From a virus (lineage: Duplodnaviria > Caudoviricetes), in the IMG/VR virus record IMGVR_UViG_3300037067_001739, positions 70,398-134,397 of that record: 64,000 nt of DNA; one strand, 5' to 3'. Under the pieces are notes generated by a model. The model saw only the letters and a list, made by a program, of their open reading frames with translations, was not told the origin of the DNA and made no database searches. The number at the start of each line of letters is the position of its first letter. Position 1 is the stretch's first letter. The position numbers were made by a program, and so were the translations under genes. Shown in pieces: positions 1-64,000 of the stretch.

Positions 1-1
1 C

Positions 2-565
2 AAGTTCCTCAAAACTCTGCCGCACCACTCCAAGGTAGTTGAAGTTTTTCTCGCACCACTTTGCAGGAATACCCTCTCTCCAACGTTCCTCAATTCGCTC
101 TATATTCCAATCCATAGGCGGAAGAAGAACAATGAACCTTTCTGGTTTTGGTGTCAAGGACATGGTGTACTGGTATTCCGCATTGTCAAAAATGCCCTTA
201 CGATATTCAGGTGCTAACCAACCCATTTCAACACACGTATTCACGTATGCCATATCATCAAGGAAACACCTGTCACCAATGACAACAGATTTAGGTGATT
301 GGGTCATTGCGTATGCCAAGTTCTCTCTGTGCTCTACGCAATGCAGAGCGTTTCGCCAGACCTGACGGCTGACGTTATCGGTAAGACCTTCCATGTGGGC
401 AATCTGCTCCTTGACTCTCCCCATATCGAACTGCTTCAAGTCCTCAATCAGAGTAGATTTTCCCACGCCATGAGGTCCACACAGATACACGACCTGCTTG
501 TTGGCTTCTTTCGCTTTCTCAGTTGTAAAGTCAAATACTACTGGCGGGTTGTATTCACATGTCAT
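2..565 (-). CDS. P-loop nucleotide/deoxynucleotide monophosphate kinase-like protein (runs off the window edge; missing from ORF track)
   Basis: Manual translation from ATG at 565: MTCEYNPP...VYLCGPHGVGKSTLIE (Walker A)...VIGDRCFLDDMAY (dNMP-kinase/NadR-type DR motif); open to the window edge. Confidence 0.7.
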   Translation of the reverse strand, partial: MTCEYNPPVVFDFTTEKAKEANKQVVYLCGPHGVGKSTLIEDLKQFDMGRVKEQIAHMEGLTDNVSRQVWRNALHCVEHRENLAYAMTQSPKSVVIGDRCFLDDMAYVNTCVEMGWLAPEYRKGIFDNAEYQYTMSLTPKPERFIVLLPPMDWNIERIEERWREGIPAKWCEKNFNYLGVVRQSFEEL

Positions 566-900
566 TTTTCTACCACCTCACTAAAGTTAAGTTTGGCGTG
601 CCCTCTCCCATCTTTATCCTTAGAGTAGACAACACCACTTGCGAGTATATCCTCTGCAAGCTTCTTAACAATATCTTTTACGGTAACATTCCTAAGAGTA
701 CGTTTACGTAATTCGGAAATAGGAATTTCAATGTACTCTCGGTCAGTAAAGCACCTAAACCTTAGCTTACAATTGCCGCAGACATCATCTATGTTTGTCC
801 TACCAAAGCAATGAAAGTCTTTATAGTGCTCAATTTCACGGTCTCGCTCTTTACCACTGCCGAGAACTCGTATTATTCTTTCGTTATCGTTATTTTCCAT
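562..900 (-). CDS. Hypothetical protein with CxxCxxRFxC tag motif
   Basis: Contains CGNCKLRFRCFT; ATG at 900 (MENNDN) preferred over 972 because it avoids overlap with UDG. Confidence 0.7.
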   Translation of the reverse strand: MENNDNERIIRVLGSGKERDREIEHYKDFHCFGRTNIDDVCGNCKLRFRCFTDREYIEIPISELRKRTLRNVTVKDIVKKLAEDILASGVVYSKDKDGRGHAKLNFSEVVEK

Positions 901-901
901 C

Positions 902-1645
902 TTATTCTTCGTAACAATAAAATTTTTGTTTGCAATTCTTACACTTGCTATCGTCTTTCCACCATGCTTCACAGACAGCTTTGAAGCTATTCATTTCTGC
1001 CAGTATGGGTTGGATATTGGCATCTTTCTTTACAGGAGTTGCGATAGCCAAGGTCAACTGCTTGTCAACATGCTTATGGGACAAAGCTTTGGTGACCACT
1101 TCTTTGATTTTATCCCGAATCTCTTTGCCTCTCGGAGTATTTTTTCCTCCGCTATGAGCAATTGCCGCTGGATGATAGGTGATGATTACGTCATATTTGC
1201 CCCTGAAAGTAAAGCCAGTTCCAACAATATCTTTCATTGCAACTGACTTCTCACCCCCAAGAGCTATGTACGGAACTTTGCCCATACAGACAATAATGCT
1301 TGGGTCAAGATTCTCAATCTCGGTTATCAATCTCTCATTACACCATTTGATTTCTGCGTCTGTCGGTGTACGATTGTATGTCTTGCCTTCGACCACCTTA
1401 GTAGGTCTACAAGTAACAGCGTTGATGTAATTCCCATCGTCTCTAGTGCCACCACATTCCTCAACGATTTCGTTAAAGTCCTGCCCTGCAACACCAACCA
1501 ACGGTTTGCCATCCTGAGCTTCATGATAGCCTGGAGCTTCGGCAAGATAGAGAATCTTGGAACTTTCGTGCAACTCCGATGGAACAAATACCGCTTTGAC
1601 TAGCGTACACTCGTCACATTTTCCATTAGGTGCTTTACTTGTCAT
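902..1645 (-). CDS. udg: Uracil-DNA glycosylase, family 4 (Fe-S type), with C-terminal variant tag motif
   Basis: AEAPG, GKPLVGVAG, CRP..NRTP and YHPA motifs; N-terminal CxxC; tail CKNCKQKFYCYEE. Confidence 0.9.
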   Translation of the reverse strand: MTSKAPNGKCDECTLVKAVFVPSELHESSKILYLAEAPGYHEAQDGKPLVGVAGQDFNEIVEECGGTRDDGNYINAVTCRPTKVVEGKTYNRTPTDAEIKWCNERLITEIENLDPSIIVCMGKVPYIALGGEKSVAMKDIVGTGFTFRGKYDVIITYHPAAIAHSGGKNTPRGKEIRDKIKEVVTKALSHKHVDKQLTLAIATPVKKDANIQPILAEMNSFKAVCEAWWKDDSKCKNCKQKFYCYEE

Positions 1646-2073
1646 TTCTTACCCTTGATTATATCTTGGAAGTATTTCTGTAGGTCTTTTATACCTTTCT
1701 GAGCCTCGTCAAGACCAACCTGCTTCCATTCAGGTGTGTGGCTGTCCCATTTTATTATCTTGGGGATAGACTTGTCGTAATATTCATCGTTCCAATCTCT
1801 GCGTTTCTTATAAATATCTCGTTCCAAGTCCCACTGGTGTTTTTCCATCTGGTCACGCATAGCCGCTTGCATGATAGCACGTTCAAGAATTTCCTTAACC
1901 TCTTGAATTGCTTCCTTGTGTGGCAATCCCTCAGCTACGTAAGCTTCGTATAAAGCTTGCTGTGTCGGGTCACTAAAGACACGTTTAGTTGTCCAGCAAA
2001 CAAAACGCCGCTCGCAACCGTCACAGATACACTCCCCTTTATGACATTTTTCGAGTATCTCGTTATCCTTCAT
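1642..2073 (-). CDS. Hypothetical protein with tag motif
   Basis: CDGCERRFVCWT near N-terminus; overlaps neighbouring genes. Confidence 0.7.
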   Translation of the reverse strand: MKDNEILEKCHKGECICDGCERRFVCWTTKRVFSDPTQQALYEAYVAEGLPHKEAIQEVKEILERAIMQAAMRDQMEKHQWDLERDIYKKRRDWNDEYYDKSIPKIIKWDSHTPEWKQVGLDEAQKGIKDLQKYFQDIIKGKK

Positions 2074-2344
2074 TTTTCACCCGCATAACTAATTTAGTAG
2101 TGCCGAAGGAAGGATGTTCATTGACTTCGTAATTGACCCTTCCCTCTCCGAACATGTACAGTGCCAAACTCTTTAGGTCACCTATTTTGTGCTTCTTGAT
2201 AACGTCAAGAGGAATCATTATCTCATTTCTTTCAGATAAACACATAAAGCGTAATCTGCAACCATCGCACAGATGCTTGTGGCGACCTCGACAATCGAAT
2301 CCTCTAAAGTCACTCTTGCCCTCTAATCTAATCGTGACTACCAT
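2063..2344 (-). CDS. Hypothetical protein with tag motif
   Basis: CDGCRLRFMCLS. Confidence 0.7.
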   Translation of the reverse strand: MVVTIRLEGKSDFRGFDCRGRHKHLCDGCRLRFMCLSERNEIMIPLDVIKKHKIGDLKSLALYMFGEGRVNYEVNEHPSFGTTKLVMRVKNEG

Positions 2345-2503
2345 TTGATGATTCCCTTACCACGTAGGAAATTACTATCGGGGGAATGTGTCTCAAGATG
2401 GCATGGAAAATGAGGAACGTCTACAGCATAGATGCACTTCCTCTTAAAGATTCCTAGTATTCTCGGCATTGCAGAGCAACGCTCTTTATGACAATGAATG
2501 CAC

Positions 2504-3499
2504 TTATTTTCCATTCTCCCAAATTCCTATCGGTTTTCTGTCTCCTAATATTCTACCCCTTGGCGTCCTCTTGATGAAACCGTGTGTTAATAAATAGGGT
2601 TCTATAGTTTCTTCAAGTGTAATTCTATCTAAACCAGTCATGGCTGAAAGATTCTGCACACCAACTGGTTTATCTGACAGACAGCTTAGATACGCTCTAT
2701 CTGCGTTATCCAAACCGTCAGGGTCAATCTTCATTTCTGCGAACCATTGCTCAAGTAACTCAGGAGTCACTTTGCCATCGTTCAAAATTAACCTATCGTA
2801 AACTCTCTTGAATAAGAACAATCCAATTCTGGCAACTGTCTTACCACGTCTCGCTACTGCGTAACTTACATAGTCAGGACAATCGTACTTCAGATTCTTA
2901 GCCGCACTCTTAACCATAACCTGTAGTTCATCCACAGTGTAGGGTTGTAGTACCAGCGAAACGAAACGGGAACGAAGAGGTCCACTCAGACTACCTGCCG
3001 TTGTAGTAGCTCCAAGTATTGTTTGCGTGCCTCTATCCATTATAGTAAGCAACCATTCTTCATCCCGAATTGTATGGATTTCATCTACGACCACAACTTG
3101 AGATTTCGGGAAATCTTTCTCATCCCGAATGTTTACGGCAGTAGTGTACTGGTTGTCTCCAATCATACCCGCAAAAATGCGAGCAAGAGTTGTCTTACCT
3201 AAACCAAAACTACCACTGAAAAGCACGTGCTGTACTGGAATTCCGTGTACCTTGGTGGCTTTCAGGATAGTGTTTAATTCCTGTTTAATGGGTTCTTGCC
3301 CGATAAAACTCTTGAAGTCATGCGGGCTAATGAGGTCATTCCAACCTCTTTTGCCACGTTTATTTTCGTTGCGCTTCTCTTTTCTTTCCTGCTTTTTTAT
3401 ACATTCCTCACAAATGAAATGGTCTACGTCTATCTGACGTAGTTTTCCGCCGCTACCACACAGGTAGCACTTATCGAATATATCAAACCAATTCTTCAT
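2504..3499 (-). CDS. ruvB: RuvB-like Holliday junction branch-migration AAA+ ATPase with N-terminal Zn finger
   Basis: FIGQE, GSFGLGKTTLA (Walker A), VDEIH (Walker B), GATT, PLRSRF, DGLD..DR, EPYL..GFIKRTPRGR. Confidence 0.88.
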   Translation of the reverse strand: MKNWFDIFDKCYLCGSGGKLRQIDVDHFICEECIKKQERKEKRNENKRGKRGWNDLISPHDFKSFIGQEPIKQELNTILKATKVHGIPVQHVLFSGSFGLGKTTLARIFAGMIGDNQYTTAVNIRDEKDFPKSQVVVVDEIHTIRDEEWLLTIMDRGTQTILGATTTAGSLSGPLRSRFVSLVLQPYTVDELQVMVKSAAKNLKYDCPDYVSYAVARRGKTVARIGLFLFKRVYDRLILNDGKVTPELLEQWFAEMKIDPDGLDNADRAYLSCLSDKPVGVQNLSAMTGLDRITLEETIEPYLLTHGFIKRTPRGRILGDRKPIGIWENGK

Positions 3500-3830
3500 A
3501 TCTTCCTCAAATGTGGGGGGCTACCAAGGGGAGAATGACCTGACCAACTCTTAGTAGCCCCCATCCAATACTAGCGTTTGCTGATTCTACAGCGTCTATA
3601 GAGGAAACTTTCTTTTCACCATTTCCACCTACTCAAGTTTAGTAACAATTTAACAACTAATCCTATTAAGTTCTTGGTGACCATTCACCAAATGTGTAAC
3701 CAACTCATAATCTTAATTAAAAAATAATTAAGGTATCTTTGCGTGACATTCACCAAAGACTGCATCTAAGTAACAATAAAAAATTTTATACTTTACGTTT
3801 TCAGGTCATTCTTTCACCCCTTTCAAGAGA

Positions 3831-3859
3831 ATTATAGCACGAGCCAATGTTATAGTCAA
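3831..3859 (-). promoter_or_regulatory. sigma70-type promoter, class A (GGCWYRTG extended -10)
   Basis: Minus strand TTGACTATAACATTGGCTCGTGCTATAAT, 17-bp spacer. Confidence 0.8.
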
Positions 3860-3873
3860 GCCTAGTAATCGGC

Positions 3874-4254
3874 TTATTTTTCCTTATGCCACCCCAAATC
3901 TTTTAGACCAAACTCATCAATGACTTTATTAGCCTCTGGTTTACCCCACCCTCTAGCTATTGCGCCGAGTGCTAGAGATATTATGTTATGGGAATATGGT
4001 TTTATGTCAACATATGCAATCTCTTTTAAGATAGACTGCTTCCACCCACCAAGACACTTTCCAGTATCTTTAGTTACCTCTTTACTTTTATGCCCTTTGC
4101 GTGTCGTAAAGCATACGAATCTTTCAGGACAATCCTCACACTCAGGGTATGCCATAGGTTTCGGTACAGAGGTCTGGTTTTCAGCCTCCATCATGAGGTA
4201 TTCGTCTCTAGCTTCTAGTGCCGCTTCTGCACGTGGGTCTATTCTTTTGGTCAT
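3874..4254 (-). CDS. Hypothetical protein with tag motif
   Basis: CEDCPERFVCFT. Confidence 0.7.
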   Translation of the reverse strand: MTKRIDPRAEAALEARDEYLMMEAENQTSVPKPMAYPECEDCPERFVCFTTRKGHKSKEVTKDTGKCLGGWKQSILKEIAYVDIKPYSHNIISLALGAIARGWGKPEANKVIDEFGLKDLGWHKEK

Positions 4255-4643
4255 TGTCTTACACTCGGTACTTTCAATGGAACATACCTCATATACTTTG
4301 GCATCTCATAATTAGGGAGCACCCGTGTTCTGTCCTCAACAGTAATGAAGTGTTCCTCTTTGGTTATCTCTCGGAAAGTCATTTCAATCAAATCCGCCCT
4401 GCAAACCTTCTTTGTCCATTCCGAATGCCAGAGGTCAAGCAGTTTATTTCCAGCAATCTGCGTTAGAGACGCATCATAAATTTCCTCGGCTGTCAGAACG
4501 AACAAGTCTCCCTCAGTAAAACATTTGAAGCGGAAGATGCACAAACGGCAAGACTTGGCGAGACAATAGATTGTCTTGATACCTGTTCCATTTGTCTCAA
4601 CTAATGTTACCTGTCTTACCATTTTTATCCAGCCACCTTGCAA
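4251..4643 (-). CDS. Hypothetical protein with tag motif
   Basis: CRLCIFRFKCFT; true start may be ATG at 4622. Confidence 0.7.
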   Translation of the reverse strand: MQGGWIKMVRQVTLVETNGTGIKTIYCLAKSCRLCIFRFKCFTEGDLFVLTAEEIYDASLTQIAGNKLLDLWHSEWTKKVCRADLIEMTFREITKEEHFITVEDRTRVLPNYEMPKYMRYVPLKVPSVRQ

Positions 4644-5322
4644 AGATTAACTTTTGGTTTCCCTTGCCCCACTCTTTGTTCAACCACTTAGCATGGTCAC
4701 CAGAGCGTCTACAAGTAATTCCCTGTGTCATTCCAAGGTAATCCCAATTATCTGCCTTGTAAATCGCACCGTCTCTAGGTGGTTCGACAAAAGTGACCAA
4801 CCCGACCAACGGTAAATCATATTTAGTTTCATAGTCCTTCTTCACAGTCTGGCGAAACAATTTCAACGTTTTCGTTCCTAGATTTTTAATGTCATGCTTT
4901 ATGAGATTGTAAACGTTGTTATTCATCCAGTTATCTTCTGTAAAGCCAGGAAAATACTCGGTGAATTTTTTGTAGTGAATCGGTGGAGAGTTAGCTCCCA
5001 CAATTCCTGCCACTTCTCCCTTGTACCAAACCAAGTAATGACATTGCCGACCAAGCACTCCCTTACTCTTAGGATAGTGCGTGAGAAACAGGTTTGCGTA
5101 TACTGGATTGCTTTTCTTGACAAGTTCTAACTCCAAATCCGCATCCCAAGTCTCATGTACTGGCATTACAAGATTCGGGGTCATTGTCATTCCACCATGT
5201 CCATGACTACGATGTGGTTTGGCATCCCAACAAGAACGGCAGTAATACTTTCCCCAAGTCTCGATTACTGTGCCTTGAACACCGCAGACCGAACAGATTT
5301 TATCTTTATAAACTTTTCCCAT
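4597..5322 (-). CDS. DUF4338/DruA-like (Mom-related) protein with N-terminal Zn finger
   Basis: THY..GRQCHYLV, NNN..NLI, NLG, TFVEPPRDGAIYKADNWDYLGMTQG resemble the DUF4338 pattern HY..GR..YLV / ETFVD..GT.Y.A.NW..G.T.G (recalled, not searched). Confidence 0.65.
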   Translation of the reverse strand: MGKVYKDKICSVCGVQGTVIETWGKYYCRSCWDAKPHRSHGHGGMTMTPNLVMPVHETWDADLELELVKKSNPVYANLFLTHYPKSKGVLGRQCHYLVWYKGEVAGIVGANSPPIHYKKFTEYFPGFTEDNWMNNNVYNLIKHDIKNLGTKTLKLFRQTVKKDYETKYDLPLVGLVTFVEPPRDGAIYKADNWDYLGMTQGITCRRSGDHAKWLNKEWGKGNQKLIFARWLDKNGKTGNIS

Positions 5323-5563
5323 GAGTTATATACCTAAAAAGTTCCTTGTAATATCGAAATCCTCGCCAGTTTCCATGTCTTACGTGCAGTTCTGCTACAG
5401 TATTATCTGGAATGTAAAACAAGGACAAGTCCTCAAGTTCGGCTGGACTTACCTCTGGTTCTCTGTCTGTAAAACACCTAAACCTGAAATGACAGTCAGT
5501 ACAATGCTCTGCCTCGCACTCAAGAGGTGCATACATTGTATCTTTTAGCTTAATGCTTACCAC
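5306..5563 (-). CDS. Hypothetical protein with tag motif
   Basis: CTDCHFRFRCFT. Confidence 0.7.
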   Translation of the reverse strand: MVSIKLKDTMYAPLECEAEHCTDCHFRFRCFTDREPEVSPAELEDLSLFYIPDNTVAELHVRHGNWRGFRYYKELFRYITHGKSL

Positions 5564-6127
5564 TCTACTGCAACTTTGGCTTTCTTTAAGACTGCCATGA
5601 CTCGTTCCATTTCGGGTGCAACGGACTTTTCATCCCAAACAGGATAATCTTCGCCGTCACCCCGTTCCGTGTAACGAGATGTGGAGATGATTGTGTTGAC
5701 GATGGTGTCCAAATCTCCCGCCATATATGCTTTCTTATCTCCGTAACCCTTGTTGCTTTCATTCTCCAAGCACAGTCTCCACACGATGTGCCTGACAAAT
5801 GCTGTCATGTTATAACGGAGGGCGGAATCGTGAGCATCTAACACATTCTCCAATTTGTCCAGTAAATCTTTACTTGCTTCTGACAGACTTACGAGTTCGC
5901 TTCTTTTCACCATCTGGTTTGCCATCCTTATCTGTGCGTGGTAGATTCCATATACTCCCGAATGGTTTATTTACTTCAAGATAGCGGATGAAATGCCCCC
6001 AATCGGTAGTATCTTCTCCCCAACCCATGAATTTCTTGAGGTCATTCTTTGCCTTGGTATAATCGTCATAGATACCAAGGATTTCGCCACCCTGAGACAT
6101 TGTTATGTTATGTGCTACGTACATTTT

Positions 6128-7150
6128 TTACCCAAAAGAGTTACAAAATATTTGCATCACTTTATCTGAATAGGTATAATGTGGTATGGTTATCTTATCA
6201 AATGTACCAATATTGTGCTTGCTTACAACAACCAGTGCTTCTTCTTCGGAATTGCCATATGGTACTACCTTACAAGGATACTTACAAGTTCCCACAAAAT
6301 CGTCAATTTTTGTTGCCAGTGAGATTGAAGTTCTGGTATGTTTCGGTTTGGTTATGGTAACTACCAAGTCAGAGTTTGGGTTATACCGCTTAAACCTATT
6401 GACAAAATCAGCAGTTTGAAATCGTATGCTGTAACCGTCTACTATGGCAACACTTTTGTCAGTTGACCCAAATTTTGTCTTTGCACCATCTTCTAACCAT
6501 TCTAGCACTTTGATACCCAAGCTTTTACCATACTCTGAGACCTGTTTAAGCTGTGCATCATCAATAGTGTTTGCTTCAACAAACTCTATATCAGCTTTTT
6601 TGCAGTAGTCTAGAAATACCTTAGTATTTAAGTCTTTCAGTTCGTTCCCTAGCAATCCTATGATTGCCCCGATTGATATAAGGTATCCCTTATTTGCCCT
6701 TGGAAGTCTGGTCAATATCTCGGATAACCTGACAGCTTTCTCCACTTCTCCTTTGCCACATATAAATGGGTGACTCAATCTGTTTGGTGTCTTTGTATAC
6801 GTGGACATATGAAAATCTGTGAGCCTACTAACTATCTGGTAATCCTTTAATTCACTTGGAAAATGATTCCTGACGATGAAGTATTCATCCACTATACGCT
6901 CTAATAGTGGTATAATTTGTGTCCACTTTGTTGCGTATTGAGTACCATTCGTCTTATATTGCCGCTTTTCGGTTTCAATACCATCAATGAGCAGTATAAA
7001 AGATGTAATCACTGGTGTTTGCAATTCTACAGGAACAATATCCTCTAATCGAGCAAGCCGATTGAGGTCATGCTTCGACACTGCCTCACCTGTCAATGGT
7101 ACTGACTTTTTATTGTATAGGTCTGAAATAAATGTTGAAAAATAAGCCAT
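6128..7150 (-). CDS. Hypothetical protein (340 aa)
   Basis: Long ORF abutting its neighbours; no motif recognised. Confidence 0.6.
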   Translation of the reverse strand: MAYFSTFISDLYNKKSVPLTGEAVSKHDLNRLARLEDIVPVELQTPVITSFILLIDGIETEKRQYKTNGTQYATKWTQIIPLLERIVDEYFIVRNHFPSELKDYQIVSRLTDFHMSTYTKTPNRLSHPFICGKGEVEKAVRLSEILTRLPRANKGYLISIGAIIGLLGNELKDLNTKVFLDYCKKADIEFVEANTIDDAQLKQVSEYGKSLGIKVLEWLEDGAKTKFGSTDKSVAIVDGYSIRFQTADFVNRFKRYNPNSDLVVTITKPKHTRTSISLATKIDDFVGTCKYPCKVVPYGNSEEEALVVVSKHNIGTFDKITIPHYTYSDKVMQIFCNSFG

Positions 7151-8032
7151 TTAATCCTCGAATTGCTGGTATAGGTCTTTTGACACTTCCTCACATTCCC
7201 CAATATACCTACTATCATCAGCTATGTGCCGTATCGTGCGTTTTCGTTCATTATTCCTGTCGAATACATACATAGCTTGAGCAAACAATTCTCTTTTTGA
7301 TTGACGACCACTTGGAGCACGTTGCCCGCAACCATAGTCCTCAACGAACACGTCCTGTATAAAAGCCCTTGCTATGGGTGGTAGGTTTCTCAAGTCAACG
7401 TTGTTACTGTTCTTTGCGTACATTACCAGAGCCTCGTAAAGCTCAATAATATACTCTTTATTTTTGGGGTCTTTCAGCATCGAAAGAAGTGCCGCTTTTT
7501 TAATATAAGCATTACCCATAATAGGTGGTTGCTTGCCTTTCAAGATAAGTAAATCAACATCTTCTCCCAATGTTGCTTCCATTTTCCTAATAATGGTGGG
7601 ACTTACTCTGAACCTTGATTTCAAATCATTATAGATACTGTTATAAACTTCACAATGTTGGCGGTTAATTCGTGTTCTAACACTAGGACTTCTAGGAATG
7701 CCACTATCAACATAGTCGAATGCGTCTAATGGAACATTCCTTTGTACCAAGCACCGCACCTTAATGCGTGGATTTGTTTTTGACGCAATAACCACACCTT
7801 TCATTCTATGCTGTCCGTCTTGAAGTCTGCCGTTTACATCAAACATTATGGGGTCTGCGACATATGGATTCCACCGACCCTTTACCATATCCTCGGCAAG
7901 AGACTTCGCAAGACTATCATTCTTCCTTCGGCAATTTACGCTTTTGCCGTTTTCACCGATAGCTGACGCTAGATACCTAGAAGCCAACTCTGCGTCAATG
8001 TCCTCTACTGAAAAATTATCTATGTTAAGCAT
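7151..8032 (-). CDS. DGQHR-motif ParB/Srx-like protein
   Basis: DPIMFDVNGRLQDGQHRMKGV; start moved to ATG at 8032, downstream of AGGAAG. Confidence 0.7.
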   Translation of the reverse strand: MLNIDNFSVEDIDAELASRYLASAIGENGKSVNCRRKNDSLAKSLAEDMVKGRWNPYVADPIMFDVNGRLQDGQHRMKGVVIASKTNPRIKVRCLVQRNVPLDAFDYVDSGIPRSPSVRTRINRQHCEVYNSIYNDLKSRFRVSPTIIRKMEATLGEDVDLLILKGKQPPIMGNAYIKKAALLSMLKDPKNKEYIIELYEALVMYAKNSNNVDLRNLPPIARAFIQDVFVEDYGCGQRAPSGRQSKRELFAQAMYVFDRNNERKRTIRHIADDSRYIGECEEVSKDLYQQFED

Positions 8033-8037
8033 TCTTC

Positions 8038-8487
8038 CTACCTTTCTGTAAAACAACGAAATCTTAATTCACAAGTATCGCAATGCTTTCCGATTACCAA
8101 CTGAGCCTTTCCACCAGCTTCGTTAATGTTCTTTACGAGCTTGGACAATGTTGGTTTGGAAAGTCCGTCTTTCGGCGTTAAAGTGTGCGGTATAGCTTCC
8201 ACCCAATCTTTGCTCTCTTTCAAACCCCATGCGGTGGCATCTCTTACCGCTTTGATAACGTTTATTTTGTTCACACCCATGTCGAGAATCCTAGCGAGGC
8301 AAACTTGCTGTTCTGCTACTTCAGTGTTCTGAAGAATCATGACCTCTAGAATCTTCGGATACTCGCCATCGGATTTGATAAGCACAGCCTCAAGCCCTTC
8401 TACTTTGTTACCCACGACATCGTAGGAGTGCCAACCATTACCTACTGTGGTTTCGGTATGTGCTAACGTAAGCTTGAGTAAATCCAT
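8038..8487 (-). CDS. Ribosomal protein bL12 (L7/L12) C-terminal-domain protein with C-terminal tag motif
   Basis: NKINVIKAVRDATAWGLKESKDWVE...INEAGG matches bL12 CTD; ends CDTCELRFRCFTER; start at ATG 8487. Confidence 0.8.
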   Translation of the reverse strand: MDLLKLTLAHTETTVGNGWHSYDVVGNKVEGLEAVLIKSDGEYPKILEVMILQNTEVAEQQVCLARILDMGVNKINVIKAVRDATAWGLKESKDWVEAIPHTLTPKDGLSKPTLSKLVKNINEAGGKAQLVIGKHCDTCELRFRCFTER

Positions 8488-8668
8488 AAAAGTCCAACCT
8501 TTTCTAAAACTCAAAAACGGTTCGGGCAAAATTTGGGGAAACAAATTTTTGAAACTTCATTCTCCCCTGCGGAAGCAACCAAACTCGGTGTACTTTGACG
8601 TTGATGCCATTCACCAACATCCCACCTGACCAAATTTTGGTTGCCCAATCTTTGGAGTGACCGTAATG

Positions 8669-9082
8669 CTAGGCAGACATTTCGGTGTCAGTTGCTTCCG
8701 CTTTCTCAGTCCAACGCTTTGCAAGCTTGTCCACTAGAGCCTTATCCATGCAGATAAAGTATTTGTCTCTACAGTCAAGAATGTCATAATAGCGTCTGGT
8801 TTTCCACTCGCTCATTGAACCAACTATCTTGACGGCGGGGCATTTCCTGCAAGCGTAGAAAACACCACTTATTCTATCCCGATACGTGTCGCTATCTTTG
8901 GTATAACATTCGAATCTGGTTAAACATGTAGCGCACCCCTCTGGATGATATTTGCAAGGATGCCTACCTAGTGCGTCTTTGCACTTACCGACCTCGTACC
9001 AATCATGCTCGTCCTCGTGGCATAACTTGACTTCTTTCGGTTTCTGCTCTTTCTCTTTCTTTTTACCGAACATGAATCTCAC
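8669..9082 (-). CDS. Hypothetical protein with tag motif
   Basis: CATCLTRFECYT. Confidence 0.7.
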   Translation of the reverse strand: MRFMFGKKKEKEQKPKEVKLCHEDEHDWYEVGKCKDALGRHPCKYHPEGCATCLTRFECYTKDSDTYRDRISGVFYACRKCPAVKIVGSMSEWKTRRYYDILDCRDKYFICMDKALVDKLAKRWTEKAEATDTEMSA

Positions 9083-9093
9083 CCATCATACTC

Positions 9094-9122
9094 ATTATAG
9101 CATGAGCCTCACTCAGAGTCAA
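9094..9122 (-). promoter_or_regulatory. sigma70-type promoter, class A
   Basis: TTGACTCTGAGTGAGGCTCATGCTATAAT. Confidence 0.8.
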
Positions 9123-9540
9123 GCCCGTTTATTGCGCCCTTTCTTTCCGTGAAGCACTTAAATCTGTCATCACAAGAATCACAAAAAGTGGGTTTTTCAC
9201 ACTTATTTGTAATGCGTGGGTCATCCTTTGTTGCCTTGGTAAACCCCATGCAGTTATCTAACCACACAGGGTCAAAGTTGAAGGGATAGTTAAACCACCC
9301 ACTCCTAATCCCATGTTCGTTTGCCTCTATTTTGAGTCGCTTGTCGAACATAATTGGTAGTGCTTCTTTTCTTCCACCAGCCAGCATACCAATTAGACTC
9401 AACATTGGATTGTTGAGTAACGGTGCGTTATAGGGGTGGCAACATTTGCTGTGAGCGTCTCCTGGCACTTCCCCTCTCCATCTACATTCATAGCAATTCG
9501 GTTTATTCTTCTTCATCGAAAAAATTTCTCCATACAGCAT
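9109..9540 (-). CDS. Cys-rich hypothetical protein with C-terminal tag motif
   Basis: CDSCDDRFKCFT. Confidence 0.7.
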   Translation of the reverse strand: MLYGEIFSMKKNKPNCYECRWRGEVPGDAHSKCCHPYNAPLLNNPMLSLIGMLAGGRKEALPIMFDKRLKIEANEHGIRSGWFNYPFNFDPVWLDNCMGFTKATKDDPRITNKCEKPTFCDSCDDRFKCFTERKGAINGLDSE

Positions 9541-9822
9541 TACTCGGAGTCACTGGTTCGCCACACATACATGGTTTACCAGCACTAATTTCATAGTCAA
9601 CAATAGAATCACATCTAGGACAATAGGGAACGTACTGCTCACAATCTGCCACACAGACACGTAACTCATCATTTGTGACGTATCTCCATTTGCATGTTCC
9701 ATGTCCAGTATTGTCAAGGATACCATCATATCGCCACAAGTCTACGTACTCTTGACAATCCTCACAGAATATGAAGTCTTTACAAGTCATACCTCGAACT
9801 TCAATTTCTGTGTTGCCCTCAA

Positions 9823-10368
9823 TTAAGAAATCAGCACCCAATCGTCACCTTTGCCAATCTTAATACCACGAACAACAGGAACTTCCTCGATAACAGCGTC
9901 TTTGCCAAGTGGAAGTGCGACTCCCCACTGTTCAAATTCGTACCAGCTTGCGAGACCATAGCTGTCAAAATTGCCCTGCATCTTTTCGTAGATTTCCATG
10001 CCAGAATCTTCGCTGTTATCAGGGTCTTTGAGTACGATTAAGTTGATTGCTGATTCATCATTTGCCCACGCTCTTATTTCCATGTTATGCTCACGAGCGT
10101 AGTCTATGAGAATCTTTGCCTTGTCTGCTGTCCAGTTTCCTCTTAGATTTCCGAAAGCATGGTATGTGTATTGTGCAGGTGGATAGGTGCGAAACTGGTG
10201 CATCCTAGCCATAAATTTTTCGATACAATCCTTACCAGTATCAATCTCGACCATTCCCATATCTGCTCTGCCATCCTTTTCGATGGTGGGTTCGAGTTCG
10301 GGCGGAATTGGTTTCTCTGCAAGGACTATATCGTCATTATGGAGTATTTTAACTTTTTCAACTGACAT
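9823..10368 (-). CDS. Hypothetical protein
   Basis: 181-aa ORF in the co-directional gene run. Confidence 0.6.
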   Translation of the reverse strand: MSVEKVKILHNDDIVLAEKPIPPELEPTIEKDGRADMGMVEIDTGKDCIEKFMARMHQFRTYPPAQYTYHAFGNLRGNWTADKAKILIDYAREHNMEIRAWANDESAINLIVLKDPDNSEDSGMEIYEKMQGNFDSYGLASWYEFEQWGVALPLGKDAVIEEVPVVRGIKIGKGDDWVLIS

Positions 10369-10378
10369 TTTTTACTTC

Positions 10379-10489
10379 CTATAGGTCGTCTCTCATAGAG
10401 ATACACGCACCAAACTGTCTTGCACATGACAAGACAAATTCCTCAAAGGAGATTCCGTCTTTTATTTTATCAGTGTAACCAGTAGGCAT
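10379..10489 (-). pseudogene. Probable truncated remnant of an MPTGYT-start phage protein (36 aa)
   Basis: Manual translation MPTGYTDKIKDGISFEEFVLSCARQFGACISMRDDL*; I recall this N-terminus from much longer phage proteins. Confidence 0.4.
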
Positions 10490-10914
10490 TAGCTATAAGC
10501 CTTTCCCTCTTGGTCAACTAACCAGCCACAATCAGGACATTTGACATATCCCATTTTAACTTCTGGTTCTTCGACCCAATCGAACCTCATACCACAGTTT
10601 GAACAGGTGACAGTGTTGTCGGATTCCTCTATTAGAGTTCCTTTGCCTTCTTTGTCCACCATGTAACCCATGTTGAAGTTTCGCTGTTTCATGTAAGGCA
10701 ATAATTCTGTATCATCGTCATAAGAAACAACTTCAAGTAATGTGTCACTGTCAAGCAAAGCCAGTTTCTTGTCGGAGTATCCCATTGCATACATAGCCCT
10801 GCACAAAGTCATACCCAAGAAAAGTGACTCTGTGAGCACAGGAACTATTCCGTACTCTCGGCAGATAAATAGCATTTCAGGTATGTTAGTAGCACATTTA
10901 AGTGTCGTTATCAT
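10489..10914 (-). CDS. Hypothetical protein with C-terminal Zn ribbon
   Basis: CSNC...CPDC. Confidence 0.6.
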   Translation of the reverse strand: MITTLKCATNIPEMLFICREYGIVPVLTESLFLGMTLCRAMYAMGYSDKKLALLDSDTLLEVVSYDDDTELLPYMKQRNFNMGYMVDKEGKGTLIEESDNTVTCSNCGMRFDWVEEPEVKMGYVKCPDCGWLVDQEGKAYS

Positions 10915-11210
10915 CTTATTCGAACAAACTCCGCTTTCATTATATTATCCATCAATTGCCAATTTTTCATAGCAAACTTTGCAAATTTTGCAGGTGGTAC
11001 TTCCCCAAAGTCATATGTTAAGAGGTTGGGACAAGTCAACTCAAAGGTAGCCTCTACCAGAACTATGCTATTGTAAACATTTGAGATGTACCGAGATGTT
11101 ACCCTAAAAACCTTACTGGTTATGCACTGAAACCTCTTTGGGCATTCATTACAATTATCATTTATAAGATTTTTTATGGGTATTTGAATTACAATTCTCA
11201 TGTATCTCAA
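10911..11210 (-). CDS. Hypothetical protein with tag motif
   Basis: CNECPKRFQCIT. Confidence 0.7.
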   Translation of the reverse strand: MRYMRIVIQIPIKNLINDNCNECPKRFQCITSKVFRVTSRYISNVYNSIVLVEATFELTCPNLLTYDFGEVPPAKFAKFAMKNWQLMDNIMKAEFVRIR

Positions 11211-11406
11211 CCAGTTCTCTTTGTATCTGTCTATGGGCTAACTCAGTGTTGACGCTACGCTCTAGGGCGGGATAGTCCTCTTTCCATCTGCGGAGAACAT
11301 CATCAGAATATGGAGCGGCACATTTGTAATGTCTATCTGTCCAGCAAATGAATCGCTGTTCACAGGTGTTGCATACTTCTGGTGTGCCAACTAATTGCCT
11401 ATCTAT
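11158..11406 (-). CDS. Unannotated tag-motif reading frame lacking ATG/GTG/TTG start
   Basis: Manual translation from ATA 11406: IDRQLVGTPEVCNTCEQRFICWTDRHYKC...KKSYK*; fills the gap between 11210 and 11399. Confidence 0.6.
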   Translation of the reverse strand: MDRQLVGTPEVCNTCEQRFICWTDRHYKCAAPYSDDVLRRWKEDYPALERSVNTELAHRQIQRELVEIHENCNSNTHKKSYK

Positions 11407-11767
11407 CTTTGTAAATCCCCGCTTGTCTTAACTGGTTCAGGTCAAACTCTGCCTCACGATTAGTCCAGCAGATAAACCGCATATTGCAAGCATCGCACTG
11501 TGTTGGATAATTCTTGCACAGGATGGGGACTTTATTACCCCATTCTTTACTGCCGTCTACACCTGTAATAAGCCGACCCACACCGTCAACGGTTAGTCCC
11601 TCTCTCCGCAGAGCGTCAATATGCTTACATGTTCTATTGCCACGCTGGTTGAATATCCAACTTGGACAGTTACAGGAGAATAAGCCCTTCTCATCAACCT
11701 TTATCTTGTAGGTTCTCCTGCCATTGGAAGATGGGACTTCTGCAAAGAAATTGTATGTTTTGCTCAT
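11399..11767 (-). CDS. SWIM zinc-finger protein with C-terminal tag motif
   Basis: SCNCPSW...CKHI (SWIM) followed by CDACNMRFICWT. Confidence 0.75.
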   Translation of the reverse strand: MSKTYNFFAEVPSSNGRRTYKIKVDEKGLFSCNCPSWIFNQRGNRTCKHIDALRREGLTVDGVGRLITGVDGSKEWGNKVPILCKNYPTQCDACNMRFICWTNREAEFDLNQLRQAGIYKDR

Positions 11768-11768
11768 T

Positions 11769-12131
11769 TTAGTGCCTCACCAAATTATCGAATGGGCATC
11801 CAATCAGGACTCCCCAATCATCTGCCTCGTGTGACCCATAGTTATACTTGCCACAAGCTTTACATCTGAACTTCTCATTGAATGACACCTGTTGCCACTT
11901 CACCATAAAGACCTCTTTACAGTGCGGACAAAGCATAAGTTGGGTCTTATCTCGTTTGTAAAGTTCATCAACTACGAAATGTCGCCCCAACTCGCTAGGG
12001 TTCATCGTTACTTGTAGTGTGTCCTCTCTGACAGTATAACAAGCGTAACGCCACCTACACGTACCGCATTGTTCGTCACAATACGTGCTGGTGGCGTACT
12101 GTCCTGCTAGATAAACCTCTAGTTTCTTCAT
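11769..12131 (-). CDS. Hypothetical protein with tag motif and Zn ribbon
   Basis: CGTCRWRYACYT; CPHC..CKAC; start at MKKLEV just downstream of the 12141 promoter. Confidence 0.7.
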   Translation of the reverse strand: MKKLEVYLAGQYATSTYCDEQCGTCRWRYACYTVREDTLQVTMNPSELGRHFVVDELYKRDKTQLMLCPHCKEVFMVKWQQVSFNEKFRCKACGKYNYGSHEADDWGVLIGCPFDNLVRH

Positions 12132-12140
12132 TCTGCTATA

Positions 12141-12169
12141 ATTATAGCACGTGCCGCTTATGTTGTCAA
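12141..12169 (-). promoter_or_regulatory. sigma70-type promoter, class A
   Basis: TTGACAACATAAGCGGCACGTGCTATAAT. Confidence 0.85.
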
Positions 12170-12172
12170 GGT

Positions 12173-12469
12173 TTACTTTCTGTCGGTAAAACACTTAAAG
12201 CGATTGGAGCAGTAGTCACAAGCGGAGTCAAGTTTGTTGTGGTAGGCTTCATTACAGAATTGAGCAATCAACTCGGTGTTGCCACTACCATTGCTTCCAT
12301 GTGTCTTGTAGACTTTGACAATATCCTTGCCAGTCTCATCATCGTAGTAGCACTCAACCCTTGCACCCACACTCCATCCCCGAATGTGACCTGAGATGCC
12401 GCTGTCTTTACTACCACCCCTAGTTGCCGCACCACGATTACCCTGAATTTCCGCATAAAAGTGTGACAT
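12173..12469 (-). CDS. Hypothetical protein with C-terminal tag motif
   Basis: Ends CDYCSNRFKCFTDRK. Confidence 0.7.
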   Translation of the reverse strand: MSHFYAEIQGNRGAATRGGSKDSGISGHIRGWSVGARVECYYDDETGKDIVKVYKTHGSNGSGNTELIAQFCNEAYHNKLDSACDYCSNRFKCFTDRK

Positions 12470-12636
12470 TAAATGTTTTTACCTCGCTTCAAAGTTTGGT
12501 GCGGCAGGAAGTTTTAATTCCAGTTCCGCTAACCGTTGCTTGTCTTGCGGCGACATGGTAAGAGTACCCATTGTCTCTACGACTTTGAAATACTTCTTGT
12601 ATATCGCCACCATTTCGAGCAAAATTTCTTCCTTTG

Positions 12637-13170
12637 TCATCGCCAGAACCTCTTTGTTATTTTAGGATTTCTGTGGAACTTCTGAGGGTCTTGCTCGTAC
12701 ACTCGGCTTTCCTCTGGTTTGCCATGTTGGGAAGTGTAACACTTAAACCTATCAGGACAAGTGCCACAGATTTTCTCAACCTCTGCGTTGAGCTTTTCCC
12801 TGATTTCTGAATGGGGCTTACTCCTACAATCTTTACACAGGGGAATGATGAAATTGCAGGTATTCACTCCTTCGAATGTAAGCCGTTCAATGGTGGTAGC
12901 ATAGAGATTATCTCCCTTTACTAACCCACAAATAGCACACACTACCATACGTGACCGTTCACGTTCTTTCTTTCGGCATGACTCACATATCGGTTTGATA
13001 ACGGTATAGCCATTCTCTACCATCGTGTATGGTCTGACATTCTCGTGTACGAATCCGCAGGTAGAACACCAACCGATACGATGCTTGATAGCTTTCTTGC
13101 CGTCACGCAGGGGTTGTCCGCTGTTCCTTGACCAGTTGTTCATCATGCTATCACCTTCGTTGTTAAGCAC
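12637..13170 (-). CDS. Multi-Zn-finger hypothetical protein with tag motif
   Basis: Four CxxC pairs plus CGTCPDRFKCYT. Confidence 0.7.
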   Translation of the reverse strand: MLNNEGDSMMNNWSRNSGQPLRDGKKAIKHRIGWCSTCGFVHENVRPYTMVENGYTVIKPICESCRKKERERSRMVVCAICGLVKGDNLYATTIERLTFEGVNTCNFIIPLCKDCRSKPHSEIREKLNAEVEKICGTCPDRFKCYTSQHGKPEESRVYEQDPQKFHRNPKITKRFWR

Positions 13171-13709
13171 TTGAATCTGTTGTCACAATTGCCGCAATGG
13201 TTTCCCTCCCCAAGCGGCACTTCCTCGATACTGACTTTGATAAATTTGCCTGCGTGCATTTTGAAAATCTCCGTCAAGTCCTTGAATTTATCGTACTGAA
13301 CCACACCATAATGGCGGTTGTGTTCAGTCGGGAATACAGGACAACCAAGATAGTGAAACACTTCCATTATCCTGCCATGTTCATCATGGTCAACCTCTTC
13401 TTCGTCCTCGCCAACATAACCTTCGAGTGTAAGAGGTAATCCAGTTGCAAGCTGACTCTCAACGCCAAGCTTGGTACGCTTTACTAACTGGATATGCTTC
13501 CTAATCTCATCAATAGGTGGTTTTGAGTTGGTAAAATCACGCTGATACCCATAGGTAGTCAGCCACTTTTCAACCTTACTGATGGTTTCTTGCAATTCCG
13601 CAAGCTTGGTGATGAAGTATTCCCGTTCTGTTCCGTTCATGTTATTCACTCTTTTTGACGTAGTTAAACCCTTTGAGGACGCCACTGACAATCCATAGAC
13701 CGAGTTCAA
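13143..13709 (-). CDS. Hypothetical protein with C-terminal tag motif
   Basis: Ends CGNCDNRFKCLTTKVIA; start probably at MNGTER. Confidence 0.7.
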   Translation of the reverse strand: MNSVYGLSVASSKGLTTSKRVNNMNGTEREYFITKLAELQETISKVEKWLTTYGYQRDFTNSKPPIDEIRKHIQLVKRTKLGVESQLATGLPLTLEGYVGEDEEEVDHDEHGRIMEVFHYLGCPVFPTEHNRHYGVVQYDKFKDLTEIFKMHAGKFIKVSIEEVPLGEGNHCGNCDNRFKCLTTKVIA

Positions 13710-14032
13710 CGGAGAGTGCCTGAGCGTAAGTGATGGTCATGAAGCCGAAGATACTCGCAATTCCACCCCAAGCGAGCATAACCAACCATGCACCGAAAGC
13801 AAAGCAAGCCGCCACCAGTATAGCTACTAGCAGGACAATGCCCACCCATCCGAAGAAGCCTATGTCGTTCTTCCTCATTCCGTACATTTTGTTCTCCCTT
13901 CTTAGAGAAGTAATAGCAGTAAGAGCCACCAAGGACTGTACTGCACCGCAAGGTACACGGACAATCCTACGATGAACACGCACCACAGAAATGCCACCCA
14001 TATGTACTGCTTGAACAGTTTTTCAATCGTCA

Positions 14033-15976
14033 TTAGTCATTCTCCATAACAATTACTTTACCCAACTTGGGACTCCAGCCGTTGGTGTAATGCTCAGGTG
14101 TCATAACCCAAATCGTAGGACAAGGAATCTTCTTGGGATAGTCGCCAGCTCCATCGGTCAGATAGATGATACCGTCAATCTTACCCTTGAGCTTGAACTT
14201 TTCGCCATTGCTATTCTTGTATATCTTTTTCTCTACGAATTTGAACACAGGTACGAAGCTTGTACCACCGTAACCGTACCTCTTGATGCCCTGACCCTTG
14301 GGTGGTTTCTTCTTGTACTCTTGAACATGGGTTATATCCATATCGCACTCAACGTGCGTGATACCTACCCCTGCGGAGAACATAGCCCCGATTTCTTTCC
14401 AGAACATCGCAAATTCTTTGTCGTCAACGCTACCAGAGCTATCAGTCGCCACCACGAAATGTGCTTTCCTCTTGACCTTATAGCCAGGGAATGTGACAGG
14501 GAATCTTCGATTTAGCCTCTTTCGAGTGCTCTCGAATTTGGCGAACTCACGGAATCCATAGAACCTGCGGAGTTCGGATTTCCACGTGATAGTCTTGTGC
14601 TCAAGGCATTCATCCACAAGACCTTTCAACCATCCAGGCATATTTCCTTGAGACTTCTCACTAGCTTTATGGACAGCTTTCTTGACCATTTCCTTGATTT
14701 TCTCGTGAGCCATTTCACGATTATCACTACCTGCCGCCCACACTTCGTGATTGTCCATCGGCATCGGGATGTCAATTCCATTTACCCGAACATTGCAACC
14801 GCTACCAGTCTGCGGCGATTCTTTCTGTTCCTGCTCACCCTGACCATCGCCAGAACCTTGACCCTCGTCTTGTTTCTGCTCGTACTCTCCGTGACCGCTT
14901 CCACCTTTGCCCAATGACTGCTCATTAGCTTGTCCTTGAGAGCCAAGACTACCTTGGTCTTTAGCTTGACCTTTACCATTCTGACCATTGCCAGAGTCCT
15001 GTCCACCACCCTGCTGACTGCCATCAGCACCTTGTCCAGTCTGCTGACCTTGACCACCACCAGAGCCGCTCTGCTGTTGACCCTGTTGGTCGCCACCTTG
15101 TCCCTGTCCCTGTCCCTGTTGGTTTCCAGACTGACCTTGCTGACCACCCTGTCCGCCACCTTGCTGAGACTGCTGACCCTGTTTACCAGCCTGACCACTT
15201 TGTCCTTGTGACTGCCCCTGCCCCTGCTGGTTTTGCTGTCCCTGTTGCTGTTGTCCTTGCTGACCATTGCCATTCTGGTCAGACTTACCCTGACCCATCT
15301 GTTGCTTCGCCGCACTCTCTTGCTTACCAGTGATAGAGCTACCGATTTCAATGACCATCTTCGGAACTTTCGCCCAAAGAACATCATAGTATAACTCGGA
15401 AGCTTTTTCCTTGTCGAGAGTTATCTTGTTATTGCCGACTCGGAAGTTATTGTAGTCCAACGTCTCGAATTTATGAGCCTTCGGGTCAAGGTCTTTATTA
15501 CAAAGCGGGCAATTCTTACGGAACTGTCCCGTTGCGGTTTTACGTACAAAGACGTTACAGTCTGGACACATTAGCCCACTCGGTAACCCCTTAATGTACT
15601 GGTTGATTGCAATATCATTAGCCAGATTCCAGACATAGTGATTACGCCCCTCAACCCTAAGCAAGTGTTTGTTAAGAATGTGAAGAATCTCATGCTCAAG
15701 GCACGCAATCTTTTCCTCTTGGGTCAGTCCCCAAGAATGTGCGGAGGGGTTTGCTTTGTCGTAGTCGCCAGAATTGTAGAAGTCAGTATTGATAAACAAA
15801 TGAGGTTGTAACTCATTGCTTACCATAACTGCCATTGTGCGGACAATCTTACCAGCACCATCTACGCAATTTTTTCCGCTTACGCTGTGCCTGCGGAACT
15901 GCTGGAGAAGATGCCCATAAAAATGCTTATGTTGTAGAAGCAATTCAATTACTTCGGGTTCGATAAGTTCAGCCAT
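14033..15976 (-). CDS. Metallopeptidase-like (HExxH) plus VWA domain protein (DUF2201-type) with Gly/Gln-rich linker
   Basis: LEHEILH, WNLANDIAIN, DSSGS MIDAS motif, GGTSF, YLTDG; adjacent to MoxR ATPase. Confidence 0.85.
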   Translation of the reverse strand: MAELIEPEVIELLLQHKHFYGHLLQQFRRHSVSGKNCVDGAGKIVRTMAVMVSNELQPHLFINTDFYNSGDYDKANPSAHSWGLTQEEKIACLEHEILHILNKHLLRVEGRNHYVWNLANDIAINQYIKGLPSGLMCPDCNVFVRKTATGQFRKNCPLCNKDLDPKAHKFETLDYNNFRVGNNKITLDKEKASELYYDVLWAKVPKMVIEIGSSITGKQESAAKQQMGQGKSDQNGNGQQGQQQQGQQNQQGQGQSQGQSGQAGKQGQQSQQGGGQGGQQGQSGNQQGQGQGQGGDQQGQQQSGSGGGQGQQTGQGADGSQQGGGQDSGNGQNGKGQAKDQGSLGSQGQANEQSLGKGGSGHGEYEQKQDEGQGSGDGQGEQEQKESPQTGSGCNVRVNGIDIPMPMDNHEVWAAGSDNREMAHEKIKEMVKKAVHKASEKSQGNMPGWLKGLVDECLEHKTITWKSELRRFYGFREFAKFESTRKRLNRRFPVTFPGYKVKRKAHFVVATDSSGSVDDKEFAMFWKEIGAMFSAGVGITHVECDMDITHVQEYKKKPPKGQGIKRYGYGGTSFVPVFKFVEKKIYKNSNGEKFKLKGKIDGIIYLTDGAGDYPKKIPCPTIWVMTPEHYTNGWSPKLGKVIVMEND

Positions 15977-16036
15977 AACACTCCTTATTTGATGGGTGCA
16001 GGAATGACGTTTGCCACTCCCGCACCCTGATAAATT

Positions 16037-17212
16037 CTAGCCGATGTCACCCTTGCGTGCATGTTTGAGGATTGCGAACAGGTCGTCACGGTGGAGTAAA
16101 AGCCTGTCATTAACCGCAGGATTTAACGCAAGGTCTTTCAGAACGGAGAAAGCCAAGTCCTCTGGAAGCATGATGAAGAAGTCACCGACATTGTTTAACT
16201 GCTTATCCGTGTACTTCTCCGCCTTTGTGCCAGAGAGACAATCGTTGATTTCATCGAGCGTAATCCTGAGCAGGTCAAATCTGGTATTGCCCTCGCCAGC
16301 TTCGATTTGAGAGACAACCCTGTCACGCACCTTAGCGAAGTTGTTGAAGATTTCCTGTGCCTTTATCGGTTTGTCAAGGTCGGTCTTGAGGGAATTGACG
16401 AAGCTGATTGCCGCAGTCGCACCAATTACCGTCTCCGCAACCTCTGCCCAATATTTGCGAGGTATGGTGTCACCGCTTAACAGTTTGTGCAGGAACTCGT
16501 ATGCACGAGGCGTTGGTGCGATTTCAATAGGAATGTCAATCGCATCATTGCCGAGGAATTTTTCTTCCATTGAAATAAAGTCTATAATATCCTGCATGAC
16601 TTTCTTTTCACGTGCCCACTTTAACCAGTTGCTCGTGGTCATAGCAAACTTGATATGCACGAACCTGTTCATCAAAGCGGGGTCAATTTCCTCGACATTG
16701 TATTCCTGTCCAGTGCCAGCATCGGAACTTGGGGGATTACAAGCGCAGACAATCGGACAGTTATCGGGAATTTTGTGCGTGTGTATTCTACGGTCAAGCA
16801 CAATCTGGAATGCCGCTTGCTGTACGTCAAGTCTCCCACGATTAAACTCGTCAAAGAACAGAGCACGTTTCTCGCCGTCAGTCGGAAACCATGATGGGGG
16901 TAACCACACCATTTTACCGACTATAGGAATCTTTGCCCCCTCTTGCTCACACATCGGACAGTGAGTGAAGCGAGCCGAGAACCCATACTCCGTATGACAT
17001 TTTGGACAATAGAAGCTTGACGCAGGATGCCCGATTAAGTCACCGACTTCCATCTGACCGAGACGAAGGTCTATGACTTCGTAGCCAAGTTTCTCGTACA
17101 CATCACGGACAACTTGACTTTTACCGATACCATGCTTGCCCCATAGCATCGGTGTGAGTCCAACTTCGCCACAACGCTTTAAGATAAGCTGGACAAGTTC
17201 AAGATTTTCCAT
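16037..17212 (-). CDS. MoxR-type AAA+ ATPase with Zn-ribbon insertion
   Basis: GKHGIGKS (Walker A), FFDEFNR (Walker B), ACNP, DPALMNRF, PTPR. Confidence 0.85.
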   Translation of the reverse strand: MENLELVQLILKRCGEVGLTPMLWGKHGIGKSQVVRDVYEKLGYEVIDLRLGQMEVGDLIGHPASSFYCPKCHTEYGFSARFTHCPMCEQEGAKIPIVGKMVWLPPSWFPTDGEKRALFFDEFNRGRLDVQQAAFQIVLDRRIHTHKIPDNCPIVCACNPPSSDAGTGQEYNVEEIDPALMNRFVHIKFAMTTSNWLKWAREKKVMQDIIDFISMEEKFLGNDAIDIPIEIAPTPRAYEFLHKLLSGDTIPRKYWAEVAETVIGATAAISFVNSLKTDLDKPIKAQEIFNNFAKVRDRVVSQIEAGEGNTRFDLLRITLDEINDCLSGTKAEKYTDKQLNNVGDFFIMLPEDLAFSVLKDLALNPAVNDRLLLHRDDLFAILKHARKGDIG

Positions 17213-17240
17213 ATAAACCTCTCTTTATCATGATACTATA

Positions 17241-17269
17241 ATTCTATCACAAGCCGCCATTATTGTCAA
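17241..17269 (-). promoter_or_regulatory. sigma70-type promoter, class A, upstream of MoxR/VWA
   Basis: TTGACAATAATGGCGGCTTGTGATAGAAT. Confidence 0.8.
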
Positions 17270-17804
17270 CCTGTGCATCTGGCGTAATTTTGAACCACCC
17301 ATCAAAAGTCTCACCATCAATGAGTTTGGGGACTTTCATTAGGTTGAGTCTTTGCCTCTTTGCGATGTTTTGAAACGCTCTGATTTGTGCCAGGGTAAAT
17401 GCTCTTGAGTCTGTACGATACATAATATCTGACACAAGCTGTTGAACCCTGCCGAGATTTAACTCCATCAGACGGTAGCCAAGTTTCCTAGCTTCTCTCT
17501 GCTCGAAAATTTTATCATCGGTAGTAATACAAGCATCGAGATATAGGCTCGTTGCAAGTGACCTCTGCTTATCACTTAACATTCCCTTATGGATGATTTG
17601 ACTTTGCAGGCTTTCAACAAGATACCGCACCCAAGGTAAACGCTCTTTTGTTTCGTTTAGTCTGTTCCACAGGGTGGCATTTTCAGGTTTAGACTTGAAC
17701 TCATTTATTGCCGTGTCCCTGTCCTTACCTGTGAAGCTATTTGCAGGTGCGGTCTGTTGCCACTGAACTTTTCTGGATACCGCACCCCAATATCTACTTT
17801 TCAT
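17247..17804 (-). CDS. Hypothetical protein
   Basis: 185-aa ORF in operon. Confidence 0.6.
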   Translation of the reverse strand: MKSRYWGAVSRKVQWQQTAPANSFTGKDRDTAINEFKSKPENATLWNRLNETKERLPWVRYLVESLQSQIIHKGMLSDKQRSLATSLYLDACITTDDKIFEQREARKLGYRLMELNLGRVQQLVSDIMYRTDSRAFTLAQIRAFQNIAKRQRLNLMKVPKLIDGETFDGWFKITPDAQVDNNGGL

Positions 17805-18377
17805 TGCCGAGTCCGTTTAGTCCTTTAAGTTCGTCATTGCCAAACCAGTTGGTCATCATATCAGTAAATTTTCCTAAGCCGAGCATATCCCCTATGCTGG
17901 TGTTGAGAATCTTGAGCAAAATAAGGTATTCTAATGCCATTGAGATTGCAACTGCTTGAGGGTCACCAGACATTAAAGCCCCCATCGCAAATTTATTTGC
18001 CCTCTCTGTGACGAAGTGGTACAGAACAGGGTTACTGTCATGGAGACTTTGAAGCTCGGTATCCAGCCATTTCTGGACTTCACCAGCAACAATGTGCTTA
18101 TTAAGAGCCTTGAATTGCTCTTTTATATGGTTTTCGGCTACCTTTGGTAGATTATCCATCATCATGAGACAAACCTCATAATTGCCATCATCACAGCAAA
18201 CTGGATATTCGGGTCAAATGGTAGCCATAATGGTACATGTTTGAGTAAAAATTCGTACATAACACTCCTAATTAAAACAGAGTCGGGCAGGTGAAGGAAA
18301 CGGTACTTACACTAATCTTGTCGAAATTCGACTGTGCCCTCGCCTAGTTTCCAATCACCTGCGCCGCAACCCCCAAA

Positions 18378-18746
18378 TTAAGACTTATTGCGGAAGTGCC
18401 GAAGAATATCGGGTGGTTCTTTTGGTTGACCTTGGTCTGCCGCTTTCTCCATCGCTTCTGCCATGTCCTTCATCGCTTTCATAGCGACTACCATCTGCAT
18501 CTTTTGTGTATAGGCTTTAATCGCTGTGGTAACCAAGTTTATCGAGGTCAATAGCGCAAGAAGGATGCCGACACCCTTGAGCATTGTCAAGAATGTTACT
18601 GACGTTGCAACGGACAGCATAGCCACTCCGACTACATTCCATCCGAGAGTGAGCAATCCTGCCGCAATGCACGCAAGACCACCCAAGATTACGAGTGCCA
18701 GAAGCACTCCGAGGAATACGGAAAGCACTTTTGATTTAATGTTCAT
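18378..18746 (-). CDS. Membrane protein
   Basis: Two long hydrophobic segments. Confidence 0.6.
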   Translation of the reverse strand: MNIKSKVLSVFLGVLLALVILGGLACIAAGLLTLGWNVVGVAMLSVATSVTFLTMLKGVGILLALLTSINLVTTAIKAYTQKMQMVVAMKAMKDMAEAMEKAADQGQPKEPPDILRHFRNKS

Positions 18747-19508
18747 TTACTTCTCCACCAGAGCCTTTAACGCATCCTCAAGGTTCTGTTGCGGTTGAGC
18801 CGCAGGTGTCGCAACGGTAACCGTCTTACCAGACAGTTTGTCCTGAGCCATCTGGTTGAGCGCATCGAGGTATTTGTCGGAATAGTCCTCATGGGTGAAC
18901 GGTTTGGAGAACTTGCCGATAACCTGCGTAATCAGGTCAAGCTGAACGCTGGAAACCTCGGATTTCGGCACTTGCGGTGCGTCTTTCATTTCGTTTGACC
19001 AGTACAAGGTGGACATAACCAGTCCCCCGTTGAGAGGGCGAATAACGCAGAGACTTTCTCTCTGACGAACTGCCACCTTTCCGATTGCTACCTTGTTCAG
19101 TTTCTTCAGACCTTCAGCAAAGAGATTGAAAGCCTGAACACCGACTTCATCAGGTGCAACGTAATAGGTAGTCTCGAAAAGCAGGGGATTGATTTCCTGT
19201 GCCTGTACGAAGCGGTCAACCTCGATGTTTTTTGTAGTAGCCAACGGTAGACTGGCAAGTTCATCGTTGGAGAACGTGACCACCTGTCCCTTGCTAACCT
19301 CAAGCCCTTTCACGATGTCGTCTTTGGAAAGTTCTTTATTGCAGGTCTTACAATAAGCTTTCCTGCCACCCGCACCCATATCATCTTTATGGTATTCGTG
19401 CAGGTTGCTCTTGGCTTCTCTCGCTATCCCATCCAGTCGAACAGGAATGAGAAAAGCACCGCCGATGGAGATTGCCATTTTCCATCCACGACTTTGACCC
19501 TTAGCCAT
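18747..19508 (-). CDS. ku: Ku (NHEJ DNA end-binding) protein
   Basis: W..AISIG..IPVRL, DIVKGLEVSKGQVV, IEVDRFV, YYVAPD, KVAIGKVAVRQRE, YSDKY..NLEDALKA. Confidence 0.9.
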   Translation of the reverse strand: MAKGQSRGWKMAISIGGAFLIPVRLDGIAREAKSNLHEYHKDDMGAGGRKAYCKTCNKELSKDDIVKGLEVSKGQVVTFSNDELASLPLATTKNIEVDRFVQAQEINPLLFETTYYVAPDEVGVQAFNLFAEGLKKLNKVAIGKVAVRQRESLCVIRPLNGGLVMSTLYWSNEMKDAPQVPKSEVSSVQLDLITQVIGKFSKPFTHEDYSDKYLDALNQMAQDKLSGKTVTVATPAAQPQQNLEDALKALVEK

Positions 19509-19842
19509 TTTTCACCTCGCATAAAGCTATTGTATTTATAGGTATCTTTTGTAACACTGACCAACACAAGAACCTGTCCAAACATTCGCCACAGCTCCGA
19601 GTACAGGTGATGAAAGCTTCGGCAAATTCTTCGGACTGTCCACATTCGGGACAAAAGTCCATAGGTTCGCAGTCATAGTTGCCACCGATGTTGAAGTGCT
19701 GGTAGTCGTGCTTCATTTGTGCCGACCAACCTTCCCATCCGCACTTGCCGCACTTCACGTAGTGCTCGTAGTCTGTATGTCTGCTAAACACTATAGAATT
19801 CCCCACATTTATAATTGTACCACGTGCCACCGTCATTGTCAA
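19501..19842 (-). CDS. Zn-ribbon protein with tag motif
   Basis: CGECLDRFLCWS; true start lies downstream of the 19814 promoter. Confidence 0.65.
   Translation of the reverse strand: MTMTVARGTIINVGNSIVFSRHTDYEHYVKCGKCGWEGWSAQMKHDYQHFNIGGNYDCEPMDFCPECGQSEEFAEAFITCTRSCGECLDRFLCWSVLQKIPINTIALCEVKNG
19814..19842 (-). promoter_or_regulatory. sigma70-type promoter, class A
   Basis: TTGACAATGACGGTGGCACGTGGTACAAT. Confidence 0.8.
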
Positions 19843-20510
19843 GTACCCTTAGAGAGTGCAAGTTCAGCATGGAGTAGAATACGTGCCAAAGCTGGATTGA
19901 CTCCCCTCTTTCTAAATGTACGGTATATCACGATTGTCTGCGCCCCATCCCAAGTATTCTTGAGAATTGACTCAACATCTTTTTCACTTAGTACCCAAAC
20001 AGTACCACCATAGCGAGCATACACTCCCTTTGGCTTGAACTCGTACCCGAAACCGATTTTGCCCAACCTTGCTCGGAGATTTTCGAGTGCCTTTTGAGCA
20101 TCATCCTTCCGCTTCTTTTCCATGTAAGCCTTAGCATCTTTGACTTGCTCTTCTCGGCTCTTTTCTATGGGTACTTGGTAATCTCCATCATCTACGTTGC
20201 CTGTCCAGCAGTTGAAGAAACTCTTGCAGGCTTTCGTGCAATTACAGGAGATTCCTTCTGGACTTAGAAGATTACCACCAATGAAGGGGCGGCACTGAGG
20301 GTGAACGATAATAGCAGGCTCATTAACATCGCTCATTTCTCGGCTAAACGGATTCCACTTACCACCACTTCGGTAACCCCAATTAGACGCACCGCAATGG
20401 GGGCATTTCATCTTGTCGAGAATAAGGTGATGAATGCCAAACTTCCTGTCCTTGTCTCTTTCAGACAGGGTAGTGAAGTCTTTGCCGCATCTGTTACAAT
20501 GGAGTTTCAT
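19839..20510 (-). CDS. Zn-finger hypothetical protein with variant tag motif
   Basis: CNCTKACKSFFNCWT. Confidence 0.65.
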   Translation of the reverse strand: MKLHCNRCGKDFTTLSERDKDRKFGIHHLILDKMKCPHCGASNWGYRSGGKWNPFSREMSDVNEPAIIVHPQCRPFIGGNLLSPEGISCNCTKACKSFFNCWTGNVDDGDYQVPIEKSREEQVKDAKAYMEKKRKDDAQKALENLRARLGKIGFGYEFKPKGVYARYGGTVWVLSEKDVESILKNTWDGAQTIVIYRTFRKRGVNPALARILLHAELALSKGT

Positions 20511-20893
20511 TTATCGGCTCTTTTTTCCTCACGCTTTCGCTCATTCTCTATTATTTTAGCACGAGCCGCACATTTAGTCAAGTCCACACCACTACGAGCC
20601 AAGAACGCTTCCAGCAGTTCAGTGATGGTGGGTTCTTGGTCAAACGGTATCTTTGCCAAATCATCTTCCAAGTTTACCCTCAAGCCGTCACTCGTAAAGC
20701 AACGGAACTTGAGTTTACAGGATTTACAGATGTTTTCTTCGTCAGTGTTGCCGAGACACCGCTTATCCATTAGGAGCTGGTATGGTTTATCCTTGAAGGT
20801 CAGGTAAATGGGCTTTCCAGGCTCTTCCTTGACCTCTCGGATTTTAACTGTGATGATAGCATCATCCTCAAGATTCACAGCCACTCGCTTCAT
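20507..20893 (-). CDS. Hypothetical protein with tag motif
   Basis: CKSCKLKFRCFT. Confidence 0.7.
   Translation of the reverse strand: MKRVAVNLEDDAIITVKIREVKEEPGKPIYLTFKDKPYQLLMDKRCLGNTDEENICKSCKLKFRCFTSDGLRVNLEDDLAKIPFDQEPTITELLEAFLARSGVDLTKCAARAKIIENERKREEKRADK
20553..20581 (-). promoter_or_regulatory. sigma70-type promoter, class A (intragenic)
   Basis: TTGACTAAATGTGCGGCTCGTGCTAAAAT. Confidence 0.75.
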
Positions 20894-21239
20894 AATCGCT
20901 TCTCCCTTTCTTGTTTAGATATATTACAAACCACTCGGCATCTTTCATTTTTATGTCTCTACAATGGTTTCCGTATGGTAAGTCCTTACGATTCGTATTC
21001 CTGCCACGTGGATGTATACTCCACATGGTTTTGTTGAGGAACTTTTTGCACAACTCCAGAAACAGTTGCCCTTCTTCGTTGTTGGGTACATCAAAAGCAT
21101 ATCTGAATCTACCAGTCTGTACTTTCCTCAGCTTGCCAGTAGTAAAGCATTCGAACTTATATTTACACTTGCCGCAGACACCGCTAGTTATATCTGGTGT
21201 CATTGTCAATCTACACTTTGCTATTAAATGCTGATTCAT
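20868..21239 (-). CDS. Hypothetical protein with tag motif
   Basis: CGKCKYKFECFT. Confidence 0.7.
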   Translation of the reverse strand: MNQHLIAKCRLTMTPDITSGVCGKCKYKFECFTTGKLRKVQTGRFRYAFDVPNNEEGQLFLELCKKFLNKTMWSIHPRGRNTNRKDLPYGNHCRDIKMKDAEWFVIYLNKKGRSDYEASGCES

Positions 21240-21457
21240 TTTTCTTTATGTCGAATTGTAAAGCAACGGAAACGATACGCACACGTGAGACAAGCCTTTC
21301 TTGAGTGGGTAAATCTTGGTGGGTGAACCTGCTCTTTTACTTTACCCCAAATCAAGTTCCAGCATTGCCCCATTATCTTATCCACAAAATCTTGTGGTGG
21401 TGTCTCTCCATTTGCTTTCCATATACTTTCAGTACGTTGAATCTTGGTGGGCTTCAT
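21236..21457 (-). CDS. Hypothetical protein with C-terminal tag motif
   Basis: CLTCAYRFRCFT. Confidence 0.7.
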   Translation of the reverse strand: MKPTKIQRTESIWKANGETPPQDFVDKIMGQCWNLIWGKVKEQVHPPRFTHSRKACLTCAYRFRCFTIRHKEK

Positions 21458-21732
21458 TTCTTTATCGTATAGCAGAGGAATCTATCTTCGCAGTCTCCGC
21501 ACATGTCCAGTGCCTTGAACATCTTACAGTTACGAATATCTGCTAATTCTCTTAATTCATCCTCATGTAATGCCCAAAACTGACCATTTTCAAATTGAAG
21601 ATGATATTTCCTCACCTTGTAGTCAATGGCGAACACCCAACCGAACAACCCTAAGAATGTTTCCTCGCCAATTCTACCAGTTTCTTTTATCTTAATCCTG
21701 TCGCCAAGATTGATAGCGTTTTCTAACTTCAT
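21454..21732 (-). CDS. Hypothetical protein with C-terminal tag motif
   Basis: CGDCEDRFLCYTIKK*. Confidence 0.7.
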   Translation of the reverse strand: MKLENAINLGDRIKIKETGRIGEETFLGLFGWVFAIDYKVRKYHLQFENGQFWALHEDELRELADIRNCKMFKALDMCGDCEDRFLCYTIKK

Positions 21733-22649
21733 ACGATTGTGTCAATCTGATGTACTGCCTTGTCGAAGCGGATACACTTGAACTGAGGATGCCTCAATGA
21801 ATTGACAGTACCATCTGCATTCCGAATCGCACCATAATGCTTTACAGTGACCACAATTTTTGGTGTAACGTAGAACTCATCGCCCTTGTTCCCTGTGGTT
21901 ATTGATTGCAGGATTGGAAGCAATGTTTCCTTGGGTACGGTATTTGCACCGAAGCCACCACCCACGTATGTCAAGCGTTGAAGCTTGTTATCAACCCTGT
22001 GTCCAACAAGGATTGAGAGGGTCTTTGCCCTGCGAGAGCCTGACTGATAACCCATGATTACAAAGTCATTGTCAGCCATGAACTTCCGCTTCGCCCACCG
22101 ACCAGTTTGCCCATCAATATACTTGGACAGTGGGTCTTTAATTACGATGCCCTCGAATCCCATGCTGACTACACGGTTAAAAAACGCATCCAACTCCTGC
22201 TGATTCCGACAAATTGCCTTGGGTACAAGACTGACTTTCTTGTTGTAGAACGTCAGACTTTCCAGAAGCTTTCGGGTGGCAATGTGGTCGTTGTCCTTCC
22301 AGACTTCTTGACCATCGTACTTGAGACACCCAAAGATTGCCAAATTCAAATCGGGGTCAAGTTTGTGAGCGAGGAAGTCATAGAAATTAGTGCCAGCTCC
22401 ATAGACTAACTCCCCCAAGAACACGCTATCATCGGGAATATCTATCTTGGTCACTGGCATGTCAGTCCTTATACGACCATGTTCGGGTTTGTTGGCAAGA
22501 AAGATGTCACCATGTTTCTTGATTACGTACTGGAACTCTCCATCCATCTTGACCTCGGCAAGACAAGGGAAGGGAATGTGCTCTCCCTCAATTTCCATGA
22601 AAGGGAGTCCGTTGTAAAGCGGGCTTGTCTTATCCTGATATGTCCTCAT
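21729..22649 (-). CDS. lig: ATP-dependent DNA ligase (minimal adenylation + OB domains)
   Basis: EVKMDGE (motif I KxDG), FLGEL, FEGIVIKD, WAKRK, VGGGF, SLRHPQF..IRFDK. Confidence 0.9.
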   Translation of the reverse strand: MRTYQDKTSPLYNGLPFMEIEGEHIPFPCLAEVKMDGEFQYVIKKHGDIFLANKPEHGRIRTDMPVTKIDIPDDSVFLGELVYGAGTNFYDFLAHKLDPDLNLAIFGCLKYDGQEVWKDNDHIATRKLLESLTFYNKKVSLVPKAICRNQQELDAFFNRVVSMGFEGIVIKDPLSKYIDGQTGRWAKRKFMADNDFVIMGYQSGSRRAKTLSILVGHRVDNKLQRLTYVGGGFGANTVPKETLLPILQSITTGNKGDEFYVTPKIVVTVKHYGAIRNADGTVNSLRHPQFKCIRFDKAVHQIDTIV

Positions 22650-22881
22650 AGTCTACCTTCCTATTTGGGTCTGTCAACCAGTGCCAGAACGAATGACATT
22701 CCCTACAAAAGATTACAATATCAAACAACCAACTGTCGCCGCAATGGTGAACAGTCAGGTTTGTTGTTGTATCGCAATTCTCGCAATGACCTACCCATTC
22801 CCTTACTGCCCTGAGTATTTGGGTTTTTATTTTGCCAGTACGAGCTTTCTCGTCTGCCCAAACTATCAGTGCTGTTGTCAT
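22630..22881 (-). CDS. Small HNH-like endonuclease
   Basis: CENC..LTVHH..CRECH pattern. Confidence 0.5.
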   Translation of the reverse strand: MTTALIVWADEKARTGKIKTQILRAVREWVGHCENCDTTTNLTVHHCGDSWLFDIVIFCRECHSFWHWLTDPNRKVDYEDISG

Positions 22882-23196
22882 GCTGGTAGCTTTGCCCTAA
22901 CCTCAAGCTTCGTGTCGCAACGTGGACAGGTTATCCTGTGCCATTCTCGGTCTATGGACATTATGACATTAAACATCTTGACACCATCCACGTGAATGCC
23001 AAGCTTCGCATTGCATTTGGGACATTTACCTTTGACTAGAATTTCGGATGGCATATCCACATTTCCCCACAATTCGGGCAGAGTACAGGAATTTCACTAT
23101 CGTATTCTATGATTATCAGCCACTTTCTATGGTAGTTTACTGGTATTCTAAGTAACTGACCGCAATCTGGACAGTTGGCTTCATATATCTGTTGGG

Positions 23197-24354
23197 TCAT
23201 TCTCCACCTGCCTTAAAGTTGTACACAGGTTTCATCATGAAGTCAATTTCCACTGTCTCCCCGATTGCCTCTACGATTACGTCTTTGTCCTTATATGCCA
23301 TCGGAGATTCGTCTATTGTGTCAATCGTTGCGGTTGTGGTATAGATACCTTCCATTTCGGATTTGAATTCATCCATCGAGAGTGTCTCTTTGGCTTTCCT
23401 TCTGGACAGTATCCTACCTGCACCATGCGGTGCGGATTCGTTCCACTTAGTATTTCCCTTGCCAGTACAGACTGCAACACCGTCTCGCATATTGAACGGA
23501 ATCACTAACCGTTCTCCATAGTGTGCCGATACCGCACCTTTCCTGACAATTTTATCCTCAAAATTGATGTAGTTATGGACTGTTTCAATGGCGTTGGAAT
23601 CCCAGGCAGACTGTCCGAAGTAACTCAGGATAACTTCTGCCATGACTCCCCTGTTCATCTTTGCGTAAAGCTGTGCTATCTTCATTGCCTCAAGATAACT
23701 TTCAGCTCCGAAGCCAATCGGTAGATACTCAAGGTTCTTGTAAGCGTCAGCCCCAACGAACATGGTCTTGAGCAATTCTTTAGCTTTGCTTTGGTAGTGG
23801 TTTGCTACCCGCAACCCGAAATTCCTGCTACCCGAATGGATGAGAAGCCAGTATTCTCCCTCATCCGTCTGGTCTATTTCGATGAAATGATTACCACCAC
23901 CGAGTGTCCCGATTGAGCCAACAACCTTGGACTGGTCTTGACCTGTGACTCCTGCCAATCCGATAACATCGGACATTCCTTTGCCAAAGTAATCCTTGGG
24001 TTTCTTACCAGTCACCATTTTTTCATCGGTGCTTCTAATGTTGAAGCCACTCGGAACATTCTTCTTGATAAAAGTATCCAGTGCCTTGAAGTCAATGCTC
24101 TCTGCTTTCAATGGGTAAGCAAGCACTCCACAGCCAATGTCTACCCCCACAACGTTAGGGATAACGTACTCATTCATCTTGGCAGTAAAACCTATTACCG
24201 CACCAGCACCAGCATGACAATCTGGCATGATAGCGATGTAGGTATGAGCAAACGCTGGATGATTGAGGAACGAGTAGATTTGGCTAATTGTTTCTTGGTC
24301 TAGTTCGTCAATCATGACGTTTGCCGAATTGTATTTTCCTCTAAATGTCTGCAA
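23197..24354 (-). CDS. rtcB: RtcB RNA 2',3'-cyclic phosphate/5'-OH ligase
   Basis: MPDCHAG, VGVDIGCG, GTLGGGNHFIE, IHSGSR, HNY, SAPHGAGR, DESPMAYK. Confidence 0.95.
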   Translation of the reverse strand: MQTFRGKYNSANVMIDELDQETISQIYSFLNHPAFAHTYIAIMPDCHAGAGAVIGFTAKMNEYVIPNVVGVDIGCGVLAYPLKAESIDFKALDTFIKKNVPSGFNIRSTDEKMVTGKKPKDYFGKGMSDVIGLAGVTGQDQSKVVGSIGTLGGGNHFIEIDQTDEGEYWLLIHSGSRNFGLRVANHYQSKAKELLKTMFVGADAYKNLEYLPIGFGAESYLEAMKIAQLYAKMNRGVMAEVILSYFGQSAWDSNAIETVHNYINFEDKIVRKGAVSAHYGERLVIPFNMRDGVAVCTGKGNTKWNESAPHGAGRILSRRKAKETLSMDEFKSEMEGIYTTTATIDTIDESPMAYKDKDVIVEAIGETVEIDFMMKPVYNFKAGGE

Positions 24355-25476
24355 TTTTTATTTCCTTTTTGAAGCTAAATAAAATGCCAGAAAATGCACT
24401 TTTATGCACTATTGAGCGTGGGAAAAACGCCATTTATAATCTTTTTTAACGGGTTTTTCCTCGGTCTGAACGGGTGGTTTAGCTTCAGATTCATTGGTTT
24501 TTCTGGACTTTTTCGGCTTATTTTCTGAAATTTTATTTTGTCGTATCTCTTTACCGCAGAGAATACACTTCAAATAATGAGGCTCTTCCTGTTTACCCTT
24601 CTCCCATGCCATCGTTCCATTGATGCACCGAGGACAGGTATAAGCCCAATAATTTACCGCAACTGTTCTTGTCTTTATTTCCATTCTTCTTCCAGTGCGG
24701 CTAACTCCGCCGCCCTCTCCTTTGCTTCACGACATTGAGGGCAACAACCTTCGAGAATGTTGGTATGAGTCTCTGATTGAATGTCTGTATATATCTCAAC
24801 CAGCCCACCCTCAACCATTTCCTCAAAGGGCTTACCACAATCGAGACAGGTGAACTTGAAGTTTCGCCTCATACCGAACTCTTCGAGGACGGCATTGTGG
24901 ATGCTTTGCTTTACATCGGGAGGTAGATTAGCGAAGTCCATCTTGTATTCCTTGCGAGCCAGTTCATCTTCTCGCTTGTCCTGTTGTGATTGACTGACTT
25001 TAGCCATGTTTTTCTCCGTCTTTTTGTCCCATAGCTTTGAGTTGCATCTCTGCATACTCCGAAGCCATGCGGTACAGATTATCATTGTTATAAATTTCTT
25101 CCAGTGTCCATTGAGGATGGAGTCTTTGCCATTCCTCAATCTTGTCCATCAGGAAGCGTTTCATCATTCCCATTATTTGTGCCGTCCTACATCATTGATT
25201 GGTGCTTCGGTTGTTATCTCTGGTTTGGGTCTTTTAGGGCGCCCGTTAGCTTCAAGCTGTTCTAGCGCACGTTTAGCCGTTTCATCTATCTTATCTATCC
25301 TGTCTTTAGCATTCTTTTTGATATACTTGATTTCAGATGCCACAGCCTTGCAGGATTCCTTTTCGGGATAGTGACAATAAAACACGTGCGGACACCTGCC
25401 ACCCAACCAGCGTTTCGGTGACCAGCAGTTGTTGCCGACTTGACTTGAACTTACTGCAATACTATTCATTATCTTT

Positions 25477-25505
25477 ATTCTACCACAAGCCGCTTTCGAT
25501 GTCAA
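25477..25505 (-). promoter_or_regulatory. sigma70-type promoter, class A
   Basis: TTGACATCGAAAGCGGCTTGTGGTAGAAT; ATG follows 7 nt downstream. Confidence 0.8.
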
Positions 25506-25688
25506 GCTTGCTCATTCCAGTCATCAAGTACGATGACCTGACCATTGGGGCAGTGAAGATAGTATCCCCACCCATGCTCAACACGGTAACCATCTTTGAC
25601 AAGCTCTGCCTCAAGCTTGTGTAGCTCCTCTCTTGAGCCGCTACGCTCATGATTTACACTTCGATATAACGCTCGGAAAGTATCAACT

Positions 25689-25904
25689 TTATCTGCCATT
25701 TTCCCTGACTCCAAACTCTTTTGCCGTCCAGCACTTGAATCTTAAATTACACGTATCGCATTCTTCAATACCAACGTAACGCCAGCTTGAATTGAATGCA
25801 AGCAACCTACCATCCTCAAGTCTTAACATTCTACACTTTATTATGGTATTATTGCCGTCTATAAAGGGTGCGGCTAAATCCGCACTCCCTGTGACCTTGC
25901 CCAT
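25689..25904 (-). CDS. Small protein with C-terminal tag motif
   Basis: CDTCNLRFKCWT; start uncertain. Confidence 0.6.
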   Translation of the reverse strand: MGKVTGSADLAAPFIDGNNTIIKCRMLRLEDGRLLAFNSSWRYVGIEECDTCNLRFKCWTAKEFGVRENGR

Positions 25905-26031
25905 TGATACAAACCCTCGTCATTCAGAATCCATTGCCGCCTTTCCTCATTGTTGAGTTGGGCGTTAGGAACGACACGCTTGATTGCTCTGTCAATTTCC
26001 TCTCGATTTTCCTTGATGAAGTCCGCCATTT

Positions 26032-26946
26032 TCATAGATACTTACACTCCGTATAATTTTTTCCTTCGCCACTGACGATGCAATCATCATTGGGTACTTC
26101 ACAAGCGCACCGTAATGGACACTCGGTGGCTAACTTGGGTTCAGGAGCTACGGCATCCCAATCAGCTTCAAATTCAGCTATGAGTGCCGACACTATTGTT
26201 TCCGCTTTCTCCGCAATCACTTGCTTGAATGCTTTACCCTTACCTTTCTGCCACTCCTGTCCACCTATGGTCACTTCGTAAGACGGAACTTCCACGCTCT
26301 CACGAATGCGTGCCCTGAACTTCATATTTTTGGTTGCGAACACCTCAACCTTGGGATAATGCTTCTTGGCATTCTGCTCGGTGATGTGGTGGTCAATGGT
26401 TGCTTTACATTCCTTGAGTGCATCCTCAATCCCCTCATCGCCATAATAACCCCAACAGGAATCGAGGTTCTCGCCATCCGCATCAGTGATGGTGAATCCA
26501 TAGACCTCGCCACGAAGATACTGGTCATAGGTCTTAACCTCATTCTCAAGATACCCTGTGACCCTCTGCCGTAGCTGTGGTGATATGTGCTTGACGCTGT
26601 ACTCTTTGCGGACTTTGGTTTTGTCAATGAAGATAAAGCCTATCCGACCACTGTCCCAAGGACAACTGAAGCCCTTGGTGTTCATGGTGATTCCCGAATG
26701 GTCGTAGAGGTAGAGAGGTAGAACTATTGCCGCATCCCTCTCTTTCTCAAGGTAGGATACCATTTCATCCCACCCATTGAAACTTTCGGCATCAATGTCA
26801 TGCTTGTCTCCCAAGTCATACCGCTTGTGGAAGCATACCATCGTGCCGAGGTTGTCCCATTCCCTCGGACTTTCGGGGCATTCATCTTGGTAGAACTGTA
26901 TTTTGAATCCCCTATATTCCTCTGTTTTTACTGCCTCGCTGTTCAT
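26032..26946 (-). CDS. Hypothetical phage protein
   Basis: 304-aa ORF with GGAG SD; SPREWDNLG, LYLYDHSG, WDSG, DSCWGYYG blocks. Confidence 0.65.
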   Translation of the reverse strand: MNSEAVKTEEYRGFKIQFYQDECPESPREWDNLGTMVCFHKRYDLGDKHDIDAESFNGWDEMVSYLEKERDAAIVLPLYLYDHSGITMNTKGFSCPWDSGRIGFIFIDKTKVRKEYSVKHISPQLRQRVTGYLENEVKTYDQYLRGEVYGFTITDADGENLDSCWGYYGDEGIEDALKECKATIDHHITEQNAKKHYPKVEVFATKNMKFRARIRESVEVPSYEVTIGGQEWQKGKGKAFKQVIAEKAETIVSALIAEFEADWDAVAPEPKLATECPLRCACEVPNDDCIVSGEGKNYTECKYL

Positions 26947-28128
26947 GTGTCTCCTTCCGAAGCATAGCTTCGTACTTATTTATTTGAGTCAGGCTACTGA
27001 CCCTGTTCTCACATCGAAGTGGATTCGCTTTTGCCACATTATTGCTCTTGCCTGATTGATGGTTAGACCGAGTTCTGCCAAGATTTTAGCAGTACCGTTA
27101 GGTCCTTCGCCACCATACCCACAATTACAACCCGATAGCAGAATTGTGCCCTGCGTGCCAGTTATCATCATGTTGTACTCGACAGGGTACGTATAGCCGC
27201 TCTCGGACTTTCTATCTTCTGTTTGAAGCCCTTCTGCGGAAACATCAACCGTCAGGACATTGCCGATGTCATGCTTGTGTCTGTTCCAGAACTCTAAGCT
27301 TTCCCTCGTTATTCCGCCACCATCATCTTTTAGAAACATGACAGCCCCCTATTGCTTTTAATTTCCTGCCTCGGTCTGCAACAAACTCCGCAGGTACTTG
27401 CCCATTTAAGTATTTGTCAAAGGCTTCAAGAAACTTTATGAGTCTGTGCTGAACGATTATAGGCTTTCGTTGACCCTTACGGACTCCTCGTGCCAGAGAC
27501 ATTTCCTACTCCCTTTGTTAAGATACTTTGTGCTAACACGAGCGATGCCGTGAGGTTTTGTCGCTTTGTCAATTCCGTTATCACGTCTCGGTCAACCTTG
27601 CCAGATTTGGTTTGCTTTATCAATTCCACCAGCACCTTTGCCTGACGCTCTATGCTGGAATTTACCCCATCCCCATTGACATATTTGCCCGCTTCCCTTA
27701 TCTTCTGAAGCCAGGCATTTACTGTCTCATTGGTGATTGCATTAACCGCATTGACTTCCGTAGTCCTATGGGTAGCCAATTCGTATTTGTGCATTTTGGA
27801 TTTACTCATAATTTACCCTTAGATAGCTTATATATGAAAATGCCCCAACCAATTCCTGCACAACACGCAAGCACTATTAGTCCTATTATTCGCCACAATT
27901 CCATCAAGGGTGTAACTCCCAAGTGAAATTATGCCAGCACTTACACTTAGTGCATTCAAACGTGGCATATACGTGGTTGGGTTCAATGTGTCCGTTTTCA
28001 TCATGACTATGCCACGTGTCAATTCCGAGGATGAGGTTTCTATGCGCCACCACATTTTTCACTGGACAAACATAGTTTATCCTCACTTCGAAGCCACTGA
28101 TGGTCATAGCATTGTTTATCATACTAAT

Positions 28129-28157
28129 ATTCTACCTCATGCCGTGATTAAAGTCAA
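28129..28157 (-). promoter_or_regulatory. sigma70-type promoter, class A-like
   Basis: TTGACTTTAATCACGGCATGAGGTAGAAT; ATG follows 6 nt downstream. Confidence 0.7.
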
Positions 28158-28420
28158 CCCTATATTTTGGTGAGCAAACTCGGATGAACCCTCCAGTTTG
28201 AGCCGCTGGTCGTCTTTACCGCTACCAGCCTTCGATTCACCTTGACTACCCTGCCAGTTTCGACCTTGCCATATTTGCCGACAAAGCTGACTTTATCACC
28301 AGCCTTGAAAGATACCTTGAGTTGACGTTCCAGTAACTCACGGAACGTGTGCAGTTCTGATACGGTTGCCCCTTTGATTGCATCCATGAATTTAGCTAAG
28401 TCTGCCATCTTTTACCTCAC

Positions 28421-28726
28421 TTATATTTGAAATAAATTCCATAGCACAATTCCTGCCATAATAGCCAGACAAGCTCCGAAAGCGAAGCAAGCCAGCTTAG
28501 GATAACGTTGGTAAATCCTGACGAGGAAGAATGCCGCAATTGCTGAACCGAGTATTTTTAATAGCCAGAATGTGTTTACTGAGTGGTCAAGCAGATAACG
28601 CATGATGGGATTAAGTTCGTAGCCACTTCCATGCACTACGATTTGAGTGGTAAGGTAGGCATCTGCTGTACCTAACAGAACCATCCCACCTGCCATAGCT
28701 CCCACCGCAACTGCCTCTGCCCTCAT
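28421..28726 (-). CDS. Small membrane protein (DUF5658-like)
   Basis: Three hydrophobic segments; D..LT and YELNPIM motifs. Confidence 0.55.
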   Translation of the reverse strand: MRAEAVAVGAMAGGMVLLGTADAYLTTQIVVHGSGYELNPIMRYLLDHSVNTFWLLKILGSAIAAFFLVRIYQRYPKLACFAFGACLAIMAGIVLWNLFQI

Positions 28727-29079
28727 AGTTCAGGTGTCTCCACAACGGTATGCTTTTTGATGATGTTGCATTGAACGCCGTAGATTACCGTAGCGTCAGG
28801 GTGTTCGTCAAGGAAAGCCTCAAGTGTGGGTTGGTCTGTGAACGTATCCATTACCACAAACTCACGGTAATCTTCGTATTTTAAGCCGTTGTTGTCTATC
28901 CTGAATACGAACCATTTAGCCATTGTTTACCCCACAACTTCGCATTTTAATATTGGGTGTGCTTGTTTCTTTTCGGCTCTGCGTTCATACAGAGCTAATT
29001 CGATTGCCCTAATCATGTTAGTGGACTTTTCGGTTATGACCACACCATCCTGAAAGGTTATGGCGTACTTCTTGGTCAT

Positions 29080-30012
29080 TTAGTCCACCCTTCCAGAAGC
29101 CGACCATGACCCCTGCGCCCTATTCTCGAATGCTTCAAATATGAGAGGTTGGTCACTGGTTGAGAGCCGCATCATCCTGTGGTCACCCCGACCACCCCAT
29201 CTGGACTGATGCCGTACCTGACCACTGACCCATATCCTATCGCCAATCTGCATTCCCCTTGTTGCGATGTGGAGATTGCCGTCAGGTCTGTGCGGTAGGG
29301 TGAACTTGGGTGTCATTGCCTTGTACAGAAACTTGTTCATCTTTTCGGGCGTGAGAGGTTCGTCACTTTCCGATATGAAGATTGGAGGCTCACCCATTGG
29401 AACAAAGAACCACTCACCTTGCCGCTGGTACTCCTGACCCTTAACCTGTTCTGGCATCAGAGCATCAAACGCACCCTCGATGGACTCAAACGGCTTATCC
29501 GTTCTCCAATCATCAGGAAGCAGGCAGATAAAGTAATTGTACCCATCCATTGAGGACAGGTAATATTTATCCTTGTGCTTTATGACAGCCGATTCGGGTC
29601 TCCGTTCCTCAACTGGATAGTAGCCCTCTTGCTGTTCTGTGGTCAGCTTTTCGTATTCTGCCAAGCTTATTCTATCATCGGTATTAGCTTGGCGATAGGC
29701 TACAGTGTCCCATCGTTGAGGCTGGTGAGTGACCAACTCAAAGGTATAATAACTGATGCCAGCTCCGTTCAATGCAGAGAACGGTATCTGGATGGTGGCG
29801 TGCTTGAAGCAAGACGATTGGTGTTGGCTTGTAGTGCTGGAATACTTGTCTGCATTCAGCAGGAAGCCCCAATCTCTCCTGACCAGCAATGGGAAGTGTC
29901 TGCCATAAGAATACATAACGTCACCGTCAATGTACATATGGCTTGCTTCACCATCCGTTGCCCCATCCACAAATTCCTGAATTAACGTTTTTTGACTTTT
30001 CATTTTTGCCAC
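29080..30012 (-). CDS. Hypothetical phage protein
   Basis: 310-aa ORF with AAGGAG SD and GTG start; YSYGRHFP, YSSTTSQHQ, RQGEWFFVP. Confidence 0.65.
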   Translation of the reverse strand: MAKMKSQKTLIQEFVDGATDGEASHMYIDGDVMYSYGRHFPLLVRRDWGFLLNADKYSSTTSQHQSSCFKHATIQIPFSALNGAGISYYTFELVTHQPQRWDTVAYRQANTDDRISLAEYEKLTTEQQEGYYPVEERRPESAVIKHKDKYYLSSMDGYNYFICLLPDDWRTDKPFESIEGAFDALMPEQVKGQEYQRQGEWFFVPMGEPPIFISESDEPLTPEKMNKFLYKAMTPKFTLPHRPDGNLHIATRGMQIGDRIWVSGQVRHQSRWGGRGDHRMMRLSTSDQPLIFEAFENRAQGSWSASGRVD

Positions 30013-30040
30013 ACTCCTTGTGTTCTGTTCCCATGATTAT

Positions 30041-30069
30041 ATTCTAGCACGAGCCGTCTTGATTGTCAA
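30041..30069 (-). promoter_or_regulatory. sigma70-type promoter, class A
   Basis: TTGACAATCAAGACGGCTCGTGCTAGAAT. Confidence 0.85.
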
Positions 30070-30258
30070 GCACCGCATTTGGTTTTGCAGTTGCCACGAA
30101 CTGTTCTGAGAGTCTCTGTTATGATGCCCCGTTCTCTCTTTAGCTTCGCTTGTTCTTCTGCCAGGGCTTTGAACTGATATTTGTTCCGCATGACCTTGCT
30201 CTGAACGGTTGCCAGTTCATCTTCCAGCTTCTTAACAACTGCCTCGTAAGCCGCTTTC

Positions 30259-31650
30259 TTAATGTTCATCTTTTACCCCCATATTCGATTTGATACCATA
30301 GTTAAGTCCTTGCGGACGCCGAGTTCGTTTAGCATTTATCAATGCCAGTCCGAGACTAGATATGACATTAGTCAAGTCATTTTCAAAGTCCCGACTGTTA
30401 TCTCCATGCCCACAGCTCCCATGTACGTATTCGTGCATAAGAGTGCCGACAAATTTACCCATATCCTCACGCTGGACTGTATCGTAACAGACACCAGCTA
30501 CGCCGCTTTGATAATATCCTGTCTGGTCGTAGTTGAAGAGCCGAGCTTCATCCTTCTTCTCCATGTCAATAAAGATTTTAACAGGATACACCTTTAGTCC
30601 AGCTTCGCCAGCGATTTCATCCGCAATTCTTTTGCCCTCGTGAACGAACCGCTTTTCGGATGCCGTTAGCTTGGACATGGGTACAATCTTTTTGTTATCT
30701 TTTATCACTTCACCAGCTTCGGGAAGCAGGCTCTTTAGTGACCAGCGGAAACTCCAAGGAAATTCTAGGACTGTCCAGTTCTTTTCCTCAGCCGTTAAGT
30801 CTGTCTTTGCATCATTTGACGACAAGCAGACTTTTGTGCCGAAGGTTTCCTTTATCACCTTCAGCCAAGTATTCCGTCTAGGTAAGAATGATGTGTCAAA
30901 TTCCGCAGGTATCTTACCATTGTTAGGCTTGCAGTTTCCAGACACCAGCAGGTTTTTGATGATTGCCCTGTTCGTGGTGGTGGACAGTGCTTTGCCCACA
31001 GCGGTCTTGATTGCGCTGATATTTATTGCCGCTCTGTCTCTGTTCACCAATTCTTTATCATTGAAGTTATATCCATACAAGGCATCAATCTTGGTAACAG
31101 CAAGACCGTTCACCCACACAATGCCAGCGTTACCTTCGATTATCTCGTAGGTTTTGCCATCTTTGTCCAGTACACCTTGCGGATTCAACGAGAGGAATAG
31201 ACTGCGTGCCTGTTCCAGTTCTTCGGGTAAAGCTTGTAAGTAGACTGCCGTTCCTATGTCCTCTGTCGTGCCAGTGTCCTCAACATCAATGGTCAGCAGT
31301 TCCTCTTGCCACGTATCATCAAACTGCATGGAGAACGTGTACTTTTTACCATGTGATAAGATGTAGATTTGCCTGCCCTCACGAGCAAGGACAAGGCAAC
31401 CAATCTTTAACCCTTCACCGAACTGCCCGATAACCAGTTTGTTATTGCGCTTGGAGCTTCTGCCAATGATGAAGTCTGACAGTTTAACTCCTATGCCTTT
31501 ATCTCTGACAATCTGGAAGATGCCACTGTCACCGAACATGACTTCCGTTCCAGTGTCGAGGGCATTCTGGACAATCTCCCTAATGGCATCTCGGATAGTC
31601 CATTCTTTACAATAGCTCTTTTCGATTGTTAGAGTTCGTCTCTCAGCCAT
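30259..31650 (-). CDS. GHKL (HATPase_c) ATPase with C-terminal HExxH motif
   Basis: IREIVQNALD, DKGIG, IGQFGEGLKIG; C-terminal HEYVH..HGD..DF. Confidence 0.8.
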   Translation of the reverse strand: MAERRTLTIEKSYCKEWTIRDAIREIVQNALDTGTEVMFGDSGIFQIVRDKGIGVKLSDFIIGRSSKRNNKLVIGQFGEGLKIGCLVLAREGRQIYILSHGKKYTFSMQFDDTWQEELLTIDVEDTGTTEDIGTAVYLQALPEELEQARSLFLSLNPQGVLDKDGKTYEIIEGNAGIVWVNGLAVTKIDALYGYNFNDKELVNRDRAAINISAIKTAVGKALSTTTNRAIIKNLLVSGNCKPNNGKIPAEFDTSFLPRRNTWLKVIKETFGTKVCLSSNDAKTDLTAEEKNWTVLEFPWSFRWSLKSLLPEAGEVIKDNKKIVPMSKLTASEKRFVHEGKRIADEIAGEAGLKVYPVKIFIDMEKKDEARLFNYDQTGYYQSGVAGVCYDTVQREDMGKFVGTLMHEYVHGSCGHGDNSRDFENDLTNVISSLGLALINAKRTRRPQGLNYGIKSNMGVKDEH

Positions 31651-31689
31651 TTGCCACTCCTTTTTTAGACATACCTGTTCCCACTATCT

Positions 31690-31718
31690 ATTATAGCACA
31701 AGCCAGCAACCGAGTCAA
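31690..31718 (-). promoter_or_regulatory. sigma70-type promoter, class A
   Basis: TTGACTCGGTTGCTGGCTTGTGCTATAAT. Confidence 0.85.
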
Positions 31719-31883
31719 CTGTTCTGTTCTAGCCTCGGTTTGAACTTTGGCAATGAACCCACTGGATTCTCGTCAAAGCAGTTGCCACATGGTAGCATAT
31801 GGATGCTCATGCCTGTTCTTTTTAGATGGTTACAGTTTCGGCAACACCGCTTTAGTGTACCATCCTCTCTGTAAGGCGACCAT

Positions 31884-34306
31884 TTAACCATAGATTGCCT
31901 CACCAAAGAGACAGCATTGCAACCACACGTCTGCCGTTATAGCATCATCATCTTCTGCCAAGAAATCGGAGAAGTGCTTCGGATATTTTTCTGCCATAAC
32001 CTCTGTTCCCTTGCGGATAGCTTCTAAATCCAGAGTGTACTCTTTGCCATCATCTTCCTCTTGGTCAATGAAGGTAAGACTGCCACCCTTGAACGGTAGC
32101 TCTACATGGGCGAACTCGATTCCCAGGCTTTCCTTGGTTTGCCCTTCGGGGTAGTTGAACTCTTTGATAAAATACCAGTAATTGCTACCACCCTCAAGGG
32201 CATTGGTTAGAATGTCTTGTAGTCTTTGCTCTGCCACTTCTAGATTAACTTTTATGTTCATTGTTGTTTGCCACTCCTTATTCGTTTTTTTTATGCCAAT
32301 AATGGATTAGTGTCCCATCTATCGCCCTCTCTACCACAACGATAGTCTTTGAGTCTTTGCCAGACTGGAGCACCATTGTTCTCATCCGAGTACAAAAGGT
32401 ACTCGTTGAGCGTAATGCCATTCACCCTGTCCATCAGAAGATATTTCAATCCGTAGAAGAACAGGTGACTTGGAAGCCCGACCAGAAACCTTACCGTCTC
32501 TTTCCAATCGGCTTCTTTGTGAGCATCAATTCTGGATACATCACGCTCACATGACTTGCAATATTTGCCGTTGCTTGTCTCGACTCCGCATACCTTACAG
32601 TTTGCCATTGTTACTCCTTCCCTAGCCTTTTCTTTAGCTCCTGTCTCGACCTAGCCAATCCTTTCGGGTTGCTGACAGGTTGTGATTTGGCTTTACCTGC
32701 GAATGGGTCTGGATATTCCCACCAGTAATAAGGTTGATTAACTCTGTCTGCCTCAACCCTTTCCCTGTTTTCCTTTGCCTTACGTTCATCATCCACCATG
32801 ATGCTCATTGCAAGCCCCCGCTTTCTCAACATCCAACAGATTTGCCGACTCCTTGCACTCAGGGCATCGTAGCGGGTCGTCAGGTTTGTTGGTGGCGAAT
32901 TCATATTCCGAAGCTTTGAAACCACAATTGCCACACTTTATTAGCACATCACAATAGACTACCATTGCCTACTCCTTTACCAGATTAGTAATGTCGTTGG
33001 CGCAGAACGGACACTCGATACCTTGGGTATCAAGCACAGTTTCAACACTACCATAATTAGTAATGTTGCCGTCTTCATCAATGTCAGCTTTCTGAAGGCA
33101 TTGTGAGTAGACATTGACGCTGTTAAGGTCTTTGCCGCATTCTGGACATTTCATTTAAGCCCCCATTCTCCTTTCCATAGCTTCTTCAGCCATTATTTCC
33201 CTGTACGCATCTGATGCCTCAACATCTTCTTCATACAGATTGTGGGCTACGTCAATTGCTTGCTCTTCCCTAGTGCCCACTGGAAGTTGAGTCACAGTCT
33301 CTCTGCCAGCTTTATCTTTGTGGGTGATGTTAAAACTGACTTTGAATGAAGGCTCATCATCTTCACCGCCATACCAATGTCTGACGATGGTGACAACAAC
33401 ATTGCCCTCATCCTTGGTGAAGAATGTGTGCCTTGAATCTGGTAGGTCAAACCCATAGTCTTTTACCATCGGTAGCTCCTTTCCTTGCCGTATTACCTTG
33501 TTACTCTTGATGTGGATATTCGCCCGTTTCCTCTGGTTACCTTGATACTCCAGCCTCGGTCTTGCTCTGTGACATTGATGTACTTTAGGTTATTTGAACG
33601 GTGGCGTTTGAAGTGGATTTCAAACCGTACTTTAATTGGTACGTTATACCTACCTAGCACATCATACCACTTTAGCCTCTCGTCAAGAGCTTTGTTTACA
33701 TCGCTGGAATCAATGTAGAACACATCAGCATCAGTGCCTTTGTTGTCGCACAACCAGAGCGTGCCAGTGGATACGTCACCAGTCAGAGTGTCAATCTCTC
33801 TGGCAATCCGATAGGAGACATTACCCATGTCTCTCTGGCGTTTGACTTCATTTTGCTCTTGGCGAGTGCTATCCTCGTTACGGATAGCTTTCGCATCTGC
33901 CTCATCCATAACTACACCCCTTCTTTGATTATTCTGCCTTGGTTGACATCAACGCCAGTCAGGTGAGGTTTGTCGGTGAGGAAGTTAAGCAGGCTCTTCC
34001 GAGTCTTGTACGCTTTGGCTACGCTGTAATCATTACGGATTGCTTTGAACGGCGTGACCTCAACGACATGACCAGTAAGAACTCTAGGCTCTTTCCTGAA
34101 CATGGACTTATGCTCGACACAATGGCGACAATAGTTGTAATTGTCCATCGGGTTTAAGCCTTTGGTCTTGCATACGCACCGACTTTGCCTCAACCAACCT
34201 TCGCTGTCCTTGCGGATGTCGGCTGGGTCTTCGTACCCACGAGACGGGCAAACATTGTTAAAATAGTAACCGTCACAGTGGAATACTTTGTCTGGTCTTT
34301 TTGCCA
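31884..34306 (-). other. Run of about seven small hypothetical early genes
   Basis: Tightly packed minus-strand ORFs 31884-32261, 32291-32608, 32611-32934, 32969-33154, 33155-33469, 33493-33909, 33912-34306; several have AAGGAG SD sites. Confidence 0.6.
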
Positions 34307-34338
34307 TTTCAGTTTCTCCTTTCTTCTGGACTATCTTA

Positions 34339-34367
34339 ATTATAACAGGCGCAACACCATCTGTCAA
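34339..34367 (-). promoter_or_regulatory. First leftward sigma70-type promoter (class B, GCCTG)
   Basis: TTGACAGATGGTGTTGCGCCTGTTATAAT. Confidence 0.8.
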
Positions 34368-34965
34368 GTGCGAATCCCAGGCGAATCGAGGTAGGGTCGC
34401 TGTTCAGGAAGATGGTGAAAATGCCAGCGAGTTGCGGTGGGGTCTGGTCTTTGGCGATGATGTCTACTTCTCCTATATATACAGTACATAACACACAGTA
34501 TAGTCCTTGAAAGGCTGAACGGAGTAGGTTAGCTCCACGTAAGGCAGGACGTAGGAATACCCACCCACGTTGATGCTTGCCAGATGTATACCCAAGCTCC
34601 ACGTAGGCTGGACATGATAGGCTGATGTGTAACGTATTTTTCTTCCGCAGAGCAAATTTTCAAAACGTGCCTTGAGTACGTCCTGCGTCAACGTTGGGCG
34701 GAACGTTGCTGTTCTGTATATATGGTGTATTTGCCTACTGTATATATATGAATAGTTGCCTACGGTAGAAATGCCAAGGACACCGCACCCCACGCAGTTA
34801 TGGTACTATTGCCGTTCAGCAACACGTTGTGTTCTGGTATTTGTGCCATGTTCATTGCTGTTCAGCTTGTGGTATTTTTGCCACGTGGTATCCTGGATAT
34901 ATGGCTGATTTGCCGCAGTACCGCTAAAGGTACGCATTGACGACAACCAGGCGAAGGAGCTATGC

Positions 34966-34994
34966 TTGACACTACAATAGGCTTGTGCTATAAT
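34966..34994 (+). promoter_or_regulatory. First rightward sigma70-type promoter (class A)
   Basis: TTGACACTACAATAGGCTTGTGCTATAAT. Confidence 0.85.
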
Positions 34995-35044
34995 AGAAGG
35001 GTAAAGGTCGAGACATAATATTAAATAGAAAGGACAGAGCCGAT

Positions 35045-35413
35045 ATGGGTAACCGCAAAAATCGTGAACGTGCAGAAGCGGGCTGGATATTCAGGGAAGG
35101 TCGGTTAGTTCGTAAAGAAGAATGGTACGCCGCTCATCCCACACGTGAAATGCTCGCTGAACGGCAGAAGCAGGTTGACGAAGCTGTCAGGCAGGAGATG
35201 CTCAAGAAGTCTGTTGAGGCACAGGGTGTCGAGCTTCCGAAGGGTGGAGGCATTCTGATTGTCAAGGATGGTCAGATACTAGACCCCAAGGACACAAATG
35301 CTCTGATAGCCGAAGCAATTCCCAATCCCTACTACTGCACAGCCTGTCGGAAACGACACATGAAAACATCAAAGGTCGGGCAAGAACATCTGAATTTTTA
35401 CCTAGCGGAGTGA
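35045..35413 (+). CDS. Hypothetical protein with C-terminal CxxC/His Zn finger
   Basis: AAGGA SD; CTAC..H...H. Confidence 0.65.
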   Translation: MGNRKNRERAEAGWIFREGRLVRKEEWYAAHPTREMLAERQKQVDEAVRQEMLKKSVEAQGVELPKGGGILIVKDGQILDPKDTNALIAEAIPNPYYCTACRKRHMKTSKVGQEHLNFYLAE

Positions 35414-35594
35414 TACAATGCACCTATTAGTTGATGCGGCATTCAAACAGGTTGAGAAGGATGTCCAGAAGGTTCAGGAAGCCATTGATGGTGGAAGCAC
35501 CACAGGCTACAAGGACATCTGCGTGAAGCGGGCTATTGCTTCCGTTGATGCTCTCAAGGCATCCTTACACACACTAAAATAAAGGAGTCAGCCA

Positions 35595-35840
35595 ATGTTC
35601 ACTAATGAACTGAAAAAGGGCGACAAGGTACGTCTCAACAACGGATGGGACGCCAAAATCGAGGACAATCAGCGTGGTAACACTCGGCTTGCTACAGTGT
35701 ACGGTCTGTTCACCGAAATGGGCAGTGTTTACTCCCATGACATTGTATTCAAGTACAATGCCGATGGTTCAACCACGAAGATTGAATACACGCCAGCACA
35801 GGAAAAGCTCCGCCAGAACTGTAAAGCGATGGGGTTCTGA
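35595..35840 (+). CDS. Hypothetical protein
   Basis: AAGGAG SD; 81 aa. Confidence 0.65.
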   Translation: MFTNELKKGDKVRLNNGWDAKIEDNQRGNTRLATVYGLFTEMGSVYSHDIVFKYNADGSTTKIEYTPAQEKLRQNCKAMGF

Positions 35841-35922
35841 CGATGGGCTTCTGTGAAAGGGGGTGATTAAAGGCTACACTTAAATGAGGTACATTATATA
35901 ATTTAATTCGCCGTTTGAGACT

Positions 35923-35955
35923 AGGGTAGTTCTGTTGTAAGGCTACCCTTTTCTC
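35923..35955 (+). terminator. Intrinsic terminator
   Basis: AGGGTAGT...GCTACCCT stem followed by TTTCTC. Confidence 0.55.
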
Positions 35956-36136
35956 TGTTCAGTGTTCTGTCATTAATGCCACTTTGGTTGCTGTTCTATA
36001 TGATGGTATTATTGCCATTATTTTATTGTTGCGCTCTGGTATTATTGCCACATGACCTCTAAAGTCCCGCAACGACTTTAGACGGCTATATTGCCATAGG
36101 AGCTATCCCCAGGCTGAAACTCGCCGTGAATTGGTA

Positions 36137-36165
36137 TTGACATCCTTAATCTAGCCTGCTATACT
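36137..36165 (+). promoter_or_regulatory. sigma70-type promoter, class B
   Basis: TTGACATCCTTAATCTAGCCTGCTATACT. Confidence 0.75.
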
Positions 36166-36174
36166 ATATATAGG

Positions 36175-36495
36175 ATGGTTAAGATGGATACTCAAGATTA
36201 CGAACAGAAGCCCGCTCAAGTCTACCTACTCCATTTTGAGCAACCCTACTGGAGTAAAGCGCAACATTATGTAGGGTATACAACCATCGGGGCTGATAAT
36301 CGTATCGAGAAGCACAGGACTGGTAAAGGCTCGCTTCTCGTAGACTACGCCCACAACAAGAAGGGCATTCCTTTTCAGGTTGCACTCGTAGAAGATTTTG
36401 AGACGGCACAACTTGCACGTCACTTTGAGCGTAAGCTCAAGAGCGAAGGTCACCTGTCAAGGCATTGTCCTATTTGTAGGGGTGAGCATGGGTAA
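36175..36495 (+). CDS. GIY-YIG nuclease family protein
   Basis: VYLLHF...HYVGYT...RIEKH..G.GS...ERKLK...CPIC. Confidence 0.75.
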   Translation: MVKMDTQDYEQKPAQVYLLHFEQPYWSKAQHYVGYTTIGADNRIEKHRTGKGSLLVDYAHNKKGIPFQVALVEDFETAQLARHFERKLKSEGHLSRHCPICRGEHG

Positions 36496-36789
36496 TCCAA
36501 AGAAAAACAAGTCCAAGCGTAAGTATCGCCGCTCGGAACGTCAGAGGGAAAGGAGAGAAGCCAATGGCAATGACAAAAGCCGAAGGTGTTAAAGCCCTTG
36601 AAGATGCTAAGGGTAAGCTCGCCAAAGCGTCAAGCAGAGACGAGACCCTAGCAATCTTGCTCGAAGCGGGCAAGGCAGTCGGCTACTCACCAGCGATGCG
36701 CTGTCTGGTAGCAGGCAAAGCTCCCGAAGAATCTATCAAGTGGGGCTAACCGCATAGCCATCACTATATTCGTTCCTTTCTAGGAGATT

Positions 36790-36820
36790 GGGGCTGGTCA
36801 AAAGCCAGTCCCTTTCTTCT
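36790..36820 (+). terminator. Intrinsic terminator
   Basis: GGGGCTGGT-CAAAA-GCCAGTCCC followed by TTTCTT. Confidence 0.6.
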
Positions 36821-36951
36821 GTTCTGCAACATGGTATTATTGCCATTAATTTAGGTTAATTTGTGGTAATTTTGCCGCAGGAGCTATTTACCTGGAATTT
36901 GCGCCGTAAATAGTAGTTGATTATTTTGTGTCTGCCTGCTACAATATAAGT

Positions 36952-37308
36952 ATGGTAGAACACGGATGGATATTCCCTAGACGTGAAGCGGAGACGGTCA
37001 CAGACTTCCCACCAGTGACTATACATAGGGAACTAGACACCCTGCAATGTCTGGACTATGACAGAGCAAAGGCAAATAGACAAATGGTTGCTAGACATGA
37101 ATGCTCTACTGGCTATAACCACCTAGCTAAAGATGATGCGTATTTACTCCCGATTGGTTACGTTGACAAGGAAATTCTAGAACTACTTGAAAGGAGCGAA
37201 AGGAGGGATGCCAGCGTGGATAGATTCAATAATTGGTATTCTATTTGCGATATTATTCCTGTGGATATGTTGGTACAACCACAAGAAAAAGGGCAAATGG
37301 TAGTATGA
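36952..37308 (+). CDS. Hypothetical protein (probably leaderless)
   Basis: ATG 6 nt after the -10 of promoter 36917-36945 (TTGATT...GCCTGCTACAAT). Confidence 0.55.
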   Translation: MVEHGWIFPRREAETVTDFPPVTIHRELDTLQCLDYDRAKANRQMVARHECSTGYNHLAKDDAYLLPIGYVDKEILELLERSERRDASVDRFNNWYSICDIIPVDMLVQPQEKGQMVV

Positions 37309-38032
37309 GACACAGAAGGGCAAACAAATTCCCATTAACAGAAGAAATGATAGCCAGGAACAAAGTCATTAACGCAGTCTTTGATTCCCGATTAGCACGT
37401 AATCCTGTTCAGCGAATTGGCACGAAAGGAGTTACTCATGACCAAGAGCGAATACAATAAGCTTGTACGCTTTGCTGGCGAGGGGCATGTTACCATCTCC
37501 AAAGATGCTCCGAAGGCAATCAAGAAATTCCAGAAAAAATAAACACTTTCGCCGTTCAGCAAGTTGGCAAATTTTGTCGCTTGCTGTTCACGAATCTGGT
37601 AAAATTGCCACGATGCTGTTCACGAATAAATGCCGTAATTTTGGAGCTACATTATGTAAACTGGTATTTTTGCCGCTTGGAGCTATCATTATGTAAAGTT
37701 GCCATACCCAGGCACATTATGTAAAGCTGGCGAAGGTAGTACGTAGGTACTATATAAAAAAAGTACAATAGTACCTTGACAACCACTGAAAAAACCTTTA
37801 TAATATAGGTATGATGATAAAAAAATAAATGCTTATTTGACAAAGCGGATAATGAAGTCAAAAAAAGTCGCACTAGCTTGAATGTGTAAACGCTCTGCTA
37901 GTCACCGTAAAGGACATACGGAAGTCATAAGCTAACTAATCATTATGACTATAAAAAGAATACCTATAATAAAAATAGGAATGAATATAAAAACAACGTA
38001 AAATAAAATAAATAAATGGAGTGTAAATTAAA

Positions 38033-38713
38033 ATGTCTGACGAAGTAAAGACAATCAACCCTTCAACCCTTGGTCGTAACCGCAAGCGGTACGAGACTAT
38101 GAAACAGCTTGACGGTATGACGGACAAAAAAGTCAATGAGGCTATGAAGCTGGACATTGACTTATACAACAAACAGAATAAAACCAGCTTCACCCTTGAC
38201 GATTACGTCAAAATGCTGGAAAGTCTGAACAAACCGTCACAGACTGGAAAGCGTGACGCTGATAAAGCGACACGTGACGAACTCATAACCCAAACGCAGG
38301 ATTTACTTAGCGTGGTAAACCTTGCGGTATCTTCCAAACGTGGGGAAGTCACCCTGTCACCCAAAGCGAAAGCGAAAGCTTTTGACGTGTTGGGGGAATT
38401 TGGAGACGTATTGACTAACCACCTCAAAACCGCTTTTTCTCCCATAGGTGGTATGTCAATGCTCTGGAATCCCTCTTCACAGGTTGCGGAAGCTAAAGAC
38501 GGATTATCCGTCTATATTGGGGGATGGGATGACGGAAGCAAAAACCCACGTTACCAGTATGCACCCCGCAAATGTCCCATTTCCAAACGTAGCGGATACC
38601 GTGATGATAGCTTTGACGTAGCAATCCATGACCTGAACGCAAAGCAAACACCCAAACAGGAAACGGAAACCGAAGCGGAAGCGGAAGCGGAAAAAACCGA
38701 AGCGGAAAGCTAA
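38033..38713 (+). CDS. Hypothetical protein with acidic (EA/ET)n tail
   Basis: GGAG SD; promoter TTGACA-17-TATAAT at 37776-37804 upstream. Confidence 0.7.
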   Translation: MSDEVKTINPSTLGRNRKRYETMKQLDGMTDKKVNEAMKLDIDLYNKQNKTSFTLDDYVKMLESLNKPSQTGKRDADKATRDELITQTQDLLSVVNLAVSSKRGEVTLSPKAKAKAFDVLGEFGDVLTNHLKTAFSPIGGMSMLWNPSSQVAEAKDGLSVYIGGWDDGSKNPRYQYAPRKCPISKRSGYRDDSFDVAIHDLNAKQTPKQETETEAEAEAEKTEAES

Positions 38714-39522
38714 CCGCTTGTCATTGTCTGCTAGTCCCAAGACGATAAAAAGAGACTAGCAAATAAAATTGGAGTGTGTATAATGGATTGTAGCAAATGC
38801 GCTTGGAGTAACCCTGAAACGTGTAGAATATGCAAAGCGGAACAAAAAGAAAAAGAACTAACCCCGATGGAACAAGATATAAAAGAATTTACAGAAAATA
38901 GCTTGCGCATAGGGTTACATAGTGCAACTATATTACTAGCAAGCTATCAACACAACCAGAACAACTAGACTTGACATAATGAAGGCACAGCTAGTTGACA
39001 TAACATCGTAGCCTGAAGCCCCCGCCCACTTGACATAAAAAGGCGGGGCTTTTTCAGCGACCTACGATGTTGTGTTCCCCTTATTAGATATTAAAAAATT
39101 TCAAACTTCGTTTCAGGTGGGTCTGTTTTGCTGGCTCGGAAAAATTGTGAAAGTAATTTTCAAACTTTAATGGTAATCATCGGGTGGCAATTTTCATGTG
39201 TCGTTTTTTGCGTGTTTTGTCAAATTCTAAGCATTTTTACGCATGGACTTTTATTGTGAAAATAAGAGTTAGCTCCATAAAAGAATAAGTAATTTAGACG
39301 TTGCGTTTACACCTAGCGTATGCTATAATTATAATAGAGAGGGTAACTCTCGGAGGTGCAAAGATGGACGTTATGATTATCATTGCTTTGGTTATTGCAA
39401 TACCTGTCATTTTGTTTCCTGCGGTCTTCGTTTGGTATCTCAATGTCGGTGGTCTTTGGGAAGCTTGGAAGTATAAGAGAGCTAAGGATAAGAAGAGAGC
39501 TAGAGCGTTGGTCTAGCCATGC

Positions 39523-39553
39523 GGGGCGGAGTTTATTTTGCTCCGTCCCTTTT
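39523..39553 (+). terminator. Intrinsic terminator
   Basis: GGGGCGGAGT...GCTCCGTCCC followed by TTTT. Confidence 0.6.
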
Positions 39554-39570
39554 CTATGCCATAAAAAGGC

Positions 39571-39599
39571 TTGACAATGACCTTATCGTATGATATAAT
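39571..39599 (+). promoter_or_regulatory. sigma70-type promoter, class C (GTATGnTATAAT)
   Basis: TTGACAATGACCTTATCGTATGATATAAT; same class at 39301-39329 and 42430-42458. Confidence 0.8.
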
Positions 39600-39615
39600 A
39601 ATAATGAGGGTTAGT

Positions 39616-39768
39616 ATGGGTATTAAATTAGAGAAACCGTTGAGGTTCGTATGCGATAAAGTGTGCGATAACTGCTTGATTAGGTTCAAGTGTTGGACTC
39701 AACGTGGAATAACCCATCTTGACTGGAATGACTTCAAAAAGATAGCTGATGAGAGTGGTATAAAATGA
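39616..39768 (+). CDS. Small protein with tag motif
   Basis: MGIKLEKPLRFVCDKVCDNCLIRFKCWTQRG...; GAGG SD. Confidence 0.65.
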   Translation: MGIKLEKPLRFVCDKVCDNCLIRFKCWTQRGITHLDWNDFKKIADESGIK

Positions 39769-40169
39769 AACATATATTTGGTACAGGTGCATATGGAGAG
39801 CCATACCATGTAGAGTTAGATGATGATACTCTATATGATGCTCGTTGTGCTCAACATGTTCTGAGGACTCTTCCCTGGGAAGGGGAGATGTTCATACCGT
39901 GTTCAGCTAAACGTCTCGGTGGGGGTATGGTTCTTGACCTTGTGGAAATTGTGGTAACCAAGCGTGTAGCTTGGTTGAGTGTCGAAGGACCAGAGTCTAG
40001 GGAGAATTTGATTGATAGTCATGATTTGTTTAATCTCCCTGATATATACCTCACTAAGTCCTTTGAAAATGACCTTATTGATAATATGTTAGAGTTAGAT
40101 AGCCATGAAATAGACTTAATAGCTAGTTGGAAAGAGCGTCTGACGAATAAACTCGAAAATAATGAATAA
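39765..40169 (+). CDS. Hypothetical protein
   Basis: 134-aa ORF overlapping the previous gene. Confidence 0.55.
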   Translation: MKHIFGTGAYGEPYHVELDDDTLYDARCAQHVLRTLPWEGEMFIPCSAKRLGGGMVLDLVEIVVTKRVAWLSVEGPESRENLIDSHDLFNLPDIYLTKSFENDLIDNMLELDSHEIDLIASWKERLTNKLENNE

Positions 40170-40190
40170 ATTTTGAGTTTGAAGCTAGTT

Positions 40191-40235
40191 AAAGTGTCCT
40201 TAAATGGCTATTTTTTCGTAATATAATATTAGGGG
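40191..40235 (+). promoter_or_regulatory. Putative phage-specific (late) promoter, copy 1
   Basis: AAAGTGTCCTTAAATGGCTATTTTTTCGTAATATAATATTAGGGG; 38/45 identical to 63728-63772. Confidence 0.65.
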
Positions 40236-40568
40236 GGTGCGTGGATTCGACAGGGTAGAGGGTGTATATATAAGCAGGTAGTCAGTGTGGAATGACTTAA
40301 AACCCCACGAAAAAATAAATGTCAACGTTAAGAACGTTTTCGTAGTCCTAGAAGAAGGGCTACTCTTCCTGAGCGATGGTGCTACGGTTGCTCTCGAAGA
40401 CAGTTTCGTAGCTGAACCAGTTAAAGAACTCGTAACTGTATAAAAAGAGTCCTGCTCAACGTCAAACCAGTCGTCAGCTAGACGTTGAAAAGATAAAAGA
40501 CGAATAAACCTGTAGAAATTACATACAACGCTATACTGGACAGGGAGTTCGACCCTCCCTCACCTCCA
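40233..40568 (+). ncRNA. ssrA: tmRNA
   Basis: 5' GGGGGTG pairs with 3' CACCTCC+A, with G3.U70; GGATTCGAC; T-arm GGGAG-TTCGACC-CTCCC; pk1 AGTCA/TGACT + GTGG/CCAC; resume context ATAAAT|GTC; CCA end not encoded. Confidence 0.92.
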
Positions 40569-40684
40569 CAAACGCTTGTCGTAACTCAAAACTATAATGC
40601 TTATCACGACAGCGTGATACTTTTACCTGGCTTTACAATAATGCTTACGACAGTAAGGGACTGGTACGGATTAGAGGTAGTCCC

Positions 40685-40858
40685 ATGCGTAAGAAATACG
40701 AAATGCGTTGTAAAGTGTGCGGGTATCATTACTGGTTCATCGGTGAATGGTATCCATACGAAGGATGTCCTGTGTGTGGACACGGAGCAAGCTTTGACGA
40801 GTTCAAATGTAAAGAAGAGGACATCGAAAAGTCGTCCTATCAAATCAAAGGAGAATAA
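40685..40858 (+). CDS. Small rubredoxin-like Zn-ribbon protein (57 aa; missing from ORF track)
   Basis: GAGGT SD; MRKKYEMRCKVCGYHYW...GCPVCGHG...IKGE*. Confidence 0.65.
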   Translation: MRKKYEMRCKVCGYHYWFIGEWYPYEGCPVCGHGASFDEFKCKEEDIEKSSYQIKGE

Positions 40859-40973
40859 ATACTGGTGTGATGCTTATAAATGTGATGAGTGTCCTGTGCG
40901 GTTTCAGTGTTTTACTTCTCGTGGTGAGATAGAGACGGAAAAGGAAATTGACAGATGGAAGCTGTACGAATAG
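40849..40973 (+). CDS. Tag-motif reading frame (3' part of track ORF 40614-40973); start unclear
   Basis: KENKYWCDAYKCDECPVRFQCFTSRG... Confidence 0.5.
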
Positions 40974-41185
40974 AGAAGGTTGATAAGGTTATCTGCGACA
41001 ACTGTCATTTAAGGTTCAAGTGTTACACTGAACGTAAAACTGTGTGCGGGTTGTTTAGTCCAATCTCCTCTGAAGAGATAGAGTTCGATAGGCTAAGCGA
41101 TGAAGATGTTAAGAAGATGCACATAGCTAAAGCGAAAAGACAGGGACATTACTTCCCTGTTGAACCAGCGGATGCTGGAGAGTAG
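40955..41185 (+). CDS. Small protein with tag motif
   Basis: CDNCHLRFKCYT. Confidence 0.7.
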   Translation: MEAVRIEKVDKVICDNCHLRFKCYTERKTVCGLFSPISSEEIEFDRLSDEDVKKMHIAKAKRQGHYFPVEPADAGE

Positions 41186-41810
41186 GGGAGAAATATATTT
41201 GGACCGATTGGGGACCTATTACGGGATGGAAATAAACGAGCTAGAGGATGTAATCTCTAAGATAAAGATAAGCAAACCGAAATATAGAGAGAAAGAAGTA
41301 GAACACAAGTCTCTACCATTCATGCTTACAACATTTCGGGAACTTATAATAAACGAAGTCCCACCGACACAAGAAGAGTTTATAAATACGTTCAAACAAA
41401 AATATCCTGACTTGAAGTTAAAGGGAATAACATCCAGACTGAAGAGAGCGTATCTCTCATATGTTCGGGAGTACCATTTAGGGTATCTGTTACAAAAGCA
41501 CTTCAGGAAAGTGATATATGATGAAAAAACGGATATTGCGGGTGTGGACTATGTGATTCACTATAGAGGACGCAAGTTTAACATTCATGCTTTCGTCAAT
41601 ACAGAGAATGGTAAGTATTGGAGAGAGATAAAGAATGGTAGGCACAAGTTTCGTGGTGAGCACTTAGACTTGCCTATGGACTTAGACAAAGGACGTAAGT
41701 GTGGCAAGTTAATCCTTTACACTGATGAGCAAGTATTAAGACTCAAAGGTGAAATGGATAGTATTGTTAAAGCTAGGCGTAAGGCTGAAGCTAAAAAACA
41801 AGCTCTGTGA
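41160..41810 (+). CDS. Hypothetical protein, possibly restriction-endonuclease-like fold
   Basis: REYH...DIAGVDYVI resembles a PD-(D/E)xK core; weak. Confidence 0.4.
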   Translation: MNQRMLESRGEIYLDRLGTYYGMEINELEDVISKIKISKPKYREKEVEHKSLPFMLTTFRELIINEVPPTQEEFINTFKQKYPDLKLKGITSRLKRAYLSYVREYHLGYLLQKHFRKVIYDEKTDIAGVDYVIHYRGRKFNIHAFVNTENGKYWREIKNGRHKFRGEHLDLPMDLDKGRKCGKLILYTDEQVLRLKGEMDSIVKARRKAEAKKQAL

Positions 41811-42649
41811 CATTCTTGACAAATTTTTAGCTTTGGTTGTGACATTCTAAAAGGCGGCTGGCAAAACGGTCCTTAATAAGGACCATATTTATTAAATAAG
41901 CTCCTAATAGCCTTATTATTTATTATATATTTGTTGTAAAAAAAAAATGAGTGACGAAGTAACAAAAGAAGACATCATTAAATCTCTTGAGGAGCATATT
42001 GACAACATCAAAGTCATTGTGCGTAACCTTACCATGCTTGATACTACTGATGATGATAGGGTCAACAGGACGTGCGTGCATAATGCTACCTTTACTTTGT
42101 TCGAACTAATAGATAAGTTGGTTAATACGGAAGCTGACATTTATAATTATTTTCATAGGAGAGGATAATATGGACTGTTCATTAAGTAAAACATTGAAGA
42201 AGTATCATGAGGATATGAAAAATCCTAAGTTGGCAGGTGTCATTCACCACTGTCCAGTCATCGGAAAGCAGATTTGTCTATGGTGCTGTTTGCACATAGC
42301 TGATGCGGCTGAACCAATGAAAAGGATGCACACTTTGGACATCTATCCTGACATGATGAAAGTTGAAGAAATTTCTGGCAGAGATTTAGATTCAATATGG
42401 GAAACCTGTTCCCGTTGCCATGTTCGGGCTTGACAATGGCATAACGGTATGGTATAATGGAATTGGATAGGTTGAAGAGGGAAGTCAATAAGCTTCGTGA
42501 TAGAACTGCTGAGTTAACCGCACCTGGTTTTTCTTACTACGAGCAAGAGCTTATTAGACGTATCATCAAAGCTGTCCGTCCACAAATGAAGGACAAAAGT
42601 GACATCTCTATTGCGGATGATATTTTAAGCAAAACGGAGTGGTTGGATA

Positions 42650-43240
42650 ATGGATGAAGAAATCTTTGTAACTACGGAGTACGAAAGAAGAAGTCTAAGA
42701 AAGCATCGGGTAATAATCGTAAGTGGAGAAATTGAAAGTGGAACTGCTCACGAGTTTCTTGAAGACATGCACTTTCTTCTTTACGAGGATTCTAAAGAAC
42801 CTATAACAGTAATCATAGCGTCTCCAGGTGGTGATGCTTTTTCTGGATTTTCTATGGTTAGAGCTATACGACTGGCTCAGAAGAAGGGAATCAAGGTCAT
42901 AGGTGATGTTCATGGTCATGCTTGTTCTATGGCATTCTTCCTACTACAGACCTGTGATGAGCGAATAATGGGTAAGCTTGATGTTCTCATGGCACATGGT
43001 ATTACAACTGGTTTTACTGGTGATATGAAGAACATGGAAGCTGAATCTAAATTACTTACATTCTGGCACAGAGAGTGGGCTGATTTAGTAGCTGATAGAT
43101 GTGTCGGGGAGTACAAAGAACCTGGATTTTGGTTCGAGATATTTAGGGATAACACTCCTCAGTGGTATACTGCGGAAGAAGCTATAGAAATGGGGTTAGT
43201 AGATAAAATAGATGGCGAACTTACAAACAATAAAAATTAA
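42650..43240 (+). CDS. clpP: ClpP-like serine peptidase
   Basis: IASPGG, GHACSMA (Ser), MAHG (His), AEEAIEMGLVDKI. Confidence 0.85.
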   Translation: MDEEIFVTTEYERRSLRKHRVIIVSGEIESGTAHEFLEDMHFLLYEDSKEPITVIIASPGGDAFSGFSMVRAIRLAQKKGIKVIGDVHGHACSMAFFLLQTCDERIMGKLDVLMAHGITTGFTGDMKNMEAESKLLTFWHREWADLVADRCVGEYKEPGFWFEIFRDNTPQWYTAEEAIEMGLVDKIDGELTNNKN

Positions 43241-43652
43241 GAAAATCCACCCGAAAGCAATTGTACCAAAGCTTGCTACCAATGGTTCAGCGTGTTTTGA
43301 CCTTTATTCGTGTGAAGACTTTGTGCTATCCAATGGTTACTTTCACATGGCTAAGACTGGTATTATAATGGAAATACCTGAAGGTTACCATGTAGAGGTT
43401 TGCAGTAGAAGCGGAATGGCTAAAAAGGGTATAATTATACCTAATTCTCCTGGTATTGTAGACTCAGATTATCGTGGTGAAGCTATGGTTATGCTGTACG
43501 GTTTATTTATGAAGAATCGTGAGTTCTTCCAAGTTGGAAGCAGAATAGCACAGTGTAAATTGGTTAGGAACGTTTCAACTCAATTTCAAGTGGTTAGTAA
43601 ACTATCTGAGACGGAACGTGGTTCTGGTGGATTTGGTTCTACTGGAAAGTAA
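43212..43652 (+). CDS. dut: Trimeric dUTPase
   Basis: ACFDL, SRSG, PGIVDSDYRGE, RIAQ, TERGSGGFGSTG. Confidence 0.95.
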   Translation: MANLQTIKIKKIHPKAIVPKLATNGSACFDLYSCEDFVLSNGYFHMAKTGIIMEIPEGYHVEVCSRSGMAKKGIIIPNSPGIVDSDYRGEAMVMLYGLFMKNREFFQVGSRIAQCKLVRNVSTQFQVVSKLSETERGSGGFGSTGK

Positions 43653-43661
43653 GGAGAGGAA

Positions 43662-44033
43662 ATGGTGAAAGCTTATGTGGCAGGTAAGTTTGAGGAAAAA
43701 CCTGCTGTCAAGGAGTTAATGTCGGACTTGCTGGAAATGGGTGTCGGCATTACACACGATTGGACACCAACAGATTCACGGATTGATGGTAAGAAGACGT
43801 GTGCAGTTAATGATGCTCATGGTGCGGCTAGTGCTGATTTTGTAGTTATCGTGGCTACTAAGAGGCTAAATTATGCTGGTTCTTATGTGGAGTTCGGAAT
43901 AGCTCTAGGTAAAGATAAACCAGTGTATGTTATTGGTAATGGTATGGACAGATGCTTATTTGTTAATCATCCTACTGTTATAAAATTTTCAAATAAGAAT
44001 GACTTCCTTGATTATGTCAAGAGTAATTATTAG
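43662..44033 (+). CDS. Nucleoside 2-deoxyribosyltransferase-like protein
   Basis: AYVAG, D..GA..AD, GSYVEFGIALG..KPVYVIG. Confidence 0.7.
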   Translation: MVKAYVAGKFEEKPAVKELMSDLLEMGVGITHDWTPTDSRIDGKKTCAVNDAHGAASADFVVIVATKRLNYAGSYVEFGIALGKDKPVYVIGNGMDRCLFVNHPTVIKFSNKNDFLDYVKSNY

Positions 44034-44044
44034 TGAGTGTGTAA

Positions 44045-46087
44045 ATGAGAGTAATTAAACGTGATGGTAGAATTGTAAAATTCAACCCCGACAAGATAGT
44101 TCTTGCCGTTACGAAAGCTATGAAGTCTATTGGGTGTGTGGATGATTCCATTGCCTCTAGTGTATCAGAAAAAGTGACTGATAGCCTCAACGGTAACAAA
44201 GAGATTTCTGTTGAAGAGATTCAAGACAGGGTAGAGAATGCTCTAATCCAGCTTGGTAATGCTCAACTTGCCAAAGCTTATATATTGTACAGAGCAGAAC
44301 GGGCACAAGTTCGTGGTTTCAGAGAAGCCATTGGTGTAGAATCCGATGATTTGAAACTAGGTATGAATGCTCTAGCATTGCTTGACAAGAGGTACTTGAA
44401 GAGCTTCAATGGCAAGAAGGAATCGCCGTCTCAGATGTTCAAGAGGGTGGCGAAGCACGTGGCTTCAGTAGAGAAAAAATGGGGTGGTGACCCCGACTAC
44501 TGGAGTAAAGTTTTTTATAACCTAATGGCTAACCAGATGTTTCTTCCTAATACACCATGTCTCGCCAATGCAGGTAATAAGGATTTGAACTACCTGTTTG
44601 CTTGTTATGCGTTTGAAGTTGGTGATTCTATGGAAGACATTTTACAGACTGCAAAAGACTGTGGTATGGTTCAGAAGACTGGCGGTGGTGTCGGTCTTAA
44701 CATCTCTAAACTAAGACCTTCTGGTGATAAAGTTAAGTCAACTGAGGGTGTTGCTAGTGGACCTATTGACTTCATGAGAATTTATGATACCATTAGTGAC
44801 GTTATTAAGCAGGGTGGAATTAGACGTGGTGGTAATCTAGGTTTATTGCTAGTTAACCATCCAGATATTATAGACTTTGTTAAGTGTAAGAATGACGAAA
44901 CACATCTAACCAATTTTAATATTTCAGTTGCCATGACTGATGAGTTTATGCGTTGCGTTGAATCTGGTGAAGATTTCGAACTGATAAACCCTAAAGATGG
45001 CAAAGTATCTACTAAAGTAAACCCAAGGCACTTGTTCCGCTTTATAGCCGAATCTGCTTGGCGAAATGGAGAGCCTGGGTTTGTTTTTTGGGATAAAATA
45101 GAGGAAGACAATCCAACTCCGAACCAAGGACATCTTATTAAGAATCTTTGTGGTGAGCAGGATTTACTTCCGTATGAAGCGTGTTGTTTGGGTTCTATTA
45201 ACTTAGTAAAGTTTGTCGAGGATGGTCAAATAGTGTATAACTCACTTAGAAAGGTCGTTCACCACGCTGTAAGATTCCTTGACAATGTTATTGAGTCCTC
45301 AGACTATCCTTTAGATAAAATTAGCGATAAGGTACATAACAATCGTAAGATTGGACTTGGTGTAATGGGTTTTGCCAACATGCTGTTTGAGTTAGGGATA
45401 CCTTATGATTCAGAGGAGGCAGTAAATGTAGCCGATGATGTCATGAGTTTTATTAGTAATGAAGCCAAGAAGGCTTCAGCTAAATTGGCTGATGACAGAG
45501 GAGATTTCCCCGCTATTACTGATTCTACTGTGAAATCTCCTAGACGTAATGCTACACTGACCACTATAGCTCCTACTGGTAGTATTAGTATCATAGCTGA
45601 GACATCAAGTGGTATAGAACCCATTTTTGCTATAATCTATCAGAAGACCAACATTCTTGAGAATAATACTTTCTTTGAGGTAAATCCAGTATTCGAAAGT
45701 ATTGGTAAGCGTGAGGGATGGTATTCTCCTCAACTTATTACTAAAATTATAAAGAATGGTGGAAAAGTGTCTGGAATGGCAGAGATACCTGACAAATGGC
45801 AGAAGGTGTTCAGGACGGCACTTGAAATAACTCCAGAATGGCACGTTAAGATGCAAGCGGCATTTCAACGCAATGTTGATAACGCTATCTCAAAAACAAT
45901 CAATATGCCTTATGAGGCTACTGTAGAGGATGTTGAGAATACAATACTACTAGCATACAAGCTCAACTTAAAGGGTCTCACCGTATTCCGTAATCAAAGC
46001 AGGACAAAGCAGGTTCTCGAAACATTGTGTCCAGAGTGCGAGGATGGTGTTTGTCCGATAGTCCCACCTGAAGAAGCCACACAATAG
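44045..46087 (+). CDS. nrdJ: Class II (adenosylcobalamin) ribonucleotide reductase with N-terminal ATP cone
   Basis: VIKRDG ATP cone; PNTPCL, QGGIRRGG, GEPG, NLCGEQ, CCLGSINL, IAPTGS, ISKTIN, KGLTVFR; no beta-subunit gene nearby. Confidence 0.88.
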   Translation: MRVIKRDGRIVKFNPDKIVLAVTKAMKSIGCVDDSIASSVSEKVTDSLNGNKEISVEEIQDRVENALIQLGNAQLAKAYILYRAERAQVRGFREAIGVESDDLKLGMNALALLDKRYLKSFNGKKESPSQMFKRVAKHVASVEKKWGGDPDYWSKVFYNLMANQMFLPNTPCLANAGNKDLNYLFACYAFEVGDSMEDILQTAKDCGMVQKTGGGVGLNISKLRPSGDKVKSTEGVASGPIDFMRIYDTISDVIKQGGIRRGGNLGLLLVNHPDIIDFVKCKNDETHLTNFNISVAMTDEFMRCVESGEDFELINPKDGKVSTKVNPRHLFRFIAESAWRNGEPGFVFWDKIEEDNPTPNQGHLIKNLCGEQDLLPYEACCLGSINLVKFVEDGQIVYNSLRKVVHHAVRFLDNVIESSDYPLDKISDKVHNNRKIGLGVMGFANMLFELGIPYDSEEAVNVADDVMSFISNEAKKASAKLADDRGDFPAITDSTVKSPRRNATLTTIAPTGSISIIAETSSGIEPIFAIIYQKTNILENNTFFEVNPVFESIGKREGWYSPQLITKIIKNGGKVSGMAEIPDKWQKVFRTALEITPEWHVKMQAAFQRNVDNAISKTINMPYEATVEDVENTILLAYKLNLKGLTVFRNQSRTKQVLETLCPECEDGVCPIVPPEEATQ

Positions 46088-46116
46088 CGAGTGGTCGTTA
46101 TTGTTAGGAGATTGCT

Positions 46117-46443
46117 ATGTCTAGAGTTGTCCCAAGTGTTACGGCTGAAAAGCCTTACTTCGATAGTTTGGATATGATAGATAAGTGTTGTTCAATCTGT
46201 GGTCGTAGATTAAATACCATTGCAAACATTTGGTTTTGTAGCAGGTGTTATAACGACTGGAAGGAAGCTATATTAGGAAAAGAACCTTGGGTTATCTACC
46301 TCAGAAAATTGGAGCAAGCTAGAAGGTACAAAATAAAGACCATGAAAGATTTAGGTATAAAGTTAGTTTATCTTGGTGTGGAATGGGATATTGATGAGAA
46401 TGGTAACCTAGTTCATAGGGATAGGTATAATCAGAATGGGTAG
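46117..46443 (+). CDS. Zn-finger hypothetical protein
   Basis: CSIC...CSRC. Confidence 0.55.
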   Translation: MSRVVPSVTAEKPYFDSLDMIDKCCSICGRRLNTIANIWFCSRCYNDWKEAILGKEPWVIYLRKLEQARRYKIKTMKDLGIKLVYLGVEWDIDENGNLVHRDRYNQNG

Positions 46444-47008
46444 GAAGAAGAAAGGTTCTGCTTTACAAGAGAAGATTGATACTTACTTAGAAGAGTACGA
46501 GCTTGATGACCTTAATCAAGCTAACGATATGGCGGCTCTGACGCAGATGTGCCAATTAGAGTTGAACATAGAGAAAATACAAGAAGCTCTTGATGGTCTA
46601 AACTACAAATCTGGTGCTGGTAAGAGCGTTGATTCCAAGATGATAAGAGAACTCCATAGTGCTCTTCGTGACGCTAACCAGAATTGGGTAACTTTACAGC
46701 AGGAACTTGGTATCAATAGAAAGAAGAGAAAGAGTGACAGTGAAGAATCTCCTCTCCAGTACATTGACAGATTGCAAACACAGGCTAAGAAGATTATAGA
46801 TTCTAGATTTACCGCTTTTGTTTGTCCTAATTGTGGTCAGATTCTTGGAAAATACTTCTTCTATGTCACCGAAAAGCAAGAGGATGGTTCTATTGATACG
46901 GAAGGTAAGGAAATAGAAAAGTACAAGTATACTATTCGTCACGAGTGCTGGAAATGCGGAAAGGTTGCCGAGCATTCAAATGAAAGTATCGTTATTGCTG
47001 AATCATGA
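46436..47008 (+). CDS. Probable terminase small subunit
   Basis: Helical protein immediately upstream of and coupled to TerL; ELGINRKKR; C-terminal Zn ribbon. Confidence 0.55.
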   Translation: MGRKKKGSALQEKIDTYLEEYELDDLNQANDMAALTQMCQLELNIEKIQEALDGLNYKSGAGKSVDSKMIRELHSALRDANQNWVTLQQELGINRKKRKSDSEESPLQYIDRLQTQAKKIIDSRFTAFVCPNCGQILGKYFFYVTEKQEDGSIDTEGKEIEKYKYTIRHECWKCGKVAEHSNESIVIAES

Positions 47009-48600
47009 AAGAAAAGGTAAATTTTAGTGAAGGTGACCTAGCAGTTCTTGAGGTAATCGAAGACCCTGTTCTATGTGCCGAGTTCATTTATAGCAATGAG
47101 TCAGACTTGGACGAGGGTCATTACGGTTGGAAGTTCGACAATTACCAAAAGAAGTTGCTTACTGATAGTAGTCACTACATTTCAGTGTGTACTGGTCGTG
47201 CCACTGGAAAAACACAATCCCTTGAGGCTAAGATTCTCCAGTTTGCAGTAGCTAATAAGTATAAGAATGCAAGTTCTAATGAACTACTGTTAGTAACACA
47301 GAATAAAGCTCAGTTAGAACCTGTGTTTATGCGTCTTATCAAGATGCTTAGAACTCATCCTCTTTTGAAGTTCTTCGTTGATAGGCAAAGTGTTAATATG
47401 TCAAATCATGAAGTAAAACTTCTCAATGGTTGCTTAATCAGGTGTCGTATTGTTGGGTCTTCTGGTGATAGCAACGTTATTGGTATGCACGTACCTTGTG
47501 TCTTCGTTGACGAGGCTCAGGTTATGAACTACCAAGCATGGAACTCATTGCATCAGGGTATCAACACGTGGGATGAAACATACCAGGTGTGGGTTAGCGG
47601 TGTTCCTAATGGTCTGCGTGAAAAGAATGTTCTGTTCGAATGTGACCAAGTAGATGAAAGGTATTCTAGACACAACTTATCTCGTCTTAGTAGTCCTAGA
47701 TATACCAAAGACCAGCACGAATTTGACCTTAAACAGTACGGTGGCGAGAATGGTGACGATTATGTTCACTTGGTTTTAGGTGAGCATGGTTCACCAGCGT
47801 TCTCTGTTTTTGACCGCAAACTAATGAAGATTGAAGACTATCCAGTTATGGTCTCAATTCTAAATAACATAACACTAGACCAGCATGACGGTAACTTTAA
47901 TGAGGTTCTCAGAGCACCAGACCTACCTCACGATGTCCAAAGGAAGTATGACCTTATTGTGGCTGGTATTGACGCTGGTTTCTCAAATGACCCCACTATA
48001 ATAACCATATTGTGGAGAGACGCTGACACATTAGTATGGAGAGAGTTCGCTAGGTTTGAGTTGAGAAGAATAAAATATCCGATGCAGGCTAAGATTATTG
48101 ATTGGTTAGACACAATCTATGGTTTTAACATGATAGCCATAGATGCTGGTAGCTCAGGTCTTGCGCTATGTCAGATATTACAGGATGAAAATGGGGACTT
48201 CAAAAACAAGAACTTTACTAAGAGGTTAACTCCTGTAGATTTCCAGGCAAATGTTATTACTGGTTATGATGAGGAAGGTAAGGAAATAAAGGATAGGGTT
48301 AGAAAATTCACTATCCAGACACTCCAGAAGTGGAGTCAGAACGACCAGATTATTGCATTCTCTACTCAGGATGATGAAGTGGTTTCGGAACTTGAAAGAG
48401 TTGGTTTCACTAGAGATATGTTAGGTCAACCAAAATTCTTTGTCTATTCACCTCAAGGTGGTCAAAAAGGTGAAGACCACATTCTGGCTTCCATACTTAC
48501 TTGGGTGTATGGGTATTACTACAATTATTATTCACCCGAAAAACCCAAGACCAAGGGAAAGTATAGCGATTTAGCTAAGGGTGGATGGAATCAGAGGTAA
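47005..48600 (+). CDS. terL: Terminase large subunit
   Basis: YQ adenine motif, GRATGKT (Walker A), VFVDEAQ (Walker B), GIDAG..D (RNase H-like), EDH; upstream of portal. Confidence 0.88.
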   Translation: MKEKVNFSEGDLAVLEVIEDPVLCAEFIYSNESDLDEGHYGWKFDNYQKKLLTDSSHYISVCTGRATGKTQSLEAKILQFAVANKYKNASSNELLLVTQNKAQLEPVFMRLIKMLRTHPLLKFFVDRQSVNMSNHEVKLLNGCLIRCRIVGSSGDSNVIGMHVPCVFVDEAQVMNYQAWNSLHQGINTWDETYQVWVSGVPNGLREKNVLFECDQVDERYSRHNLSRLSSPRYTKDQHEFDLKQYGGENGDDYVHLVLGEHGSPAFSVFDRKLMKIEDYPVMVSILNNITLDQHDGNFNEVLRAPDLPHDVQRKYDLIVAGIDAGFSNDPTIITILWRDADTLVWREFARFELRRIKYPMQAKIIDWLDTIYGFNMIAIDAGSSGLALCQILQDENGDFKNKNFTKRLTPVDFQANVITGYDEEGKEIKDRVRKFTIQTLQKWSQNDQIIAFSTQDDEVVSELERVGFTRDMLGQPKFFVYSPQGGQKGEDHILASILTWVYGYYYNYYSPEKPKTKGKYSDLAKGGWNQR

Positions 48601-50180
48601 GCATGGCTGAAAATAATGAAAAGAAAACAAAAGTAGCTACTGGCGAGAGTAATGATGGTAAGTTAGTTAAAGCTACTGTAAATGTACTGACTGACCCAAC
48701 ACAAACGGGTTTGGTTTTTACTAATGAAGTTGACAAGTTAGAGATACCTGCCGATTATCACAAGTTGATAAAGGTTTGCAGATTTTTCTACAAGCATGAC
48801 CCGATTGCGGGTACGGTTCTTAATAAAATGGTTGACTGTGCCATCACACCATTGACCAATCGCAAAGGTGAGTGCGATGATGAGGAATATGAAGTTTATA
48901 ATGCTCTTGCGGACATGCTACAAGAGTTCTTCAGAAATGCGTGCCTCGAATACCTTCTTTCTGGATTGGTAGTTCCTCACTATGAGTGGACTCGTATGCG
49001 TGGAAGTGAGTTGTCACCTAAGCTCAACTCTAGAAGAAGAGTCTTAGTTCCAGATAATGTCTGGTTCAGAGACCCTGCCACTATCACAGTTAAAAACTCA
49101 CCTGTAATACCTAATAAGAAATACTACTACGTTACAGTGGATGCCAATACCATATCTTTCATTAGGGGTAAGGGTAGGCTTCCTGATGGTACTGTTGACA
49201 AGGAAACATACGATGAGATGGTAAAGAACTATCCAGAGTTTGTTAAAGCTGTCCAGAATATGAAGGGTACAAAGATGCAAGTTCTTCTTGAAGATGTAAG
49301 ACCAATTCTTGCTAAGACACTTCCAGAAGACGCTTATCCAGTACCCTACATGGAGAACGCTTTAGAATCATTGATGCACAAGAGAAATTTGAAGAGAATG
49401 GATTATTCTATCACTTCACGTGTTATCGGTGCTATCCAGATGATAAGGCTTGGTAATGACGACTACCCATGTACTGATGATATGGACTTTGAACACATCA
49501 AAAATCAGATGAACTATAGAACCTCTGCTGGTAACCAAGAACGTGTGTACCAGTTATTTGCCAACCATACTCTTCAGATTGAGTGGGTGTTCCCAAACAC
49601 TGAAGCCATGTTGAATAGAGAAAAATATACTACTGTAGAGGACGACATAATTGCGGCTTTTGGTTTCCCACGTACCTTGATTACTGGTGAAACTTTAAGG
49701 TCTAATGTATCTGGTGGTACTGATTTTGCGGCATTCTCTCCTATTGCTACGATGGAGACAATAAGAGACAGATTGCTTGAATGGTTGAAGATTATGTATG
49801 GCGAAATAAAGGATAAGAACAATTTCAAGGGGCAGGCTGTTCCGCAGTTTACACCTATGAGGCTTTACAAACTAATTGACCTTAATACTATTGGTCAGAC
49901 TCTATACATGGAAGGTAATATCTCACGTAAGAGCAGACAAGAGCTTGTTGGTTTGGATTTTGATACTGAACTTGAGAGAAAGGCTGATGAAGAGAAGAGA
50001 ATGAAGGAAATGGGTGTCCCTGATGCTCCAGAGCTTCCGTACTCATCTCCAAGTATTGGTAAGACTCCTGATGGTGGTGGTGGAGCTAATCCCACTCAGG
50101 TAAAGCAAACTAAACAACCTAAACAAACGAAGCAAGCTTCAGAGAACAAATACGGTAAATTAGGATTGGCTGATGAATAA
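48585..50180 (+). CDS. Portal protein
   Basis: 531 aa directly after TerL; I..AFGFP..LI.G pattern and charged C-terminus typical of portals. Confidence 0.75.
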   Translation: MESEVSMAENNEKKTKVATGESNDGKLVKATVNVLTDPTQTGLVFTNEVDKLEIPADYHKLIKVCRFFYKHDPIAGTVLNKMVDCAITPLTNRKGECDDEEYEVYNALADMLQEFFRNACLEYLLSGLVVPHYEWTRMRGSELSPKLNSRRRVLVPDNVWFRDPATITVKNSPVIPNKKYYYVTVDANTISFIRGKGRLPDGTVDKETYDEMVKNYPEFVKAVQNMKGTKMQVLLEDVRPILAKTLPEDAYPVPYMENALESLMHKRNLKRMDYSITSRVIGAIQMIRLGNDDYPCTDDMDFEHIKNQMNYRTSAGNQERVYQLFANHTLQIEWVFPNTEAMLNREKYTTVEDDIIAAFGFPRTLITGETLRSNVSGGTDFAAFSPIATMETIRDRLLEWLKIMYGEIKDKNNFKGQAVPQFTPMRLYKLIDLNTIGQTLYMEGNISRKSRQELVGLDFDTELERKADEEKRMKEMGVPDAPELPYSSPSIGKTPDGGGGANPTQVKQTKQPKQTKQASENKYGKLGLADE

Positions 50181-50604
50181 AATTGTTGCAATCTGTGGAA
50201 AATTTGACCCGCTTCACAATGGTCATCTAGACCACATTATAAAAGCGTCAAAGTTAGGTGATTATCTTTTAATAATCACTCATACTGATGAGATGGTTGC
50301 CAGAACCAGTAATAAGGGGGTGTGCTTCATCCCATTTTGGGCTAGGAAACTTATTCTCGAAGGTGTAATGATGCGTCTTGGTATCCAGGGAAATGTTATT
50401 CTGTCTATTGACACTGATGGTACTGTTACTGAGACAATAAAAAAGTATAGACCAAATATATTGGCTAAAGGTGGTGACAGAACACCAAATAATATGCCAG
50501 ATAATGAAATTGCTGGTTGTAAAGAAGTTGGATGCGAAGTGATGTACGGAATTGGAGATTTGCTCAATTCCAGTAGTGACATCGTTAGGAGAGGAAATGA
50601 GTAA
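50173..50604 (+). CDS. HIGH-family nucleotidyltransferase (RfaE domain II / TagD-like)
   Basis: GKFDPLHNGH, AKGGDR, NSSS. Confidence 0.85.
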   Translation: MNKIVAICGKFDPLHNGHLDHIIKASKLGDYLLIITHTDEMVARTSNKGVCFIPFWARKLILEGVMMRLGIQGNVILSIDTDGTVTETIKKYRPNILAKGGDRTPNNMPDNEIAGCKEVGCEVMYGIGDLLNSSSDIVRRGNE

Positions 50605-51583
50605 GAAAATTTTGATAACGGGTATTTCTGGATTTCTTGGTCATCATATGCTAGAACATATATTGAGAAACACGGACATGGAAGTTATTGGTCTCGATGG
50701 AATCAATTATGCAGGAAATCTTAATAGAATTACCGATATTGAGTCGTTCAAGGAGAATGAAGACAGAGTAAGACTTGTGTTCCATGACATTCGGTCACCT
50801 ATCAATGACTCAGTAGGACACCAAATTGGTCAGGTTGATTACGTGGTTCACTTGGCGGCTGAGACACACGTTGATAGAAGTCTTATTGACTCCAAACCAT
50901 TTGTTCTTACCAATGTTGTAGGGACGTGTAATCTTCTTGAGTACGTGAAGCACAATCAACCAAACTTGACAAAGTATGTCCAGTTTTCTACTGATGAGGT
51001 ATTTGGACCTGCACCTGTTGGTACTGACCACAAGGAATGGAATCCACACAGACCATCTAATCCGTACTCTGCGGCTAAGGCTGGTGCGGATGACTTGGCT
51101 TTCGCTTTCGCTCATTCATTTAATCTGCCAATCATCATAACTCATACTATGAATCTGTTTGGTGAGAGACAGAATGTTGAGAAGTTTGTACCTATGACAA
51201 TCCGTAAGATTATGAATGGTGAGAAAGTTACCATTCATGGTACTGAAGGTAGTGTGAGCACTCGTAAGTGGATTCACTGTAGGAATGCGGCTGATGCTAT
51301 TCTATTCTTACTTGACAAGGGTATAAAAGAGGATAAATACAATATTGTCGGTGAGGAGATGGACGTTTTAAGCATGGCTAAGTTCATTGCTGATAAATTA
51401 GGTAAGGAACTTAACTATGAGTACCTAGATTTTCATAGCACTCGTCCAGGACACGACTTGAGATATAGTTTGGACGGTACTAAGATAGCCGAAATGGGTT
51501 GGAAAGCACCAATCGGTTTTATTGAATCACTTGACAGGGTTGTTACATGGTCTATGGAAAATAAGGAGTGGCTAAATCTTTAG
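50598..51583 (+). CDS. rfbB: NDP-glucose 4,6-dehydratase (RfbB/RmlB-like)
   Basis: ITGISGFLG, HLAAETHVDRS, STDEVFG, YSAAK, RPGHDLRYSLD. Confidence 0.9.
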
Positions 51584-52416
51584 GAAAGGTTATTGGTATG
51601 AGATTAACAATAAGTTGTGCGGCTTTTAACAATATAAAATACACTAAACTGTTTGTCAACTCAATAGTGTGTTCATGCCCTCATGAGGTATTCATAGTTG
51701 ACAATGGTTCGGTAGACTATACACCTAATTGGTTAAAAGAACAGGGTATTAAGCACACTAGGTATAATGAGAATAGGGGTTTTTCTTATGCTTACAATGA
51801 TTGTCTTGACTACGCATTAAAAGACGATGACGACCTTCTCCTATTCTGTGGTAATGATATTGTTTTCCGTCCAGAATCAATTGATTTTATGGTCAAGGCA
51901 ATCACTGAGAGTGACTATGAGATGCTTTGTGGTAATGAGGTTCTCAATAAAGAAATACTTACAGAGAACAAGGACGCTTTGGCTAACTTTAAGTACAAGT
52001 TCTCATTTGATGAAAAGCAGTACACCGAATTAAAGTATTCTCAAGGTGGTATGAACCACAGTTGCTTAGTAAGAAAGAAGTCAGCATTTGACAAGGTTGG
52101 GTATTATGATGTTAACTTCTATCCAGCCTACTTCGAAGATAATGATTATGCTAGGAGATGCGATTTGTTGGGTGTAAAGTATGGTACTGTTGAGTCAGCC
52201 GTGTTCTACCACTTTTGGAGCAGGTCAATTCATGAGGGTGGATTGAAACAGCTTAATGACAGACGTTTTACGCACAATCGAGCCTACTATGCGCATAAGT
52301 GGGGTGGTCTCGTTGGTAAAGAAACATACGACTTACCATTTGGTAACGGAGAACTAAAGATTGATAGCAGGTACTATGAACAGAATCTATTAGCGGAACT
52401 TGGAGTAATACAATGA
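51568..52416 (+). CDS. Glycosyltransferase family 2
   Basis: IVDNGS, ENRGF..AYN, ND, VGYYD..F.PAYFEDND. Confidence 0.85.
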   Translation: MAKSLGKVIGMRLTISCAAFNNIKYTKLFVNSIVCSCPHEVFIVDNGSVDYTPNWLKEQGIKHTRYNENRGFSYAYNDCLDYALKDDDDLLLFCGNDIVFRPESIDFMVKAITESDYEMLCGNEVLNKEILTENKDALANFKYKFSFDEKQYTELKYSQGGMNHSCLVRKKSAFDKVGYYDVNFYPAYFEDNDYARRCDLLGVKYGTVESAVFYHFWSRSIHEGGLKQLNDRRFTHNRAYYAHKWGGLVGKETYDLPFGNGELKIDSRYYEQNLLAELGVIQ

Positions 52417-53102
52417 GTGAAGCAATCTCAGTAATTCTGTTATCATACAATAGACCACACTATATAAAACAAGCAATCAATAGCGTTTTGTGGCAAACAT
52501 TCAAAGACTTTGAACTAATCATTGTAGAGAATAGTACAGATGGTGGTGCTACTCGTCAGGTTGTTGATGGCTATAAAACTGACCCACGTGTCAAGGTACA
52601 CTACGAAGAGTTGACTACTGAGCAGAGGCAGAATCAATGTATTATATCGTACTTGAACAATAAATATATTGATGTTGCTCAGGGTAAGTATGTGTTCTTC
52701 TTTTGTGATGACGACATCTTGTTTCCCAACTGTCTTGAGGAACTCTACAAATTTTCAGAAGGCAAGGGTGGAGTAGACTGTCACTGTGGTCAGTTATGGC
52801 TTAATTTTAAGGATGGGATATGGTCTTGGCAGAAAGAACTGGCTTGGCATGGAGTGGTGTTCAATGCTCAGGTCTCACCTTCTTGTAAGTTAACTGGTGG
52901 TGCAGTAATGTTCAGGAAAGACCACATTTTGGAAATGGGTCAACCTTACTTTAGACAGAACGACCCAAAACATTGTGCTACAGCAGATGCAGTCTTTTTC
53001 GAAGACTTTGCTAAAAGGCATCCTATCTATCCAGTTAATCAGACATTAAGTATTGCGAGGTTTCACAGTGAGCATAGAAGCTTTGAGTATTGGAGACACT
53101 AA
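52413..53102 (+). CDS. Glycosyltransferase family 2
   Basis: SVILLSYNRP, SVLWQTFKDFELII, GKY...DDD. Confidence 0.85.
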   Translation: MSEAISVILLSYNRPHYIKQAINSVLWQTFKDFELIIVENSTDGGATRQVVDGYKTDPRVKVHYEELTTEQRQNQCIISYLNNKYIDVAQGKYVFFFCDDDILFPNCLEELYKFSEGKGGVDCHCGQLWLNFKDGIWSWQKELAWHGVVFNAQVSPSCKLTGGAVMFRKDHILEMGQPYFRQNDPKHCATADAVFFEDFAKRHPIYPVNQTLSIARFHSEHRSFEYWRH

Positions 53103-53583
53103 TAAAATAAAGTATTTAATCACGGACTGTGATGGTGTTCTTACGGATGGTAATTACTATTCAAATGAGAACGGTAAGCAGTTTATTACTTTCAGTGCTA
53201 AGGATTCGGTTGTTCCCAATCTAGCTAGACGTACAGACTTGAAGGTAATCGTAATAAGCTCTACAAGTATACCACATATGGTAGAGAAAAGGGCTAGAGA
53301 TTGGAACATAGAGTTTCATCACGCTAAACCATATCACAAACTTGATAAAGTACGTGAACTTGTTGATGATTTGAGCACAGTAGCATATATAGGTGACTCT
53401 GTGGATGACATCCAAGTTTTTGATGAAGTTGGACTAGCATTCGCTCCAGCCGATGCTGTAGAACAAACTAAGAAACATGCTGATTACGTTCTTGAAAGAC
53501 GTGGTGGTGAAGGTTGCTTGCTGGAAGTATTTTTGGGGTTGAGGTTTAGAGATGAGGACTGGACAAAATTTAGACCAGATTAA
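53053..53583 (+). CDS. HAD phosphatase, KdsC/YrbI-like
   Basis: DCDGVLTDG, AYIGDSVDD, APADA, GGEG. Confidence 0.85.
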   Translation: MRGFTVSIEALSIGDTNKIKYLITDCDGVLTDGNYYSNENGKQFITFSAKDSVVPNLARRTDLKVIVISSTSIPHMVEKRARDWNIEFHHAKPYHKLDKVRELVDDLSTVAYIGDSVDDIQVFDEVGLAFAPADAVEQTKKHADYVLERRGGEGCLLEVFLGLRFRDEDWTKFRPD

Positions 53584-54592
53584 TTTCCTAAAAAGATTTT
53601 TTGATACTTATTCTATTGATAGCCTTATAGGTTATATTGAGAATATTGAGAAACTAAAAATTCTCGTAATCGGAGAGGCTGTAATTGATGAGTATACGTA
53701 TGGTGAGGTTATAGGAAAGACCAACAAATCACCATCTCTAGTATTTCGTCCACACGCTACGGAGACATTCGCTGGAGTACCTATGAACGTGGCAAATCAT
53801 TTATCAACTTTTTGTAAGAATGTTGATATTTCCATTATGGTTGGTAAGGATAATAAGGAAGACTTTATCACGTCTCATCTTAATGGTGTTAAACCAACCT
53901 TCTATACTTGGGACGCATCAACAATTACTAAAAAGAGGTATATAGCTACGTATAACAATAGCAAGGTCTTTGAAGTCTATGACTTCGTACCTAGCAAGTT
54001 CGATGATACTAAATTGGTTACTGACGTGGTGTCAACCATAGGTAATTATGATATAGTCATAGCTTGCGACTCTGGTCATGGTATGCTCACTTATGATGCT
54101 AGAGAAGCCTTGAAAGATGGTGCTAAGTTTATTGCTGTCAATACTCAGATGAACGCTGGTAATATCGGAACGCACTCTGTGAGAAAGTATATGGATAGAA
54201 AGCACAGTATCTTTGTATGTGTCAATGAGCGAGAGTTTATACTAGCTACTCACGAGACGTGGGATAAGCATGAGTCACTTGATGACTTACTAAGAGAATT
54301 CGATGGAAATGTTACTGCTGTTACTACAGGACCATCTGGTTGCAAGGTTTGTAAGGATGGTGAGATAGTTAATGTACCAGCGTTTGCACAGGATGGTGTT
54401 GACCCTGTTGGTGCTGGTGATGCCTTCTTGTCTTTAGCCTCACCTATGGCATACCAAGACTGTCCATTAGAGGTGGTCGGGTTCTTCGGTAATATAGCTG
54501 GTGCTCTGAAGACAGCTTACCAGGGTAATAAAGAATATATCACTAAAGATAGAGCTTACAAGTATATGCTTGAGCTTATGGAGAGGATGTAA
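53552..54592 (+). CDS. PfkB-family sugar kinase (RfaE/HldE domain I-like)
   Basis: ILVIGEAVIDEY, NVANHL, TITKKRY, DPVGAGDAF. Confidence 0.85.
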   Translation: MRTGQNLDQINFLKRFFDTYSIDSLIGYIENIEKLKILVIGEAVIDEYTYGEVIGKTNKSPSLVFRPHATETFAGVPMNVANHLSTFCKNVDISIMVGKDNKEDFITSHLNGVKPTFYTWDASTITKKRYIATYNNSKVFEVYDFVPSKFDDTKLVTDVVSTIGNYDIVIACDSGHGMLTYDAREALKDGAKFIAVNTQMNAGNIGTHSVRKYMDRKHSIFVCVNEREFILATHETWDKHESLDDLLREFDGNVTAVTTGPSGCKVCKDGEIVNVPAFAQDGVDPVGAGDAFLSLASPMAYQDCPLEVVGFFGNIAGALKTAYQGNKEYITKDRAYKYMLELMERM

Positions 54593-55557
54593 TGAAAGTA
54601 TTGGTAACTGGTGGTGCTGGATATATTGGTAATGTCCTTGTTCCTAAACTTATAAAAGTTGGACATAACGTTAGAGTTGTTGATTCCTTGTGGTTCGGTA
54701 ACTCACTACCTAAAGAGTGTGAGGTTATCAAGGGTAATATCTGTAAGTTTAAGGATGAGTGGTTAGACGATATTGATACTATCGTTAATTTAGCCGCAAC
54801 TTCAAATGACCCTATGGCTGATTTTGACCCATTCGTTAACTACATGATAAATACTGCTGGTACGGCACTCGTTGCTCATAAGGCTTATGCAGAGGGTGGC
54901 ATAAAGTTCATTCAAGCAAGTACGTGTTCGGTATATGGATTTGCTTACGATAAGGTGTTCACCGAAACGGATGTACCATCACCAACATTTGCGTATGCTG
55001 TATCTAAGATAATGGCTGAGAGAGCTTTATTATCATGGCAAGATAGACTTCATCCAACGATACTAAGATTTGCCACAGTTAATGGTTACTCACCTCGTAT
55101 GAGGTACGATTTGGTTCTTAATGTTTTGACCAAATCAGCGTTACAAGGTAAGATAGTGGTCAACAACCCTAAATTGTGGAGACCCATTGTTGACGTTAGA
55201 GACATTGCTGATGCTATTACTACTGCTGTGGAAAAACCAGAAGTTGAGGGTGTGTTTAACGTAGCTGAGGGTAGCTATACCATTCTTCAAATTGCCGAGG
55301 AAATATCCAGATGCTTGACCATGATGGGTAAGCGTCAACCAACTATCGAGATTCGTGGTGAAGCTGATTTGAGAAGTTACAAGGTTAATACCTCTAAGAT
55401 TGGAAGAGAGCTAGGTTTTGTGGCTTCGTATGCACCATATGACATGGTAAAGTCAATTGTTGAGAAGGTTGATTCTGGTGAGATAAACGATTTTGACAAT
55501 GACAAGTATTATAATATAAGGATATTCAAAGGATTGTCGGGGGAGTTTTTATCATGA
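54592..55557 (+). CDS. NAD-dependent sugar epimerase/dehydratase
   Basis: TGGAGYIG, STCSVYG, YAVSK, SPRMRYDL. Confidence 0.9.
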   Translation: MKVLVTGGAGYIGNVLVPKLIKVGHNVRVVDSLWFGNSLPKECEVIKGNICKFKDEWLDDIDTIVNLAATSNDPMADFDPFVNYMINTAGTALVAHKAYAEGGIKFIQASTCSVYGFAYDKVFTETDVPSPTFAYAVSKIMAERALLSWQDRLHPTILRFATVNGYSPRMRYDLVLNVLTKSALQGKIVVNNPKLWRPIVDVRDIADAITTAVEKPEVEGVFNVAEGSYTILQIAEEISRCLTMMGKRQPTIEIRGEADLRSYKVNTSKIGRELGFVASYAPYDMVKSIVEKVDSGEINDFDNDKYYNIRIFKGLSGEFLS

Positions 55558-56276
55558 AGTCACCCAATGAGTTAAGAAGAGACACCTTTGAGTTAGCACT
55601 TGATATACAGTGTCCGCACATCGCACCATCTCTGTCAACTGTGGAGATACTGTTAGCGGTATATGGTAGACTCGGTGAGCATGATAAGTTCATTTTGAGC
55701 AAGGGGCATGGTTGCGTGGCATGGTATGTCATACTTAAAGACTTAGGATATGACCCGCCATTGAAGCACCATCCAGATATTGATGTAGCTAATGGTATAG
55801 AATGTACAACTGGAAGTCTAGGTCACGGATTACCGATGGCAGTTGGTATGGCATTAGCCAAGAAATTAAATAACGAACCTGGAACAATCTATATTGTAAT
55901 GGGAGATGGTGAGTGTCAGGAAGGTACGGTTTGGGAATCGGCAATGATAGCCTCAAGGTATGGTCTTGATAACCTGTGCGTTATAGTTGATAGAAATAAT
56001 CTTCAGACATTGGACACACCAGACAACATCAGTAACTTAGGTGACTTGGTTGAGAAGTTTGATGCGTTTGGTTGGTGGTCAAGTGATGTTGATGGACACG
56101 ATGTCGAGGATATTGATGATTATATTGGTTCTTACTCCTTTGGTAGACCACGTGTTCTAGTGGCACACACTACTAAAGGTAAAGGGATAAGTTATATGGA
56201 GAACAACTCTGTATTCCACGCAAGATTACCAAATGATGAGGAAATAGAGATTGCTAGGAGAGAGTTGAATGCGTAA
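55554..56276 (+). CDS. Transketolase N-terminal (TPP-binding) subunit
   Basis: ILSKGH, TGSLGHGL, GDGECQEG..WES, DGHD, TKGKG. Confidence 0.9.
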   Translation: MKSPNELRRDTFELALDIQCPHIAPSLSTVEILLAVYGRLGEHDKFILSKGHGCVAWYVILKDLGYDPPLKHHPDIDVANGIECTTGSLGHGLPMAVGMALAKKLNNEPGTIYIVMGDGECQEGTVWESAMIASRYGLDNLCVIVDRNNLQTLDTPDNISNLGDLVEKFDAFGWWSSDVDGHDVEDIDDYIGSYSFGRPRVLVAHTTKGKGISYMENNSVFHARLPNDEEIEIARRELNA

Positions 56277-56742
56277 GACATTTGGTAAGGTTATGATTGA
56301 ATTGGCGGATAGAGACCCAATGGTTGTTCTCATTATTGGTGACATCGGATTCGGCATTTTTGATGAGTTCAAATCTAGATTTCCTAAAAGGTTCTTTAAT
56401 ATGGGAATCTGTGAGCAGAGTATAGTCGGTGTTGCGGCTGGTATGGCACTTCAAGGAATGAAACCTTATATTTATAGCATTACCCCATTCATACTTGAGA
56501 GACCATTCGAGCAGATAAAACTTGATGTAGACCAGCAGAATACTAATGTTAAGATTGTCGGGTATGGTGACTATCCAGACCAAGGTCCTACCCACGTAAC
56601 TCTTGACGATAAGACGCTCTGTTCGATGTTTAAGAATATAGTCGGTTACTTCCCTAAGAGTGGGGACGAGACAAGACAAGCATTACTTGAGTCTTATGAA
56701 TCTGGTAAACCAGCATTTATAAGCTTAATGAAGGATAGGTAG
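56269..56742 (+). CDS. Transketolase pyrimidine-binding subunit (short)
   Basis: RFFNMGICEQ, RPFEQIK, GPTH. Confidence 0.85.
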   Translation: MRKTFGKVMIELADRDPMVVLIIGDIGFGIFDEFKSRFPKRFFNMGICEQSIVGVAAGMALQGMKPYIYSITPFILERPFEQIKLDVDQQNTNVKIVGYGDYPDQGPTHVTLDDKTLCSMFKNIVGYFPKSGDETRQALLESYESGKPAFISLMKDR

Positions 56743-57819
56743 ATGACAGATAGATATAACATGAGTGGTCACAAACTTTTGTGGCATTTGGACAGACTTG
56801 ACGAGTACAGTAAGAGTAAATCTATTGTTCCATTGAATGTTCAGTTAGGAATAACTAACGGATGCAATTTTGATTGTATTTATTGCTATGGTGCGGCAGT
56901 CATGGGCAAAGTAGGTGTTATGGACAGGATTGACCTACCTATAGACACAATCACCAGATTCCTAAAGGACGCAAAGGAAGTCGGGGTAAGGTCTATTTCT
57001 CTTGTGGGTGAGGGCGAAAATACTATTCATCCTGATTTTTATGATGTGTTGAAGTGTACCAGAGAAATCAACCTTGACATGGGAATGGCAAGTAATGGTA
57101 TAGCCCTTAAAAAAGACCGCATTAAGGAAGTTCTTGAGTCTCTAGTGTGGCTCAGGTTTAGTGTTGGCGGTGGCACGAAGGAGATTTATGAGAGAATTCA
57201 TTGTAGGGACACTTTTGATAAGTTCCTTGATATTGTCTCTAGTGCTGTGGACACAAAGCGAAGATTTGGTCTTAACACTACCCTTGGACTCCAAATGGTA
57301 GTAATGAACGACAACATTTGTGATATTGTTCCACTGGCTAAACTTGGTAGAGAGCTTGGAGTTGACTATCTTGTTGCCAAACCATGCTCAGATACGCCAG
57401 ATAGAAAATTAGCCGTACCTCATACTAAGTATACTGAACTGGAAAACCTATTCAAAGAGGCTGAGAGTTATGCTACTGATGAGTATTCGGTTGTTATGAA
57501 GAGAAGCAAGTTTGAGAATCAAGGACACAACGACTTTGACTGTTGTCGTGCTACTAACTTTGTGGTTCAAATAAGTGCCAAGGGTAATATAGCACCATGT
57601 GGTCATTTACTTGGTTATCGAGCAGATGAGTTCAATTTAGGTAATATAAATGAGCAGTCGTTTAAGGACATCGTAAGCAGTCGCAGATATGCTGAGGTGC
57701 AGAAGAAAGTACAGTCCTTAGATGTTAATAAGGAGTGTGAAACGAACTGTTTGCATTACTATATGAATCAATTTCTCCAAGGTCTTGAAAATCCCCCACA
57801 GCACATTAATTTTGTATAA
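56743..57819 (+). CDS. Radical SAM/SPASM-twitch protein
   Basis: CNFDCIYC; GEGE; C-terminal G..PC..LGNI..C...C. Confidence 0.9.
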   Translation: MTDRYNMSGHKLLWHLDRLDEYSKSKSIVPLNVQLGITNGCNFDCIYCYGAAVMGKVGVMDRIDLPIDTITRFLKDAKEVGVRSISLVGEGENTIHPDFYDVLKCTREINLDMGMASNGIALKKDRIKEVLESLVWLRFSVGGGTKEIYERIHCRDTFDKFLDIVSSAVDTKRRFGLNTTLGLQMVVMNDNICDIVPLAKLGRELGVDYLVAKPCSDTPDRKLAVPHTKYTELENLFKEAESYATDEYSVVMKRSKFENQGHNDFDCCRATNFVVQISAKGNIAPCGHLLGYRADEFNLGNINEQSFKDIVSSRRYAEVQKKVQSLDVNKECETNCLHYYMNQFLQGLENPPQHINFV

Positions 57820-57821
57820 TT

Positions 57822-58412
57822 ATGACTGACTATCCACAGTATGCGGGTGAAAGACGCATAATTGAGCATGATGTTGTTTTTGAGGGTGGTTGCACGACAA
57901 TAGGTTATGCTACCACCATTGGGTCTGAGAGTACATTTAGAGGTAGCATTAACTTAGGAAGATACTGTCAGACTGCACCTAGAGTCGCTATGTTTTCTGA
58001 TGACCATATGATGGAGAGACCGTCTACGCATTTTGGTCCTAACATGTTGGACTGGGGGACAACAACTAGAGTTGGTGCTATCAACATTGGTAATGATGTG
58101 TGGATTGGGTATGGTGTGTTGGTTGTTGGTGGTGTCACTATTGGTAACGGTGCTTGCATAGGTGCTTGTTCCGTAGTCACTAAAGATGTACCACCTTATA
58201 CTGTTGTTGCTGGAAATCCAGCTAGGGTCATCAAAAAGAGATTCGATGATAGGATTATAGAACTTATGCAAGAGTTTTCTTGGTGGGACTTAAAAGCGGA
58301 ACAGTTATTTGTGTTTAAGGATTTTTTCAATACTGACCTGACAGAGAATGTTGATAAAAGTATTGCACTGATACAGGAATGTATACGTAAGAAGAGGAAA
58401 TTGTATGGATAA
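57822..58412 (+). CDS. Hexapeptide-repeat acetyltransferase (CatB/Vat-like)
   Basis: IGNDVWIG..GVTIGNGACIGACSVVTKDVPPYTVVAGNPARVIKKRF. Confidence 0.9.
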   Translation: MTDYPQYAGERRIIEHDVVFEGGCTTIGYATTIGSESTFRGSINLGRYCQTAPRVAMFSDDHMMERPSTHFGPNMLDWGTTTRVGAINIGNDVWIGYGVLVVGGVTIGNGACIGACSVVTKDVPPYTVVAGNPARVIKKRFDDRIIELMQEFSWWDLKAEQLFVFKDFFNTDLTENVDKSIALIQECIRKKRKLYG

Positions 58413-59004
58413 GGCAACTTTGATTGATACTGAGAGTAGAATAAGAGAAGCTTTCAAACAAAAGAAAATTCGTTCCATGTTCCATCTCTCAGGGGGTAAC
58501 GAGGATGAACTTATACGCATATTTAAGAATGTACGTCCTCAAGATTGGGTATTTTCCACTCATAGAAGTCACTATCATGCACTCCTAAAAGGTATGTCTC
58601 CAGACGAACTTATAGATAGAGTAGTCACTGGCGAGAGTATGCACCTATTTAGTAAAGAGCTAAAACTTTTCACATCATCAATAGTTGGAGGCTCTCTACC
58701 GATTGCTCTAGGTGTGGCTATGGCTATAAAGAAGCAGAACTTGGATGAACATGTTTGGGTCTTTATAGGAGATGCTTGTGCTAGAATGGGTGTTTTTCAT
58801 GAGTGTCACAGATATGCTATGGGGTTCAAATTACCCATAACATTTGTCATTGAAGATAATGGCATGTGTATAAATACTGATACCGTAGGTGCGTGGGGCG
58901 GTATCATGAGTTCTAATAATTCTGATTATATCATAAGATACAGATACAATAGAACGTATCCACACGCTGGTAGCGGGGATTTTGTAGACTTCAGTAAAGG
59001 GTAA
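58405..59004 (+). CDS. TPP-dependent dehydrogenase E1 alpha-like subunit (short)
   Basis: HLSGGNE, STHRSH, SMH, IVGG, GDA, EDN. Confidence 0.85.
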   Translation: MDKATLIDTESRIREAFKQKKIRSMFHLSGGNEDELIRIFKNVRPQDWVFSTHRSHYHALLKGMSPDELIDRVVTGESMHLFSKELKLFTSSIVGGSLPIALGVAMAIKKQNLDEHVWVFIGDACARMGVFHECHRYAMGFKLPITFVIEDNGMCINTDTVGAWGGIMSSNNSDYIIRYRYNRTYPHAGSGDFVDFSKG

Positions 59005-59008
59005 GGAT

Positions 59009-59536
59009 ATGAGTTATAAAGATGAACTAATAAAAGCAATGGGGATGCTGGCTGAGGATGATAGAACAATCTTTCTTGGTCAGGAGATAATCACTAATGG
59101 TTTTTATAAGACTATGAGTGAAGTTCCCGAAGATAAGATGATTGAGCTTCCTATCATGGAAGATGTTCAAATGGGTATGTCCACTGGTCTATCCCTGATG
59201 GGTTTTGTTCCAGTATCTTTATATACTCGTATGGACTTCTTCCTTTTGACTATGAACCAACTTGTTAATCATCTAGATAAGATAGAAGACATGTCTCATG
59301 GAGACTTCAAACCAAAGGTAATTATACGAACTGTTGTTGGTGAGCACGTTCCTATGGATTGTGGTCCTCAGCACACTCAGGACTTTACCGAAATGATTGA
59401 AACTGTACTTAATAGTGTTAAAGTGGTCAAGCTTGAGAGCATGTATGATATTGTTCCAGCGTACCAGAGTGCGCTGACTTTTGCTGGTTCTACGGTTCTG
59501 GTGGAGTCAAAAGAGTTGTATGGTAAGGAGACATAG
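59009..59536 (+). CDS. TPP-dependent dehydrogenase E1 beta-like subunit (short)
   Basis: FLGQ, ELPIME, NQLVN, GPQHTQ. Confidence 0.8.
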   Translation: MSYKDELIKAMGMLAEDDRTIFLGQEIITNGFYKTMSEVPEDKMIELPIMEDVQMGMSTGLSLMGFVPVSLYTRMDFFLLTMNQLVNHLDKIEDMSHGDFKPKVIIRTVVGEHVPMDCGPQHTQDFTEMIETVLNSVKVVKLESMYDIVPAYQSALTFAGSTVLVESKELYGKET

Positions 59537-60369
59537 TGAAGATTCTAGTATTGGGTTGTACGGGTATATTGGGTACTGCGATTACGCAGGTGTGTGATAG
59601 GGATGGCATAAATTGCGTAGCTTTGTCCCACGAGGACTTGGACATCAGAAATCCAGTAGCTCTAATGTATACTTTGAGACAGGTAGAACCAACTGCTGTC
59701 GTAAATGCGGCTGGCATTGTTGGTATAAACGTGTGTGAGGATGACCCGCTAAGAGCTTTCAGCATAAATACCATTCCAGTGTGCTATTTAGCAGACCTTT
59801 GTGATAAGTTGGGGATTATGCTTGTCCAACCGAGCACACATAATGTGTTTGACGGTACTAAAGATGGCTACTATACAGAGGAAGACTTACCACGTCCTCT
59901 TCAAATATATGGAACTACCAGATATGCTTCAGAAAAAATTGCAGTCAAGTGTGCTACTCATTATGTCGTAAGGTATCCTACCCTATTTGGTAAACGCATA
60001 AATGGTAGAAGTGCGTTTCCCGACAAAATCATTGATTGGGTAAAAGAGGGTAAAGAGTTCAATATTTCATACGATAAGATTGATTCTCCTAGCTGGAGCA
60101 TGGATGTTGCTGATGCTACAGTAAAATTGGTAGTTCAGGGTTATCCATATGGTATATATCATGTAGCCAATAGTGGTTGCGTCAATTATTACGAGTTTGT
60201 TCAAAAAATATCATCACTCGTGGGTGTGGAAGCTAAGGTGACTAAAGTTAAGGAAAAGGACTTCGAGACGAAAGCTCCCAATGCTTTGAAGACTGCCATG
60301 TCTTCTATAAAACTTCCACCACTCAGAACATGGGATGAAGCTTTAGAGGAGTATTTGCGTGGACGTTAA
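59536..60369 (+). CDS. rfbD: NDP-4-dehydrorhamnose reductase (RfbD/RmlD-like)
   Basis: LGCTGILG, LDI, NAAG, ST..VFDG, Y.E.D.P.PL.IYG, GIYH.ANSG. Confidence 0.85.
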   Translation: MKILVLGCTGILGTAITQVCDRDGINCVALSHEDLDIRNPVALMYTLRQVEPTAVVNAAGIVGINVCEDDPLRAFSINTIPVCYLADLCDKLGIMLVQPSTHNVFDGTKDGYYTEEDLPRPLQIYGTTRYASEKIAVKCATHYVVRYPTLFGKRINGRSAFPDKIIDWVKEGKEFNISYDKIDSPSWSMDVADATVKLVVQGYPYGIYHVANSGCVNYYEFVQKISSLVGVEAKVTKVKEKDFETKAPNALKTAMSSIKLPPLRTWDEALEEYLRGR

Positions 60370-61507
60370 ATATAAAAGAGTTTTCGATTGCATTGTCTGT
60401 GGGCATCGTGTTAATGATGTTATCCAGTTACCAGATTATCCTATAACTGACATCTATGTTGATGTACCAGAAATTGGTACGGTTGACCAAAGTTTGGCTG
60501 TCTGTCCTAAATGTGGACATGCTCAACTTACGTCTTTTGTTGACCCTGAGTTACTCTACAGTAGAGCGTATGCTTTCAGGACGACTGTTGGTGGGTCTGT
60601 AAAGGTTAACGACCAACTTCTTTCCTCACTAGGTGACAGAAAGTTTGACCGCATAGTGGAAGTTGGTTGTAATGACTGCTATCTACTCAATACAATGAGA
60701 GATAGAGCACCAGAGCTTATCGGTATTGACCCTGTACTAGCTGGAAGAGAGTCCGAGTTTTCTGATTCCCAACTAACAGCAATCGGTGACTTTGCCGAGA
60801 ATGTACCACTTGAGAAAAAGGATAATACGTTATACATAACAAGTCATGTTATGGAGCACTTGACGAATCCTAGAACTATGTTGGAGAGTTTAATAAAGTC
60901 TGCTGGTAAAGATTGCTTGTTTGTTTTCCAGTTCCCAGGATTTGATTCATTATTACAGGACTACAGATTCGACCAAGTTTATAACCACCATCTCCATTAT
61001 TTCTCATTGTATTCCATTATCTATCTTATAGAGGATTTGGGATGTAGGTTATTATCATACAGTGTTGACCCGCATTATTGGGGTACGTTGCTGGTTACAT
61101 TTGAACCATCAACTGAACCTAGTAATTTTTCTGGTAAGAAAGTACGTTATGAGGATGTGTTCTCTAAGTATATAAACTTTACTACAATGATGTCGAACAC
61201 TAATGACTATCTTGAGTCTTTCAAAGGCGACAAGATTTATGGTTATGGTGCGGCACTTCAAGTTCCAGTTCTAAGCTATCATCTAAGGAACGATATGATA
61301 GGATTTGAGTGTATCATAGATGATGATATAAAAAAGGATAATAAGTATTTTCTTAATTTACCTGTGAGAATACGTCACTCTAGCAAGGTAGGAAGTTTGG
61401 AAGGTGCGGTAATTTTGATTACGGCACATAATTTCTCAAGAAGAATCATACCTAAGCTTGTGGAGATGAATCCTAAGAGAATTATACTGCCTAATGGTGG
61501 TATTTAA
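60359..61507 (+). CDS. NDP-hexose C-methyltransferase
   Basis: N-terminal CxxC...CPKCGHAQL, VEVGCND, HVMEH, FDQVYNHHLHYFS, GYGAA. Confidence 0.8.
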   Translation: MDVKYKRVFDCIVCGHRVNDVIQLPDYPITDIYVDVPEIGTVDQSLAVCPKCGHAQLTSFVDPELLYSRAYAFRTTVGGSVKVNDQLLSSLGDRKFDRIVEVGCNDCYLLNTMRDRAPELIGIDPVLAGRESEFSDSQLTAIGDFAENVPLEKKDNTLYITSHVMEHLTNPRTMLESLIKSAGKDCLFVFQFPGFDSLLQDYRFDQVYNHHLHYFSLYSIIYLIEDLGCRLLSYSVDPHYWGTLLVTFEPSTEPSNFSGKKVRYEDVFSKYINFTTMMSNTNDYLESFKGDKIYGYGAALQVPVLSYHLRNDMIGFECIIDDDIKKDNKYFLNLPVRIRHSSKVGSLEGAVILITAHNFSRRIIPKLVEMNPKRIILPNGGI

Positions 61508-61614
61508 TGAAAATATGTACAGAGTGTAATAAAGTAGTTGATGATGAAGAGGAAAAGTGTCCCGAATGTGAAAATAGTGAATTTCAGAAACTCATGATTC
61601 TAGAGGGACAGTAG
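61507..61614 (+). CDS. 35-aa Zn-ribbon peptide (missing from ORF track)
   Basis: MKICTECNKVVDDEEEKCPECENSEFQKLMILEGQ*; TAATG overlap with previous gene. Confidence 0.55.
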   Translation: MKICTECNKVVDDEEEKCPECENSEFQKLMILEGQ

Positions 61615-61625
61615 AGGTGACTTAA

Positions 61626-62045
61626 ATGCCAACTAGGGAAGATTTTATTTATGCGGCTGGTGTGGTTGACGGAGAAGGTCAAGTTACAATTGATAGGTCA
61701 ATTAGACCAAGAATGACCAATCCAAGCTATAGCGTCTATGTTAATGTGTACAACACCAACCGTACACTTACTGATTATTTGTTTGATACTTTTGGTGGTT
61801 CTACAAGTTGTACTATTAGTAAAAATCCTAAGCACAAAGATGAGCATAAGTGGACGCTTTATGGTAACAGTGCCGTGTTATTTCTGTCAAAGATTAAACT
61901 ATTTCTTAGATTAAAAAATAAACAAGCTGATATATGTATCAGTTTACAGCAAATCATTAATAACGGTAATCTCAAGCATGATAAACACCTTAGAGAAGAA
62001 CTATATCAACAAGTTAATGATTTGAATAAAAGAGGTGCAATATGA
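61626..62045 (+). CDS. Free-standing single-motif LAGLIDADG homing endonuclease
   Basis: YAAGVVDGEG, FGG, L.LK.KQA; own SD (GAGGTG). Confidence 0.85.
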   Translation: MPTREDFIYAAGVVDGEGQVTIDRSIRPRMTNPSYSVYVNVYNTNRTLTDYLFDTFGGSTSCTISKNPKHKDEHKWTLYGNSAVLFLSKIKLFLRLKNKQADICISLQQIINNGNLKHDKHLREELYQQVNDLNKRGAI

Positions 62046-62539
62046 GTCCCTACGGGATTAAAAATGAAACTCCAAAGCAGACAGCTTGGATGGAAAAGTG
62101 TGTAGAAAGCGTCATGGGTGGTAGTAAAGACATGACGAAGAGTAGAGCAATTGCTATTTGTAAGGTGCAATTGAAGAAGACTGGTACTTCTGAGGAAGCC
62201 ATCAGTGAAGAGAGTTTGAGAGAGAAGTTCTACGCTTTTGAAGATAAAATTAGAGATGCTCTTTCTCCCCAACCAGATATGGTTTCTCCAAGAAGTGGAC
62301 CTTACGTGGTTGACATCTATGATGATTACGTCATTGTTGAGATGGCAGATAAGATGTATAAATTGCCCTATACTATGAGTGGTGATGATGTTTCGTTTGA
62401 TTGGTCTAACGCTACTGAAGTGGAGCGTGTTACGAGTTATGAACCAGTCAAGCAAGCAGAGACATCACCAAAAGTTCCACCTCTTTATAAGAGAGATGGT
62501 GGTAGAGTTGTAACTTATGGTGGAAGAACTGTAAATTAA
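62042..62539 (+). CDS. Hypothetical protein, possibly virion-associated
   Basis: 165 aa in the morphogenesis region. Confidence 0.5.
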   Translation: MSPYGIKNETPKQTAWMEKCVESVMGGSKDMTKSRAIAICKVQLKKTGTSEEAISEESLREKFYAFEDKIRDALSPQPDMVSPRSGPYVVDIYDDYVIVEMADKMYKLPYTMSGDDVSFDWSNATEVERVTSYEPVKQAETSPKVPPLYKRDGGRVVTYGGRTVN

Positions 62540-62552
62540 AGGAGAGGATTTT

Positions 62553-63692
62553 ATGAAGGTTTTATGGATTGGTGACGCTGTTGTAAACAGTGGGTTTAGC
62601 GTGGTTACACACAATATTTGTAATTCGTTGCACAAGAAGTGCGACTTGGAGGTCTTTGGAATTCGCTATAAGAAGGAAATGCCCAACCCATATCCGTATA
62701 AGATTTATCCTGGATTCACTGATACTGATATTTATGGTTTCTCCTACGCACGTAAGGTAATTGAAGATACCTCTCCAGACATCATAGTAGTGTTTAATGA
62801 TGACCATATTGTAGAGAGGTATATTTCACCGCTTTATGGTGGTAACGCAAGAATTGTACCATTGTTTCCAATAAATATGCTTCCTTTGGACACCGAAAGG
62901 ATGCTAGGATTTTCTGTACCGAGTTATAATATTGCTGGTGTTATGACTTATACAAACTTCTCGAAGGGAGAGATTCTAAAAATTAATCCTAATCTTAACA
63001 CTACTGCCATATATCATGGTGTTGATACTATGACGTTTAAGCCATTACCAGACGTTAAATCTCAGTTTGGGTTGAAGAACAATTTTGTTGTTGGTACTGT
63101 CGGTACTAATACTTATAGAAAACGTCTTGACCTTTTCCTAAGAGGGTTTGCCGAATTTGCCAAGGACAAATCAGATGCTAAGTGTTTGGTACATGCTACT
63201 AACTTGGACATGGCTTACGACCTACCATTTACAGCGAAGAACTTAGGGATTCAGGGTAAGACTATTTTGAGTCAAAAACCCAAGGATTTTCCTGACATGA
63301 ATGTTCTGTATAATCTTATGCACGTTAATGTCAATACCTCATTAGGAGAAGGATTTGGTCTTCCTCTTGTCGAGGGTGCGGCGGCTGGTGTTCCTGTACT
63401 TTGTCCAGCACATGGTAATCTTATTGATATTTGGGGTGAAGATGCTACTTACATTGACTTGAAAGATGATGAGTATGTCGCTGGTACTAAATATATTGGT
63501 GGTGTTATTGACATTAAAGATATGGTGTCCAAGCTTAACATGTTCTACGAAAACAGGACTAAACTTGAGGACATGGGTACTAGAGCACTTGACAGAGCTA
63601 ATACTGAACAATTTAGTTGGGAGCACATAGCTGATAAGGTATATGAATTTATACTAAACGCTAATAAGGGAAGAATTTCCTACGTAGACTAG
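62553..63692 (+). CDS. Glycosyltransferase family 4 (GT-B)
   Basis: YHGVD, N..RKR, EGFGLPLVEG.A.GVP, FSW. Confidence 0.9.
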   Translation: MKVLWIGDAVVNSGFSVVTHNICNSLHKKCDLEVFGIRYKKEMPNPYPYKIYPGFTDTDIYGFSYARKVIEDTSPDIIVVFNDDHIVERYISPLYGGNARIVPLFPINMLPLDTERMLGFSVPSYNIAGVMTYTNFSKGEILKINPNLNTTAIYHGVDTMTFKPLPDVKSQFGLKNNFVVGTVGTNTYRKRLDLFLRGFAEFAKDKSDAKCLVHATNLDMAYDLPFTAKNLGIQGKTILSQKPKDFPDMNVLYNLMHVNVNTSLGEGFGLPLVEGAAAGVPVLCPAHGNLIDIWGEDATYIDLKDDEYVAGTKYIGGVIDIKDMVSKLNMFYENRTKLEDMGTRALDRANTEQFSWEHIADKVYEFILNANKGRISYVD

Positions 63693-63727
63693 AAAAAAAA
63701 CATAAAATAATGAAAAATAAGTGGAAA

Positions 63728-63772
63728 AAAGTGTCCCAAAATGGCTAAAATTTTGTAATATAATAATAGGGG
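63728..63772 (+). promoter_or_regulatory. Putative phage-specific (late) promoter, copy 2
   Basis: AAAGTGTCCCAAAATGGCTAAAATTTTGTAATATAATAATAGGGG. Confidence 0.65.
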
Positions 63773-63825
63773 AGTAATACAATACTCTCTATGCCCGCTT
63801 TGGGTGTGCAATAATGGAGAAGTGA

Positions 63826-64000
63826 ATGAAAGAAACAACTTTTAATATAAGTCTTAGTTTCATCGAGGACGAAAAAGAGTTAGCCCAAGCTGGTATCCCT
63901 GAAGAGTACAAGAATCCTCTTTTGACATGGGTTAAGTTCATTTTCACAGATGACCAACCCAATGCAAACAAACAGGGTATTAGTCAGGACGAATTTCCTA
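63826..64000 (+). CDS. 5' fragment of probable head-morphogenesis gene (prohead protease/scaffold-like)
   Basis: GGAG SD; MKETTFNISL...FTDDQPNANKQGISQDEFP, open to the window end; the call rests on position. Confidence 0.45.
   Translation, partial: MKETTFNISLSFIEDEKELAQAGIPEEYKNPLLTWVKFIFTDDQPNANKQGISQDEFP

Follow-up and report, generated by a model that had tools for sequence, protein, structure and literature searches.

The window analyzed in this study, a stretch of 64,000 nucleotides, covers the final 64 kb of a record of 134,397 bp from an uncultured phage; the whole genome is referred to as G000. As judged from GC skew and open reading frames, genes lie on the minus strand up to approximately 34 kb of the window and on the plus strand beyond. 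Genes for ribonucleotide reductase, terminase, and portal are located at 44-50 kb. ORF 8038-8487 encodes a protein in which a beta-rich N-terminal domain is followed by the C-terminal domain (CTD) of bL12 and then by a C-terminal cysteine motif. Copies of this 12-residue motif, called tags below, are also present in neighboring small genes and in a family-4 uracil-DNA glycosylase (UDG). The features are summarized in Table 1.

Table 1 Positions of the tagged genes and their features in the window.
Feature	Position	Strand	Details
bL12-CTD protein	8038..8487	-	149 aa from ATG 8487; TTG 8544 would give 168 aa
Cys motif CDTCELRFRCFT of the bL12-CTD protein	8047..8082	-	Residues 136-147, then ER and the stop codon
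bL12 C-terminal domain	8089..8304	-	Residues 62-133
Cys63, start of strand beta1, proposed fourth metal ligand	8299..8301	-	Cys invariant among close orthologues
N-terminal beta-rich domain, ~61 residues	8305..8487	-	Not the bL12 N-domain
Run of small genes, ten with one tag each	8038..13709	-	ORF starts 8038, 8669, 9109, 10911, 11158, 11399, 11769, 12173, 12637, 13143
Tagged ORFan, 143 aa	9109..9540	-	Tag CDSCDDRFKCFT at 9148-9183, Cys at -7
SWIM-like 122-aa protein	11399..11767	-	CxCx(n)CxH at ~11618-11677; tag CDACNMRFICWT at 11462-11497
Tagged ORFan, 98 aa	12173..12469	-	C-terminal tag CDYCSNRFKCFT at 12185-12220
Family-4 UDG, 247 aa	902..1645	-	Own Fe-S cysteines C10, C13, C79, C102, plus a C-terminal extension
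UDG C-terminal extension, ~45 aa, QPILAEM...C..WW....CKNCKQKFYCYEE	905..1039	-	Variant tag at 908-943; own fourth Cys at -10

A sequence-only reading of this DNA had quoted cysteine tails on the bL12-CTD protein (CDTCELRFRCFTER), on the UDG (CKNCKQKFYCYEE), and near the end of the ORF 11399 product (CDACNMRFICWT), and all three are present as quoted. The bL12-CTD protein terminates in GKHCDTCELRFRCFTER and the UDG in SKCKNCKQKFYCYEE, each directly followed by the stop codon. In ORF 11399-11767(-), the tag occupies residues 91-102 of 122, and an extra Cys lies at -7. The SWIM label given to this protein is weakly supported. The CxCx(n)CxH pattern (CNCPSWIFNQRGNRTCKH) is visible, but the PF04434 score was below the cut-off (12.6 against 19.6 bits; E 0.018) and hmmscan returned no match. 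The tag of the SWIM-like protein is kept by its orthologues in 6/6 phages, and the ESM Atlas contained no usable look-alike of the tag region. In one sister phage (G005:C1:146192-147625 (-)), the counterpart of the SWIM-like protein makes up the C-terminal portion of a longer product of 477 aa, whose tag lies at residue 445. Only a few kb from the SWIM-like gene, at 14033-17212 (-) of the window, a DUF2201 metallopeptidase/VWA-like protein (647 aa) adjoins a MoxR-like ATPase (391 aa), a neighborhood that resembles the cellular SWIM/MoxR/VWA gene trio.

The CTD assignment of the ORF 8038-8487 product was obtained by Pfam, Foldseek, and alignment to E. coli bL12. In the 149-aa form, Ribosomal_L12 CTD (PF00542) matched residues 69-130 with 48.9 bits (E 8.4e-13; cut-off 25.9), and Foldseek matched only the CTD (E. 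coli bL12, 1ctf; TM 0.75, 43% identity). The CTD helices NKINVIKAVR and GLKESKDWV are nearly unchanged from NKVAVIKAVR and GLKEAKDLV of E. coli, the two helices that contact IF2, EF-Tu, EF-G, and RF3. Regarding the other end of the protein, the proposal that a bL12 dimerisation N-terminus is lacking agrees with our results. No other Pfam family was matched at E<=10, so no bL12 N-domain was recognized, and AF2 with ten orthologues placed four beta strands in residues 2-53 (pLDDT ~70), for which Foldseek found no PDB match. By the criterion of an N-domain and hinge, the product is thus a bL12-CTD domain protein and not a stalk protein. In the AF2 model, the CTD reached pLDDT 76-88 and the tail stayed below 50, too low a confidence to judge its packing on Cys63.

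The cysteine motif and the phages that carry it

The motif reads C-x2-C-x2-R-F-x-C-[FWY]-T, and the consensus of 247 copies is [DE]-K-C-[DNE]-x-C-x-x-R-F-x-C-[WYF]-T-x-[RK]. A search for the protein pattern C..C..[RK][FYW].C gave 26 copies in the window and 51 in the whole genome of 134,397 bp, always in coding frames. A DNA pattern for C..C..RF.C, limited to R and F at positions 7 and 8, recovers 22 of the 26 window copies, where 100 shuffles gave an expectation of 0.01. Among the 51 copies of the genome, the Cys codons TGC/TGT were used 21/30, 13/38, and 23/28 times; the corresponding counts were 25/26 for TTC/TTT and 38/13 for AGR/CGN, and Thr third positions also vary freely. The DNA flanking these copies contained no information. 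Because synonymous positions are free and the flanks uninformative, selection acts on the protein and not on the DNA; the motif is under protein-level selection.

Tags were present on 11-20% of the proteins in each of six genomes, as estimated from crude gene calls. The tagged proteins are small (median 109 aa), and their genes all lie outside the structural gene block and adjoin one another approximately twice as often as under random placement. One copy per protein was found in 246 of 247 cases, the remaining protein having two. The tag lies anywhere from residue 3 through the last residues and is often internal or extreme N-terminal; in 89 of the 247 proteins it lies within 12 residues of the C-terminal end. 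Once the tag was masked, the tagged proteins of the six genomes fell into 155 BLAST-unrelated families, and the 46 of G000 alone into 44 (BLASTP E<0.01). Pfam and PHROGs recognized almost no tagged protein beyond the UDG and the bL12-CTD protein, and neither assigned a common family to the 26 tagged proteins of the window and the 23 others of G000. Among ortholog groups, 34 were fully tagged and six were mixed; decayed tags in the mixed groups include a C-to-Y change at the second cysteine (G002) and a degraded copy at 45067-45399 of the G000 genome.

The tag window was also modeled by AF2 with a 140-sequence alignment. Confidence was best at the motif (~80), where the model shows a CxxC turn leading into a short R-F-x-C-W-T helix. 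VIA-align of the 45-residue model against 48,161 PDB chains gave no match at Z>=2, the fragment being too small. Literature searches retrieved no published description of the motif.

The strict DNA version of the motif matched only approximately 12 IMG/VR contigs. Five of them are 134-153 kb long with many motif copies each, and four of these five have terminal repeats or ~100% estimated completeness. For comparison, we used six genomes, namely G000 and five sister phages (G001-G005); the motif occurs 26-52 times in each sister genome, compared with 0-1 occurrences of a control pattern read in reverse. In 596 Gb of prokaryote genomes, 23 single matches were found against approximately 17 estimated by chance, most of them in short spurious frames. 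The sole prokaryote-genome match with two tags, located in 1.8 kb, was a contig of a Rhodobacteraceae MAG (PUNI01000206.1), which is probably a related phage contig binned into the MAG. Sequencing runs containing window DNA were groundwater and landfill metagenomes, with no RNA dataset among them, and window positions 6000-14000 had no megablast match in 50,697 phage records. The motif is thus restricted to a clade of uncultured phages of ~134-153 kb from groundwater and landfill. An RtcB tRNA-splicing ligase is encoded at 23197-24354 (-) of the window (PHROG E 5e-127), and an RNA ligase (PF09414) lies near the bL12 gene in sister contigs; both fit a heavy phage investment in RNA repair and translation.

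Cysteines of the carriers and the history of the tag

We compared the cysteines of tagged and untagged proteins. A cysteine outside the 10-mer of the motif was found in 246 of the 247 tagged proteins of the six genomes, and 140 of 813 untagged proteins of 60-200 aa had no cysteine at all. The commonest cysteine count of tagged proteins is exactly four. The fourth cysteine lies 1-12 residues upstream of the motif in 149 of the 247, with peaks at -4, -5, and -8. At least four cysteines were invariant in 33 of the 34 fully tagged ortholog groups, and the invariant count was a multiple of four in 26 of them (four in 17, eight in 5, and twelve in 4); 47 of 93 untagged groups had any invariant cysteine. 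Within ortholog groups, the tag and the extra cysteine near it keep their positions. The generic hallmark of Cys4 sites, four conserved cysteines per site, is therefore found in tagged proteins, and the counts suggest that many of them may hold two or three such sites. The view of the tag as a free-standing portable module is not supported: the 12-mer never occurs alone, a fourth cysteine being present in the same 246 proteins and 33 groups. Since this cysteine always comes from the carrier, the 12-mer would be part of a putative metal site built into each protein. The two ORFans singled out for homologue comparison agree with this conservation: orthologues of ORF 9109 in G001 and G004 retain the tag and the upstream Cys, and the tag of ORF 12173 is retained in its G005 orthologue.

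The bL12-CTD proteins were examined across a wider set. Among close orthologues with 57-67% overall identity, HCDxCELRFRC[FY]TER followed by the stop codon is invariant, and the tag is better conserved than the remainder of the protein. The N-termini of the sister proteins differ: a CxxC...CxxC zinc-ribbon-like sequence in G003, a heptad-like, coiled-coil-like helix in G002, and another sequence in G001. The constant unit across sister phages is the CTD with its putative clasp, and the N-terminal module is swapped. An HMMER scan of 1.84 billion protein representatives with the bL12 CTD yielded 1,553 matches, of which the best 150 were examined. The tag was found in 16 of these 150 clusters, always C-terminal and directly after the CTD, and was absent in 134. 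PDB bL12 also lacks the tail. Many of the untagged top matches contain 2-7 tandem bL12 CTDs in proteins of up to 953 aa, unlike canonical ribosomal bL12.

A cysteine at the start of beta1 was present in 20 of 22 tagged bL12 representatives, offset by -69 to -76 from the tag, and in 14 of 16 tagged cores compared with 24 of 289 untagged cores. The two tagged representatives without it carry a Cys at -4/-5, as do the orthologues in G001 and G002, so that this compensation rests on four sequences. The exchange of the beta1 cysteine for one at -4/-5 is the most specific evidence that the tail may fold back and share a metal with the CTD. In a quick tree, the tagged bL12 proteins fell into five groups, but a single clade was not rejected (p-AU 0.52; 59 rows, simpler model); one old fusion therefore suffices as an explanation.

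The UDG assignment is based on PF03167 (E 3.8e-20) and on the PDB family-4 UDGs 1l9g/1vk2 (E 3e-17). CxxC, VxCRP, and C102 align with family-4 enzymes, AEAPG and HPA are present, and the four cluster cysteines are intact. The C-terminal extension is present in G000, G003, and G005, and the UDGs of G001, G002, and G004 stop before it with KQ[LF]xL[LF] as the last residues. Among 62 close homologues, the extension QPIL.EM...C..WW....C..CKQKFYC with the tag was found in 19, and the tag was absent from 43, one of which is truncated inside the extension. The others are ~200 aa long, as are the solved family-4 UDGs, and PDB members of the family lack the extension. A single clade of tagged UDGs among the 62 was not rejected (p-AU 0.34). 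In G001, G002, and G004, a small tagged ORF of 64-131 aa abuts the stop codon of the untagged UDG, which suggests that fusion with tagged mini-genes was one route of spread; by eye, no similarity was detected between the UDG extension and these downstream mini-ORFs. In G002 (G002:C1:74971-76476), an intein-like insert of ~300 residues splits the UDG orthologue precisely within the conserved VTC|RPT motif, with the junctions VTC-LTNP and HHN-CRPT and a frame that is open except for one TGA reported by the search.

The sequence-only reading had stated that canonical bL12 and family-4 UDG lack such tails and that the tag was added secondarily. Both statements are consistent with our survey, in which the PDB members and most homologues are untagged, the tail is not routine in either family, and only a phage subfamily of each carries it. 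Secondary acquisition of the tag by the bL12-CTD protein and the UDG is thus supported by the comparison of homologues. A single clade is compatible with the tagged set of bL12 and likewise with that of UDG, so the co-occurrence of cysteines reflects few independent events.

A putative metal clasp and its relation to known systems

Taken together, it is probable that the motif provides three ligands of a Cys4 metal site and that the carrier supplies the fourth, forming a clasp that resembles the Cas4/AddB staple. The presence of a metal, its identity (Fe-S or Zn), and the geometry of the site are our inference. Such a clasp would pin a tail or loop onto the carrier protein. In ORF 8038-8487, the tail would most likely close onto Cys63 at the start of beta1 and clamp the base of the CTD, a part that presumably lies away from the factor-binding helices. 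In the UDG, the clasp may have been gained within a C-terminal extension of 45 residues that brings its own fourth cysteine. No IscA/HesB-type Fe-S assembly protein (PF01521) was found in the phage genome, so the Fe-S version gains no support from such a gene. Conservation at R7, F8, position 11 (aromatic), and T12 exceeds what is usual in a purely structural metal knuckle, and these residues may have a second role, for example in partner recognition. Because the factor-binding helices are conserved relative to E. coli bL12, the proposal that the protein sequesters or relocates host GTPases is reasonable, and capture, sequestration, or relocation of translational GTPases would be one option for its function.

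Other explanations were weighed on the same data. The motif, metal-folded or not, might serve as an address label, a handle read by one shared phage or host partner that would gather approximately one-fifth of the non-structural proteome at one place or under one control (turnover, localization, or loading). This would account for the single copy in 246 of 247 proteins, the strong conservation of the non-ligand R, F, aromatic residue, and T across 155 BLAST-unrelated families, the absence of the motif from the structural gene block, its enrichment at the C-terminus (89/247 within 12 residues of the end), and the functional diversity of the carriers (UDG, bL12 CTD, and ORFans). However, the conserved fourth cysteine of the carrier is predicted by an intramolecular site and is needless for a linear signal, the motif is often internal or extreme N-terminal, and no candidate reader was identified. 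We consider a label of this kind unlikely as the main explanation, and it can coexist with a metal clasp. A combined form appears improbable, in which the clasp, with Fe-S or labile Zn, would at the same time be a handle common to approximately one-fifth of the intracellular phage proteome, including a bL12 domain that would capture translational GTPases; these proteins would be switched on, stabilized, or docked together according to the metal and redox state of the host or through a shared reader. If true, the dual clasp and handle would be a proteome-wide, phage-specific system of tagging and regulation.

A further reading, which we rate as less likely than the label though above the combined form, concerns origin: one ancestral mini-gene was duplicated many times, the motif is its sole recognizable remnant, and bL12 and UDG gained it by fusion with a neighboring mini-gene. 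The side-by-side placement of tagged genes at about twice random expectation fits this history. At G004:C1:28069-35237 (+), approximately 20 tags are spaced 250-300 bp apart, and the two at 33711 and 34504 are identical over 30 nt, a sign that tagged mini-genes were recently duplicated in tandem. The tagged mini-ORFs (64-131 aa) abutting untagged UDGs in G001, G002, and G004 also agree with it, as do mini-proteins with little beyond the tag (e.g., those beginning MKCEECEYRFVCFT). In contrast, 46 tagged G000 proteins with 44 families after masking (BLASTP E<0.01), a tag placed anywhere from residue 3 to the last residues, and the lack of similarity by eye between the UDG extension and the mini-ORFs argue against a common core. 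Such an origin is compatible with a metal-clasp function. The probability of a DNA or RNA element (promoter, terminator, recombination or modification site) translated by chance is practically negligible. Its dense recurrence is confined to the coding strand, as might be expected of such an element, but every copy is in frame inside an ORF, synonymous positions are free, both Arg codon families are used, the flanks are uninformative, and orthologues conserve amino acids and not bases. The codon-position analysis of the 51 copies rules it out.

The metal clasp remains our preferred reading: rather than a free address label, the motif looks like a small metal-binding clasp undescribed before. 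Motifs made of a few cysteines tend to be passed over as ordinary zinc fingers. A single, sharply defined 12-mer carried by 155 or more BLAST-unrelated families, two textbook domains among them, would constitute a natural plug-in metal clasp. Such a module may account for the way in which large phages stabilize or co-regulate many small new proteins, and it would be a very small module for protein engineering. The bL12-CTD protein offers a concrete test object, a factor-binding domain off the ribosome, presumably clamped, in an RtcB-carrying phage, and it bears on how phages may interfere with host translation factors.

The spacing C-x2-C-x5-C is the ligand spacing of WhiB-like proteins, FNR, endonuclease III/MutY, and SPASM domains, and Cas4/AddB-type nucleases have it as well. 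Some motif copies read CxxCPVRxxC like WhiB, for example CDECPVRFQC at 40881, and in the SWIM-like protein the spacing C-x6-C-x2-C-x5-C equals that of endonuclease III. The Whib model (PF02467) gave no hit anywhere in the genome at E<=10, so that only the spacing is common to the two. A SPASM/twitch assignment (C-x2-C-x5-C-x3-C) was also rejected, as four residues past the third Cys, where C would be required, the chain has R/K or has ended. The host domains of WhiB, FNR, endonuclease III/MutY, and SPASM are all absent from the tagged proteins. Like the zinc knuckles and ribbons of small phage proteins, the motif has a CxxC turn within a putative Cys4 site, and many tagged proteins additionally carry ordinary CxxC...CxxC pairs. 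Unlike them, it has a single CxxC knuckle, a third ligand in a short helix, and a fourth at a variable position, and no Pfam zinc-ribbon model matches it.

The closest parallel is the staple of Cas4/AddB/Dna2 proteins, in which three clustered cysteines and one remote cysteine hold a [4Fe-4S] cluster essential for stability, and a relative of these proteins holds Zn at the same site (PMC3466216). In both cases three cysteines lie close together toward one end of the protein, the fourth is distant in the sequence, and the site pins, or in the phage proteins would pin, the chain together. In 149 of 247 phage proteins, however, the fourth cysteine lies only 1-12 residues upstream of the motif. 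The phage motif also differs in its specific R-F and aromatic-T residues, in lacking a RecB nuclease domain, and in having many unrelated carriers and not one enzyme family. Pfam recognized no nuclease family among the 49 tagged G000 proteins, which thus share with Cas4/AddB the one-plus-three arrangement of cysteines and not membership of the family. For the bL12-CTD protein, bL12-CTD proteins without the ribosomal N-domain are known from phages smaller than 80 kb, with no cysteine tail mentioned (Mizuno et al. 2019, PMC6375957). The protein described here resembles them in having a bL12 CTD without the N-domain, in variable protein contexts, and with the factor-contacting residues conserved. 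It differs from them in that the phage is 134 kb in size and the CTD of this clade is always accompanied by the putative clasp and a matching beta1 Cys.
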